DNA of 53,769 nt from NCBI GenBank assembly GCA_964472715.1, contig CAYYMT010000005.1, positions 1 to 53,769 on the forward strand, given 5' to 3'. The notes below the pieces were generated by a model. It saw nothing but the letters and a program-made list of their open reading frames with translations, made no database searches and was not told the DNA's origin. Both the position numbers and the translations under genes were made by a program. Of this stretch, positions 1 to 53,769 are shown one piece after another (position 1 is the stretch's first letter; the number at the start of each line of letters is the position of its first letter). The stretch is from an uncultured bacterium (GTDB taxonomy: Bacteria; Fidelibacterota; UBA2242; JAFGTP01).

Positions 1-748
1 CTTTGGTGTTGACGGTAAGTTTGGTCAACCGGAATCCACCGGAAATTTTCCGCCTGATATTAGCTCCGAAGACCTCCAGAATATTAAAGATCACACCAAA
101 ACTCAAACCGCCTAAAATGATCAGGGTGGTGATCACCAAATTGATTGAAACATCATCCTTATATTGCATAAAACTATCGGAAAAGAGGGCAAATCCGGCA
201 TTACAAAAAGCGGATACCGAATGAAAAAGTGAGAAGAACAAAGCCTTTTTGCCATGCCCAAAACTTTCGGCAAAATCAAAATAGAGAAAAAAGACACCGA
301 ACAGTTCAATAATAAAGGTAATGACAATAATTTTCACAATAGAACTGGTCAATTTTTGTACATTTTTCACATTCAGCATGTAGGACATTGTCATTTTCTC
401 TTTGACGGAAAATTTTCTGCCCAAAATAAAGGAAGCAAAGTAAGACATGATCATAATACCGAGGCCGCCGGCCTGGATCAAAAGCATAATTATCACCTGG
501 CCAAAGAGGGAAAATTTGGTGGCCGTGTCCTGGACAATCAGCCCGGTAACACACACCGCTGATGTGGATGTAAAAAGCGCGTCGAGGTAACTCAGCCGTC
601 CACTATCGGCGGTGGCAAAGGGAAAGGTCAATAATACGGATCCCAACAATATAATTCCTAAAAAACTGAATAATATGGTCCGTCCCGGATTTTTTGAAAA
701 AAAACCGGTTATGGAATGGGGTTTATATATATAATTTTGTGTTTCCAT
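1..748 (-). CDS. Trk/Ktr-family K+ uptake membrane subunit (TrkH/KtrB-like), 3' end cut by window edge
   Basis: I translated the minus strand by hand from the ATG at 748. It stays open to position 2 (249 codons). The N-terminus reads METQNYIYKPHSITGFF...RLSYLDALFTSTSAVCVTGLIVQDT and later SLFHSVSAFCNAGFALFSD, which are typical TrkH/KtrB pore-loop motifs in a hydrophobic multi-TM sequence. It is absent from the ORF track only because there is no stop codon in the window. Confidence 0.8.
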   Translation of the reverse strand, partial: METQNYIYKPHSITGFFSKNPGRTILFSFLGIILLGSVLLTFPFATADSGRLSYLDALFTSTSAVCVTGLIVQDTATKFSLFGQVIIMLLIQAGGLGIMIMSYFASFILGRKFSVKEKMTMSYMLNVKNVQKLTSSIVKIIVITFIIELFGVFFLYFDFAESFGHGKKALFFSLFHSVSAFCNAGFALFSDSFMQYKDDVSINLVITTLIILGGLSFGVIFNILEVFGANIRRKISGGFRLTKLTVNTK

Positions 749-887
749 TGTGTCGTATTTTTATCATTTCCCATTTTACAAAATCCTCACTCCATAATCA
801 ACTGAAATGTGGACCAAAGTCCGCCTGAAGTTCAATCTGTCCGTCAAAAGCCGGATGTTCCATGAATTTGTCAGAGGGTATTGACAA

Positions 888-1013
888 TTTTCCCACTTCG
901 ATTTTTTGTTCTACACCCTCCTGCACCTCCCTTTTTAGGGAGGACTGGTTGGGGATTGGCATCGACTACGAGCATTCTGTCCTAAGCAAAACAACAGGTT
1001 GCCAATGCGTGTC
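888..1013. repeat. Tandem repeat copy A (126 bp), shorter and less well paired
   Basis: Aligns to 1088-1239 at a 200-bp period. It shares ttttcccact..acaccctcctgcacctc and ctttttagggaggactggt..ggca.cgactacga.cattctgtcct.agca.aacaac.ggttgccaa..gcgtgtc. It lacks the 25-nt block present in copy B. Confidence 0.85.
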
Positions 1014-1087
1014 CCCCTTATAAAAGAGCCTGTCCCGAGACTTCGGGAGGGAACAAGGGGGTTGTAAAACTGATGTCAATGCTAACA

Positions 1088-1239
1088 TTTTCCCACTCCG
1101 ATCTTCAATTTTACACCCTCCTGCACCTCTCCGTCGTATACCGGACAAAGTTGCCTTTTTAGGGAGGACTGGTCGGGGGGCTGGCAACGACTACGATCAT
1201 TCTGTCCTGAGCAGAACAACTGGTTGCCAAAAGCGTGTC
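1088..1239. repeat. Tandem repeat copy B (152 bp), with intact nested hairpins
   Basis: Same unit as 888-1013 plus the insertion tccgtcgtataccggacaaagttgc. It contains the nested stems tggcaac/gttgcca and ttctg/cagaa. It is flanked on both sides by gatgtcaatg (1071-1080 and 1241-1250). Confidence 0.85.
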
Positions 1240-1276
1240 GGATGTCAATGAGCAATTATCTCAGATCGAACTTTTA

Positions 1277-1309
1277 CAACAAAAAAAGACCACTCAAAAC
1301 GGGTGGCCT
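1277..1309 (-). terminator. Rho-independent terminator of the rplS operon
   Basis: On the minus strand, aggccac-ccgttttga-gtggtct forms a 7-bp stem with one G.U pair, followed by tttttttgttg. It lies 28 nt downstream of the rplS stop. Confidence 0.65.
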
Positions 1310-1336
1310 TTAAAGAATTATCTGATTGATATATAC

Positions 1337-1678
1337 TTAATCAATTGCTCTGATTCTGGCAGCTTTGCCGGTCAGGTTGCGCAGATAATAGAGTTTGGCG
1401 CGGCGAACTCTTCCTGTCGCGGTTTTGTGAATCGTTTTGATTTTGGGTGAATGAAGCGGAAAAATTCTTTCCACACCATAACCGCCGGAAAGTTTACGCA
1501 CAGTAAAAGTTTCCTGAATACCACTGCCTTTGCGGGCAATCACAATACCTTTAAATTTCTGAATTCGTTCTTTTGAACCTTCAATAATTCTTACATCAAC
1601 TTCAACAGTATCACCGGCTTTAAAGTCCGGAATATCGTCTCTCAACTGTGATGCTGTCGCTGCGGCTAATTTATCCAT
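1337..1678 (-). CDS. rplS: 50S ribosomal protein L19
   Basis: 113 aa. The stretch [48 protein letters not shown] is canonical L19. It is the last gene of the trmD operon. Confidence 0.97.
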
Positions 1679-1692
1679 TTTAGGCCTCCAAT

Positions 1693-2388
1693 CTATTTAT
1701 TTTCTTTATTTTCCAATAAGTCTTGTCTTCTGCTTTTTGTTCTCTCATAGCGTTGTTGATCTCTCCATTGGGCAATTTTGGCATGATGCCCCGATAATAA
1801 TATGTCCGGTACTTTCAGGCCGCGGTATTCCCTGGGCTTCGTATAGATCGGCCCTTCCAGCATATCATCGGCAAAGGAATCGGTTTCTGCAGAATCATAG
1901 TCATGCAGGACGCCGGGTATATGCCGAATGCAGGCGTCGATAATCGCCAGTGTCGGCAATTCACCGCCGGTCAGTACAAAATCACCCAGACTGATCTCAT
2001 CGGTTACCAGTTCATCAATTACTCTTTCGTCCACACCTTTGTAATGGCCGCAAAAAAAGGTCAGGTCTTCTTCCCGCGCCAGATCCAGTGACATTTTGTG
2101 AGTGAATACCTTGCCCTGGGGTGAAGGAAAAATCACTCGCGGGCATTCCTTGCTCAGAATTTCACAAATCTTGTCATGAGCGCGAAAAAAGGGTTCCGGT
2201 TTCATCACCATGCCGGCGCCGCCGCCAAAGGGCGAATCATCGATTTGCCGGTGTTTGTCACGGGTGAAGTCGCGGATATCCCAGATTTCAAATTCCACCA
2301 GATCCATTTCCCGGGCTTTTCTGATCATGCTCTCGGTCAGGTAGGCTTCCATTATCTGGGGAAATGCAGTGACAATAAAAATCTTCAT
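1693..2388 (-). CDS. trmD: tRNA (guanine37-N1)-methyltransferase
   Basis: 231 aa. [30 protein letters not shown] matches the TrmD signature, and the gene sits between rimM and rplS. Confidence 0.97.
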
Positions 2389-2889
2389 TTAGACCAGCCC
2401 TTCAATCAATTTCACCACCACTTCTCTGTTTGTCCAGTCAATGGTTTTGACAAATTCCTCTACAAAGGGCAGCATCCTGATCGCTTCGCCGGTATCAAAA
2501 ACAATTATATCCTGCATGGCGCCGGATTCAATATCGACAATTTCACCAATTGCTTTGCCGGTATCGATGTCGATCAATTCAAATCCGATGGCCTCAAAAA
2601 CCGTTTTCTCAGCCAGGGCCGTCGCTTCGATATACACATTCAGTCCTTTGAGAAATTTTGCTTCTTCCGGAGTTTCAACATTTCGCAATTTCAAAAAAAC
2701 TTTGTTGCCTGATACACGTTTGTTCTCTATTTCCCATGAAGAAAGGTGATTGGGATTATCTCCCAACCACACACTCTTCAAATCATTGGTAAACTTAATA
2801 TTCTCGTTATTAATAGTAATTAAAATTTCGCCTTTTGTCCCATGAGATTTAACGATACTTCCCAGGAATAAAAGGCTGTTACTATCCAT
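2389..2889 (-). CDS. rimM: 16S rRNA processing protein RimM
   Basis: 166 aa. The N-terminal LGSIVKSHGTKGEILI motif, a PRC-barrel-like C-terminus, and abutment to trmD support the call. Confidence 0.9.
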   Translation of the reverse strand: MDSNSLLFLGSIVKSHGTKGEILITINNENIKFTNDLKSVWLGDNPNHLSSWEIENKRVSGNKVFLKLRNVETPEEAKFLKGLNVYIEATALAEKTVFEAIGFELIDIDTGKAIGEIVDIESGAMQDIIVFDTGEAIRMLPFVEEFVKTIDWTNREVVVKLIEGLV

Positions 2890-2901
2890 GGTTTGATAGG
2901 A

Positions 2902-3135
2902 TTATTCTACTATTTCAAGAATAGCTCTTTTTTGTCCAGATTTAGCTGCGGCAGCAGTCAGAAGAGTTCTGATGGCTTTTGCAGTTCTTCCGCTTTTACC
3001 AATAACTTTTCCCAAGTCGCCTTCTTTTACCTGAAGTTCCAGAATAGTGGTTTTTTCACTGTCGATCTGGGTAACTTTTACATCATCAGGATGGTCAACC
3101 AGTTTCTTCACGATATACTCTACGAATTCTTGCAT
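2902..3135 (-). CDS. KH-domain RNA-binding protein (YlqC/UPF0109 family)
   Basis: 77 aa with a GKVIGKSGRTAKAIRTLL KH GXXG motif. It occupies the conserved position between rpsP and rimM. Confidence 0.85.
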   Translation of the reverse strand: MQEFVEYIVKKLVDHPDDVKVTQIDSEKTTILELQVKEGDLGKVIGKSGRTAKAIRTLLTAAAAKSGQKRAILEIVE

Positions 3136-3254
3136 AACTATCTCCTTATTGCTAGTTTCTAGAGAACAAATAATTTATCAAACGCACTTTTTTCATAATG
3201 AGAAAATTATCACGAATAAAGCTAATTTAAAAGAATTTTTTATTCTTCTGCTTG

Positions 3255-3704
3255 CTATTCGTTTTTTTCTTCTGCTGCCGGTTCATCGGCTTCCGGTTCA
3301 ACAACCGGCTCATCCGCTGTTTCTTCTTCGGCTTGTTTTTTCAATTTTTCATCTTGTTCTGCGCGGCTCTTGTCTTCTAATTCTTTTTTCTTCAGTTCCC
3401 ATTTCTGCATTTCAATCTGACGTGTTTTTTCATCCGCCTTGTTTCTTTCCAGGTGGTATTCCAGAGCGATGCCGGCATCGCGGAATAAATTGTGAACTGT
3501 TTCGGAAGGAAGAGCGCCTTTTCTCATCCATTCCAATGCTTTTTCTTTATCAATTGTGACTTCTGCAGGTTCTGATGTTGGATTAAAAAAACCGATTTTT
3601 TCGATGTAAGAACCTCTGGTTCCTTTACGTTTATCTGTTACAACTATTCTGTACATCGGATTTTTCTTTTTACCTACGCGAAATAATCTGATTTTTACAG
3701 CCAA
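3255..3704 (-). CDS. rpsP: 30S ribosomal protein S16 with a charged C-terminal extension
   Basis: The N-terminus MAVKIRLFRVGKKKNPMYRIVVTDKRKGTRGSYIEKIGFFNP is canonical S16. About 65 extra E/K/A-rich residues follow. Confidence 0.95.
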   Translation of the reverse strand: MAVKIRLFRVGKKKNPMYRIVVTDKRKGTRGSYIEKIGFFNPTSEPAEVTIDKEKALEWMRKGALPSETVHNLFRDAGIALEYHLERNKADEKTRQIEMQKWELKKKELEDKSRAEQDEKLKKQAEEETADEPVVEPEADEPAAEEKNE

Positions 3705-3725
3705 GAATTATCCTCCTTAAATTAG

Positions 3726-5054
3726 TTAAAAGCCGCCCTTAAAAGCAGATGCTAAATTTTTTGGTAATTTCATTTTACCGATCTGCCTGGTCAGCTTTTT
3801 TACCTGGTTATATTGTTTTATTAATCTGTTGACATCACTTACGTGTGTTCCGCTTCCGGAAGCAATTCGTTTACGACGGCTGCCGTTTAATATTTGCGGC
3901 TTGCTTCGTTCCTTTTTAGTCATGGACAAAATAATTGCTTCCATTCTATCTATCTCTTTGGGATCGATGTTTGGTTTTTTGGCGGCGTTTTTAAAAGCGC
4001 CCGGCATCATATCCAAAATATTTTCCAAGGGTCCCATTTTTTTCATTTGTCGAATCTGGGATAAATAATCCTCCAGATCGAATTGTTGCTGCATGATCCG
4101 CTTTTCAAGCCTGGCGGCGGCCTCTTCATCCACGGTTGTCTGAACCTTTTCCACCAGGGAGACAACATCGCCCATTCCCAGAATCCGGTCCGCCATACGG
4201 CCGGGATGAAATTCTTCGAGGTCTTCCAGTTTTTCGCCGGTACTGAGATAAGCGATCGGTTTGCCGGTGGATTCTACAATGGACAGAGCGGCACCGCCTT
4301 TGGTGTCACTGTCCATCTTAGTCAGGACAATGGCATCGAAGCCGATCTGGCTCTGGAATTCCTGGCCGGTATTCACGGCGTCCTGTCCGGTCAATCCGTC
4401 GGCGACAAAAAATATATTGTTCGGCGAAACAAGCTTTTTGATCATTTCCAGTTCTTTCATCATATCGCTGTCGATATGCAGACGGCCGGCAGTATCAATG
4501 ATCAAATAATCCTGATTGTTTTTTCGCGCATGAGAAACAGCGGCCTTGACCCGGCTTTTTACGCGGCGTTTTTCCGTATAAACCGGCACGTCGATCTGTT
4601 TCCCCAAAACTTCCAATTGTTCGACGGCCGCAGGCCGGTAAACATCAACTGGCACCAATAAGGGTTTTTTGCCCTCGTTTTTCAATTTTCGGGCAAGTTT
4701 ACCTGACAAGGTTGTTTTGCCGCAACCCTGTAATCCCACCAGCATAATCACGGTGGGCGGAATATTAGCAGTTTTCAGTTTGTAAGGATTCCGGCCCAGC
4801 AGATTTTTTAATTCATCACTGATGATCTTAACGATCACCTGTCCCGGCTTCAGGCTTTTGGCGACATCAGCGCCAATGGCTTTTTCCTGGACACGACTGG
4901 TAAATTCCTTAACAACTTTATAGTTCACGTCGGCTTCCAATAAAACACGACGGACATTACGCATAGAATCACGGATATTGCTTTCCGTGATTTTCCCTTC
5001 ACCGCGAAGAGACTTTACAATTTTTCCAAAACCATCCTGTAACTGATCTAGCAT
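3726..5054 (-). CDS. ffh: Signal recognition particle protein Ffh
   Basis: 442 aa. It has the GLQGCGKTTLSGKLA P-loop, DTAGRL, TKMDSDTKGGAALS, and a methionine-rich M domain. Confidence 0.97.
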   Translation of the reverse strand: MLDQLQDGFGKIVKSLRGEGKITESNIRDSMRNVRRVLLEADVNYKVVKEFTSRVQEKAIGADVAKSLKPGQVIVKIISDELKNLLGRNPYKLKTANIPPTVIMLVGLQGCGKTTLSGKLARKLKNEGKKPLLVPVDVYRPAAVEQLEVLGKQIDVPVYTEKRRVKSRVKAAVSHARKNNQDYLIIDTAGRLHIDSDMMKELEMIKKLVSPNNIFFVADGLTGQDAVNTGQEFQSQIGFDAIVLTKMDSDTKGGAALSIVESTGKPIAYLSTGEKLEDLEEFHPGRMADRILGMGDVVSLVEKVQTTVDEEAAARLEKRIMQQQFDLEDYLSQIRQMKKMGPLENILDMMPGAFKNAAKKPNIDPKEIDRMEAIILSMTKKERSKPQILNGSRRKRIASGSGTHVSDVNRLIKQYNQVKKLTRQIGKMKLPKNLASAFKGGF

Positions 5055-5310
5055 TTTTCTTTCCAGTAACCAAACTTGAATAAAGCGAGTAAATTTAATT
5101 TTTCGTTTAACTTAATGCAAGTCAAAATAAAAATTAAATTTATACTATAAAGAAGAGCTTTCCAAGTAATTTTCACCATCTTTAAAAAGGCCGTTTTGTC
5201 GTCGGGAAATCTGATTATACTCCGGTTTTCCGGGAACTTTTATCAGTTTCTGTGATTGCAATTACTAAGAAGTAATGATAAATTTCAAAATTATAATTTG
5301 AAGGATCAGT

Positions 5311-8300
5311 ATGAATAAACACAGACTTTTTTTCTTGTACCTGTTTTTTTTATTGTTAATCACCAATACCTTTGCCTATGACCTCAAAAACATTGAGGAG
5401 TCTGCCGGTCAACTTCGCTTTAGGATTGTCAACACTTCGTCACCGGAATACGGGAAAGACCCACTGATGCCGGAGGAAAATTTTCTGCTCATGGAAAACG
5501 CGAAGTATAGTCACCATGATGACATTGGTCTTCCCTATTGGTCCTTCAAGATCGCACTTCCTGACACGCAGAAACCCAGGGTCACCCTAACTAATCTGCA
5601 AACCGCCGCTTACGAAAACAGGGAATCCGTTGCATTGCCGGAAAAACAACCACTTTATGAGGTCAGCAATATCGGCTATGCCGGTGCCACGCCGGTAATG
5701 GAATTAAAGATCTTCCCGTTGCAAGCGGGAGAATCCGGGAATCAGTTACAGTACATCACAACAGCGGGAATTCAAATTGATTTCGCCACTCCATCCCGGC
5801 AGAAAGTAAATCAAGAAGGTATTTCCAATCCCGCTTTTGTCAATCAATACGCGGCAGAAGCCTTCAAACAATATCCAAAACCTCAACTATCTCTGGCCAA
5901 ACCCGGCTTTCCTGCCGGACAATGGTTCCGCGTCACCATCAGCGACCGTACCGAATATGAATTCAACAATGAATCGGAAATCAGCAATATTTACAAAATT
6001 ACCTATGAAGATCTGCAGGAAGCCGGACTGGAAGAAAACCAAATCACCAAAGACCGGATTTTTCTCTATTCCAATCCCACTTTCGGGCAATTCATCACTG
6101 ATGAACCCAACCAGCCTCTTCATGAAATTACCCGCGCCTTTTCCAAGGGAAACAGTGGTTCCTTTACGGAAAATGACTACATTTATTTTTATGGTAAAAC
6201 ACCCACTGGATTGTACCTGAACAACCTGAATGAGGTGGATTTTCTGCGCAATCCCTACAGCTTTGAAAATTACTACTGGGTTCTGGTGGCTGACAATGCC
6301 GGCGACCCGAAAACAATTACCCTAAAGGGAAAAAACAATAATACGCCGGATCACTATGCTGATACAACCGATTATTTATATCGCAAGGAACAGGAAAATT
6401 TCAATGTGCTGGAATCGGGCAATAATTGGTACTACCAGATTTTCGATGATGTAGGCGGCACGAGCAATCTTTCTTTTTATCTGCCCAATGCTGATCAGGA
6501 TTATACCGCTGACCTGGAAATGCGGTTTAAATCCGGAACAGACGGCTATAAAGATGTACAGTTTTTCGAAGTACAACTGAACAATAATTTACTGAACAGA
6601 TTCAGTGTGGGAAAATACAATACACGAACTTTATTTTTTGCCAAAAGAAGGATGACACCGGGGCGGAACTCCTTCCGCATGGAATTTTATAAGGGGAGCG
6701 GCAAAGGCTATCTGGATTATATCCAATGCAAATATGTCATTAAAATGACTAATATTGATAAAAATTTTAATTTTTACGGACCGGAAGAGAGCGGAAATAT
6801 CGGGTTTACATTACAGGAAAAATATACCGACACACCAATGGTTTTTGATATTTCCGATCCGAGAAATGTAAAACAGGTCCAAATCGAACATAGTGATCCC
6901 GAAATCACCTTTACCGATTATAATCCTGTGAACCGGAACACTTATCTTTTAACATCAGAAACTAATTTTTCTGTTCCGGATGCAATCAAAGAAGTTGACG
7001 CGCCTGATTTCAATTCCCTCTATGATAATAAAGACGCCCAATACATAATCATTACAAATGACAAATTTCTTTCTGCCGCATCGCGAATCGCCGAACTGCA
7101 TAACTCTAAGGTAAAGGAAGACCACCGCTTATCAACCTTTATTACCACCCAGGACGAGATCATGCGTCAGTTCAATGGCGATGTCAAGGATGTGGAAGCG
7201 ATCCGTTACTTTCTGAAGTACGCCTATGATAACTGGTCTGTCAAACCGGAATATGTGCTCCTGCTTGGTGACGGCAGTTTTGATCATCGCAATATTAAAA
7301 AAAGCAGTCATAACTACATCATGACTTACCAGGTTTTTTATTATGACGCCGGGTATGAATTTTTCTCAACGGATTTTTGCTACAGCCACATTCATGGCAA
7401 TGATAAATGGCCGGATTTGGCTATCGGCCGTATTCCTGCCCAAACGGAACAGGAGGCAATGAATTATGTTGCAAAACTGGAGGATTATATACTCAATCCC
7501 GATTATGGTAGCTGGCGGCATACTTTTTCATTGGTGGCCGATGATCCGGAAGACCCCCATTCCGGTGAAACCTATTTTACCGAAGACAGCGAAACACTGG
7601 CTAACAAAATTTTACCGGACTTGTTCGATCCGAAAAAACTTTACCTGGTGGCTTACCCCGACGCTCAGGACGACTCCAAGTATGGTCGCAAAAAACCGGC
7701 TGCCACCCAGGCGATCCTGGGCCAACTAAAAGAAGGAACGACTATAATCAATTATATGGGACATGGCGGACCGGACACCTGGTCCCAGGAAAAAGCTTTT
7801 ACCAGTGAAAATTTGCCGGAATTATCCAATGATAACAAACTGCCTTTCTGGATTGCCGGCACCTGTACCTGGGGAAAATATGATGAAATCACCAATCAGT
7901 CCACGCCGGAAGAATTGATCAATATGTCCCGGGACGGTGGTATTGCCACCCTGGCAGCCACCCGCCCTACTTACGGATTGGATAATTTCCAATTTCTCAC
8001 CCGCTTGTTTAATTATTGGTTCCCGGCCGGAAAAATAAACAAACATCGCCTGGGAAAAATCCTGCAGGAAAATATCAATGGCGCGGACAGACGCAATGAC
8101 GCCAAATACATTTATTTCGGTGACCCGGCGCTCTACCTGGCCCTGCCCTATGATGAAGGGACTTTTGATGACCTGGAACAGGATACACTTAAAGCACTGG
8201 ATAATATCAAAGTCAATGGGGCGACGATGGATAAGAATTTCACCGGCGAAGCCCTGGTGACACTGCGGGACGCCAGCCGGGTGGTTACCAAATATTATCT

Positions 8301-9177
8301 CAATGATGACAATGTACGCAAATCCATTAATTATAAACTTCCCGGCGATCTCTTGTTCAAAGGTAAAGTGAACGTAGAAAATGGAAAATTCGCTTCCAGT
8401 TTTTTTATCCCCAAAGACCTGAACTATAGTGATGATTTCGGGAAATTACATATTTACGGGTGGAATAGCGATGATCAGAGTGAATTTGCCGGTGTTTATG
8501 ATTCACTGATCTTTGCCGGCTCAGCATCCATTACCGATTCTACCGGTCCGGTGATTCAACTGAAAAAAAACAATGACATTTTTTACGACGGCGGTCTGAT
8601 CAACAGTAATGACCGGGTGGCGATGCACATCAGTGACGAACATGGGATTAACCTGACCGGCAAAATGGGACACAATATTTCGGTTCAATTGGATGATGAA
8701 ACCTATGATTTCACTACTGATTTTGCCTATGATGAAAATAGCGATACTTCCGGCGCAGCTGTTGTGGATTTACCGGAGAGCATGGAGCCGGGCGAGCATT
8801 ATCTGACTATCAAGGCCTGGGACAATGCCAATAACAGCAACCTGCTGAGCCTCAGTTTCAATTACTCTCAAAGCACTGAATTTAAAATATCCAAAATCGC
8901 CAATTACCCCAATCCTTTTAAAAAGCAGACAGATATTACTTTTTACAGCTCTGAGCCCTGCGAATATACAATTACCATTTACAGCCTCAACGGACTAAAG
9001 ATCAAAGAATTCCGCAATCTCCAGAGTTCGCCCGACGGGTTTAACCGCCTGTTCTGGAATGGCAAAGATGATTTTGGTGATACGGTCGCCCGAGGTACTT
9101 ATCTCTATAAAATCAAGGCCCAGTCAAATCTCACCGATAAAAAGGACGCCCATATCGGCAAAATGGTAAAATCTTAA
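5311..9177 (+). CDS. porU: Peptidase C25 (gingipain-like) family protein with a T9SS C-terminal domain; probable type IX secretion sortase PorU
   Basis: 1288 aa with an N-terminal signal peptide. A caspase-like His/Cys dyad context is present (INYMGHGGPD ... WIAGTCTWGKYD). The C-terminal beta-sandwich tail NYPNPFKKQTDITFYS...GTYLYKIKA resembles Por_Secre_tail/FlgD-Ig. Size and architecture fit PorU. Confidence 0.65.
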   Translation: MNKHRLFFLYLFFLLLITNTFAYDLKNIEESAGQLRFRIVNTSSPEYGKDPLMPEENFLLMENAKYSHHDDIGLPYWSFKIALPDTQKPRVTLTNLQTAAYENRESVALPEKQPLYEVSNIGYAGATPVMELKIFPLQAGESGNQLQYITTAGIQIDFATPSRQKVNQEGISNPAFVNQYAAEAFKQYPKPQLSLAKPGFPAGQWFRVTISDRTEYEFNNESEISNIYKITYEDLQEAGLEENQITKDRIFLYSNPTFGQFITDEPNQPLHEITRAFSKGNSGSFTENDYIYFYGKTPTGLYLNNLNEVDFLRNPYSFENYYWVLVADNAGDPKTITLKGKNNNTPDHYADTTDYLYRKEQENFNVLESGNNWYYQIFDDVGGTSNLSFYLPNADQDYTADLEMRFKSGTDGYKDVQFFEVQLNNNLLNRFSVGKYNTRTLFFAKRRMTPGRNSFRMEFYKGSGKGYLDYIQCKYVIKMTNIDKNFNFYGPEESGNIGFTLQEKYTDTPMVFDISDPRNVKQVQIEHSDPEITFTDYNPVNRNTYLLTSETNFSVPDAIKEVDAPDFNSLYDNKDAQYIIITNDKFLSAASRIAELHNSKVKEDHRLSTFITTQDEIMRQFNGDVKDVEAIRYFLKYAYDNWSVKPEYVLLLGDGSFDHRNIKKSSHNYIMTYQVFYYDAGYEFFSTDFCYSHIHGNDKWPDLAIGRIPAQTEQEAMNYVAKLEDYILNPDYGSWRHTFSLVADDPEDPHSGETYFTEDSETLANKILPDLFDPKKLYLVAYPDAQDDSKYGRKKPAATQAILGQLKEGTTIINYMGHGGPDTWSQEKAFTSENLPELSNDNKLPFWIAGTCTWGKYDEITNQSTPEELINMSRDGGIATLAATRPTYGLDNFQFLTRLFNYWFPAGKINKHRLGKILQENINGADRRNDAKYIYFGDPALYLALPYDEGTFDDLEQDTLKALDNIKVNGATMDKNFTGEALVTLRDASRVVTKYYLNDDNVRKSINYKLPGDLLFKGKVNVENGKFASSFFIPKDLNYSDDFGKLHIYGWNSDDQSEFAGVYDSLIFAGSASITDSTGPVIQLKKNNDIFYDGGLINSNDRVAMHISDEHGINLTGKMGHNISVQLDDETYDFTTDFAYDENSDTSGAAVVDLPESMEPGEHYLTIKAWDNANNSNLLSLSFNYSQSTEFKISKIANYPNPFKKQTDITFYSSEPCEYTITIYSLNGLKIKEFRNLQSSPDGFNRLFWNGKDDFGDTVARGTYLYKIKAQSNLTDKKDAHIGKMVKS

Positions 9178-9192
9178 CATAAGGATAATTTG

Positions 9193-9780
9193 ATGGAACT
9201 GGCCAATAAAAAAATCATTCTCGCCTCTCAATCGCCACGACGGAAAGAAATTCTCACGATGATCGGACTGGAATTCGACATTCGTAAATCCAATTACCAT
9301 GAAAAGCCCATCAACGGAAAAACACCACAAGCAATTGCTGAAATTCACGCACAAAAAAAAGCACTGGATGTGAGTTACCACTATGATAATGGGCTGATTA
9401 TTGGCGCTGATACTATCGTGGTGATCGGCGGTGACATTCTGGGAAAACCTGTTAATGAAGAACATGCCCGGGAAATGCTTCAAAAATTAAGTGGTCAAAC
9501 CCATGAGGTTCTAACGGGAGTCGCGGTCGTCAATGCGGAAAATGATAAACAAATCTCTTTTGTCAGCCGCACAGCCGTAAGCTTTTATGACCTGTCCGAA
9601 ACAGTGATCAATCGTTACCTGGCGGACAATCAATACAGGGACAAGGCCGGTTCCTATGCAATTCAGGATTACAGCGCCCTTTTTGTAAAAAAAATTGACG
9701 GCTGTTTTTATAATGTCGTGGGTTTTCCCGTGGCGGAATTTTACCGGGTTGTATGCAGAGAATTGCAGAATATTCTCTAA
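9193..9780 (+). CDS. maf: Maf-like nucleoside triphosphate pyrophosphatase (septum formation inhibitor family)
   Basis: ILASQSPRRKEIL, GADTIV and KAGSYAIQD are Maf motifs. The ATG at 9193 follows an in-frame TTG at 9190. Confidence 0.9.
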   Translation: MELANKKIILASQSPRRKEILTMIGLEFDIRKSNYHEKPINGKTPQAIAEIHAQKKALDVSYHYDNGLIIGADTIVVIGGDILGKPVNEEHAREMLQKLSGQTHEVLTGVAVVNAENDKQISFVSRTAVSFYDLSETVINRYLADNQYRDKAGSYAIQDYSALFVKKIDGCFYNVVGFPVAEFYRVVCRELQNIL

Positions 9781-9863
9781 TTAAAACTTTATATTGTATT
9801 TTTACGTTTACATCATCTAAATTTCATCATTAACAAATACTAATTTTTAAGACTGGATAGGTT

Positions 9864-10694
9864 ATGTTTTATAAAGATTTTCAAGCAAAGCGCAAAGAAC
9901 TGGGACTGACAATCGAGCAGGTCGCCCAAAAAATTAAAATTAATCCCGATACCCTGAAAAATATTGAAGCCGGTGAATTTACAAAATTACCCGATATTTA
10001 TGTTCGTTTGTTTATTAAATCCTATGCCCGGGAATTAGGCCTCAATGCCGATGAATACCTGAAAAAATATGAAACCCATACAGGTTCCAAAAAACATGAT
10101 GTCAAGCAGAATATCATAAAACAGAGCCCCAAAGAAGAGGGAAAAGTCGATAAACCTGTTGCCAAAGGTCGCGATAAAGGACGAACAATCACCTTTATCA
10201 TCATATTTGTGCTGATCATTTTTGTGATCATTATTTTGAAACAGGTACTGTCAGAAAATCAGACAGCAATGGTTTCTCCTGTTCACCAGCGCCTGATACA
10301 ACAGCAGGACAGTGTGGCCGGAGCAGAAGCACAACCCATTGAGATTCCTGAAGAAGAGCCGGCAACTGTGGAAACCCAACCGGTCCCTGAATCTCCCGAA
10401 CAGGAACCCACACCGCAACCTGCCGTCATAGATACATCTTCAATGCTTTCGCTGGAAATTGAAATCGCTGATACCTGCTGGGTCAAAATCGTCATTGATG
10501 AAAGCGATACCTCAGAAGCGCTTTTCCGCCCCGGCACAGTCAGGGAATGGCAAGCCAACAGAGTTTTTGACCTGCGCATCGGCCGGCCGGAAGTGGTCAA
10601 ACTGTTTTTGAACGATACTGAACTGGATAGTGTTGATCACGGTATAGCGCCGGCGCGAGTGGTGATCACCGAAGACGGGATCATCAACCGCTGA
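9864..10694 (+). CDS. rodZ: RodZ-like cytoskeleton protein (HTH, TM, P/E/Q-rich linker, DUF4115-like C-terminus)
   Basis: It has an N-terminal XRE-type HTH (LGLTIEQVAQKIKINPDTLKNIEAGEF), one TM segment (ITFIIIFVLIIFVIIIL), a proline/glutamate linker, and a C-terminal beta domain (CWVKIVIDES...RIGRPEVVKLFLN). Confidence 0.7.
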   Translation: MFYKDFQAKRKELGLTIEQVAQKIKINPDTLKNIEAGEFTKLPDIYVRLFIKSYARELGLNADEYLKKYETHTGSKKHDVKQNIIKQSPKEEGKVDKPVAKGRDKGRTITFIIIFVLIIFVIIILKQVLSENQTAMVSPVHQRLIQQQDSVAGAEAQPIEIPEEEPATVETQPVPESPEQEPTPQPAVIDTSSMLSLEIEIADTCWVKIVIDESDTSEALFRPGTVREWQANRVFDLRIGRPEVVKLFLNDTELDSVDHGIAPARVVITEDGIINR

Positions 10695-10724
10695 TCTGAA
10701 AGATCATACTATGCGATAGACTCT

Positions 10725-10754
10725 AACCCGGGCTCCTGTCCGGGTTTTTATTTT
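10725..10754 (+). terminator. Rho-independent terminator after the rodZ-like gene
   Basis: aacccgg-gctcctgt-ccgggtt forms a hairpin followed by tttattttat. Confidence 0.7.
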
Positions 10755-11119
10755 ATCATACCGATCAATTCTGTTTCCCCTTCAGGGAAAATCTTAAGAT
10801 ATCTTCATGGTCATAGGGCTTCATTTCATTTCGCCCTATGTTATGCTCTTTTTCCCCGTTGGGGAAATGATGCTAATAATATCCGGGAATTCACGAAATA
10901 ACCAACATTCCATTGGCCGGCCTGGCAGGAGCGCGGAATTATATCCCGCAGATAGTAAGTTACAGATCGAAAATCCGCGTTCCGGAAAGATAATATATCA
11001 AACCGTGTCATTCTGTGAATCCGTGTACCCAAAATAATTCCCATTGAATTTGACACACCCATTTCCCACTTAAAATCACAAAAAAATTCCGCCCTTCGCA
11101 AATTCCTCATAAATATTTC

Positions 11120-11148
11120 TTGACAAAGAAGAAATAAACCCATAAAAT
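11120..11148 (+). promoter_or_regulatory. Sigma70-type promoter of the dcw cluster (Pmra candidate)
   Basis: TTGACA (11120-11125), an exact 17-nt spacer, then TAAAAT (11143-11148). It lies about 50 nt upstream of the mraZ start. Confidence 0.6.
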
Positions 11149-11197
11149 TGTGGTATAGATTACCATGATTTGACATGAAATCCCATAAAATGACATT

Positions 11198-11659
11198 GTG
11201 CTTAATATGACAAGATTATTTACTGACAATTTTATTCACAAGCTCGACACAAAAAAGCGTGTCAGCATTCCGGCCTCCTTTCGTCAGACCAGTGAGGGCG
11301 AGACTTGCGAATTCGTCATATCAAAAGGGTCTGACACCTGTATTGAAGTCAGGCCGGCCAATGTCTGGGATGAATTCCTGCAAAACATGCTATCAAAATT
11401 ACGATTAACCAATAAAAAGCACAAAGCATATATTCGCGCATATACTCAGGATGCGACCCGTGTAAAATGTGATAAACAGGGACGTATATTAATTCCCCAA
11501 AAGCTCCTGGAGTTTGCCAATATCAAAGACAATGTCAAAATCATAGGCCTGGGGAGCATTTTTGAAATATGGGATATTGATACACTTGAAGCAACGGATT
11601 CTTCGCAGATATCCCCGGATGATGAATATTTTGCAGACGTAGAAGCACAGCTTCAATAA
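11198..11659 (+). CDS. mraZ: Transcriptional regulator MraZ
   Basis: It contains two SpoVT/AbrB-like halves: LDTKKRVSIPASFR and CDKQGRILIPQKLLEFANI. The start is either GTG 11198 or ATG 11207. It is the first gene of the dcw cluster. Confidence 0.9.
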   Translation: MLNMTRLFTDNFIHKLDTKKRVSIPASFRQTSEGETCEFVISKGSDTCIEVRPANVWDEFLQNMLSKLRLTNKKHKAYIRAYTQDATRVKCDKQGRILIPQKLLEFANIKDNVKIIGLGSIFEIWDIDTLEATDSSQISPDDEYFADVEAQLQ

Positions 11660-11674
11660 AAAACAGGGCTCATT

Positions 11675-12598
11675 ATGAAGTTTATCCATGTACCGGTATT
11701 ATTACATGAAAGCATGCACTATCTGATCACTGACAAGTCCGGTGTATATGTCGATTGCACCCTGGGCACCGGAGGACATTTTATTCAAATGGCGGAGGAG
11801 ACAAATGACGAGGCTGTGTTGATCGGCATTGACGCTGATCCGCAAGCCATTGCCCATTGCCGGAATACTATCGATGTCAGGCAAAAGACGCTCTACATCA
11901 ATCAGAATTTTGAACATATTCGCAAATATACTTTTCGCAATGGCTATGTAAAGGTTGACGGCATATTAATGGACCTGGGCATGTCTTCTTTTGCTTTGGA
12001 GGATGAAGAGCGCGGCCTTGCTTTTCGTAAGAATGGTCCTCTGGATATGCGGTTTTCACCTGAAATTGCAAATTCTGCCGCTGATTTTGTCAATCGCGCC
12101 GAAGTGGATGAAATCAAACGAATTCTGTGGCATTACGGCGAGGAAAAAAACGCCGGTAAGATCGCCCGGGAAATCGAAAAAGTTCGCCTGACCACCACAA
12201 TCGAAACCACGGGACAACTGGCGGATATCGTCAAAAAATTTACACCCGAACGCTATCACAATAAGGCGCTGAGCCGTGTATTTCAGGCCATCCGAATTCA
12301 TATTAACAAAGAACTTGATGTCCTGGAAAATGCCCTGAAGCAGACAGTACAAATGTTGAAACCCGGCGGCCGGCTGGTGATAATTTCCTATCACAGCCTG
12401 GAAGACCGCATTGTCAAAAATTTTATTAAAGAACAGACCACCGAATGCATCTGTCCGCCGGAATTCCCTATTTGTAATTGTGGTCATAAAGCGACTTTTA
12501 AAAAAGTCACCAAAAAAATTGTGCTCCCTGATGAGGAAGAATTAAAAATCAATAATCGTGCAAGAAGCGCCAAACTTCGCGCTGTGGAGCGATTATGA
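11675..12598 (+). CDS. rsmH: 16S rRNA (cytosine1402-N4)-methyltransferase RsmH
   Basis: HVPVLLHE, YVDCTLGTGGH, GILMDLGMSS, ISYHSLEDRIVK and NNRARSAKLR are RsmH/MraW signatures. Confidence 0.95.
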   Translation: MKFIHVPVLLHESMHYLITDKSGVYVDCTLGTGGHFIQMAEETNDEAVLIGIDADPQAIAHCRNTIDVRQKTLYINQNFEHIRKYTFRNGYVKVDGILMDLGMSSFALEDEERGLAFRKNGPLDMRFSPEIANSAADFVNRAEVDEIKRILWHYGEEKNAGKIAREIEKVRLTTTIETTGQLADIVKKFTPERYHNKALSRVFQAIRIHINKELDVLENALKQTVQMLKPGGRLVIISYHSLEDRIVKNFIKEQTTECICPPEFPICNCGHKATFKKVTKKIVLPDEEELKINNRARSAKLRAVERL

Positions 12599-12870
12599 GC
12601 AGAAAAATGAAACTGACAGTGTTGGCCTTGCTCTTGATTTTATCCTGTGTGCTTTATATTTGGAAAAAAAATAAAATCGATCTTATGGTTGATGATTTAA
12701 ATTTATTACAACGCAAAGAGCGGGAACTGAAAGCCCAAACCAGAGAAATAGAAATTGAGATCGAACGATTGTCACGCTCCGAACGGATCAAGCGTATTGC
12801 TACTGATGAACTGAATATGCACTCACCGGACCCGGAAACTTTAACTGTAAAATTAGATGAAGAAATATGA
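12595..12870 (+). CDS. ftsL: Cell division protein FtsL-like
   Basis: 91 aa with an N-terminal TM segment followed by a coiled coil. It sits in the conserved slot between rsmH and ftsI, with ATGA overlaps on both sides. Confidence 0.7.
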   Translation: MSRKMKLTVLALLLILSCVLYIWKKNKIDLMVDDLNLLQRKERELKAQTREIEIEIERLSRSERIKRIATDELNMHSPDPETLTVKLDEEI

Positions 12871-14840
12871 AAGACACACTGCGCCATATTAAATACAAGT
12901 CCCTGGGAATTTCCCTGATCTTCCTCTTATTCTGGGGAGCGATCGTGCTGCGGTTATTTTCCATTCAGGTGAAAAATAATGAAACCTATCGTAATTACTC
13001 CCTCAACATGTCCCACAAGAAAAAAGAGATTCCGGCACAGCGGGGCCTGATACTGGACCGGAAGGGCAAGGGATTGGCGATCAATATCAAAAATTATGCA
13101 TTGGCTGTTCATCCGGACTATATTGACAATAAACAGCAAATGGCGCGCAAGTTCTCAAAATTTCTCAATATACCATACACGGGTTTGCTGAATAAATTTA
13201 ACGCTACTGATTCATTTGTCTGGATTGACAGGAATATTTCTTCGGAAGCCGCGGACTCCATCAAACATTATTACGGAATTCATCGCGCCATCTACCTGGA
13301 AGAGAAAATCAAACGTCAATATCCTTACAATGACCTGGCCGGCCAAACTCTCGGTTTCACCGATGTTGATAATGTGGGGCTGGAAGGACTGGAAAAAGCC
13401 CTTAATGATCAGTTATCCGGTGTTCCCGGACATCGTATCTATTTTCGCACCGGCAAAGGAAACTATGAGCCCCGTCCCAACTTACCTTACAAAGCCCCTG
13501 AAAATGGTAAGAATATTGAGTTGACGATCGATATTGAATATCAGAATATTCTGCATGAAGAAATTTTAACGGTTCTTCAAAAATATAATGCTGACAAAGC
13601 CATGGGAATTCTGATCGATCCCAATTCCGGTGAAATACTCGCCATGGCATCAGCACCGGTGATTGACCCCAATAATTACGCATCCTATCCCAGGGAAAAC
13701 CGGAAAAATATACTGGTCACCGATGTTTTCGAGCCGGGCTCCACATTCAAGATCATTACGGCGGCGGCTGCTCTGGAAGAAGGCGCCGTCACTCCCGGTG
13801 ATACCATTGATACCGACAAAGGGTATATTGTTATTCAGCGACGAACCATTCATGACCACGAAACCCTGCCTGATATGACCTTCAGTGATGTTATCCGTCA
13901 CAGCAGCAACGTCGGTATTATCCGGGTGGCGCAAAAGATGGGCAACCGCTCGCTGTTTCATTATGTCAGAAAGTTCGGATTCGGGTCACAGTCAAATATC
14001 AAAATGCCCGGCGAAGTCAATGGCATTATGAAAAATATCGACGGCTGGACACCTTTGCGAACCGCCCAGATTTCCATGGGACAGGGCATCAGCTGCACAG
14101 CGATTCAACTGGTCTACGCCTATGCCGCGATTGCCAATGGCGGGCTTTTACTGCGTCCGCAAATCGTTAAGACAATTACCGACAATACCGGTGAACTTTT
14201 GCTAGAAAATCGCAAAACGGTGATTCGCCGCGTTGCCTCTCCGCAAACAACTTCCACAATACGCGATCTTCTACTGAACACTGTGGAAACCGGCACCGGC
14301 AGGAAAGCCAATGTGCGGGGTATGGATATCGCCGGAAAAACCGGCACTGCTCAAAAGATCAAACCTGAAGGCGGCTATAGTAAAACCGATTACATTGCTT
14401 CGTTTGTGGGCTTTTTTCCCGCCCGCAACCCGAAACTGCTCTGCGCCGTCATTGTGGATAATCCCAGAGGCGGCATCTATTACGGCGGCACAGTCTCGGC
14501 GCCGGTGGTAAAAAATGTATTTAAACGGATCGTTAATATGTCCGAAGACCTCTTTTTTGAAGATATGCTGGCGCCGCAAAATAAAGAAGCCGAAGATAGT
14601 ATCACCGAACCGGAACGAACTGTCATTTTTACCGGAAATATCACCGGTAGTTCCGCTGCTAATTTTCCCATGCCCGATCTGATTGGAATGAGTTCTATGA
14701 AAGCAATTCAGTTCTGTAATGCCCGTGGCTTAAAATTAAAACTGGAAGGGTCGGGGAAAGTTGTCGCTCAGCAGCCGCCGCGCGGCAAAATTGTCAGCAA
14801 AGGCGAGGTTTGCCATGTAACCCTTTCGATAAAAGGATAA
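12867..14840 (+). CDS. ftsI: Class B penicillin-binding protein / peptidoglycan D,D-transpeptidase FtsI with a C-terminal PASTA domain
   Basis: 657 aa with an STFK active-site motif (EPGSTFKIITAA), SSN (HSSNVG) and KTGT (AGKTGTAQ). A C-terminal PASTA-like segment reads MPDLIGMSSMKAIQFCNARGLKLKLEGSGKVVAQQP. Confidence 0.9.
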   Translation: MKDTLRHIKYKSLGISLIFLLFWGAIVLRLFSIQVKNNETYRNYSLNMSHKKKEIPAQRGLILDRKGKGLAINIKNYALAVHPDYIDNKQQMARKFSKFLNIPYTGLLNKFNATDSFVWIDRNISSEAADSIKHYYGIHRAIYLEEKIKRQYPYNDLAGQTLGFTDVDNVGLEGLEKALNDQLSGVPGHRIYFRTGKGNYEPRPNLPYKAPENGKNIELTIDIEYQNILHEEILTVLQKYNADKAMGILIDPNSGEILAMASAPVIDPNNYASYPRENRKNILVTDVFEPGSTFKIITAAAALEEGAVTPGDTIDTDKGYIVIQRRTIHDHETLPDMTFSDVIRHSSNVGIIRVAQKMGNRSLFHYVRKFGFGSQSNIKMPGEVNGIMKNIDGWTPLRTAQISMGQGISCTAIQLVYAYAAIANGGLLLRPQIVKTITDNTGELLLENRKTVIRRVASPQTTSTIRDLLLNTVETGTGRKANVRGMDIAGKTGTAQKIKPEGGYSKTDYIASFVGFFPARNPKLLCAVIVDNPRGGIYYGGTVSAPVVKNVFKRIVNMSEDLFFEDMLAPQNKEAEDSITEPERTVIFTGNITGSSAANFPMPDLIGMSSMKAIQFCNARGLKLKLEGSGKVVAQQPPRGKIVSKGEVCHVTLSIKG

Positions 14841-14847
14841 ACCAAAG

Positions 14848-16308
14848 ATGAATCAAAGCATAAAAAATTTACTGGGAAATATTGATTATGAAGTAAGTGG
14901 AGAGTTACCGGAATCCATTAATAAAATCAAATCGGATTCCAGATTGGTTGAAAAGGGTGACCTGTTTGTGGCGATCAAGGGCCTGAATTTTGACGGTCAC
15001 ACCTTTCTACCAATCATTGCCAAGTCCGGGGCGTCAGTGGCGGTTGTAGAGCGATTTAATGATGAAATTAATCTGCCCCAGGTCAAAGTTGCCAACAGTA
15101 AAGAAGCCCTGCTGAAAATCGCCAATAATTTTTATGAACAACCGACTGATGATATGACTGTCATCGGCGTGACCGGCACCAATGGAAAAACCACCACCAC
15201 CTATCTCATCCAGAAAATATTAATGCACACCGGTCACAATGGGGGAATCATCGGCACTTACGGGTATACCATCAATAACAAAACCATTGAAACCAATTTT
15301 ACTACACCGGACATCATACAATTATTTGATATTCTGTATCAAATGAAACAACAAGGCGTGGAATATGTGATTATGGAAGTGTCTTCCCATGCAATTGCCA
15401 TGCAGCGCATTGATAAAGTCAAATTTGACGGCGCCGTATTTACCAACATATCCCGCGACCATCTGGATTTTCACAAGACGCTTGATAAGTATGCCGCGGC
15501 CAAGGCAAAACTTTTTGAGATGTTGCCACATTCCGGATTTGCATTGATCAACCAGGAAGATGATTACGCGCCGATGATTTTAAAAAAATCCAAAGCCAGG
15601 AACCTGACCTATTCTGTTCAGGGGCCCGCCGATTATTATTTTTCCGGTGATACGACTTTTAAAAATGGCATTCAGGGAAGACTTTTTTTTCATGAAAAAA
15701 TATATGATTTCAGCAGCCTCCTTTCCGGTACCTTTAATATGAATAATTTGCTGGCAGCAATTGGCGTTTGTCATAACCTCAACATTCCCATGGTATACAT
15801 TTTAAATGCATTGCGGGATATCGCCCCGCCACCGGGACGACTGGAGGAAGTCAGTGAAGCGGGACATGCCCGGGTATTTATCGACTATGCCCACACCCCG
15901 GATGCCATAGAGAACGCCCTCAGGACGCTGAAAAATATTGTTCCGGAAAAAGGACAGCTGATTTCAATTTTTGGGTGCGGCGGTAATCGTGATCAAACCA
16001 AGCGGCCGCTGATGGCAAAAGCTTCCGAAAAATACGCCGACTTGTCAATCCTCACCACTGACAATCCCAGATTTGAAGTCCCCCAGGCAATCATTAATGA
16101 GGCCAAAAAAGGTTTTTCTTCACCGGAAACATATCGGATCATTACTGACCGGGCCGAAGCAATCCGCTCCGCCTTGTCCCTGTCAAAAAAGGAAGATATT
16201 ATCGCTATTCTTGGCAAAGGCCATGAAACCTACCAGGATATTGAGGGAGATAAATTTAATTTTGACGATAAAGCAATTGTGAGGGAATTTTTTAATGAAA
16301 ATAAGTAA
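14848..16308 (+). CDS. murE: UDP-MurNAc-L-Ala-D-Glu:meso-diaminopimelate ligase
   Basis: It has the GVTGTNGKTTTTYL P-loop, and the DNPR motif (TTDNPRFE) indicates DAP specificity. Confidence 0.95.
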   Translation: MNQSIKNLLGNIDYEVSGELPESINKIKSDSRLVEKGDLFVAIKGLNFDGHTFLPIIAKSGASVAVVERFNDEINLPQVKVANSKEALLKIANNFYEQPTDDMTVIGVTGTNGKTTTTYLIQKILMHTGHNGGIIGTYGYTINNKTIETNFTTPDIIQLFDILYQMKQQGVEYVIMEVSSHAIAMQRIDKVKFDGAVFTNISRDHLDFHKTLDKYAAAKAKLFEMLPHSGFALINQEDDYAPMILKKSKARNLTYSVQGPADYYFSGDTTFKNGIQGRLFFHEKIYDFSSLLSGTFNMNNLLAAIGVCHNLNIPMVYILNALRDIAPPPGRLEEVSEAGHARVFIDYAHTPDAIENALRTLKNIVPEKGQLISIFGCGGNRDQTKRPLMAKASEKYADLSILTTDNPRFEVPQAIINEAKKGFSSPETYRIITDRAEAIRSALSLSKKEDIIAILGKGHETYQDIEGDKFNFDDKAIVREFFNENK

Positions 16309-17659
16309 AGACATACTGCAATCCCTTAAATACGGAACACTGCAACACATTCCTGAAACATTCAATACGGCATCTGTAATTGACAGCCGCCAACTGAAAC
16401 CGGGAATGCTCTTCTTCGCATTAAAGGGGGAAAATACCGACGGCCATAATTATGTGGAGAGAAGCCAGGAGAAAAAACCTGCTTTTTGCGTAGTGGAAGA
16501 ACAATGGGTTGACAAGCAGACCGGTAATATTCAAAATCTGCCACTATGGATCGTGAAAAACAGCGAAAAAGCCCTGCAGCTATTAGCCAGGAAAATTCGC
16601 GAAATAACAAATATTCCGGTGCTGGCTCTCACCGGTACCAATGGCAAAACCAGCACCCGCTCAATGATCACTGAAGTACTCAGCAAAAAATTTAATGTGC
16701 TGGCAACAATCGGAAATCTCAACAATCATCTGGGATTGCCCTTAAGTTTATTGAGAATAGAGGAACACCATAATTTTGCCGTTCTGGAAATGGGGACCAA
16801 TCATTTCGGAGAAATTGAACTGCTGTGCAATATCGCGAAACCGAATTATGGTCTGATCACCAATATCGGCCGGGGGCATACGGAATTTCTGGAAAGCCCG
16901 GCCGGTGTCGCCAAAGCCAAATCGGAATTATTTAATTCATTACCCAAAGAGGGAATAGTATTCATCAATGCCGATGATCACTATATTCCCGCCATGACAT
17001 CTCCCGCGGAAACCAGAATCACATACAGCATGAAATCAGAAACAACCGACCATTCCGGTAAAATTGAAACAATTGACAAACTGGGCTGCGCAACACTTGT
17101 CGCCGATGGAAAGACGACAATAAAATTAAAAATTCCCGGTGTTTATCAGGCTTTCAACGCCCTGGTCGCTTATACAGTCGGACACCATTTTGGCATTGCG
17201 CAGGATCAAATAAAAACAGCCCTGGAAGAATACTCCGGCGTCCCCAATCGACTGGGCATTAAGAAAAAACGATGCACAGTGATAGATGATACCTATAATG
17301 CCAATCCCGAATCAACCCTGGGTGCGGTCAAAACCCTGGCCGATTTAAAAACCGCCGGTAAAAAATATTTTATACTCGGCGATATGCTGGAGTTAGGCGA
17401 GAATAAGGAACTCTATCATACTGAGATCGGTGAACAAATTGCCCAAACCGATATTGATTATCTCTATTGCCACGGCCAATTGAGCTATTATACCATTGCC
17501 GGCGCGAAAAAAGCTGGCCATACCCGGGCAGTTCACTTTTTGACCAAGCAGGAGATCATTGATCTGCTCAATAAAAATTTAACTTCCGACGATGTGGTGC
17601 TTCTGAAAGGTTCCAGGGGATCCAAAATGGAGGAAATAATAGAAGGGATGAAGGAATAG
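16295..17659 (+). CDS. murF: UDP-MurNAc-tripeptide:D-Ala-D-Ala ligase
   Basis: It has the LTGTNGKTSTRSMI P-loop, a YNANPES motif, and the expected position in the dcw cluster. Confidence 0.95.
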   Translation: MKISKDILQSLKYGTLQHIPETFNTASVIDSRQLKPGMLFFALKGENTDGHNYVERSQEKKPAFCVVEEQWVDKQTGNIQNLPLWIVKNSEKALQLLARKIREITNIPVLALTGTNGKTSTRSMITEVLSKKFNVLATIGNLNNHLGLPLSLLRIEEHHNFAVLEMGTNHFGEIELLCNIAKPNYGLITNIGRGHTEFLESPAGVAKAKSELFNSLPKEGIVFINADDHYIPAMTSPAETRITYSMKSETTDHSGKIETIDKLGCATLVADGKTTIKLKIPGVYQAFNALVAYTVGHHFGIAQDQIKTALEEYSGVPNRLGIKKKRCTVIDDTYNANPESTLGAVKTLADLKTAGKKYFILGDMLELGENKELYHTEIGEQIAQTDIDYLYCHGQLSYYTIAGAKKAGHTRAVHFLTKQEIIDLLNKNLTSDDVVLLKGSRGSKMEEIIEGMKE

Positions 17660-17660
17660 A

Positions 17661-18764
17661 ATGTTTTATCATTTTTTATATCCGCTCAAAGAGATTTTCT
17701 CGGGATTCAATATTTTTCAGTACATAACCGTGCGGGCGGCAGGCGCGGCCGTGACCTCGATGCTGATCAGCTTTTTTATCGGTCCCCTTTTGATCAACAA
17801 ACTGAAGATGAAACAAATCGGTGAGTTGATCCGCACCGAAGGACCAAAATCTCATCTGTCAAAAAAGGGCACCCCAACTATGGGTGGATTGATCATTCTG
17901 TTTTCAACGCTTTTCCCGGTTTTGCTGTGGGCGGATTTGAACAATGTTTACATGCAGATCATCCTTTTCGCCACCATATGGATGTCCACAATTGGTTTTG
18001 TCGACGATTATCTGAAAGTGATCAAAAAATATAAAAAAGGCCTGATCGCGAAATACAAAATGGCGGGACAAATTTCACTGGGATTGATCATCGGCACTTA
18101 TATTTATTTTTCGCCGCAATTTGCCGAGATCAACACTCTGATTTCCATTCCTTTTTTAAAAAATGTGGAAGTGAATCTGGGGATTTTCTATATCCCCTTT
18201 GTCATTTTTGTGGTTACCGGTACTTCCAATGCGGTTAATTTAACCGACGGCCTGGACGGACTGGCTGCCGGCCTCATGGGTATTGCGGCAATGGCCCTGG
18301 CCGTGATCAGTTATGTTTCCGGACGCATTGATTTTAGCCAATATCTGAATACGATTTATCTTCCCGGTTCCGGTGAACTGGCGGTCTATTGTCTGGCATT
18401 GGTGGGTGGATTGCTGGGATTCCTGTGGTACAATTCTCACCCGGCCCAGGTTTTTATGGGCGATACCGGTTCCCTTGGAATGGGCGGCGCCCTGGGCACA
18501 CTGGCAATCCTATTACGGAAGGAAATTTTGTTTGCGCTGCTGGGCGGAATATTTGTAGCCGAAGCGCTTTCAGTAATGATACAAGTCGGTTATTACAGAT
18601 ATACCAAGAAAAAATATGGTGAAGGCCGCCGTGTATTCAAAATGGCGCCTATACATCACCATTATGAAATGAAAGGAATGAAAGAAACTAAAATCGTTAC
18701 CCGGTTCTGGATCATCGGAATATTACTGGCGCTCCTGAGCCTGAGTAGTTTTAAAATTTTATGA
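17661..18764 (+). CDS. mraY: Phospho-N-acetylmuramoyl-pentapeptide transferase
   Basis: A multi-TM protein with KKGTPTMGG, VDDYLK, NAVNLTDGLDGLA, VFMGDTGSL and APIHHHYE motifs. Confidence 0.97.
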   Translation: MFYHFLYPLKEIFSGFNIFQYITVRAAGAAVTSMLISFFIGPLLINKLKMKQIGELIRTEGPKSHLSKKGTPTMGGLIILFSTLFPVLLWADLNNVYMQIILFATIWMSTIGFVDDYLKVIKKYKKGLIAKYKMAGQISLGLIIGTYIYFSPQFAEINTLISIPFLKNVEVNLGIFYIPFVIFVVTGTSNAVNLTDGLDGLAAGLMGIAAMALAVISYVSGRIDFSQYLNTIYLPGSGELAVYCLALVGGLLGFLWYNSHPAQVFMGDTGSLGMGGALGTLAILLRKEILFALLGGIFVAEALSVMIQVGYYRYTKKKYGEGRRVFKMAPIHHHYEMKGMKETKIVTRFWIIGILLALLSLSSFKIL

Positions 18765-20128
18765 TCACCATCAACAACCAAATATTAACCCTTAAGAACC
18801 AAAAGATATCTGTGCTGGGCGCAGGTGTAAGTGGTTATCACGCCGCGGTATTAGCCGCCAGTTTCGGCGCAAAGGTATTACTGTCCGACGCCAGTGAAAT
18901 TAAATTTTCCCCACAACAGCGGGAATTGCTAAAAAAACTGGGCATATTGGTTGAAGAAAAAGGCCATTCCGCGGAAGTATTCACAGCCGATTTTGTTATC
19001 AAAAGTCCCGGTATTCCCAACTCCGGTTCAATAATCAAAAATATTAAAAATCAGGATATTCCTATTATCGGCGAAATTGAGTTTGCTTACCAATTGCTGC
19101 AAACCGATAATATAATTGCCGTCACCGGCTCCAATGGCAAAACCACCACAACCACCATGATCAGCGAGTTCCTGAAAAATACTCAAAGAAGAGTTTTTTG
19201 CGGCGGCAATATCGGCCATCCCCTGAGTCGCATCATATATGAGGAAAAAATTCAGGATGATGATATTGTTGTCCTGGAATTGAGTAGTTTCCAGTTGGAG
19301 GACATTTATTCTTTCCGTCCCGCAGTAGCGGTATTACTGAATATATCCAATGATCATATGGACCGCTATGCCAATAATATGGAAAGATACCGCCAGGCGA
19401 AATTGCGAATCGCTTCCAATCAAACAAAGGAAAATTATTTCATCTATTACAGTGATGATAAGCAATTGTCGCAAAACCTGCCGAAAGGCGTTAACCCTAT
19501 TCCCTTCTCCCTATCCAATGAAAATTCCGGTATATACATGGAAAATGACACTTTGATATATAATGATCATCCTTTCTTGAACACCGGCGAATTGAATATC
19601 CGTGGCACCCATAATTACCTGAATCTGATGGCGGCTCTGCATGTTTGCCGAATTTTCGGATTGGAAGCGGAAGACCTGGAAGCGTCAGTCAAACAATTTA
19701 AACCACCGGAACATCGATTGGAATTTGTTGAGGAAATCAAAGGCGTGGCCTACTATAATGATTCCAAAGCCACAAATATTGATGCTGTGAAAATGGCGCT
19801 CACCGCATTTAAAAAACCAATTATCCTGATCCTTGGCGGCCGGGATAAAGATTCCGATTTTTCCCTGCTCAACCGGGATATTCTGGCGAAAGTCAAACAA
19901 TTGGTACTTACCGGAGAAGACGCCGAAAAAATTCAGGGTCAATTGGACAAGAGGATAAAACCTGTCATAGTCAAAGATTTCGAGGCCGCTGTAAACCGGG
20001 CCCGGGAGAATGCCGGAGCGGGTGATATCGTACTTTTGTCACCGGCCTGCGCCAGCTTTGACGCCTTTAAAAATTTTGAAGAAAGAGGACGCTACTTTAA
20101 AAAAATCGTGAGAGGTTTTAACACATAA
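18761..20128 (+). CDS. murD: UDP-MurNAc-L-Ala:D-Glu ligase
   Basis: An N-terminal GAGVSG Rossmann motif, the VTGSNGKTTTTTMI P-loop, and the expected gene order support the call. Confidence 0.95.
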   Translation: MITINNQILTLKNQKISVLGAGVSGYHAAVLAASFGAKVLLSDASEIKFSPQQRELLKKLGILVEEKGHSAEVFTADFVIKSPGIPNSGSIIKNIKNQDIPIIGEIEFAYQLLQTDNIIAVTGSNGKTTTTTMISEFLKNTQRRVFCGGNIGHPLSRIIYEEKIQDDDIVVLELSSFQLEDIYSFRPAVAVLLNISNDHMDRYANNMERYRQAKLRIASNQTKENYFIYYSDDKQLSQNLPKGVNPIPFSLSNENSGIYMENDTLIYNDHPFLNTGELNIRGTHNYLNLMAALHVCRIFGLEAEDLEASVKQFKPPEHRLEFVEEIKGVAYYNDSKATNIDAVKMALTAFKKPIILILGGRDKDSDFSLLNRDILAKVKQLVLTGEDAEKIQGQLDKRIKPVIVKDFEAAVNRARENAGAGDIVLLSPACASFDAFKNFEERGRYFKKIVRGFNT

Positions 20129-21291
20129 TGTCAATATTTACCAAAAAACATGACAATATTTTTCTGATAGCCGTACTGATTTTAGTGGCAATGGGGATAG
20201 TTTTTCAATTCAGCGCCAGTTCCAAGATCAATGTCAGTTCCCGGGAGTATTACAATCCCAATCTCTACCTGAAAAATCATCTGATCCGACTGGTCGCCGG
20301 TTTTCTGATTGCATTGCCATTCTACTTTATCAATTATAAAAAATTAAAGAGCCTGGTGCCGGTTATTTTGCTGGCATCAATAGCTTCACTGGTGGTGACA
20401 CTCATTTACAATCATATTCATCCGCATCCGTCACAAACCGCGCGCTGGCTGCAAATCGGTTCCGTCACACTGCAACCCTCGGAGTTTGCCAAACTGGCGC
20501 TGATTTTTTTCCTGGCGGCTTTTTATGAGGATTTTCAGGATGATCTTGACAGTTTCAAAAAGGGATTTCTGCCGGTGGTCATAGTCAGCGGATTACTCTT
20601 TGTCCTGATTGTACTGGGCAAGGATTTTAGTACCGCCGGTGTGACCATCATGATCGCCGGAATTGTATTGGTTGCCGGTGGCGCCCGTCTCAAACATTGG
20701 GGTACCGCTTTGCTTTTATTTTTTGGCGTATCCGGAATAGCCATTATGATGATGCCCTATCGCCGTCAAAGAATTATTGAATATCTGCATATCATGAAAG
20801 GGGATATGGCCATTAAGGACCTGCCTTATCAGATCCGTCATTCCCTGGTCAGCCTGGGAAATGGCCGTTTGTTTGGCGCCGGACTCGGTGACAGTATCGG
20901 AAAAAATGAATTTCTCCCGGAACCCAATACTGATTTCATCTTTTCCATTATCGGTGAAGAAATTGGCTTTGTGGGATCGGTCTTTGTGCTGGGGTTGTTT
21001 ATTTTTATTTTTATCCGGGGCCTGAAAATTGCCTTCCGGTGCGATGATATTTTTGGCACTTTGCTGGGATTCGGACTGATCAGCAGCCTTTTTTTATATA
21101 CAATTTTAAATGTTGGCGTCACCTGCGGATTATTACCGGTGACCGGCTTACCGTTACCCTTTATCAGTTACGGAGGAACAGCCGTGTTGTTCAATTCCAT
21201 CGCGGCTGCGTTGCTGCTTAATATTTCCCGGGGGAAGATACAAAACAAAGAACTTATTAAAGCACAAGTGATCAATACACATGAAGAATAA
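20128..21291 (+). CDS. ftsW: SEDS-family peptidoglycan glycosyltransferase FtsW
   Basis: About 10 TM segments with QPSEFAKLALIFFLA, TDFIFSIIGEEIGF and LPFISYGGTA motifs. Confidence 0.9.
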   Translation: MSIFTKKHDNIFLIAVLILVAMGIVFQFSASSKINVSSREYYNPNLYLKNHLIRLVAGFLIALPFYFINYKKLKSLVPVILLASIASLVVTLIYNHIHPHPSQTARWLQIGSVTLQPSEFAKLALIFFLAAFYEDFQDDLDSFKKGFLPVVIVSGLLFVLIVLGKDFSTAGVTIMIAGIVLVAGGARLKHWGTALLLFFGVSGIAIMMMPYRRQRIIEYLHIMKGDMAIKDLPYQIRHSLVSLGNGRLFGAGLGDSIGKNEFLPEPNTDFIFSIIGEEIGFVGSVFVLGLFIFIFIRGLKIAFRCDDIFGTLLGFGLISSLFLYTILNVGVTCGLLPVTGLPLPFISYGGTAVLFNSIAAALLLNISRGKIQNKELIKAQVINTHEE

Positions 21292-22405
21292 AAAAGTAAA
21301 AATATTATTTGCCGGTGGTGGAACCGGTGGCCATTTATACCCGGCGGTTGCGCTTTGCGAGGAATTTATTAATCAATTGGGACAGGAAAATGTTGAGGTT
21401 CTGTTCATTGGTTCTCATTACGGCATTGAAAAACAGATCGTGCCGAAACTCGGTTATACTTTTAAACCCATCTGGATTCGCGGCATTCAGCGCAGTTTTT
21501 CCTGGCAGGCGGTAAAAGTTAATTTACTGGCGCCCTTTCGTATTATCACCGCTTTTTTGCAGTCCTTGCGGGCTATCAAAAAATTTGGTCCTGATCTCGC
21601 TATCGGCACCGGTGGCTATGCCAGTGGTCCGGCAATCTCAGTAGCCGGTAAACTCGGCATTCCGGTCTTTCTTCAGGAGCAAAATGTCTATCCCGGCGTC
21701 ACCACCCGCATGTTAGCCAAATATGCCAAAACTATTTACGTTTCCTATAGCGATTCGAAAAAGTATCTGAAAAATATCAAAACCATGGGCACACCGTTGC
21801 GCATCTCATTACAGCAGCAGGATTATAAAGAAAGCCTTAAAAAATTTGCCCTTTCCGGAAAAAAACGGACAGTCTTTGTATTTGGCGGCAGTCAGGGTTC
21901 CCGGGCAATCAACAATTTTTTGCAGCACAATATTGATGCAATTTTAGAAGCCACAAATACACAATTCATCTGGCAAACAGGCCAGGGGGATTTTGAACAC
22001 ATTGATAAAATTCATGGCAGGAATCCCGGTCTCAGAATTCGACCCTTTATTTATGAAATGGATTACGCCTATTCCGCCGCCGACCTGGTGATCTGCCGCT
22101 CCGGCGCTTTGACCCTGGCGGAAATATGTTTATTTGGAAAAGCGGCGGTTTTAATACCACTGCCCACTGCGGCGGGAAATCACCAGGAAAAAAACGCCCG
22201 CAATTTGGAAAAGAAAAATGCCGCGGCTGTAATTTTACAAAAAGAACTTAGCCCCCGGCGATTGATTGATAAAATCAACCAAATCCTTGACGATTCTAAA
22301 GTAAAAGAAGAAATGGAAACAAAGTCCGCCCGCAACGCAAAGCCAGAGGCCGCCAAAATGATTGTTAAAGATATTATTGAAACGATTGCTAAAAAAAATG
22401 CTTAA
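21281..22405 (+). CDS. murG: UDP-GlcNAc:lipid I GlcNAc transferase
   Basis: It has the GGGTGGHLYPA N-terminal motif, GGSQGSRAIN, and HQEKNA near the C-terminus. Confidence 0.95.
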   Translation: MKNKKVKILFAGGGTGGHLYPAVALCEEFINQLGQENVEVLFIGSHYGIEKQIVPKLGYTFKPIWIRGIQRSFSWQAVKVNLLAPFRIITAFLQSLRAIKKFGPDLAIGTGGYASGPAISVAGKLGIPVFLQEQNVYPGVTTRMLAKYAKTIYVSYSDSKKYLKNIKTMGTPLRISLQQQDYKESLKKFALSGKKRTVFVFGGSQGSRAINNFLQHNIDAILEATNTQFIWQTGQGDFEHIDKIHGRNPGLRIRPFIYEMDYAYSAADLVICRSGALTLAEICLFGKAAVLIPLPTAAGNHQEKNARNLEKKNAAAVILQKELSPRRLIDKINQILDDSKVKEEMETKSARNAKPEAAKMIVKDIIETIAKKNA

Positions 22406-23753
22406 AGGAAAAAAACATATCCATTTTATTGGAATCGGCGGCATTGGCATGTCAGGCCTCGCCCTGCTCCTGCACAGCAAAGGCTTTGACGTAACCGGCT
22501 CAGATATCGAAGAATCCGACAACATCCTTCGTTTAAAAAATGCCGGTATCCGGGTGATGACCGGGCATTTTAAGACAAATATCCAAACCCCGGATTTGGT
22601 GGTCTATACCGCTGCAATCCCTAAAGATAATGTTGAATACAGCACAGCTGCGGAAATGGAAATTGAGCTGGTCTCAAGGGCGGAATTACTCCAGGAAGTC
22701 TGTCAGATGACAGAATATTCCGTGGCTGTGGCCGGCACACACGGCAAGACCACAACCACCGCTCTGCTTGGGTTTATTTTACAAAAAGCCGGTATGAATC
22801 CGGTGGTACTTTCCGGCGGCATACTGAAAAATTATACCTCCAATATTGTTCAGGGCGGGGATTTAGTCACCATTGTTGAAGCTGATGAATATGATCAATC
22901 CTTTCTCAAATTATCACCGGATTACACCATTATCACCAATATTGACGCCGACCACATGGAATGTTACGGGAGTATGGATAATTTACTTGAGAAATTTACA
23001 ACCTTCGCTAATCAGACCAAAAACAAGGTCATCCTCTGTCATGATGACAAAAATATTCAAGCGATTAAAAATAAAATCAAACCATCTGTATTGCAATATT
23101 CAGTAAAGAAACCCGTTGACGTTTGGGCCAATACTATTGACTTTTTCGAAAATGAAACAACATTTCAACTCAATGGTATTGAGAGCGTGACACTTCCTCT
23201 GCAGGGACGGCACAATGTCTTAAACAGCCTGGCTGCCATCGCGGTTGCCCGGGAATTTGACATCTCCCATGATAGGCTTTTAAAAATATTACCCGAATTT
23301 TACGGTGTTGAAAGACGGCTGGAAATAAAGTATAAAAGCAGCGATCACCTGCTGATTGATGATTATGCCCATCATCCCAGGGAAATTACCGCAACACTGA
23401 AGGCGCTGCATGAGGCTTACCCTCAAAAGAATATTCTTGCTATTTTTCAACCTCACCTCTATTCCAGAACCCAATATTTTTACCGGGAATTTGCCGACGC
23501 TCTCAGCCGGGCGGAAAAAATCATTCTCGCCCCGGTCTATCCCGCCCGTGAAAAACCGATACCGGGAATCACCAGTGAGATAATCTATCAGGAATTACTA
23601 AAATCAGATCATGATAATGTCGCAAATTGTCAGAATGAAGAAGAAATTTTGTTTGAGGTAACCCAAAAATTGTTCCGGGGTGATATTGTGATAACTCTTG
23701 GCGCCGGGAATATTTATAAACTCCATGAAAAACTAAAGAAAGTGATTGAGTGA
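22362..23753 (+). CDS. murC: UDP-MurNAc:L-alanine ligase
   Basis: It contains HFIGIGGIGMSGLA and VAGTHGKTTTTALL. The true start is probably ATG 22398 (MLKGKKHIHF) rather than 22362. Confidence 0.95.
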   Translation: MLKILLKRLLKKMLKGKKHIHFIGIGGIGMSGLALLLHSKGFDVTGSDIEESDNILRLKNAGIRVMTGHFKTNIQTPDLVVYTAAIPKDNVEYSTAAEMEIELVSRAELLQEVCQMTEYSVAVAGTHGKTTTTALLGFILQKAGMNPVVLSGGILKNYTSNIVQGGDLVTIVEADEYDQSFLKLSPDYTIITNIDADHMECYGSMDNLLEKFTTFANQTKNKVILCHDDKNIQAIKNKIKPSVLQYSVKKPVDVWANTIDFFENETTFQLNGIESVTLPLQGRHNVLNSLAAIAVAREFDISHDRLLKILPEFYGVERRLEIKYKSSDHLLIDDYAHHPREITATLKALHEAYPQKNILAIFQPHLYSRTQYFYREFADALSRAEKIILAPVYPAREKPIPGITSEIIYQELLKSDHDNVANCQNEEEILFEVTQKLFRGDIVITLGAGNIYKLHEKLKKVIE

Positions 23754-24529
23754 AAAAGCAGTTAGACCATATTAAAACTCATTTTACTATTTATAAAAGC
23801 CTCGGGTATATGCTCTTTTTCCTGTTGGTTTTTGCCCTGTTTTTTACCTGGTCCGCGAACTGGTGTCATTACCGGAATTTTTTCGCGCTGGATTCTGCCA
23901 GGATTAATGGCAATTACCTGGTGGCCAGCGACCGTATCATCAAAACCGGCAATATTCATAAGAAAATGAATGTGCTCACCACTGATTGCAAGCAAATTCG
24001 TACAAATCTGGAGACTCATCCCTATGTGAAAGCCGCCATTGTCAGCAAGCGATACCCCAACAAATTGACCATCAATATCAAGGAGCGAATGCCAATCGCT
24101 TACCTAAACACCGGCAATCTGCTGTTAATCGACAAAGAAGGTATTGTGCTTCCTCTGCCTGATAAAGTTATCCGCAATCAACTGCCGGTAATCACCATCG
24201 CATCGGATTCCACATATAAAGTAATTCCCGGAGAAAACCTGGAATCACCGGAAATCAACAAAATTACAGAATTGATGATTGACACCTATGTCGTCTCCAG
24301 GCCTCTTTACAATATTATCTCGGAAATTCGCTATAATCTCAATACAAGAGAATTGATACTGTTTAACAAGGACACCGGGAACCCAATTTATTTCGGTAAT
24401 AAAAATTTTGATAAAAAAATGTATACCTTAGCCGAATTCCAGCAAATGTTAACCGGAAAAAAACGGCTAAGCGATTACAGGTATATTGATTTGCGCTGGA
24501 ACCGGCAAGTCGTAGTAAAGGAAATATAG
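23750..24529 (+). CDS. ftsQ: Cell division protein FtsQ (POTRA domain)
   Basis: 259 aa with an N-terminal TM segment and a POTRA-like segment (HPYVKAAIVSKRYPNKLTINIKERMPIAY). It lies between murC and ftsA. Confidence 0.8.
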   Translation: MKKQLDHIKTHFTIYKSLGYMLFFLLVFALFFTWSANWCHYRNFFALDSARINGNYLVASDRIIKTGNIHKKMNVLTTDCKQIRTNLETHPYVKAAIVSKRYPNKLTINIKERMPIAYLNTGNLLLIDKEGIVLPLPDKVIRNQLPVITIASDSTYKVIPGENLESPEINKITELMIDTYVVSRPLYNIISEIRYNLNTRELILFNKDTGNPIYFGNKNFDKKMYTLAEFQQMLTGKKRLSDYRYIDLRWNRQVVVKEI

Positions 24530-24536
24530 GACAGTT

Positions 24537-25808
24537 ATGAAAATTGCAGCAAGAAGAGTATCCGCACTTGATCTTGGATCATCCAGTATAAAAATGGCCA
24601 TCGCCGATATCGATGAGAATTCTAAAATTCCCATGATAAAAGGGTCTGTTAAACTCCCCTCCCAGGGAATTAAAAACGGTATGATTGTCGATATTGAAGC
24701 AGTCACCCGTGTAATTCGGCAAGCCAGACAAAAATTGGAAAAATCCACTGATACCACTATTGAAAACTGTTATGTCAGCGTCAGCGGTGATCATATAACC
24801 GGAATTAATACAACCGGACGCATATCAATTTCTAAAGAGCATACTCCCGGACTGGGAGAACCGGATAAAATCACTCACGAAGATGTCCGCCGGGTTATTG
24901 AGCACACCCGCGGATACGGCCTTACATCTGATCGAGAAATTTTACATCTTTTCCCCATCGAATACGTGATCGATGGCCGTTCCGGAATCACACGGCCGGA
25001 AGGGCTCAGCGGAAGACGATTGCAAGTCAATGCGCACCTTACCACCTATGAACTAAGTGCCGTTGAAAATATCACCACATGCATGGAAAAAGCGGGTATT
25101 ACAGTCAATGGTCTGGTATTACAGGCACTGGCTTCAGCTTATGGTGCCCTTGATCCGGCGGAGAAAAAACGCGGTGTAATTTTAATCGATATTGGCGCCG
25201 GTGTTACCGACATCATCGTTTATTTTAATAATGCTGTCTATTATACGGGAACCATGAATCTGGCCGGGGATATGGTCACAAACGACATCGCTTTTCTCAC
25301 CGGAATACCCATGGAAAATGCGGAGAAGATCAAAAAGGACTATGGCTATGCAACCGATGAGGTTATCGAGACGGTGGAAACTTATACCATCGAAGGTATG
25401 AGTGGCCGGAAACCGCTGGAACTAACCAATACACAACTGGCAAAATATATTAATGCGCGGCTGGAAGAGATACTAAAGGAAACGCAAAAAGAAATCCTTA
25501 ATTCCGATATTACCAAAAATCTTGAACCCGTCGTCTGTATTTGCGGCGGCACATCGCTCTTTCGCGGGTTTGATACGGTAGCTGATGAAATATTCGCATC
25601 TTCTCCCTTGTCACCAAATCTCACTCGAATCGGCGTGCCCGTGGGATTTACCGGTCAGAATTTGAAAAAATTGACATCGCCGGAATATACAGCCCTGATC
25701 GGCCTGCTGAAATTTGCTGCCGAACAAAAGGGCGACAGCATTTATAGAAAATTCAAGAAGTCAGCTAATCTTTGGGAAAAATTTAAAAAGCTAATTGATA
25801 AATTTTAG
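24537..25808 (+). CDS. ftsA: Cell division protein FtsA
   Basis: An actin-like ATPase with LDLGSSSIKMAI, ILIDIGAGVTDI and ICGGTSL. It ends in a C-terminal amphipathic helix (LWEKFKKLIDKF). Confidence 0.95.
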   Translation: MKIAARRVSALDLGSSSIKMAIADIDENSKIPMIKGSVKLPSQGIKNGMIVDIEAVTRVIRQARQKLEKSTDTTIENCYVSVSGDHITGINTTGRISISKEHTPGLGEPDKITHEDVRRVIEHTRGYGLTSDREILHLFPIEYVIDGRSGITRPEGLSGRRLQVNAHLTTYELSAVENITTCMEKAGITVNGLVLQALASAYGALDPAEKKRGVILIDIGAGVTDIIVYFNNAVYYTGTMNLAGDMVTNDIAFLTGIPMENAEKIKKDYGYATDEVIETVETYTIEGMSGRKPLELTNTQLAKYINARLEEILKETQKEILNSDITKNLEPVVCICGGTSLFRGFDTVADEIFASSPLSPNLTRIGVPVGFTGQNLKKLTSPEYTALIGLLKFAAEQKGDSIYRKFKKSANLWEKFKKLIDKF

Positions 25809-25825
25809 TTTATAACGGAGGAAAC

Positions 25826-27349
25826 ATGAAATTTGAATTCGACGAAACCCTTGATCAACGGGCAAAAATAAAAGTTATCGGCGTTGGTGGCGGCGGTGGA
25901 AATGCCGTCAACCGGATGATCGAATCAGGAATTGATGGCGTGGATTTCATTTCTGTGAACACCGATGCGCAGGATCTGGAAGACAGCAAGGCCAAAACGA
26001 AAATTCAGATCGGAAAACAATTAACACGCGGGCTTGGTGCCGGCGGGAAAAATAAGGTTGGCGAAGATGCCGCCAAAGAAAATGAGCCGGCTATCGTGAA
26101 TGCGGTAAAGGATGCCGACATGGTATTCATCACCGCCGGAATGGGCGGTGGAACAGGTACCGGCGCGGCTCCGAAAATTGCTAAAATTGCCAAAGATAAT
26201 GACTGTTTGACTGTTGCGGTGGTAACCATGCCTTTTGACTTCGAAGGTAAAAAGCGCCGTGACAGGGCTGAAGAAGGTGTCGCGGAATTAAAAAAGAATG
26301 TTGACACCCTGATCGTTATTCCCAATCAGAAACTCATAAAAATTGTCGACCGCAGCACCGGATTGCGGGAGGCCTTTCGCACGGCTGATTCCATTCTCTA
26401 CCAGGCCACGAAAGGTATTTCCGACCTGATCAATAACCAGGGGCTGATGAACCTTGACTTTGCCGATATAGAATCCATAATGAAAGACAAAGGGGACGCG
26501 ATCATGGGAACCGGTGTGGCAACCGGCGAATCCCGCGCCAGCATGGCCGCTCAACTGGCGATTTCCAGTCCGCTACTGGATAATCGAAGTATTTGCGGCG
26601 CCTCGGGTATTCTGATCAATATTTCCGGCGGCAAAGACCTTTCTTTACTGGAATATGATGAAGCCTGTAAGATCATTACCAATGAAGCTGGTACTGATGC
26701 TGACATCATCGTGGGAGCAGTGGAAGACAAACGGTTTGAAAACGAAATCGTGATCACAGTCATTGCTACCGGGTTTCCCAATGGCGATAAAGACAGTGAT
26801 GACGAACTGGAATTAGTGGTGGAAAAGAAACAGGATCAAAGTTCGGAAAAAAATGATTCCCCAATATACAATGCAGATGATAAAGATAAAACCGGGGCAA
26901 AGAAAATACCTACAGCTGTGGAAACAGCCGGAGAAAACAAAGAAAATGAACAACTGACAGTTGAAAATGGCAGCAAAACCATTAAAATCACACAGGATAT
27001 TGCCAATGAAGAGGAAAACAGTGCGCCTGTTCCGGAAATAGAAAAAGAAGAAAAGAATGACCTCAGATTTTCTCTAAGCAACACCATTGAATCAGATAAT
27101 GATGAAGAGGAATTTTTTCACACAAAAAAGCGGGAATTAACGATCAAAACCGTTGACTCCCATCCAAAGCAGGAAAAAAACATTTCAGAAGATAATAATA
27201 GCAGGGAAACTGATGATATCGTTGATAGACGATTAAAAAATGAAATAAGCCGGTCTCAGCCAAAACCGAAAAAACCACAGCGAAAGGTCAAAAGAGAGTT
27301 CGAACAGGTTGACCTCTTTCCGGCCTTTTTGAGAAAAAACCTCAAATAA
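25826..27349 (+). CDS. ftsZ: Cell division GTPase FtsZ with an unusually long disordered linker
   Basis: It has the IKVIGVGGGGGNAVNRM and GMGGGTGTGAAP tubulin signatures. About 170 E/K/D/N-rich residues follow, then the conserved C-terminal peptide VDLFPAFLRKN. Confidence 0.97.
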   Translation: MKFEFDETLDQRAKIKVIGVGGGGGNAVNRMIESGIDGVDFISVNTDAQDLEDSKAKTKIQIGKQLTRGLGAGGKNKVGEDAAKENEPAIVNAVKDADMVFITAGMGGGTGTGAAPKIAKIAKDNDCLTVAVVTMPFDFEGKKRRDRAEEGVAELKKNVDTLIVIPNQKLIKIVDRSTGLREAFRTADSILYQATKGISDLINNQGLMNLDFADIESIMKDKGDAIMGTGVATGESRASMAAQLAISSPLLDNRSICGASGILINISGGKDLSLLEYDEACKIITNEAGTDADIIVGAVEDKRFENEIVITVIATGFPNGDKDSDDELELVVEKKQDQSSEKNDSPIYNADDKDKTGAKKIPTAVETAGENKENEQLTVENGSKTIKITQDIANEEENSAPVPEIEKEEKNDLRFSLSNTIESDNDEEEFFHTKKRELTIKTVDSHPKQEKNISEDNNSRETDDIVDRRLKNEISRSQPKPKKPQRKVKREFEQVDLFPAFLRKNLK

Positions 27350-27370
27350 ATCTTTCTAAACTCCGTTATA

Positions 27371-27405
27371 AAAAAAACCGCCGGTCTGATGCCAGCGGTT
27401 TTTTT
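27371..27405. terminator. Bidirectional rho-independent terminator between ftsZ and rpmB
   Basis: aaaaaaaccgccgg-tctgat-gccagcggttttttt: a GC-rich stem flanked by an A-run on one side and a T-run on the other, sitting between convergent genes. Confidence 0.75.
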
Positions 27406-27432
27406 AAATATTCAGGTTGTAAAAACAATTAA

Positions 27433-27624
27433 TTATATGGCTTTTACGAATTCACCTTTTTTCATACAAGCAGAACAATACTTAACTCTTTTGGTAGTAC
27501 CGCCTTCCACTACCCGTAAATTGTGAAGATTTACTTTAAACGTACGTCTTGTTTTTTTATTTGAGTGCGATACATTATTTCCACTCATTGCTTTTTTTCC
27601 GCATTTGTCACATGCTTTAGCCAT
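27433..27624 (-). CDS. rpmB: 50S ribosomal protein L28 (Cys-containing zinc-ribbon form)
   Basis: 63 aa. The sequence MAKACDKCGKKAMSGNNVSHSNKKTRRTFKVNL...YCSACMKKG matches the L28 core and carries CxxC...CxxC. Confidence 0.95.
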   Translation of the reverse strand: MAKACDKCGKKAMSGNNVSHSNKKTRRTFKVNLHNLRVVEGGTTKRVKYCSACMKKGEFVKAI

Positions 27625-27777
27625 TTTACCAACTCCTTAAATATCCTTGCATTTTATTCTTTAATTTACTTATTATCAAAAACTATAATTATGTCAATGG
27701 GCACCAAATTTATAAAAAAAATCTTTGATTGCATAATAAAAAATTGAAATCAATCAAATAAACTTCTATATTTCGGC

Positions 27778-28734
27778 GTGAAAATTAGAGAATTAAACAT
27801 AAAATCTCAAGTACTTTTAGCGCCAATGGCGGGATATACCGACCTTCCCTTTCGTTTAATATGTAAAGAAATGGGAGCCGGCATCGTCTACTCGGAATTT
27901 GTCAGTTCTGAAGGCCTGGTGCGCAAATCTGAAAAAACTGAATTTTATCTGATCAATGATGAGCGGGAGCGTCCCTTTGGAATCCAGATATTTGGCCACA
28001 ATCCGGTCGCTATGGCCGACTCGGCCCGCTATATCGAAGAAAAATTTCAACCAGATATCATTGATATCAATATGGGGTGCTCAGTACGCAAGGTCGTCAA
28101 AAAAAGGGCCGGCTCAGCCCTGCTGAAAGATCTGGATTTGCTGGAAAAGATAGTCAAACAAGTGGTGGCTGCAGTCCGGACGCCGGTAACAGGTAAAATC
28201 CGTATCGGTTGGGACCACGACCACTATGTCGCCCTCGATGTAGCAAAAATTCTGGAGCACAATGGCGCGGAAGCCATTACCGTACATGCGCGAACTGCCA
28301 GTGACGGCTACGGGAACAATATCAGGCCGGAATTTATACGGGCCGTCAAAGAGTCCGTCAGTATTCCGGTAATTGGAAATGGTGATATTCTGACCCCTCA
28401 GGATGCCGGAAAAATGCTCAAGGAAACCGGATGCGACGCTGTTATGGTGGGACGCGGTACCATTGGAAATCCCTGGTTGATCCGGAATATTGATAATTAT
28501 CTGAAGGGGGAAAAACTCATTGAACCCGGTTTCGGGGACAAAGTGGAACTCTGTATCAAACATCTGGATTTAGAAATTGAGCATCGCGGCGCGGAGAGGG
28601 CCAATAAAATTATGCGCAAGTTTTACGGGGGTTATTTTAAGGGCTTTGAAGGAGCGGCTAAGATCAGACGGGAACTGGTGACCGCGCAATCGGTTGAGAT
28701 TGCCAAAGAAAAATTACACAAGCTTATCCGGTAA
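27778..28734 (+). CDS. dusB: tRNA-dihydrouridine synthase
   Basis: It has the LAPMAGYTDLPFRLICKEMGAG N-terminus, NMGCSVRKV with the catalytic Cys, TVHARTA, and a GNGDI TIM-barrel FMN site. The start is GTG. Confidence 0.88.
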   Translation: MKIRELNIKSQVLLAPMAGYTDLPFRLICKEMGAGIVYSEFVSSEGLVRKSEKTEFYLINDERERPFGIQIFGHNPVAMADSARYIEEKFQPDIIDINMGCSVRKVVKKRAGSALLKDLDLLEKIVKQVVAAVRTPVTGKIRIGWDHDHYVALDVAKILEHNGAEAITVHARTASDGYGNNIRPEFIRAVKESVSIPVIGNGDILTPQDAGKMLKETGCDAVMVGRGTIGNPWLIRNIDNYLKGEKLIEPGFGDKVELCIKHLDLEIEHRGAERANKIMRKFYGGYFKGFEGAAKIRRELVTAQSVEIAKEKLHKLIR

Positions 28735-28736
28735 GC

Positions 28737-28940
28737 TTATTTTTTATCTTCCTCCTCATCTAATTCGGTAAATTCCACATCTTCAATATTGGATTTATCA
28801 ATCTTCAGTTTGGATTGATTAACCTCATTGGATTGAGGTTTTTGGTTTACATCTGTGATGGATGGCCAATATTTTTTGATCATTCGCCATAAGTATCGAA
28901 ATAGAAATACCAACAATATTATTTGTAAAAATCGTATCAT
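28737..28940 (-). CDS. Small membrane protein with an acidic tail (hypothetical; DUF4834-like by recollection)
   Basis: 67 aa with one N-terminal TM segment (FLQIILLVFLFRYLW) and a C-terminal EDVEFTELDEEEDKK tail. Its ATGA start overlaps the upstream kinase stop, which implies co-translation. Confidence 0.45.
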   Translation of the reverse strand: MIRFLQIILLVFLFRYLWRMIKKYWPSITDVNQKPQSNEVNQSKLKIDKSNIEDVEFTELDEEEDKK

Positions 28941-29590
28941 CTTTTATCCTTTTGTCCTTCAGGGTTATAATAAACTGTTCCGCTGATTGGTTGACGAATG
29001 ACATTGATCAGTTCATCGAAATCCTTCTTATTGTTAACAAAGTCAATTTCATTGGTATTAATAATGATCAATGGCGTACGATTGTAGCGAAAAAAATATT
29101 CATTATAAATCTGGTTTAAAGATTCGATATATTCATCTGAGATATCACGCTCGTAATCCCGTCCCCGTTTAGCAATATTGCCCAGCAACCTTTCCGTATT
29201 GGCTTGTAAATAGACGATCAGGTCCGGTTTTGTCAATTCTTTCTCCAGCAGGGATGCAATTTTGTCATATAGCCCGAGTTCTTTGTCACTGAGATTCAGA
29301 TTAGCAAAGAGGCGATCTTTCTCAAACATATAATCACTGATCAGCATATTGTGAAAAAGGTCCACCTGCTTCAGTTCCAGTTGCTGTTTATACCGGCTTA
29401 GCAGGAAAAACATCTGGGCCTGAAACGCATACCGGTCGGGATCATTATAAAAATCCCCAAGAAATGGATTCTCTTCGAATTTTTCCAGAATTAATTTCGC
29501 TTTTAATCGCTGGGATAATAGTTTGGCAAAGCTGGTTTTTCCGGCACCGATAACACCTTCGATAGCGATGTAGTATAAATTCTTCATCAA
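28937..29590 (-). CDS. Deoxynucleoside kinase (dAK/dGK/dCK family)
   Basis: It has the IAIEGVIGAGKTSFAKLL P-loop, an ERD/DR motif context (MFEKDRLFA), and about 215 aa, which is typical of the family. Confidence 0.85.
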   Translation of the reverse strand: MMKNLYYIAIEGVIGAGKTSFAKLLSQRLKAKLILEKFEENPFLGDFYNDPDRYAFQAQMFFLLSRYKQQLELKQVDLFHNMLISDYMFEKDRLFANLNLSDKELGLYDKIASLLEKELTKPDLIVYLQANTERLLGNIAKRGRDYERDISDEYIESLNQIYNEYFFRYNRTPLIIINTNEIDFVNNKKDFDELINVIRQPISGTVYYNPEGQKDKR

Positions 29591-29602
29591 GTCTCCATTT
29601 TC

Positions 29603-30118
29603 TTAACTTTTCAGGCTTGCAATGTTTAATTCAACCACTTTTTCAACATTACTTTTATCTATACATTCATGCAGCAGCGCATTAACGGTTTTTCCGGTTT
29701 TGCTGCATTTATAATTTTTGTTTAACTGAACCATTGGTTTTAATACAAATAACCTTTCCTGAATCCTGGGATGCGGAATTTCAAGATTTTCTGTTTTCAT
29801 CACCAGGTTATCATAAAATTCAATGTCCAGGTCGATCAATCGCGGACCGTTTCGCCCGGTGTCAAAATTCCGCCCCATTTGCTCTTCGATATTTTTTAGT
29901 TCCAGCAACAGCAGGATGGGATCCAGTTCCGTGTTGATTTCGGCCACCGCGTTAAAAAACTTGCGTTGGTCTTCTTTGTACTTTGGGTCCGATTCATAAA
30001 CCGATGATATACCGATAAGTTCCGTTTTGGCCAGCCGGGTTATTTGTGAAAGCGCATTTTTTATATTTTCCAGCCGGTCGCCCATATTTGAGCCCAGCCC
30101 GATATAAACCTTTGCCAT
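29603..30118 (-). CDS. folK: 2-amino-4-hydroxy-6-hydroxymethyldihydropteridine diphosphokinase (HPPK)
   Basis: YIGLGSNMGDR, GPRLIDLDI and PHPRIQERLFVL are HPPK motifs. Its start overlaps the folB stop. Confidence 0.9.
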   Translation of the reverse strand: MAKVYIGLGSNMGDRLENIKNALSQITRLAKTELIGISSVYESDPKYKEDQRKFFNAVAEINTELDPILLLLELKNIEEQMGRNFDTGRNGPRLIDLDIEFYDNLVMKTENLEIPHPRIQERLFVLKPMVQLNKNYKCSKTGKTVNALLHECIDKSNVEKVVELNIASLKS

Positions 30119-30504
30119 TATACTTTTTGGAACTCCTCTTTTGTTCGGTTGATCTCTACTTCTACTGTATCCACAACACCATGTAAGGGGACATTGGGTT
30201 TTCGCAATCGAATAGTGACTTCTGAAAGTTTATAGTTTTCAAATATTTTATGAACAATATTACCGGCCAATGATTCTATCAGATGATAATTAGATTTCGT
30301 GACAATTTTTTCAACTAATTTATAAATTTCAACATAATTGATCGTATCATGAATATTGTCGGATTTTATTGCCTGTCGAAGGTCGGTTTTCAGTTCCAGG
30401 TCCACTTCAAATTTTCCACCCAGTTCTTTTTCTTCCTCAGCAGTTCCATGGTATCCGTAAAAGACCATATTTTTAATTCTAATTGTTCCCATCTTATCTT
30501 TCAA
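30118..30504 (-). CDS. folB: Dihydroneopterin aldolase
   Basis: 128 aa. FYGYHGTAEEEKELGGKFEVDLEL and TINYVEIY are FolB signatures. Confidence 0.9.
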   Translation of the reverse strand: MKDKMGTIRIKNMVFYGYHGTAEEEKELGGKFEVDLELKTDLRQAIKSDNIHDTINYVEIYKLVEKIVTKSNYHLIESLAGNIVHKIFENYKLSEVTIRLRKPNVPLHGVVDTVEVEINRTKEEFQKV

Positions 30505-30577
30505 TTTTCAGATAATTTACCCTAATGAGAGATTATAATCAAGTTGAAGAATCAGTGAAAAAAGGTTTAATATGACA

Positions 30578-30601
30578 AAGCCCCGAAAATGATCGGGGCT
30601 T
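30578..30601 (-). terminator. Hairpin between groEL and folB (terminator or attenuator)
   Basis: aaagccccga-aaatga-tcggggctt forms a 9-bp GC-rich stem. The downstream U-tract on the minus strand is weak. Confidence 0.5.
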
Positions 30602-30625
30602 TGGTCTGTATTATTGAATTTGATT

Positions 30626-32293
<1,668 letters not shown>

Positions 32294-32578
32294 TTACAGA
32301 ATTGCCATTATATCATTTTCATTCATAATTAAATAGTCTTCACCTTCATAGGTGATTTCTGTACCGGCATATTTACCGTACAGGACTTTGTCGCCAACCT
32401 TTAATTCCATTGGAGTTCTTTCGCCGTTATTTTTTAATTTACCGGATCCTACCGCGACGACCTCACCTTGCTGAGGTTTTTCTTTTGCTGTATCAGGCAG
32501 GATGATTCCCCCCGAAGTCTTTTCTTCTGCTACTGCAGGTTTTACTACTACTCGATCACCAAGAGGTTTAAGTTTCAT
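32294..32578 (-). CDS. groES: Co-chaperonin GroES (Cpn10)
   Basis: The protein starts [14 protein letters not shown]...[29 protein letters not shown] lies upstream of the ATG at 32578, so the ORF-track start at 32593 is probably too long. Confidence 0.97.
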
Positions 32579-32728
32579 AAAAACTCCTTTCATTTTTCAA
32601 TTTATTGTTTCAATTTTTAAAAATTATGGACGGGCGCAGAAATTACAAAGCATGTGCCAGCGATTTTCCCAGTCAAAAAGGCATACCTTTTGTACTTTTG
32701 ACAAGACTAACAATCTTATAGGTGACGA

Positions 32729-33895
32729 ATGATACCAAGAAGAAACTTAATCCGGGCCCTAAAAAAATCAATCAAACAGCCCGGGTATGCTGTTCAAAAT
32801 CTGACGAAAAGACTGAAAGCCCATGTTGCTTATGCCTTTGGAAAGGGCCGTTCATCCTGGCCGGAAACCCTTTCATTGTTCATTACATACAGGTGTAATC
32901 TCAAATGTAAAATGTGTGGCCAGTGGGGTGATCAGGGTATCTTTAAAAACTATAACAAAAATGTCCTCAGCCACCAGTTGTCAACCGATACTATCCGCCG
33001 ACTTATTGTTGATGTAAAGCCATTTAAACCCAATATAACACTGTTCGGCGGCGAGCCGCTTATTGATCCGAACATTATGACAATCATTCGCGTCATAAAA
33101 GCAAACGGCCTGCGCTGCAATCTGATCACCAATGGTACCTTATTGGAAAAATACGCCGCTGAAATTCTTAACAGCGGTCTGGATGAAATCATTTTTTCCC
33201 TTGACGGCCCTTCTGAAATTCATGATTCTATCCGGGGAATTCCAGGTGCTTACGCCAGGGCTTTAAAAGGGTTTGATCTGCTCAACAAATTAAAAAAACA
33301 GAACACCAGTAATAAACCGTTTATCAATATTAACAGCACCATATTCGAAGATAATTATGGAAACTTACAAGAAACAATCGAGGCCGCCCGGGAATTTCAA
33401 CCTGACAATTTGACTTTTCATCATCTTTTATTTCTGGACAACAACCGCATTCCTGTTTTTCAAAAAAAATTCCAAGAACAGTTTGGCCAGATTCCTTATG
33501 ACTGGAATGGTTTTGGTGTTGACCAAATTCCAAATATCGATCCGATGGCCATTATATCTCAGATAAAAAACATTAAGGCGATCAAACATCCTTTTAACGT
33601 GGGCTTTTATCCGAATTTAAATAATGACGATATAAAAAAATGGTATACATCTTTTGAGTTCAAATCCAACAGTTATCGCAACAGGTGTCTCAGTTTATGG
33701 ATGACCGCTTATATTTTTCCCGACGGAACAGTTCGCCCTTATCATACCATGAATTATGATATTGGTAATATTAATAATGAATCATTTTTGACAATATGGA
33801 ATAATAATAAATTCCAAAAATTGCGGCGTCATATCATCAAGCACAAATCTTTTGAAGTATGCTCTAAAGGCTGCACGGAATTTTTCCGATATTAA
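32729..33895 (+). CDS. Radical SAM enzyme with a degenerate SPASM/twitch-like C-terminus
   Basis: It carries a CxxxCxxC cluster (YRCNLKCKMCGQWG), a GGEPL SAM-binding motif, and C-terminal Cys residues (RCLSLW...PDGTVRPY...VCSKGC). Confidence 0.85.
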   Translation: MIPRRNLIRALKKSIKQPGYAVQNLTKRLKAHVAYAFGKGRSSWPETLSLFITYRCNLKCKMCGQWGDQGIFKNYNKNVLSHQLSTDTIRRLIVDVKPFKPNITLFGGEPLIDPNIMTIIRVIKANGLRCNLITNGTLLEKYAAEILNSGLDEIIFSLDGPSEIHDSIRGIPGAYARALKGFDLLNKLKKQNTSNKPFININSTIFEDNYGNLQETIEAAREFQPDNLTFHHLLFLDNNRIPVFQKKFQEQFGQIPYDWNGFGVDQIPNIDPMAIISQIKNIKAIKHPFNVGFYPNLNNDDIKKWYTSFEFKSNSYRNRCLSLWMTAYIFPDGTVRPYHTMNYDIGNINNESFLTIWNNNKFQKLRRHIIKHKSFEVCSKGCTEFFRY

Positions 33896-33959
33896 TTTTG
33901 TTTATGTTTGATAATAATAGGCTGAATAATTAAATTGTAGAAAATTTGGGACACAGAGA

Positions 33960-34325
33960 ATGAAAAAGATATTGATTATAGATGACGATTATGAAATCCG
34001 TGAAATACTTGCCACTTATTTGACCGACCAAAATTTTGAAACTGAAACCGCAGAAAATCTTACAACTGCTGAACAAAAAGTTGTTGCTTTTAAGCCGGAC
34101 CTGATTTTGTTGGATATGATTCTACCTGACGGACATGGAAATGATTTTTTACAAACTTTACAAAAGAAAAATATCAAAATTCCGGTGATCATGGTTACCG
34201 GTGTAACGGAAAAAGATGTCGCTCTTAAATCCTTAGAGTTAGGCGCCACTGACTATATAACCAAACCTATAGATTTACAATATTTATCGACGAGTGTTAT
34301 CGCAAAATTATTAACTGCATTATAA
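33960..34325 (+). CDS. Single-domain response regulator (CheY-like receiver only)
   Basis: 121 aa with an IIDDD acidic pocket, LILLDMILPDG (phospho-acceptor Asp), VIMVTG, and YITKP (conserved Lys). It has no output domain. Confidence 0.9.
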   Translation: MKKILIIDDDYEIREILATYLTDQNFETETAENLTTAEQKVVAFKPDLILLDMILPDGHGNDFLQTLQKKNIKIPVIMVTGVTEKDVALKSLELGATDYITKPIDLQYLSTSVIAKLLTAL

Positions 34326-34338
34326 AATCAGGGATTAA

Positions 34339-35559
34339 ATGCATATAAAGAACATCATTAATCCAGGATATTTTTTCTTCAGTATTCTACTAATCCTGCT
34401 CGTAAATAATGGAATGGCGGCCAATGGTGATTATCAGCTGCGGGTGGGAGACAAAATTCAGATTACTTACATGGACCTTGATGAAAATAATAATTATGTA
34501 GAACGTCAGGATAATTTTACGATTTATAGTGACGGCACCGTTCGGCACTCCATTATCGGAAAAATCAAATTAACACAACTGAGTACGCAACAAGCGGAAT
34601 CCAAATTATACCGGGCATTGGAAAAATATTATACTAATCCCAGAGTAAGTTTGGTTCTGCTGGAGAAAAGTTCCATTGAAGTCCTTTTATACGGCGCTGT
34701 AAGTAACAGCGGTATCATCAAGACGCCACCGGGTACAAAAGTAGCCGAATTTTTACTGACTGAAGGGAAAATGAAAACCGAGGCCGATCTCAGCAAAATC
34801 CAGATCATCAGTGAGCAGGGGGAGAAAAACCAGTTCAGCCTGCCTGATTTTCTTTATAATAATGATACCTCGCAAAACAAACCCTTAAAAAATAATGATA
34901 AGATCATTGTGCCAACCTATGCCGATCGTAATTTCACAAATATCGTTGCTGATGATTATGTATTGAAATTTGGAAATGTCATAAAAATCATTATTTATGA
35001 ACGCAGTAAAGGGATTAACGGTGACAACAGCACTGATATTTTAACCCTAGATGAAGAAGGGTATATTTACCATAACCTGATTGGGAAAATCCATCTTGGC
35101 GGATTGAATATAGAAACTGCCGAGCAACAAATTACACAGGCGGCCCGGGAATATATGCAGGATCCGGTGGCTGAAATTTCAATTGTCAATATCAGTTCCC
35201 GCCAGGTTTATATTTTTGGCGAAGTCAATAACCCTGGGTACCATCCTTTAAAAGGCACTATTAAATTATCAGAATTTATTGCTAAATCGGCTGGTGGTAT
35301 GAAACAAACGGCTGATATTAAAAATATTATGGTCAACCGTAAAAATGGCCACCGCTACACTTTTAATTTTGAAGATTTTCTTTATGACCGAGACGACAGC
35401 GGAAACCTGGAACTGGAAGATGGGGACAGGATTATTGTACCTCCCAGCAGACAGGGCCTGGGTTATAAAATATCCGAATCCTTACGACGTTATTACTGGA
35501 TATTACAATTTTTCACAACCACAATTTCCCTATATTTGTTGGTCCAAAACCTGAAGTAA
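34339..35559 (+). CDS. Polysaccharide export protein (Wza-like; Poly_export/SLBB repeats)
   Basis: It has a signal peptide and two repeats of the Y.L..GD.I.I motif (YQLRVGDKIQITY and YVLKFGNVIKIII). SLBB-like segments follow (VYIFGEVNNPGYHPL, GDRIIVPP). Confidence 0.75.
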   Translation: MHIKNIINPGYFFFSILLILLVNNGMAANGDYQLRVGDKIQITYMDLDENNNYVERQDNFTIYSDGTVRHSIIGKIKLTQLSTQQAESKLYRALEKYYTNPRVSLVLLEKSSIEVLLYGAVSNSGIIKTPPGTKVAEFLLTEGKMKTEADLSKIQIISEQGEKNQFSLPDFLYNNDTSQNKPLKNNDKIIVPTYADRNFTNIVADDYVLKFGNVIKIIIYERSKGINGDNSTDILTLDEEGYIYHNLIGKIHLGGLNIETAEQQITQAAREYMQDPVAEISIVNISSRQVYIFGEVNNPGYHPLKGTIKLSEFIAKSAGGMKQTADIKNIMVNRKNGHRYTFNFEDFLYDRDDSGNLELEDGDRIIVPPSRQGLGYKISESLRRYYWILQFFTTTISLYLLVQNLK

Positions 35560-35562
35560 ATT

Positions 35563-38553
35563 ATGACACAGTATGAATTAAATTTTAATGATTATTGGCG
35601 GATAATTAAAAAGAAGAGATGGTTAATTATCTTTACCGCTGTAATGCTGACTTTTTTCAGTCTGTTGTTTACCATCATTAACAAGCCAACACCCATATAT
35701 GAAGCCACATCCAGTATTCAAATCGAGAAAAACACCTCCCTCACCGGTCTGTACATGGAAAGTGTCTCCTGGAATTATGGCGGTGATCTCGCCACCCGCG
35801 CAGCAGTTCTCAAAAGTTATAATATGATCGAAAAAGCAGCCAAGGATTTGGGGCTGATTGATTCGAACCTCACCAGTGAAGAAATTAAACAGAATAAAAA
35901 ATATTTCAATATCATCGAAGGACTGAAATCCCGTGTCACCACCGAACAGGAAGGCTACACCAATATCATAAATATCAATGTGAGAAGCCATCAGCCGGAA
36001 TTGGCCCGTGACCTCGCAAACTCCCTGGCCCGTACTTACCAGCGGGAAAATTTTATTCAAAAAAATGCAAAAACCAACAATGCCATCAACGCGCTCAAGC
36101 AACAACTTGAAAATGCCGAAGAAGATTATCAGGCAACCGAGTTGGAACTTCAAAAGTTCCGGCAAAAAAATAAATTTTTAACCCTTCTTGGAAAATCCAA
36201 TATACTGTCAGAAAATATTCTCAAGAAAGAAAAGAAAATAGAAGAACTCAGTTCCGATATTCAAAATATTAACCAGGCAATAAAAAAAATCCGGCTGGAT
36301 GAAAGATATTTACAATACCTGTCTCTGAATTTACTACTGTATAATAAAAACAATGTGCTGGCCTCCCTGCAAACCAATTTGGACAAATACAACCGTCAGT
36401 TAGATGAATTACGGCAATATTACACTGCTGAGCATCCAAAAGTAAAAAATTTGATAGTGCAATCCAATGTACTGGAAAAAAACATTATTGAGGAATTGGT
36501 TTCTTTCCAGCAAACTCTGCAGGAAATTCGTTTACAGGAGACCAAAAAACTGGAACAACTGAATCGCGAATATAACGCCTTACCGGCTTTAAGTCAGGAA
36601 ATCGAGAATCTGCAACGGGAACTGGAAACCAGCCGTAATATCTATGAAAAATTAAAAGTCAACTATTTGCAATCAATGGTCAAAAAAACAGAAAACATTC
36701 AGGAAGTTTTTCTAATTCGACCCGCTTTTCTGCCAACTAATCCAATTAACGCCATCAGACTCACACCCACAGGCCTGGCCGGTCTGATCATCGGCATAAT
36801 TTTCGGAATTATTTTAGCCTTCATTGCTGAGACCCTGGATACGACTTTTCGAACAATTGATGATATCGAGCAAACCTTAGGAACTACTGTTCAGGGTATT
36901 ATCCCATTTATCGACGCCAATGATTTTAAATCCACTCTCTACAGCGATGAAGAGGAGGATATTTCACCTGAAATAATTCAGAACCGCACCCGCCTGATGA
37001 CCCATTTTGCGCCGAAATCAACAATTGCCGAATCTTATCGCAGCCTGCGGACAAATATCAATTTTTCTTTAATGGAAAAAAATTACAAAACAATTCTGGT
37101 GACATCATCGGTTGCCGGTGAAGGTAAAACCACCACCGCCACCAATCTGGCCCTGTCCATGGCGCAAACCGGATTAAGGACATTGCTTGTTGAAGCTGAT
37201 TTGCGTAAGCCAAGAGTATCAAAAACACTTGGTATTGAGAGAGTTCCCGGCCTGACAGATTATATCTTGAATCGGGAACCACTGGAGGGATGTATTCGGG
37301 ACATGAGTGATTTATTGATGGGCAGCCTTGGCCAGGATACTATGAAAGAAGATGCTATTCCCGGAATTGAATACCTCAATATTTTACCGGCGGGAAAAAT
37401 AGAACGAAACCCATCGGAGATCATCGCCGGAAAAAAACTGGACACACTGATCAAAACAGTCAGGGACCAATACGACATTGTAATATTCGACTCGGCGCCA
37501 ATTATTCAGGCCACTGATACCGTCGTGCTGGCGTCAAAAGTAGACACCAACCTGATTGTCTACTACCAGGGAAAAATATCCCGCCACACATTACGACGGG
37601 CAAAAAACCAGCTGGAATTAATAAAATCTTCTGTTCTTGGTATTGTCATCAATGGAATGCGGGCTGATATCAGTTCTGATTATGTGGATTATAAATACAA
37701 ATACGATTATCTCTACAGCTATGGTGACCACGACCAGCTGGAAGAAACAGGATGGCTCAGCAAGATTAAAACCATCTTTATCAAACCGGAAACCAATATT
37801 CATCATACATTCATTTCCAGAATAAAAAAATTACCGGTATTTTTTGTCATTGCCTTAATATCCTTGTTTGGATTAATCGGATTATACAGGATAAACGCCA
37901 GTAAGGATGAAAAATCAGAAGCATTGCAAACAGTGCAATCCCCAGATCAGCCGGCATCGGTGAATCAAACACAAACATCACCAGTAAAACTCAAAGAGTT
38001 ACAGGAACAACACAATATTCGTCCTGATGAGGAACCGGCAGAACCGGTTACAAATCAGCAGGAGAGCCCGGTCCGAACAGTAAAAAAGCAACCTTCCGGT
38101 GCGACATTCGATCAATCTGTGGATGATGATCATATTCTACAAACGGATATCAATGCGGGTTACACATACCAGGTTTTCAGGACCACGGAAAAATCAGTGG
38201 CCGTAGAGAAAACAGAGCGGCTGCGGGAAACAGGGCTAAAGACCTTCATGTCAATCGACTATTCAAACCCTGAAATTAAGCATTACCGGGTGTGTCTGAA
38301 TTTATTCAAAAGCAGACCGGAAGCAGAAAAGGCCATTGCATCTATCAGAAGAGCAGAATTAAAAAGTGGCCTGGAAATTTTATACTTACCCTATTCCATC
38401 ATTCTGAGTGCTGAAAACTATGATGAAAGCAATCCTTATCATTTTAGGGCCAACAATTTTTACCTGGCCGGCGCTTTTAAGAATAGCCTTACTGCCAATA
38501 TTTTTCGTAAAAGCACAGAAGAATTACACCAAAATGATATTGCTAAACGATGA
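35563..38553 (+). CDS. Wzc-like polysaccharide co-polymerase / BY-tyrosine kinase fused to an extra TM segment and a SPOR-like C-terminal domain
   Basis: The order is Wzz-type N-terminus with TM1, a long coiled coil, TM2, then a P-loop kinase (VTSSVAGEGKTTTATNLA, LLVEADLRKP, IVIFDSAPI). The Tyr cluster DYVDYKYKYDYLYSY follows, then a third TM segment, a P/Q-rich linker, and YTYQVFRT...HYRVCLNLFKSRPEAEKA. Confidence 0.85.
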   Translation: MTQYELNFNDYWRIIKKKRWLIIFTAVMLTFFSLLFTIINKPTPIYEATSSIQIEKNTSLTGLYMESVSWNYGGDLATRAAVLKSYNMIEKAAKDLGLIDSNLTSEEIKQNKKYFNIIEGLKSRVTTEQEGYTNIININVRSHQPELARDLANSLARTYQRENFIQKNAKTNNAINALKQQLENAEEDYQATELELQKFRQKNKFLTLLGKSNILSENILKKEKKIEELSSDIQNINQAIKKIRLDERYLQYLSLNLLLYNKNNVLASLQTNLDKYNRQLDELRQYYTAEHPKVKNLIVQSNVLEKNIIEELVSFQQTLQEIRLQETKKLEQLNREYNALPALSQEIENLQRELETSRNIYEKLKVNYLQSMVKKTENIQEVFLIRPAFLPTNPINAIRLTPTGLAGLIIGIIFGIILAFIAETLDTTFRTIDDIEQTLGTTVQGIIPFIDANDFKSTLYSDEEEDISPEIIQNRTRLMTHFAPKSTIAESYRSLRTNINFSLMEKNYKTILVTSSVAGEGKTTTATNLALSMAQTGLRTLLVEADLRKPRVSKTLGIERVPGLTDYILNREPLEGCIRDMSDLLMGSLGQDTMKEDAIPGIEYLNILPAGKIERNPSEIIAGKKLDTLIKTVRDQYDIVIFDSAPIIQATDTVVLASKVDTNLIVYYQGKISRHTLRRAKNQLELIKSSVLGIVINGMRADISSDYVDYKYKYDYLYSYGDHDQLEETGWLSKIKTIFIKPETNIHHTFISRIKKLPVFFVIALISLFGLIGLYRINASKDEKSEALQTVQSPDQPASVNQTQTSPVKLKELQEQHNIRPDEEPAEPVTNQQESPVRTVKKQPSGATFDQSVDDDHILQTDINAGYTYQVFRTTEKSVAVEKTERLRETGLKTFMSIDYSNPEIKHYRVCLNLFKSRPEAEKAIASIRRAELKSGLEILYLPYSIILSAENYDESNPYHFRANNFYLAGAFKNSLTANIFRKSTEELHQNDIAKR

Positions 38554-38876
38554 AGAAAAAAATTATCAAAAACAAACGGGATCAATTATGGATAGTCATA
38601 TCACTGACCCTCGCTATAATCATTAGTTTTTTAGTCTCCTATTTATCTCAAAAATCCAATTTAAAAATTAATTACGGAGCGCCTGCCGACACCAGCATTT
38701 ACCAAAGAGGCTCCGCCATTCGCAAAGAAACCCATAACAGACAGAATTATGAACGGGACTACCGTCAAAAAAGCAGGGAATGGCAGAACCGGTATTCCAA
38801 AATTTTGGAAAACAAAGAAGATGAAACAAATCTGAAACCCTTGCAATTGCAAGATACAAATAAAAACGAAAATTGA
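38550..38876 (+). CDS. Hypothetical membrane-anchored protein with an R/Q/N/E-rich tail
   Basis: 108 aa with a basic N-terminus and one TM segment (LWIVISLTLAIIISFLVSYL), then a polar tail. Both its start and its stop overlap neighbouring genes. No family was recognised. Confidence 0.5.
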   Translation: MKKKIIKNKRDQLWIVISLTLAIIISFLVSYLSQKSNLKINYGAPADTSIYQRGSAIRKETHNRQNYERDYRQKSREWQNRYSKILENKEDETNLKPLQLQDTNKNEN

Positions 38877-40291
38877 ATTATAAATCTTTCGAATCTCAAA
38901 ATAAATTCATTATTTTTCTGGCTTTGTCCGGGTCAGCAATTTTAGCCTTTGTGCTGAACAAAACCGACATCCAGTTTGCCCTGATGGCGACGATCGGCCT
39001 GGGCCTGATCATTACAACATTTTTTAACACCAAACTGGCGATTTATATCTTAATTTTTTCAATGCTGCTCAGCCCGGAATTCGGATCAAGGACGACCCGG
39101 GGATCAGGTTTTACGATAAGACTGGACGATATTATTCTTTCCATTATTGTCTTTACCTGGATCGCAAAAATAGCGATTTACCAGGAATTTAAACTTATCC
39201 ACCGTACAAAAATACATAAAGCCATCGCCTATTATATGACGGTTTGTATTATATCCACAGGCCTTGGCATGCTCCGGGGGGATGTTAATTATCTCACCGG
39301 TTTTTTCTTCCTATTTAAATATTTTCAATATTTTGTCATTTTTTTCATGGTATTCTCATACATTAAAACTAAAGAGGAAGTTCAACATTTTTATTTTGCT
39401 TTGCTGGCCACTTTTATCATTGTGGTGATCATCGCAATTGCACAGATTCCCGGCGGTGACCGTCTAACAGCTCCTTTTGAAGGAGAAGGTGGTGAACCGA
39501 ACACTTTAGGCGGATATTTACTCCTGATCATTGCAGTAAATCTGAGTATCGTCTTTTACAGCGATACTATTAAAAAATTGTGGATCAAGCGTCTGGTGCT
39601 GTTTGCCACAATGATTTCCGTAATTCCTTTTTTGCTGACCAATTCACGGGGATCATGGGTTGCCGGAATACCGGTGGCGATATCTTATATTTTACTACGG
39701 AAGAGCCGGAATATTGCGCTGATGTTTGTTCTTTTCTTACTGATTTTATCACCCTTTTTACTGCCGGAGACAGTAATTAACCGGGTTACCTATACTTTTC
39801 AGGAGCAGCGGGGATATGCCCGCTCACTACAGGAAGAAGTCGGCGGAATTATCCTGGACACATCCGCTTCAGAGCGACTTCGCAGTTGGCGGGATGCTTT
39901 TCAGGCTTTGCCGAAGCATATTATTTTTGGATATGGCATCACAGGCTGGCGTTTTCTGGACGCCCAGTATATACGGGTTCTGATTGAAACCGGTTTAATC
40001 GGCCTGATCGCTTTTTTTTATCTCTTATATGCATTGACTTCGGAAATCTGGCGTGTCTACAAAACCACTGAGGATTCTTTTTTTAAAGCGCTCTCCCTGG
40101 GTTTGTTCATCGGCATGCTGGGAATATTGTTTCATTGTATCGGAGCCAACACTTTTATTATTATCCGTATCATGGAACCCTTTTATTTATTGTGCGGAAT
40201 GGTTATGGCTGTTCCCAAACTGGAAGGGAGAAAGGAATTTTTTAATGAGCAACAGCAAATTCAAGCGGAATTACATCCCCAAAGTGCGTGA
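38873..40291 (+). CDS. O-antigen ligase/polymerase family membrane protein (Wzy-like)
   Basis: 472 aa with about 10-12 TM segments and a central loop containing LTNSRGSWVAG, which is Wzy_C-like. The start is TTG. It sits in an EPS locus. Confidence 0.65.
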   Translation: MNYKSFESQNKFIIFLALSGSAILAFVLNKTDIQFALMATIGLGLIITTFFNTKLAIYILIFSMLLSPEFGSRTTRGSGFTIRLDDIILSIIVFTWIAKIAIYQEFKLIHRTKIHKAIAYYMTVCIISTGLGMLRGDVNYLTGFFFLFKYFQYFVIFFMVFSYIKTKEEVQHFYFALLATFIIVVIIAIAQIPGGDRLTAPFEGEGGEPNTLGGYLLLIIAVNLSIVFYSDTIKKLWIKRLVLFATMISVIPFLLTNSRGSWVAGIPVAISYILLRKSRNIALMFVLFLLILSPFLLPETVINRVTYTFQEQRGYARSLQEEVGGIILDTSASERLRSWRDAFQALPKHIIFGYGITGWRFLDAQYIRVLIETGLIGLIAFFYLLYALTSEIWRVYKTTEDSFFKALSLGLFIGMLGILFHCIGANTFIIIRIMEPFYLLCGMVMAVPKLEGRKEFFNEQQQIQAELHPQSA

Positions 40292-40529
40292 AGATCTTTT
40301 GTTCAAAGAACTGGACGATGGCGGGGTTGTCTATATTCCGGCCACAGATGAATGCCACTCACTGAATGCAACCTCAGCTTATATCTGGGCCCTTTGTGAT
40401 GGTAAGCATTCCGTCGGCACTATCATAGACGCTATTAAGCGGGATTTTAATACTTTTGATATTTCACCGGAAGATGCGGTATTTAATTTGCTGCACCAAC
40501 TGCAAGACAAAAATTTACTTGAGGATTGA
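40245..40529 (+). CDS. PqqD-family protein (RiPP recognition element-like peptide chaperone)
   Basis: 94 aa. The pattern KVREDLLFKELDDGGVVYIPATDECHSLNATSAYIWALCDGKHSVGTIIDAIKRDF...EDAVFNLLHQLQDKNLL matches the PqqD winged-helix pattern. GGAAGGGAGAAAGGAA lies upstream of ATG 40245. The 5' part of ORF 40053-40529 overlaps wzy and is discarded. Confidence 0.7.
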   Translation: MSNSKFKRNYIPKVREDLLFKELDDGGVVYIPATDECHSLNATSAYIWALCDGKHSVGTIIDAIKRDFNTFDISPEDAVFNLLHQLQDKNLLED

Positions 40530-41380
40530 TGACAAACTTACAGGTTTCTTTCAACAACAATTCCATTGGCATTTCCATTCCTGAGGAAATAATTTCATTG
40601 GTTCATCAGAATATATTCTCAGAAGTTATTTCTGATTGTCTTAAGGACCAGGTTGATTTTTCAGTGCTGCGCAAGGATAATGTTTTTCATCTGTTCCACC
40701 AGAACCGGGAAATATACTCTACTGAAAATCCTCATGAACTGGTTTATACGCTGGAATGGAATGTTGTTGATGAACTGATAAACTTGAGTACCGGTGTTTT
40801 TCAAATTCACGGCGCAACTCTCAATCACAGGGATAAAAGTTTTCTTTTCATTGGTGAACCGGGAAGCGGAAAAACCAGTTTGTCCATTTTATTATCAAAA
40901 CTCGGCATGAATTTTTTGTCCGATGAAGTAAGCCTGGTGGATTTGCACAATTACAATGCTTATCCTTTTCCGCGTAACCTGATTATCAAACAGCATCTTC
41001 TAGAATTAATTTCAATTCCCGCTGCCCATCAGCCTTTATTAATTGATGCCAAGGAAGATCAGAAAGAAAAGGCCTTCTTTTTACCGATCAGTCACTTTGC
41101 GGGCAACAATCAGTTTTCAGTAAATAAGGTTGCCAAAATATTTTTTTTAGCGCCGGTTAATGATATAGGATTCAACATTCAATTAATTGGCGACCATCAG
41201 GCATTTAACCGGATAACACCACAGATTTTTAATATCGGCGAAATACAGTATTTTCATGAAAAAATCATTCATTTGATAACGGAAATTCCTACTTTTATAT
41301 TAGAAATTGAAAAACCATTATTATTGTCTGATCTCCGGCAGCAAAAGTTGCTGGAGAAAATTTTAAGCGAGGTGAATTGA
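40529..41380 (+). CDS. HPr kinase/phosphorylase C-terminal-domain-like P-loop kinase (HprK-related)
   Basis: HGATLNHRDKSFLFIGEPGSGKTSLSILLSKLGMNFLSDEVSLVD parallels the HprK motif HG..V...G.GVLI.G.SG.GKS..AL.L...GH.LV.DD. Its ATG overlaps the PqqD TGA (TGATG). Confidence 0.7.
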   Translation: MTNLQVSFNNNSIGISIPEEIISLVHQNIFSEVISDCLKDQVDFSVLRKDNVFHLFHQNREIYSTENPHELVYTLEWNVVDELINLSTGVFQIHGATLNHRDKSFLFIGEPGSGKTSLSILLSKLGMNFLSDEVSLVDLHNYNAYPFPRNLIIKQHLLELISIPAAHQPLLIDAKEDQKEKAFFLPISHFAGNNQFSVNKVAKIFFLAPVNDIGFNIQLIGDHQAFNRITPQIFNIGEIQYFHEKIIHLITEIPTFILEIEKPLLLSDLRQQKLLEKILSEVN

Positions 41381-42507
41381 TGATCACAAATTTCCGTGGA
41401 TTGCTTAATGATAAAATCAGAATTGAAGCATTTCAACAAGCTATTAATGAACTGGTCACTCCTGAACATTCCGTACTGGAAATCGGTTTCGCCCTGGGGA
41501 CTTATTCCTTTTTTGCAGCCCGCCGGAATGCTCGTAAAGTGTATGCTATTGAAATGGATCATATTTATTATGCCGGCATCGAAATCGCGAGACGGAACGA
41601 TCTATTGGACAAAATAGATTTTATCAAAGGAAAATCAACTGAGATAGATATTGATGAAAAAGTTGATTTTATCATAATGGAAGACTATTCTCCTTTTTTT
41701 ATTTACGAAAATCTGGAGAAAACCATTATTGACGCCCGCAGGCGCTTTTTGAAACCCGGTGGTAGATTTATCCCCAATGAGATTATTCTGAAAGTGGCAC
41801 CGGTTGAAGCCTTTTCATTACATGAACAGATCGATCTTTGGCAAAAAGAAAACAACGTGCTTTATAAAATAAATTGGGATTATACCACGGAACTGGCTTT
41901 TAACCGGCCTTATTACGCGGAATCCCATCCATTGAAAATGCTGGCGGGTGAATCAATCATAAAAACAATTGATCTCTCCAAAGATTCAAACTTCCCATTT
42001 GTATTCCAGGCAGACGTTGAAATTACCGGCGACGGAACGCTTCATGGGCTGGCGGGGTGGTGGGATACTTATTTCACACCCACACAATCCTTTTCCAATT
42101 CCCCTGCCGAACCCAATAATACCTGGGGGCAGATGTTTTTTCCTTTCCAATACCCGATCAAAGTTCGAAAAGGAGACCGGCTTAATTTTCAGATTCAGGT
42201 GCTGGAATCCCGGAAATCAGGAAATATTGATTTTAAATGGCAGGTCGAACATTCTTCATCGATACAAGAATATAATTCCTTCCGGGGGAGTTTCATGCCC
42301 GCCATGTCGGAAATATCAACCGCCAGCAAAACTCAATCTAAACTTAACACCGAGGGTAAGATAGCCTACTATATTCTTGATTTATTGCATAAAGGACTGG
42401 ATATTAATACAATTGGCACAAAGCTTGACAAAAAATTTGCTAATAGTCGTGTCAGCAGAGAAAAATATCAGGAAATTCTGGATAATATCCTGGAACAATT
42501 TATTTAA
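41380..42507 (+). CDS. Protein arginine N-methyltransferase (PRMT)-like class I SAM methyltransferase
   Basis: It has LLNDKIRIEAFQQAI (PRMT N-terminal helix), VLEIGFALGTYSFFAARRNARKVYAIE (motif I/post I), and VDFIIMEDYSPFFIYE (double-E loop equivalent). Further matches are RRFLKPGGRFIP, GLAGWWDTYF, and NTWGQMFFPF (THW-loop equivalent). Its ATG overlaps the upstream TGA. Confidence 0.7.
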   Translation: MITNFRGLLNDKIRIEAFQQAINELVTPEHSVLEIGFALGTYSFFAARRNARKVYAIEMDHIYYAGIEIARRNDLLDKIDFIKGKSTEIDIDEKVDFIIMEDYSPFFIYENLEKTIIDARRRFLKPGGRFIPNEIILKVAPVEAFSLHEQIDLWQKENNVLYKINWDYTTELAFNRPYYAESHPLKMLAGESIIKTIDLSKDSNFPFVFQADVEITGDGTLHGLAGWWDTYFTPTQSFSNSPAEPNNTWGQMFFPFQYPIKVRKGDRLNFQIQVLESRKSGNIDFKWQVEHSSSIQEYNSFRGSFMPAMSEISTASKTQSKLNTEGKIAYYILDLLHKGLDINTIGTKLDKKFANSRVSREKYQEILDNILEQFI

Positions 42508-42626
42508 AATATTACCCACTAAGCTCCTCGTGAAATGGGAGTGACGTGGCGGAGCCATATCTAAACAAATATTATAAACACTCAATTTCAAGAAGCCCCA
42601 TTTTTTACGAGCAACAGACCCGGATT

Positions 42627-44072
42627 ATGATTCTAAAAAAAATTTTCATATCGTCCTCAATATGGATACTGCTTTCCACAGTCTATTCCCGTATTCTGAC
42701 GTTTACTGTGACCATTATTTTAGCCAAATTACTTGTTCCGGAAGATTTTGGTATTGTGGCTTTTGCGATGCTGATAACCGGGACAATTTCAATTTTTCGC
42801 GAGCTGGGCCTAAACAGATCTTTGATCTACGTCAAGGGTGATCAAAAAGAGTATGGCAATACAGCTTTTTGGTTAATACTGGCATGGTCTGCTTTCTTAT
42901 ATTTTCTTGTATTAATATTCGCCCGGCCCATTGCCGCTTTCTTTGATGAATCAATCCTAAAACAGATCCTTCCTGTTTCATCTCTGTCAATTATAATCTT
43001 ATCGGTTACAGAAGTGCCCCTGGCTCTCAGTGAAAAAAATTTAAACTTCAGGAAAAGAGTATTACCTGATATAATCAAAGTCACAACTTATACCATAATT
43101 ACTCTACTTCTTGCTTCCAGAGGGCTTGCCTATTGGTCTATAATTTTTGGTAATCTGGCCTCTGATATTATATATGCCCTATCCACTCTTATTATTATGC
43201 GTTGGTTTCCACATTTTGTATTTTCAAGGCCGGCTGCGAAAAAATTACTCTTTTACGGAAAAAATATAATTGGCATGGGCCTGACCCATTTTACAATCGG
43301 CCACATAGATGATACTTTTGTTGGAAAGATATTGGGAACCAATTTTTTAGGCCACTACACCTTCGCTTTTAGAATTGGCAATTTGTTATCAAAAAACCTG
43401 TCAGGCATTTTCAGTAAGGTTCTGTTTCCAATATATAATAAAATTTCACATTCAAAATGGGATTTAGCCAATGCAATAACCAAATTTTATAACCAACTGA
43501 TCATAATAAGTATTCCTGTTAGTGTTGGTATGATTTTTTTCCTACCGGACTTAATTACTGTTTTTTATGACCATAAGTGGGACATGGCAATCATACCTTT
43601 ACAATTGATCACACTGCAAGGGCTGATTCGCAGCCTTGGAATACCAATCGGCCCCTTCTATTTGTCCATCGGGAAACCAGGCATTAGTTTAAAAATTAGT
43701 ATTGCACAATTAATTTTAATTGTAATCTTAATCTATCCTTTTATCCTTAAATGGCAGTTGATTGGCGTTTGTATTGTCAATATCATCGGCCGTATTTTTA
43801 CTGTAGCGACACATTATGTACTGTCAAAAAAATATTTGGGTTTAAAATATGGTAAAATGCTGATAAAAACACTTAATGTTCTGGCAGTATCTATCTTAAT
43901 CGCTTTCATTATCTCAAATTTTGCCAAAACACAACTGACAATTTCAACAATATTAATCAAAGGGATGATTTATTCAATAATAACCTATCTAATATTATAC
44001 GTCACACAGCATGAAACAAGACTATTATTGAATGATATTTTCAACCAGATAAGAGATAAAGTTAAGGAATAG
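42627..44072 (+). CDS. Polysaccharide flippase (Wzx; MOP superfamily)
   Basis: About 12-14 TM segments with a typical Polysacc_synt N-terminus (SSIWILLSTVYSRILTFTVTIILAKLLVPEDFGIVA). The start is taken at ATG 42627 rather than ORF-track 42546. Confidence 0.8.
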   Translation: MILKKIFISSSIWILLSTVYSRILTFTVTIILAKLLVPEDFGIVAFAMLITGTISIFRELGLNRSLIYVKGDQKEYGNTAFWLILAWSAFLYFLVLIFARPIAAFFDESILKQILPVSSLSIIILSVTEVPLALSEKNLNFRKRVLPDIIKVTTYTIITLLLASRGLAYWSIIFGNLASDIIYALSTLIIMRWFPHFVFSRPAAKKLLFYGKNIIGMGLTHFTIGHIDDTFVGKILGTNFLGHYTFAFRIGNLLSKNLSGIFSKVLFPIYNKISHSKWDLANAITKFYNQLIIISIPVSVGMIFFLPDLITVFYDHKWDMAIIPLQLITLQGLIRSLGIPIGPFYLSIGKPGISLKISIAQLILIVILIYPFILKWQLIGVCIVNIIGRIFTVATHYVLSKKYLGLKYGKMLIKTLNVLAVSILIAFIISNFAKTQLTISTILIKGMIYSIITYLILYVTQHETRLLLNDIFNQIRDKVKE

Positions 44073-44147
44073 AGAAACTCATTAATGACTTTTAATCTAA
44101 TAAATTTTATTTTCGCGGTTTCAATTCATAATAAATAAACATAACAA

Positions 44148-45299
44148 TTACCCAATCTCGTTTAAAAACTCATTGATGTTAGTCCGTATATTAAATTTAT
44201 CGTGAATCGTCTGAATGCCATTTTTAGTTATTTTTTTTTGCAATTCCTGATCATTGTACAACTTTTCCACAGCATCAGCAATTGCTGCTGAATCCTCAGG
44301 AGGAACAAGTAACCCATTCACTCCATTTTCAACAAGTTCCGGCATTCCGGTTATATTCGTAACAATAGTCGGAAGGCCGAGCGCCATGGCCTCCATGGCA
44401 GAGATGGCAATGCCTTCGGATAAACTGGGCAGAACAAAAATATGGCAATTTTTCAGGAATGCCAAAACATCATGATGAGGGAGAGTTCCTTTTAGAATAA
44501 CATGCTTTTGCAGGTGCATCTCATTTATTTGTTTATTGATTTCCTTTTTCAAAGACCCGTCTCCGATAATGTAACATATAAAATTAATCTTCTTTTTGCG
44601 GAGAAGCGCACAAGCATCAACCAGATATTTTACACCTTTAACTTTTCTGAGCCAGGTGGTTGATACGATTTTCAATGGCCGGGACAATGGCGATTTGGGT
44701 GAAGGAATCAGTTTATCAACCTGTATTCCGTGATGAATAACCCTGATATTCTCTTTATTGATTCCGGATATTTTTGAAATTTGTTCTTTGTTATAGCGGG
44801 AAAGGGTAAAAAATGGCCGGCTGTTATTGACCAGAAATTTAAAATGGGGAATTCTTTTTATTAATACATCAGTACCTCTTCCGGAACAACTAAATCTTAT
44901 TTTTAAAAATTGTGCAATCAACAGACTTTTCAATGCCGCATTATTGGCAAAATAGGCATGAATATGATCCGGGTTGCTTTTCTCTATATTTTTCAGTAAC
45001 GACAATGTTAAAACAGATTCCTGATATCCTAAATATTTTTTGCTGAATAATATAAATTCCCGGCTATAATTTGGATTAAAGATCATAATGAATAATGAAA
45101 TAACAAACTTTTTAAATAGAGAAATATTGGGATTATATATTACCGGCACTTTCAGATCATCATTGCCCTGTCGAGTATAGGATTTCCAAATTGGTGCAAT
45201 CTCAACATCATAACCTTTTTCCAATAAAACCGAAATTTCATCAATGAATCCCTGATGTTTATGGGCCGGATAATAAGGAACTGTATAGAGTATTTTCAT
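44148..45299 (-). CDS. Glycosyltransferase family 4
   Basis: It has the C-terminal GT-B motif PSLSEGIAISAMEAMALGLPTIVTNITGMPELVENGVNGLLVPP. It is the only minus-strand gene in the EPS locus. Confidence 0.85.
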   Translation of the reverse strand: MKILYTVPYYPAHKHQGFIDEISVLLEKGYDVEIAPIWKSYTRQGNDDLKVPVIYNPNISLFKKFVISLFIMIFNPNYSREFILFSKKYLGYQESVLTLSLLKNIEKSNPDHIHAYFANNAALKSLLIAQFLKIRFSCSGRGTDVLIKRIPHFKFLVNNSRPFFTLSRYNKEQISKISGINKENIRVIHHGIQVDKLIPSPKSPLSRPLKIVSTTWLRKVKGVKYLVDACALLRKKKINFICYIIGDGSLKKEINKQINEMHLQKHVILKGTLPHHDVLAFLKNCHIFVLPSLSEGIAISAMEAMALGLPTIVTNITGMPELVENGVNGLLVPPEDSAAIADAVEKLYNDQELQKKITKNGIQTIHDKFNIRTNINEFLNEIG

Positions 45300-45349
45300 A
45301 TTTTTATAAAAATTATTGATAATTTTTTCAACTTAACTAATTTCAATAT

Positions 45350-46579
45350 ATGAAAAAAGTACTTTTTATAACTGATCAATATCCTCCCGCAGCCACAGGA
45401 GGCGTTTTCCGTTCTTTATATTTTACCGGTAACCTGGAAAATTATGGATGGAATCCGACTGTCTTAACAAATAAAAATAAACTCAGTTGGACATACGATC
45501 CTGAATTATTAAAAAAAACACCAAAAAATATTGATATTATCAGAACAAATGAGTGGAATACCCTATATCTACATATTTTGCTATCCAAATTAAAATTGAA
45601 TAGACTCTATGATTTTATTGAAAAGAAATTACTCATACCGGATAAAAAAATAGGCTGGCTGCTAACCGCTTTATTAAAAGGAAAACAACTCCTGCAATCT
45701 CAGAATTTTGATCTTATTTTTTCTACATCCCCTTCTGTTTGCAGCCATATGATCGCAATGAAATTATCCAAAAAGTATAACCTTCCCTGGATATGTGAAT
45801 TTCGTGATCTATGGACAATACTACCGACATATAAATTCAAAGGAACGCAACGTGCAAAAATTGAGAAAAAAATGGAGTATGAGTTTCTCAAAAAAGCCAT
45901 AAAAATTATCCTGGTTTCCAATACATTTAAAACACAATTCATCAGTCATTATCCTTCAATTTCTCCGGACAAATTCAAGGTGATTTATAATGGTTTTGAA
46001 AAACTGAAACCAATCAAAAAATCAATTAATAATCAACAACTAACTATTATTTATACCGGATCAATGTACGGTTCATATTATCCGTCAAAACTTTATGAAC
46101 AGTTAGATAATATCATAAAAAACCAGCCTGAAATTTCAGTAAAATTCATATTTGTCGGTAAAGTTGAAAATAATATCAAAAATGCATTAAATGCATACAA
46201 AACCATCGAAACCGATTTTTTAGGCTACAGAACCAAAGAAGAACTACCTCACATTCTGGCAAAAGCGGATGCTCTGCTACTTTTTCAGATGGGCAATTAT
46301 ATTTCCATTCCATCTAAAGTCTTCGAATATCTTGCCTATCAGAAACCAATTCTGGCGATTGTGCAGGATTCGGAATTAGAGAATATCGTGTCTACAACAA
46401 ATATAGCATATTGTGCTTCACCAACAGAGCCCAATGAAATCGAAAATCAATTTCTTAGCCTTTATGAAGATTGGAAGCATAACTCTCTTCCCATAGCAAC
46501 AGCAATCGAGACCCTAACGCCTTATAGTCGAAGCTATCAATGTCATCAGTTGGCAAAAATCTTCAATGAGGTCATATGA
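45350..46579 (+). CDS. Glycosyltransferase (GT-B fold, GT4-like)
   Basis: N-terminal VLFITDQYPPAATGGVFRS and C-terminal IPSKVFEYLAYQKPILAIV support a GT-B fold. Confidence 0.75.
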   Translation: MKKVLFITDQYPPAATGGVFRSLYFTGNLENYGWNPTVLTNKNKLSWTYDPELLKKTPKNIDIIRTNEWNTLYLHILLSKLKLNRLYDFIEKKLLIPDKKIGWLLTALLKGKQLLQSQNFDLIFSTSPSVCSHMIAMKLSKKYNLPWICEFRDLWTILPTYKFKGTQRAKIEKKMEYEFLKKAIKIILVSNTFKTQFISHYPSISPDKFKVIYNGFEKLKPIKKSINNQQLTIIYTGSMYGSYYPSKLYEQLDNIIKNQPEISVKFIFVGKVENNIKNALNAYKTIETDFLGYRTKEELPHILAKADALLLFQMGNYISIPSKVFEYLAYQKPILAIVQDSELENIVSTTNIAYCASPTEPNEIENQFLSLYEDWKHNSLPIATAIETLTPYSRSYQCHQLAKIFNEVI

Positions 46580-47649
46580 AGATCTGTATTCTGAGCGATG
46601 GGTCATCAATTCATATTCAGGAATGGGCCAGATATTTTCGTGACCTCGGGCATACGATATATTTGATCAGTGAAAAACCTGTTAAGATTTCCGGTATTAC
46701 AGTCTGTCAGATCAAAAAATATGAACACAAAATACACCTTCCAATCATATCATCTATCTACCAAATCTTTCGAAAAGTAATATCAATAAAACAAATTCTT
46801 GACGAAATCCAACCGGACATTCTACATTCACACTATGCCAATATTTATGGCTTTTTAGGGGCTTTGTCTAAGTTTCATCCCCATATCATGACCTGCCACG
46901 GCTCTGATTTACTTGTCCATCCCCGGAATTCCCGGATAGAAAAACTATTCGTCAAATACGCCCTGCATAGGGCTGACGCCATTACCCTACCCTCTTCCCA
47001 AATGAAAGATAAGGCGATGGAATTCGGCGCTCCGGCAGAAAAAATCCATAAAATACAATACGGCATTGAAACCGGTAAATTTTCACTAACAACTAAAACT
47101 GACAATAAAATTAATCTATTATCCACCAGAAACCTGACTCAGCAGTATTGTACGGAGCTTATTCTGAAGGCGGTTTCCAATCTGAAAGACACTTTCCCCA
47201 ATATTCATCTAACCATCGCGGGAAATGGTCCGGAAAAAGAAAAACTGGTTGCACAGACCAATCGCCTGGATATTGAAGATTCAGTGACTTTTGCAGGGCA
47301 TGTTGACCATACAAAAATTCCCGAATTATACAAAGACGCCGAAATTTATATAACAGCATCTCCTACTGATGGATTGTCCATTTCACTATTGGAAGCCTTT
47401 GCCAGCGGATTATTGCCGGTACTGCCTGATAATCCGTCCAATTCGGAATTAAAACAATATGGTTTCAATTTTATCCTTTATCAAAGCGGTAATTCTGAGG
47501 ATCTGACAAATAAATTAAAAATTGCCATTAAAGAAATTAAAAATTTTGCATCCAGGAAACGGGACAATCGAAAATTAATAGAGCAATTTTTTGACAGGGA
47601 TAAAAATTTTAAAAAAATAAACGCAATATATCACCAATTAATAAAATGA
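46576..47649 (+). CDS. Glycosyltransferase family 4
   Basis: The motif ASPTDGLSISLLEAFASGLLPVLPDNPSNSEL (E-x7-E-like) is present, and an ATGA overlap links it to the upstream gene. Confidence 0.8.
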   Translation: MKICILSDGSSIHIQEWARYFRDLGHTIYLISEKPVKISGITVCQIKKYEHKIHLPIISSIYQIFRKVISIKQILDEIQPDILHSHYANIYGFLGALSKFHPHIMTCHGSDLLVHPRNSRIEKLFVKYALHRADAITLPSSQMKDKAMEFGAPAEKIHKIQYGIETGKFSLTTKTDNKINLLSTRNLTQQYCTELILKAVSNLKDTFPNIHLTIAGNGPEKEKLVAQTNRLDIEDSVTFAGHVDHTKIPELYKDAEIYITASPTDGLSISLLEAFASGLLPVLPDNPSNSELKQYGFNFILYQSGNSEDLTNKLKIAIKEIKNFASRKRDNRKLIEQFFDRDKNFKKINAIYHQLIK

Positions 47650-48845
47650 AGAAATTAACTGTCTATTACTTTTGTTTTGAGGGCTTTAAAAAAATCGGCC
47701 GGCTAAACAATCATATTACTGAAACTGTTAACCGGTTCAGCGAACTCGGTAATCAGGTCTATTTTTTCAATCCGGATATTATTACCCCTGAGCTTGATAA
47801 AAGTATCATACAAAAACTTATTCCAGTCATCAATACACCGGTTTTGAAATATTTAACCTATGATTTTATCTCATTTTTCACAATGTGCATAAATGCCCTT
47901 AAACAACCGCCGGATATTATTTACTATCGGGAAAGTTCATCCCTGGTGCCACTTCTTGTTGCCAGATTATTTTCCAGGCCCCTATTCATAGAAATAAACG
48001 GCTGGGTTGTGGACGAATTGGCACCAATTAATTATGCAAAATATAAGTTAAGGTTGATCAAATTTATTCAGACAATAAATTACAAAAACGCAGACCGGCT
48101 TATTCCTGTTAGCAATGGCTTAAAAAAACTGATCACAAAAAATTATCAAATAAATCCGGAAAAAATATCAGTCGTCAACAACGGTACGAATCCTGAAAAA
48201 TATTATCCGATAGAAAAATCTGTGGCCAGGAAGAAAATAAATCTGGGCCGGCAGAGAAAAATTATTGGCTTTATCGGCGGCTGTTACCCTCATCATGGCA
48301 TTCAATATTTGATTAAGACAGCGCCGCTTCTTATTAAAAAATATCAAGATATATTATTCGTAGTAGCTGGTGATGGTATCATGTTGGAATCCTGGAAAAA
48401 ACTGGCAATTCACCTTAATGTTGCAGAGCATTTTTATTTTCCCGGAAATGTGCCCTATGATTTAGCCCCTTTTTATATTAATGCATTCGATATATGTGTG
48501 GCTCCCTGGGACAAAGACCTGGTGGGAAAAGTTGGCCTCTCCCCCATGAAACTGTTCGATTATCTGGCCTGTGCCCGCCCTGTTATTGCTTCTTCGGTTG
48601 ATGGCATCGATGATATTGTCACAAAAAATGATATTGGTACTACCGTCGATGTCAATGATCCGGACAAATTCGCCAGGGCAATTATCGCAGTCTATGAAAA
48701 TATTGATAAATTTGAAGAAAAAGCCCGCAGAGGATATGAATTTGTCATAAATCAGTATACCTGGCAACAAACATCTGAACAAATATATCAATTAATGGTA
48801 AATGAAATCAATGACACGAAAATTAATCCAAATAATATCAAATAA
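47646..48845 (+). CDS. Glycosyltransferase (GT-B fold, GT4-like)
   Basis: It has GLSPMKLFDYLACARPVIASSVDGIDDIV and an ATGA overlap with the upstream gene. Confidence 0.75.
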   Translation: MKKLTVYYFCFEGFKKIGRLNNHITETVNRFSELGNQVYFFNPDIITPELDKSIIQKLIPVINTPVLKYLTYDFISFFTMCINALKQPPDIIYYRESSSLVPLLVARLFSRPLFIEINGWVVDELAPINYAKYKLRLIKFIQTINYKNADRLIPVSNGLKKLITKNYQINPEKISVVNNGTNPEKYYPIEKSVARKKINLGRQRKIIGFIGGCYPHHGIQYLIKTAPLLIKKYQDILFVVAGDGIMLESWKKLAIHLNVAEHFYFPGNVPYDLAPFYINAFDICVAPWDKDLVGKVGLSPMKLFDYLACARPVIASSVDGIDDIVTKNDIGTTVDVNDPDKFARAIIAVYENIDKFEEKARRGYEFVINQYTWQQTSEQIYQLMVNEINDTKINPNNIK

Positions 48846-49752
48846 AACCATTCCCCGCCCTTTTGTCAGACACCCCAATGATGATTCCGAAGGCACTATA
48901 GAAATCTGGCGCAGTGAAGATGCAGAAAATCCTATGGTCAGCATTATTATCCCCACAGTTGATAAAACCAGGGACGGCTATTTACCGGACTTGTTAAGCC
49001 AAATTGAGAACCAGACTTTTAGAAATTGGGAGATCATCCTGGTCATCAAGGATTCGCGCCAGGGACGGGCCATTAACTGCGGTGTGGCATTGGCATCAGG
49101 AAAATATATTGCAACCTTTGATGATGATACTAAACTTGGGTCTGATGATTTATTGGAAAAGATGGTTGATCACATGGAAAGACATCCGGAATTCGGTATG
49201 GCCGGTGTGGCCAATATTCCTCCTGAAGATGCAACATGGTTCGTCAGAAAAGTGATGGAGCAACTGCCCAGACGAACATCGCCAATTGTTCAGACTATTG
49301 TCGAAAGCGATATGGCCGAGCATCCCTGCGCCATATTCCCCCGCAAAGTTTTCATGGAAATTGGCGGCGAAAATGAACTGATCCCCCGCGGCCTCGATCC
49401 TTATCTGCGTTCTGAAATACGTAAAGCCGGCTATAAAGTTGTTGTTCTGCCAAATCTTTATATTCATCATCTGCCACCGGCAAATTTCAAAAAATTCTGC
49501 AAACAATTTTTCCGGAATGGCAAAATGGCGGCTTATGTAAATAAATTTTATCCGGAATTCGTGGTGGAGTTGACAACCGGACATGAGAAAGATGTAAGAG
49601 AGAAAAGATCTATCTTTCATCGAATATTTTCTTATATTTATAGAATTTTAAAAACTATAGTTACCTTTAAAATATTTTATTTACTTAGTCTGATTGTATA
49701 TTTAGGGGGCTATATTGTTGGTTATTTAGCGCTTGATAAAAATGATATCTGA
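48802..49752 (+). CDS. Glycosyltransferase family 2 with a C-terminal TM anchor
   Basis: VSIIIPTVDK, a DDD motif (IATFDDDTKL), and a hydrophobic C-terminus support the call. The true start may be later than 48802. Confidence 0.85.
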   Translation: MKSMTRKLIQIISNKTIPRPFVRHPNDDSEGTIEIWRSEDAENPMVSIIIPTVDKTRDGYLPDLLSQIENQTFRNWEIILVIKDSRQGRAINCGVALASGKYIATFDDDTKLGSDDLLEKMVDHMERHPEFGMAGVANIPPEDATWFVRKVMEQLPRRTSPIVQTIVESDMAEHPCAIFPRKVFMEIGGENELIPRGLDPYLRSEIRKAGYKVVVLPNLYIHHLPPANFKKFCKQFFRNGKMAAYVNKFYPEFVVELTTGHEKDVREKRSIFHRIFSYIYRILKTIVTFKIFYLLSLIVYLGGYIVGYLALDKNDI

Positions 49753-49786
49753 TGCTTTTAGCCATGAAATATTGAAATTCAGGCCT

Positions 49787-49814
49787 TTGACAAAGAGTTT
49801 AAATCACATATAAT
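49787..49814 (+). promoter_or_regulatory. Consensus sigma70 promoter upstream of vapB
   Basis: TTGACA (49787-49792), a 16-nt spacer, then TATAAT (49809-49814). An inverted repeat ttttact-N8-agtaaaa lies at 49865-49886, between the promoter and the vapB start. Confidence 0.65.
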
Positions 49815-49913
49815 TTTTCACTATTTTAGTTTATTTCGGGATTTAAAAACTACCGTGCTTGTATTTTTACTACAAATGCAGTAAAATAAAAATAAATTAA
49901 GTAGGAGAATAAA

Positions 49914-50162
49914 ATGCCCTCATTACAAGTTAGAGAAGTTCCTGAAGTTCTATACAAAAAATTAACGCAACGAGCAAAAGAACAGCACCGTAGTATTGCT
50001 CAGGAAACGATTCATATTCTATCCGAAAAATTGGATATTGAAGAATCTCCAAAGAAGAAACAGGAAAAACTATTGGAGGAAATAAACAAACTTCATAAGC
50101 AATATGATTTCTCTGACCTTCCTGACCCGGTAGAAATAATTCGAAAAGACAGGCAGAGATGA
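49914..50162 (+). CDS. vapB: Ribbon-helix-helix antitoxin (VapB/FitA-like)
   Basis: 82 aa. The N-terminal PSLQVREVPEVLYKKLTQRAKEQHRSIAQE is an RHH pattern. AGGAG lies upstream, and the stop overlaps the start of the PIN gene. Confidence 0.7.
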   Translation: MPSLQVREVPEVLYKKLTQRAKEQHRSIAQETIHILSEKLDIEESPKKKQEKLLEEINKLHKQYDFSDLPDPVEIIRKDRQR

Positions 50163-50581
50163 ATATAATTTTAGATGCAAATGCAGCAGCCAGTTATGTA
50201 TTCAGATCACATTTTCATGATAAAATTGAAAATATCATATTACAAGCAAACAATATTTTAAGCCCTGATTTATACATAGCAGAAATATCTAATGTATTAT
50301 GGCAGCACTATCAATTTAAAAATTTACCTCCTGATATTTGTGAAAAACTTTTAGATATATCAATGAATATAATTAACGAATATCTAAATTCTTATAATTT
50401 ATTCAGAGAAGCTTTTTCACTAGCAACTATTACATCTCATCCTGTTTATGATTGTCTTTATTTAATTTCTGCAAGAAGGATGAACTTTCCGCTTTTAACC
50501 GTGGACAAAAAACTTATCAAAATCGCTAAAAAACACCATATCAAAGTAATCGATATTTACAACGAGAACTTAATTAAATGA
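50159..50581 (+). CDS. vapC: PIN-domain ribonuclease toxin VapC
   Basis: 140 aa with four acidic PIN residues in context: IILDAN, YIAEISN, VYDCLYL and LTVDKKL. Confidence 0.8.
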   Translation: MNIILDANAAASYVFRSHFHDKIENIILQANNILSPDLYIAEISNVLWQHYQFKNLPPDICEKLLDISMNIINEYLNSYNLFREAFSLATITSHPVYDCLYLISARRMNFPLLTVDKKLIKIAKKHHIKVIDIYNENLIK

Positions 50582-51762
50582 AAAAAACACTTTTGATCCC
50601 CGGTGATTTCCCTCCGGAAGTCAGTGGTATAGCCACTTATTTCCATGAAATATGGCAGTTCTATAATCCCGAAGAAAATATTATTCTTGCGGCCAAATAC
50701 CGGAATTATAAAAAGTTCGATAAACAGTCGCAATTAAATACCATTCGAATAGACATTCCAACTGGCAACTCTCTAATACACAAAATTTTGAAAAGCATTT
50801 TTTATACGATAAAAGTGGCTTTATTAAATCGTAAATACAATTTCAAACTTATTCACTGCGGTCAGGTTTTATCTTCGGGGATTACCGGCTGGTTAATGAA
50901 CAAACTCTTCAATATTCCCTATATAATCTATGTTTACGGATCGGAAACATACCGTTTTGGAAATAACAGATACCTGTTAAAGCTGATCAAAAAATTCCTA
51001 TTGGAAGCGGATCAAATCATTCCCAATAGTCAATTTACAATGAATGAATTTTTAGCCCTGGATATTCCAAAAGATAAATTCACAATTATTACGCCCGGCG
51101 TGGATACCGCAAGATTCTACCCCGAAGAACCTGACATTGAATTAGTTGACAAATATCAACTACAAAACAAGAAGGTATTGCTTACCGTCGCCCGTCTGGA
51201 TGAACGGAAAGGACATGATAAAGTCATTGAAGCGATTGCATCCTTGAAAGAAGATATTCCCGACATCGTCTATTTGATCGTGGGAAAAGGTCGTGAACAA
51301 AAACGTCTAAAATCCCTGGTTCGAAAATATAAAATCAGAGAAAATGTAAGATTTTGCGGTTATGTGGCAGAGGAAGATCTTCCAAAATATTACAATTGTT
51401 GTGATTTGTTTATTTTACTTAACCGGCAGACATCGAATGATGAGCAGTTAGCCGGAGATTATGAAGGATTTGGAATAGTATTTCTGGAGGCTTCCGCTTG
51501 CGGCAAACCTGTGATAGCGGGAAATTTCGGGGGTATTCATGATGCTGTGGCAGACACAAAGTCCGGGTATATTATTGATGGAAATAATATGACGGAAATT
51601 ACCACAACCATTAAAAAATTATTGCTGAATGATTACAATAAAATCCAACTGGGAAAATATGGACGGGAGCGGGCAGTGGAGTTCTTTACATGGAAAAAGA
51701 TCAGTCAGGAATTAGACGCAATTTCAAACATTGTTTTGCAGGAATACAGTGACAAACCTTAA
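50578..51762 (+). CDS. Glycosyltransferase family 4
   Basis: It has YEGFGIVFLEASACGKPVIAGNFGGIHDAV. Its ATG (50578) overlaps the vapC TGA (50579-50581). Confidence 0.85.
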   Translation: MKKTLLIPGDFPPEVSGIATYFHEIWQFYNPEENIILAAKYRNYKKFDKQSQLNTIRIDIPTGNSLIHKILKSIFYTIKVALLNRKYNFKLIHCGQVLSSGITGWLMNKLFNIPYIIYVYGSETYRFGNNRYLLKLIKKFLLEADQIIPNSQFTMNEFLALDIPKDKFTIITPGVDTARFYPEEPDIELVDKYQLQNKKVLLTVARLDERKGHDKVIEAIASLKEDIPDIVYLIVGKGREQKRLKSLVRKYKIRENVRFCGYVAEEDLPKYYNCCDLFILLNRQTSNDEQLAGDYEGFGIVFLEASACGKPVIAGNFGGIHDAVADTKSGYIIDGNNMTEITTTIKKLLLNDYNKIQLGKYGRERAVEFFTWKKISQELDAISNIVLQEYSDKP

Positions 51763-52375
51763 TTTAGATAATCTTTCCAGACCGGAGGCTTTTCAAACCG
51801 GTATTTCAAAACTGGTTAGAAAAACAGTTCTTGAACAGGTTCATACAGCTGAAGAGCCAATCCTCGATGCCTGTTGCGGAAATGGTATTTTTTTACTGGA
51901 ATATTGTGCGACCGTTAAAAATTATCATGATGTTTACGGCGTAGATATTGACGGCGAGGCGCTCAACGAGGCCAAACAATTGTTTCAGGATAATCTTCTC
52001 AAACCACCAACTTTTATTACCCATGATGTTTATAAACTTCCCTTTAATAACAATTATTTTAAGACGGTTTTTTGCCTGAACACACTGATCAATATTTATC
52101 CTTTTGAACTGGTGGAAAAATTAATTTTGGAACTTTACCGGGTATTGAAACCGGATGGCAGATTGTTTATCGATTTCCGTAATAAAAATAATCCCCTGCT
52201 GAATTATGCTTACAGAAAAAATATTATACATGGGCGGTTAACCACCTATGCTCATAAAAAGTCCGATTTCAATGTTTTATTAAACCGGCTCAGCCCGGGC
52301 GCCGTTCAATTTCAACCCATCGGTAGTCCGCTTCCTTTTCTTGCCAAGGGCTATCTGATGATAATTCGAAAGTAA
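51731..52375 (+). CDS. Class I SAM-dependent methyltransferase
   Basis: ILDACCGNGIF (motif I) and LKPDGRLFIDF are present. The start is uncertain: TTG 51731 or GTG 51749. Confidence 0.8.
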   Translation: MFCRNTVTNLNLDNLSRPEAFQTGISKLVRKTVLEQVHTAEEPILDACCGNGIFLLEYCATVKNYHDVYGVDIDGEALNEAKQLFQDNLLKPPTFITHDVYKLPFNNNYFKTVFCLNTLINIYPFELVEKLILELYRVLKPDGRLFIDFRNKNNPLLNYAYRKNIIHGRLTTYAHKKSDFNVLLNRLSPGAVQFQPIGSPLPFLAKGYLMIIRK

Positions 52376-52379
52376 TATT

Positions 52380-53576
52380 ATGAAAATGCCAACTGCCGGA
52401 ACGCCTTTTACTTTTTCGGATATAATTGCCGCCAAACCTGGCTTTTTGAAATCCAACCGGACTATAAAAGATTTTGAAGTACAATTGGCCGATTATTTCA
52501 ATACCAGTCATGTCGCACTGGTAAATTCCGGTACTACGGCTTGTTATATTCTCCTGGAATATCTGAAAAGCCAGCGGAAAGATGCGCAACAGACAGAAAT
52601 TATCATGACCAATTATACTGCGCCTTCACTGATTCTGCCAATCAAAAAGGCCGGACTGGAATGTGTTGTCGTCGATACTTCCAAAGTTGATTTTAACATC
52701 AATATTGAACAGATTCAGAAACATATTTCCAATAAGACTCTGGCCATTATGCCGATTCATATGTTTGGCATTCCCACGAATGTGGAAAAAATCCGGGCAA
52801 TAGTGGCCAACAGGGATATTTTTATTCTCGAAGATGCCGCTTCATCACTGGGCAGTCAAATCGATGACAATCATGCCGGAACAATCGCTGATTTCGGATT
52901 TTACTCGCTTAACCGCGGCAAAAATATTTCCACCCTTAGCGGCGGAATTATAACCTGGCAGAAAGATCAGGACAGTAGCGGTATACGCAAAAGAGTTGCT
53001 CAACTTCCTAAGTTGAAGACAACCGGCAGGCTGAAAATGATGTTAAAATTTTTCGCACTGACCTTAGCGGTTCGCCCTTTGTTTTATACGATCCTCAATC
53101 CTTTGATCAATAAATTCAAATATACGACTTTGCACGAGGATTTTGAATCCTTTGCTTACACCGCTTTTCAGGCTGCCGTCGGAAAAAATCTGTGGAAACG
53201 GGAGCGCAGTCTAACACAAGCCAGAATTGATAATGGCCGGAAATTAACCGCCATCTTCAGCCGTATGCAAGAAATACAAATACCCAACATTCCGGATAAT
53301 TATACTGTGGCCTATAATCAATTCCCAATAGTGATTCGAGACCTCAGCAAGCGCTCACAGTTTGAACAAAAATTAAATGATGCGGGCATCGAAACCACAC
53401 GCTTGTATGAAAAAACCCTTGCGCAGATCTATCCGGAGTTCATTAAAAACAGCGATGAGGTCTTTCCGAATTCCAAATATTTAGCCGGTCATCTGTTATT
53501 AATTCCACCCCATCCACAAATTAAAGACCGCCATCTCAATAAAATTCAAAAAATCGCGGAATCACTTTTCTCATGA
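52380..53576 (+). CDS. DegT/DnrJ/EryC1/StrS-family PLP-dependent sugar aminotransferase/dehydratase
   Basis: It has VNSGTTACYILL, ILEDAASSLGS, and FYSLNRGKNISTLSGG with a candidate PLP lysine. Confidence 0.8.
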   Translation: MKMPTAGTPFTFSDIIAAKPGFLKSNRTIKDFEVQLADYFNTSHVALVNSGTTACYILLEYLKSQRKDAQQTEIIMTNYTAPSLILPIKKAGLECVVVDTSKVDFNINIEQIQKHISNKTLAIMPIHMFGIPTNVEKIRAIVANRDIFILEDAASSLGSQIDDNHAGTIADFGFYSLNRGKNISTLSGGIITWQKDQDSSGIRKRVAQLPKLKTTGRLKMMLKFFALTLAVRPLFYTILNPLINKFKYTTLHEDFESFAYTAFQAAVGKNLWKRERSLTQARIDNGRKLTAIFSRMQEIQIPNIPDNYTVAYNQFPIVIRDLSKRSQFEQKLNDAGIETTRLYEKTLAQIYPEFIKNSDEVFPNSKYLAGHLLLIPPHPQIKDRHLNKIQKIAESLFS

Positions 53577-53769
53577 AAAAAGTTATGCACATAATAACCC
53601 GGCTTGACAAAGGCGGCTCAGCGGAATTGGTTTTGCAAACCTGCGCCAAATTAGTCGATTTAAATTACCAGGTAATATTAATTGCCGGAAAAACCACCCA
53701 TGCGCCTCTTGATCCGCGACAATACGCGCGGCAAAACGGATTTGAAATTCAATTTGTGAATTCCCTGGT
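53573..53769 (+). CDS. Glycosyltransferase family 4 N-terminal fragment (runs off window)
   Basis: ATG 53573 overlaps the upstream TGA. MKKVMHIITRLDKGGSAELVL is a typical GT4 N-terminal pattern. The frame stays open to the window end. Confidence 0.6.
   Translation, partial: MKKVMHIITRLDKGGSAELVLQTCAKLVDLNYQVILIAGKTTHAPLDPRQYARQNGFEIQFVNSL

What the first reader, a model, noticed from the sequence alone, without database searches (positions are those of the whole stretch)
40245..42507. Translationally coupled PqqD-like / HprK-like kinase / PRMT-like methyltransferase cassette between wzy and wzx
What the sequence shows:
- Three consecutive ORFs are joined by identical ATTGATGA stop/start overlaps at 40527-40531 and 41378-41382.
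- The first ORF starts inside the end of the Wzy-like gene.
- Their predicted products are a PqqD-type peptide-binding domain, a P-loop kinase with the HPr-kinase C-terminal-domain motif, and a methyltransferase with PRMT hallmark loops.

What established knowledge adds:
- PqqD/RRE domains present peptide substrates to RiPP tailoring enzymes.
- HprK homologues phosphorylate Ser on lasso-peptide precursors.
- PRMTs methylate protein arginines.

This window has no lasso cyclase, leader protease, or evident precursor ORF, and the cassette sits in a Wzx/Wzy EPS locus. From memory, PqqD plus HprK-related kinase pairs are catalogued in NCBIfam/TIGRFAMs as uncharacterised systems, sometimes in EPS loci. 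I do not recall a PRMT-like third partner. The inference is a peptide- or protein-directed phosphorylation/methylation module of unknown target, linked to polysaccharide assembly.
Basis: partly seen in the sequence, partly recalled or inferred. Interest (0 to 1): 0.75.

Follow-up and report, generated by a model that had tools for sequence, protein, structure and literature searches.

The report
Peptide-tailoring gene trio inside polysaccharide operon
Three tightly coupled genes (a peptide-docking protein, a kinase-like enzyme and a methyltransferase) are a stripped-down copy of an undescribed peptide-modifying cassette found in many phyla. In Marinimicrobia it is built permanently into the conserved core of a surface-polysaccharide operon, which suggests that a modified small protein takes part in polysaccharide assembly.

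Summary
Three translationally coupled ORFs lie at 40245-42507, and they evolve under purifying selection (dN/dS 0.07-0.35).

**The three products**
- ORF1 is a PqqD-type peptide-binding domain.
- ORF2 is a P-loop kinase of the HprK/PEPCK fold. Its nearest curated family is HprK-related kinase A, but it scores below that family's cut-off.
- ORF3 is a PRMT-fold methyltransferase.
- The PRMT hallmark residues are only partly kept in orthologues, so arginine as the methyl acceptor is doubtful.

**Context**
- The trio is the 3' end of an invariant nine-gene block: radical-SAM/SPASM, response regulator, Wza, Wzc, a ~110-aa membrane protein, Wzy_C, PqqD, kinase, methyltransferase.
- Every Marinimicrobia locus with enough flank has this block. 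The glycosyltransferases and Wzx downstream vary.
- Seven or more other phyla carry the same trio. There it comes with an NTP_transf_5 nucleotidyltransferase and a small precursor that has a twin-arginine-signal-like leader. Several of these copies again sit beside Wza/Wzc.
- Deltaproteobacterial relatives sit in an Scm-like radical-SAM RiPP cluster.

**Reading**
- This is an RRE-guided peptide or protein phosphorylation/methylation module recruited to polysaccharide assembly.
- The likeliest substrate is the co-conserved 108-aa protein at 38550-38876. That assignment is inferred, not shown.
- I found no description of the cassette in the literature I could search. I rate it a new variant of a known kind.

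The parts
40245..40529 (+). ORF1: stand-alone PqqD-type RiPP-recognition-element protein, 94 aa.
   Evidence: Pfam PqqD E 1.5e-10, 41.6 bits against a gathering score of 23.4. The best NCBIfam hit is ScmD (40 bits, below its cut-off of 100). Orthologues are present in every related locus. dN/dS is 0.065.
40529..41380 (+). ORF2: soluble P-loop kinase-like protein of the HprK/PEPCK fold, in the HprK-related-A/ScmC-like clade, 283 aa.
   Evidence: NCBIfam HprK_rel_A E 9.8e-14, 51 bits against a cut-off of 200. AlphaFold model pLDDT 94.5. Foldseek returns PEPCK at E 3e-7 and HprK/P 1kkl at E 3e-5. H94, G109, G114, K115, D132 and R149 are invariant across phyla; G112 and T116 are at least 90% conserved. 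E133 is also invariant in a second alignment.
41380..42507 (+). ORF3: PRMT-fold SAM-dependent methyltransferase, 375 aa. The catalytic core is residues about 10-300.
   Evidence: Pfam PRMT_C 58.6 bits. PDB phmmer gives CARM1 and PRMT3 at E about 1e-25. Model pLDDT 84; Foldseek gives PRMT3, PRMT1 and PRMT6 at E about 2e-26 with TM 0.66-0.70. E101 and D102 are invariant, E110 is not conserved, and THW is replaced by NTW.
42349..42504 (+). C-terminal three-helix PqqD-like domain of ORF3 (residues about 324-375), joined by a disordered linker (303-319).
   Evidence: Model secondary structure shows helices H324-337, H342-352 and H360-374. hhalign of this domain family against the PqqD family gives probability 94.7%, E 5.7e-8 over 49 columns.
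40525..40532 (+). Stop/start overlap (TGATG) between ORF1 and ORF2.
   Evidence: Conserved as an overlap or short gap in orthologues.
41376..41383 (+). Stop/start overlap (TGATG) between ORF2 and ORF3.
   Evidence: Orthologues show the same overlap.
38550..38876 (+). Conserved 108-aa single-pass membrane protein and candidate substrate. It has a basic N-tail, a TM helix at residues 15-33, and a C-terminal region with an invariant GS.xR.E...R..YE...R motif (A56 and T61 at 90% or more).
   Evidence: No Pfam or NCBIfam family. Always co-occurs with the trio. Overlaps wzc and wzy by 4 nt each.
38873..40291 (+). Wzy_C-family polytopic membrane protein (polymerase or ligase), 472 aa. It is the most conserved member of the block.
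   Evidence: Pfam Wzy_C 43.4 bits. Identity to orthologues is 75/72/56/53/53%, the highest of the nine proteins in four of the five loci compared.
35563..38553 (+). Wzc-type tyrosine autokinase and chain-length protein, with an extra C-terminal TM helix and a SPOR-like domain, 996 aa.
   Evidence: SPOR E 8.6e-4. The same Wzc-plus-SPOR architecture lies next to the cassette in Methylomirabilota locus L074.
34339..35559 (+). Wza-type outer-membrane polysaccharide export protein.
   Evidence: Pfam Poly_export and SLBB.
33960..34325 (+). Single-domain response regulator.
   Evidence: Pfam Response_reg 98 bits.
32729..33895 (+). Radical-SAM/SPASM enzyme with no RRE domain of its own. It is the first gene of the conserved block and a possible PqqD client.
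   Evidence: Pfam Radical_SAM and SPASM. All NCBIfam hits are far below their cut-offs. Nearest PDB entries are CteB, BlsE and SkfB. Conserved at this position in every locus with enough flank.
42546..44072 (+). Wzx flippase. This is the first gene of the variable part of the locus, not of the conserved block.
   Evidence: Pfam Polysacc_synt_3 204 bits. Its position and orientation differ between loci.

Best explanation
The trio is an RRE-guided peptide or protein tailoring module. It is the Marinimicrobia derivative of a widespread, uncharacterised RiPP-type cassette.

**The ancestral cassette**
- a precursor with a twin-arginine-signal-like leader
- a PqqD protein
- an HprK-related P-loop kinase
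- a PRMT-fold methyltransferase
- an NTP_transf_5 nucleotidyltransferase

**Proposed mechanism**
1. The stand-alone PqqD protein, and the PqqD-like C-terminal domain of the methyltransferase, dock a peptide segment of the substrate in the cytoplasm.
2. The kinase uses ATP to phosphorylate a hydroxyl side chain.
3. The PRMT-fold enzyme uses SAM to methylate a nitrogen nucleophile. This may be an arginine, but that is not secure.

**What is different in Marinimicrobia**
- The cassette has lost the Tat-like precursor and the nucleotidyltransferase.
- It is welded into an invariant nine-gene core of a Wzx/Wzy/Wzc polysaccharide operon.
- Its most likely substrate here is the co-conserved 108-aa bitopic membrane protein encoded between wzc and wzy (38550-38876). 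The modified form would act with the unusually conserved Wzy_C protein and Wzc.

**Shown versus inferred**
- Shown: gene reality, folds, conserved catalytic residues, co-occurrence, and precursor-bearing relatives.
- Inferred: the chemistry, the identity of the substrate, and any role of the radical-SAM enzyme.
For: **Families and folds**
- Sequence and fold placements.
- The kinase keeps its Walker-A Gly/Lys, H94, D132 and R149 across phyla.
- The methyltransferase keeps its SAM-binding motifs and the first Glu.
- The methyltransferase C-terminus is PqqD-like by hhalign, probability 94.7%.

**Selection and co-occurrence**
- Purifying selection on all three genes.
- The nine-gene block is present in every Marinimicrobia locus with enough flank, found two independent ways: from the methyltransferase and from the small protein (17/17 loci with enough downstream flank and 10/10 with enough upstream flank).

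**Relatives in other phyla**
- The trio occurs in KSB1, Methylomirabilota, Pseudomonadota, Gemmatimonadota, Planctomycetota, Acidobacteriota and Desulfobacterota.
- There it comes with NTP_transf_5 and small ORFs carrying an RRxFLK..AAYxxP leader. The leader model also found L045 and L074, which were not used to build it.
- Fusions exist: PqqD::kinase inside an MNIO/YcaO RiPP cluster, and kinase::NTP_transf_5.
- An Scm-like radical-SAM cluster contains a precursor, a signal-peptidase-like gene, the PRMT-like methyltransferase and an ABC exporter.

**Recurrent polysaccharide neighbours**
- L037 and L074 have Wza and Wzc; SPOR was detected on the L074 Wzc. L046 has Wzc, Wzy and glycosyltransferases. 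L033 has glycosyltransferases and a Wzx homologous to the window's.

**Complementary distribution**
- The Tat-like precursor is absent wherever the small membrane protein is present, and the reverse.

**Precedent**
- HprK homologues phosphorylate lasso precursors, and an NTP_transf_5 enzyme glycosylates the phosphate (PMC8498205).
Against: - Nothing here demonstrates phosphorylation or methylation.
- The kinase scores far below the HprK_rel_A cut-off. Its closest folds include PEPCK, and relatives also match the small-molecule kinase family FomB.
- The second catalytic Glu and the THW His of PRMTs are not conserved.
- The small protein shows no homology to the Tat-like precursors (hhalign probability 0.2%).
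- The positive-inside rule puts the small protein's conserved domain outside the cytoplasm. Modification would then have to precede insertion.
- The small protein's gene is separated from the trio by wzy.
- Perfect co-occurrence within one phylum cannot be told apart from vertical inheritance.
- The complementary distribution is confounded with phylogeny.
- The radical-SAM gene is not orthologous to ScmF.
Confidence: 0.45

Rival explanations
1. The substrate is a small Tat-leader-type precursor, as in the other phyla, encoded elsewhere in the Marinimicrobia genome. The operon position reflects co-regulation with polysaccharide export rather than a substrate inside the locus.
For: All non-Marinimicrobia cassettes have such a precursor next to them. 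RiPP precursors are sometimes unlinked. The small protein is not homologous to those precursors.
Against: No such ORF exists in the 53.8-kb window or in about 45 Marinimicrobia loci of up to 21 kb. In every other lineage the precursor lies within about 2 kb of the cassette.
Confidence: 0.15
2. The trio is a regulatory modification system. It acts on a cytoplasmic part of the assembly machine itself: the Wzc tyrosine-rich tail or linker, Wzy_C loops, or the response regulator.
For: The cassette lies next to Wza and Wzc in Marinimicrobia and Methylomirabilota, with a SPOR-bearing Wzc detected in the window and in L074, and next to Wzc in Planctomycetota. The trio proteins are soluble. ORF1 overlaps the wzy 3' end.
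Against: PqqD/RRE domains are known to bind short leader-like peptides. Cassettes also occur with no polysaccharide genes nearby (L039, L041, L042, L043). Those copies carry their own precursors.
Confidence: 0.15
3. The kinase-like and PRMT-fold enzymes decorate the polysaccharide or its lipid-linked repeat unit with phosphate and N- or O-methyl groups. PqqD serves only as a scaffold.
For: PEPCK is the closest fold, and HprK-like relatives match the small-molecule kinase family FomB. The PRMT arginine-binding residues are not conserved. The genes sit among sugar enzymes.
Against: There are two PqqD-type peptide-binding domains in the trio. Homologous cassettes sit in RiPP clusters with precursors. 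The trio belongs to the invariant block while the sugar-specific genes vary.
Confidence: 0.1
4. A true RiPP pathway: the radical-SAM/SPASM enzyme and PqqD cross-link a peptide, and the kinase and methyltransferase tailor it. The product is a secreted peptide unrelated to the polysaccharide.
For: The radical-SAM enzyme has no RRE of its own and shares the operon with a discrete PqqD. Its nearest PDB relatives include CteB and SkfB. Desulfobacterota relatives combine an ScmF-like radical-SAM enzyme with the PRMT-like methyltransferase.
Against: Five polysaccharide-assembly genes separate the radical-SAM gene from PqqD. The block has no protease or exporter. The only small ORF has no Cys and carries a TM helix. 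The radical-SAM gene is not orthologous to ScmF, and BlsE, a sugar enzyme, is an equally close relative.
Confidence: 0.1

Closest known systems
HPr-rel-A system (NCBIfam TIGR04352 HprK-related kinase A with TIGR04353 PqqD family chaperone; uncharacterised)
   Same: A PqqD protein is paired with an HprK-related P-loop kinase, and HprK_rel_A is the best NCBIfam hit for ORF2. Relatives share the NTP_transf_5 partner and Tat-like small ORFs.
   Different: ORF2 scores 51 bits against a cut-off of 200, and ORF1 scores 16 bits against 35 on TIGR04353. The window has no NTP_transf_5 and no Tat-like precursor. It adds a PRMT-fold methyltransferase, which is absent from the canonical locus L073. It is embedded in a polysaccharide operon.
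Lasso-peptide tailoring kinases and nucleotidyltransferase (paeninodin and ThcoK/SyanK kinases; pseudomycoidin kinase plus nucleotidyltransferase)
   Same: HprK homologues phosphorylate Ser of linear precursors, and an NTP_transf_5-type enzyme then adds hexose to the phosphate (PMC8498205). The gene combination of kinase, PqqD and, in relatives, NTP_transf_5 is the same.
   Different: The block has no lasso cyclase, B2 protease or lasso precursor. The kinase is only distantly related. The methyltransferase partner is different: lasso clusters use an O-methyltransferase of another fold.
SynChlorMet cassette (ScmC, ScmD, ScmE, ScmF)
   Same: ScmD is the best NCBIfam hit for ORF1. Orthologues of ORF2 carry faint Pfam ScmC hits. 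Desulfobacterota loci L038, L040 and L047 combine ScmD-, ScmF- and ScmC-like genes with the PRMT-like methyltransferase.
   Different: All scores are below the curated cut-offs. The window's radical-SAM enzyme is not ScmE- or ScmF-like (64-69 bits against 400). The window has no Gly/Cys-rich precursor.
Type I protein arginine methyltransferases (PRMT1, PRMT3, PRMT6, CARM1)
   Same: The Rossmann and beta-barrel architecture is shared (TM 0.66-0.70, E about 1e-26). The SAM-binding motif I, the post-I Glu and the first Glu of the double-E loop are conserved.
   Different: The second Glu and the THW His are not conserved in the family. The enzyme has an extra C-terminal PqqD-like domain. It is bacterial and linked to an RRE and a kinase. 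The acceptor atom is unknown.
PqqD/PqqE-type pairing of a discrete RRE with a radical-SAM/SPASM enzyme
   Same: An RRE-less radical-SAM/SPASM enzyme and a discrete PqqD lie in one operon.
   Different: The two genes are 6.3 kb apart. The block has no PqqA-like peptide, and a partnership has not been tested.
Bufferins (signal-peptide-bearing RiPP metallophores; PMC11626156)
   Same: This is a precedent for RiPP precursors whose leader is an export signal. The Met/His/Cys-rich cores of the type-A precursors resemble metal-binding peptides.
   Different: Bufferins use Sec signals and MNIO enzymes. This comparison applies to the relatives, not to the window, which lacks such a precursor.

Membership tests
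PqqD / RiPP recognition element (Pfam PF05402) | Profile match above the gathering score. | tested here: met
   41.6 bits against 23.4, covering profile positions 3-67 of 67.
PqqD / RiPP recognition element (Pfam PF05402) | Binds a leader peptide. | not testable with these tools
   No complex prediction or binding assay was available.
HprK-related kinase A (NCBIfam TIGR04352) | Score at or above the curated cut-off of 200 bits. | tested here: not met
   51.1 bits, E 9.8e-14. It is the best hit, but it covers only residues 72-256.
HprK-related kinase A (NCBIfam TIGR04352) | Neighbouring PqqD-family gene. | tested here: met
   ORF1 lies immediately upstream and overlaps ORF2. On TIGR04353 itself ORF1 reaches only 16 bits against a cut-off of 35.
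HPr kinase/phosphorylase superfamily (PEPCK-like P-loop fold) | Pfam Hpr_kinase_C sequence match. | tested here: not met
   No hit at E of 1 or less. TIGR00679 gives E 0.097.
HPr kinase/phosphorylase superfamily (PEPCK-like P-loop fold) | Fold similarity, plus a conserved His, Walker-A loop, Asp and Arg. | tested here: met
   Model pLDDT 94.5. Foldseek gives PEPCK at E 3e-7 and HprK/P 1kkl at E 3e-5. H94, G109, G114, K115, D132 and R149 are invariant across phyla.
Type I PRMT | Rossmann domain plus PRMT beta-barrel. | tested here: met
   PRMT_C 58.6 bits. phmmer gives CARM1 at 8e-26. Foldseek TM is 0.66-0.70.
Type I PRMT | Double-E loop: both Glu residues conserved. | tested here: not met
   E101 is invariant. 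E110 is present in the window, but orthologues have E, D, A, S, K, Q, R, P or G at that position.
Type I PRMT | THW loop. | tested here: not met
   The window has NTW. Relatives have TGW, TVW, NLW, TAY and others. Only the Trp or another aromatic residue is kept.
Type I PRMT | Methylates protein arginine. | not testable with these tools
   This needs an enzyme assay. The precursor in L047 contains no Arg at all.
Lasso peptide gene cluster | Asn-synthase-like cyclase, transglutaminase-like B2 protease and a lasso precursor. | tested here: not met
   None of these is among the Pfam-annotated genes between 27.8 and 53.6 kb. The Asn_synthase genes seen in some orthologous loci lie in the variable part.
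SynChlorMet cassette | ScmC, ScmD, ScmE and ScmF equivalogs above their cut-offs. | tested here: not met
   ScmD 40 bits against 100. ScmE and ScmF 69 and 64 bits against 400. ORF2 gives no ScmC hit.
Type-A cassette defined here (Tat-like-leader precursor, PqqD, HprK-like kinase, PRMT-like methyltransferase, NTP_transf_5) | Adjacent precursor with an RRxFLK..AAYxxP leader. | tested here: not met
   The leader HMM and a regular-expression scan find none in the window or in any Marinimicrobia locus.
Type-A cassette defined here (Tat-like-leader precursor, PqqD, HprK-like kinase, PRMT-like methyltransferase, NTP_transf_5) | Adjacent NTP_transf_5 gene. | tested here: not met
   An NTP_transf_5 HMM finds none in the window. 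Only L024 among Marinimicrobia loci has a weak hit, 32 bits.
Type-A cassette defined here (Tat-like-leader precursor, PqqD, HprK-like kinase, PRMT-like methyltransferase, NTP_transf_5) | Homologous PqqD, kinase and methyltransferase in the same order. | tested here: met
   HMMs built from the Marinimicrobia proteins detect all three in L033, L036, L037, L039, L041 and L046. L042 and L043 have all three in a different order.
Wzx/Wzy-dependent polysaccharide locus | Wza, Wzc, Wzy_C, Wzx and glycosyltransferases. | tested here: met
   Pfam and NCBIfam hits.

The most novel reading that the evidence does not exclude
The polysaccharide made by this operon is not free. The unusually conserved Wzy_C protein would act as a WaaL/PglL-like ligase. 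It would join the variable, Und-PP-built glycan to the conserved small membrane protein, or to a phosphoserine placed on that protein by the trio. The result would be a protein-anchored or protein-primed surface polysaccharide, whose acceptor must first be phosphorylated and methylated by an RRE-guided cassette. A weaker form of the same idea is that a post-translationally modified micro-protein is an obligatory subunit of a Wzy/Wzc machine.
Probability: 0.08. Interest if true: 0.85.

Novelty: new variant of a known kind. Interest (0 to 1): 0.62.

Why it matters
- **A tailoring cassette in a new setting.** RRE-guided tailoring enzymes are normally tied to secreted natural-product peptides. Here one is a fixed component of the polysaccharide-assembly core of a whole phylum of abundant marine bacteria. 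Relatives sit beside Wza/Wzc in at least three other phyla.
- **A possible new layer of control.** If the module modifies a small membrane protein of the assembly machine, that would be an unrecognised layer of control, or an unrecognised acceptor, in Wzx/Wzy pathways.
- **Leads for RiPP research.**
  - A bacterial PRMT-fold methyltransferase family that carries its own PqqD-like domain.
  - A family of candidate precursors with twin-arginine-signal-like leaders and Met/Gly/His/Cys-rich cores.
  - Fusions that tie the HprK-like kinase to PqqD and to NTP_transf_5.
- **Testability.** All of these can be tested directly by heterologous co-expression and mass spectrometry.

Tried and rejected
1. 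**Identical ATTGATGA junctions as a signal.** Rejected. The 8-mer occurs 13 times in the window against about 5 expected.
2. **Small protein homologous to the Tat-like precursors.** Rejected. hhalign gives probability 0.2%.
3. **A hidden Tat-like precursor in the window.** A regular-expression scan and a leader HMM over all six frames found none.
4. **NTP_transf_5 somewhere in the window.** None was found.
5. **Lasso cluster.** The block has no cyclase, protease or precursor.
6. **The radical-SAM gene as an ScmF orthologue.** Rejected. It scores 64 bits, against 303 bits for the L040 enzyme.
7. **Long (~690-aa) kinase homologues as kinase::methyltransferase fusions.** Rejected. They are kinase::NTP_transf_5 fusions. 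P0135 is not a PqqD fusion by BLAST.
8. **Promoter and terminator scan.** Terminator-like sites were at chance level, and the promoter-like sites gave no interpretable operon boundary.
9. **Literature.** Nine searches, on PqqD with HPr kinase, SynChlorMet, bacterial PRMT, PF14907, MNIO with Tat, and RRE surveys, found no description of this cassette.
10. **Metagenome scan with the full small-protein alignment.** It failed for lack of a conserved stretch. It was repeated with a sub-alignment.
11. **PRMT homologue P0038 (33% identity, canonical THW).** It lies outside any such context, so not every bacterial PRMT-like gene belongs to the cassette.

Full report
**1. The observation**

The three ORFs exist as described.
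- ORF1 is 40245-40529, 94 aa.
- ORF2 is 40529-41380, 283 aa.
- ORF3 is 41380-42507, 375 aa.
- Both junctions are TGATG stop/start overlaps within ATTGATGA, each preceded by GAGG.
- ORF1 begins 47 nt inside the Wzy_C gene, which ends at 40291.

The shared 8-mer is not remarkable in itself. It occurs 13 times in the window against about 5 expected. The coupling, however, is kept in orthologous loci.

The genes are under purifying selection. dN/dS against L012 and L013 is 0.065 for PqqD, 0.26-0.35 for the kinase and 0.08-0.13 for the methyltransferase.

**2. What the three proteins are**

*ORF1* is a PqqD domain. Pfam gives 41.6 bits against a gathering score of 23.4, and its best NCBIfam neighbour is ScmD.

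*ORF2* is a kinase-like P-loop protein.
- It has no Pfam Hpr_kinase_C hit.
- Its best NCBIfam match is HprK-related kinase A at E 9.8e-14, but only 51 bits against a cut-off of 200.
- A confident model (pLDDT 94.5) matches ATP-dependent PEPCK at E 3e-7 and HprK/P at E 3e-5. This is the PEPCK-like P-loop fold to which HprK belongs.
- H94, Walker-A residues G109, G114 and K115, D132 and R149 are invariant from Marinimicrobia to Planctomycetota. This argues for an active phosphotransferase.
- The family is large: 9,413 representatives at E of 1e-10 or better.

*ORF3* is a PRMT-fold enzyme.
- Pfam PRMT_C gives 58.6 bits. CARM1 and PRMT3 match at E about 1e-25 by sequence. Foldseek gives TM 0.66-0.70.
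- Motif I (EIGxxLGTY), the post-I Glu and the first Glu of the double-E loop (E101, followed by D102) are invariant.
- The second Glu (E110 in the window) is E, D, A, S, K, Q, R, P or G in orthologues, and THW is replaced by NTW, TGW or others. The 'PRMT hallmark loops' therefore belong to this one sequence, not to the family, and arginine as the acceptor is uncertain.
- The last ~50 residues form a three-helix domain behind a disordered linker. This domain matches the helical part of PqqD (hhalign 94.7%, E 5.7e-8). The methyltransferase thus has its own RRE-like module.

**3. Context in the window and in Marinimicrobia**

The trio is the 3' end of a co-directional, tightly packed block:
- radical-SAM/SPASM (32729-33895)
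- response regulator (33960-34325)
- Wza (34339-35559)
- Wzc with an extra TM helix and a SPOR-like domain (35563-38553)
- a 108-aa protein with no family (38550-38876)
- Wzy_C (38873-40291)
- PqqD, kinase, methyltransferase

The close relatives that carry a taxon label are almost all Marinimicrobia (Neomarinimicrobiota, Fidelibacterota) MAGs.

Every such locus with enough flank has the same nine genes in the same order. The genes downstream (glycosyltransferases, Wzx, AsnB-like genes, ABC/Wzt) differ.

A scan started independently from the small protein returned 23 metagenome loci.
- 17 of 17 with enough downstream flank have small protein, Wzy, PqqD, kinase and methyltransferase.
- 10 of 10 with enough upstream flank have radical-SAM, response regulator, Wza and Wzc.

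The small protein has three parts:
- a strongly basic N-tail
- one TM helix
- a C-terminal region with the invariant motif GS.xR.E...R..YE...R (Ala56 and Thr61 at 90% or more)

The Wzy_C protein has the highest identity to its orthologue in four of the five loci compared (75/72/56/53/53%). That is odd for a repeat-unit-specific polymerase in loci whose glycosyltransferases vary.

**4. The trio elsewhere**

Homologues of the methyltransferase at 24-35% identity occur in these groups:
- KSB1 (L033)
- Methylomirabilota (L036, L037, L074)
- Pseudomonadota (L039)
- an unclassified bacterium (L041)
- Longimicrobiales and Gemmatimonadales (L042, L043)
- Acidobacteriota (L045)
- Planctomycetales (L046)
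- Desulfobacterota (L038, L040, L047)

A PqqD gene and an HprK-like gene lie next to almost all of them. Two more partners recur in these loci.
- One is an NTP_transf_5 (PF14907) gene.
- The other is a 56-115-aa ORF with a twin-arginine-signal-like leader (RR[EKA]FLK..TAAYxxPxΦ, then A-x-A). It ends in a short Met/Gly/His/Cys/Trp-Ser-rich C-terminus.
  - An HMM of the leader also found L045 and L074, which were not used to build it.
  - Only generic TAT-signal models hit these peptides.

Three further lines tie these genes to RiPP-type chemistry.
- In Desulfobacterota the methyltransferase sits in an Scm-like cluster. The cluster has:
  - an ScmD-like PqqD
  - an ScmF-like radical-SAM enzyme (303 bits)
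  - an ScmC-like P-loop protein
  - a Gly/Cys-rich precursor
  - a signal-peptidase-like gene
  - an ABC exporter
  - an NTP_transf_5 gene
- A PqqD::kinase fusion (P0079) lies in an MNIO/YcaO cluster with four Tat-like precursors.
- Four ~690-aa proteins are kinase::NTP_transf_5 fusions.

Known chemistry supplies the precedent. HprK homologues phosphorylate Ser of linear lasso precursors, and the NTP_transf_5-type enzyme of pseudomycoidin adds hexose to that phosphate (PMC8498205).

Polysaccharide neighbours recur.
- L037 and L074 have Wza and Wzc directly downstream. The L074 Wzc carries a SPOR domain.
- L046 has Wzc, Wzy, a WecA-like gene and glycosyltransferases.
- L033 has glycosyltransferases and a Wzx homologous to the window's.
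- Other copies (L039, L041, L042, L043) have no obvious polysaccharide genes.

**5. How it most likely works**

I commit to an RRE-guided peptide or protein tailoring module.
1. PqqD, and the methyltransferase's own PqqD-like domain, recruit a peptide segment.
2. The P-loop enzyme phosphorylates a hydroxyl.
3. The PRMT-fold enzyme N-methylates.

In Marinimicrobia the ancestral Tat-like precursor and NTP_transf_5 are absent. The only conserved small ORF in the block is the 108-aa membrane protein. It is present exactly where the Tat-like precursor is absent. I therefore take it as the most likely substrate, with the modified protein acting in the Wzy_C/Wzc machine.

Shown:
- the genes, their folds and their conserved catalytic residues
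- co-occurrence of the nine genes
- relatives that carry precursors

Inferred:
- the chemistry
- the substrate
- the involvement of the radical-SAM enzyme

Against the substrate assignment:
- The small protein is not homologous to the precursors.
- Its conserved domain is predicted to lie outside the cytoplasm.
- Synteny within one phylum cannot be separated from vertical inheritance.

The rivals are listed with their tests in the rival-explanations section. They are an off-locus precursor, regulation of Wzc or Wzy, decoration of the glycan, and a separate radical-SAM RiPP.

**6. Comparison and novelty**

The nearest catalogued system is the uncharacterised HPr-rel-A pair in NCBIfam. The window's proteins fall below both of its cut-offs and lack its NTP_transf_5 partner. 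A canonical HprK_rel_A locus (L073) has no PRMT-like gene.

No curated model covers the methyltransferase. Its best NCBIfam hit is 27 bits.

Nine literature searches found no description of the cassette.

I rate it a new variant of a known kind. It is a RiPP-type RRE-plus-kinase cassette with a new PRMT-fold, RRE-bearing partner, fixed in the core of a polysaccharide operon. Function remains untested.

Noticed in passing
window 32729-33895: A radical-SAM/SPASM gene heads the polysaccharide operon. It has no RRE of its own, only a 47-aa N-terminal extension. It is conserved at this position in all Marinimicrobia loci. Its nearest PDB relatives are CteB, BlsE and SkfB, and all NCBIfam hits are far below their cut-offs.
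   Followed up: partly
window 38873-40291: The Wzy_C-family protein has the highest identity to its orthologue in four of the five loci compared (53-75%), while the downstream glycosyltransferases and Wzx vary. That is unusual for a polymerase and suggests a conserved acceptor, as with WaaL- or PglL-type ligases.
   Followed up: partly
window 35563-38553 (residues about 750-996); L074 8464-10455: Wzc carries an extra C-terminal TM helix and a SPOR-like domain. The same Wzc-plus-SPOR architecture lies next to the cassette in a Methylomirabilota locus.
   Followed up: partly
L033 784-954; L039 11062-11253; L036 11061-11285; L037 2634-2939; L046 4331-4734; L041 11135-11464(-); L042 10926-11240; L043 11037-11384; L045 7608-7760; L074 5626-5847: A family of small ORFs with a twin-arginine-signal-like leader (RRxFLK..AAYxxP) and short Met/Gly/His/Cys/Trp-Ser-rich C-termini lies next to PqqD, kinase, methyltransferase and NTP_transf_5 cassettes in many phyla. 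They look like uncurated RiPP precursors, and the cores may bind metal.
   Followed up: partly
L038 628-8325; L040 6388-14142; L047 7061-10387: Desulfobacterota carry an Scm-like cluster: a PqqD, an ScmF-like radical-SAM enzyme, an ScmC-like P-loop protein, an 89-100-aa Gly/Cys-rich precursor, an S26 signal-peptidase-like gene, the PRMT-like methyltransferase, an ABC exporter and NTP_transf_5. The precursor in L047 has no arginine.
   Followed up: partly
L048 1103-9452: A RiPP cluster contains four Tat-like-leader precursors, an MNIO (MbnB/TglH-like) gene, YcaO with a nitroreductase, NTP_transf_5, and a 483-aa PqqD::HprK-like fusion (P0079).
   Followed up: no
proteins P0115, P0146, P0155, P0219: These ~690-aa proteins fuse the HprK-like kinase domain to an NTP_transf_5 domain. 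The fusion ties the two activities together.
   Followed up: partly
L024 8279-9358: One Marinimicrobia locus has a weak NTP_transf_5-like ORF (32 bits) directly after the methyltransferase. It may be a remnant of the ancestral four-gene cassette.
   Followed up: no
L033 1524-2186: A 220-aa ORF lies between PqqD and the kinase in the KSB1 locus. By eye it looks like an IS200/RayT-type transposase. This was not tested.
   Followed up: no
L011 6602-7054, and L027, L029, L063, L069: Some Marinimicrobia loci carry a second, ~150-aa distant paralogue of the small membrane protein directly upstream of it.
   Followed up: no
window 50159-50581: A PIN-domain gene is embedded among the glycosyltransferase genes of the variable part of the locus.
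   Followed up: no
window 11198-27349 and 5311-9177: Upstream lies what looks like a complete dcw cell-division and cell-wall cluster. FtsZ at 25826-27349 was confirmed; the rest is inferred from gene sizes and order. A 1288-aa PorU-like type IX secretion protein lies at 5311-9177.
   Followed up: partly
L010 9165-10004: The source annotation splits the kinase gene, but it reads as one intact ORF. This looks like an annotation artefact rather than a pseudogene.
   Followed up: partly
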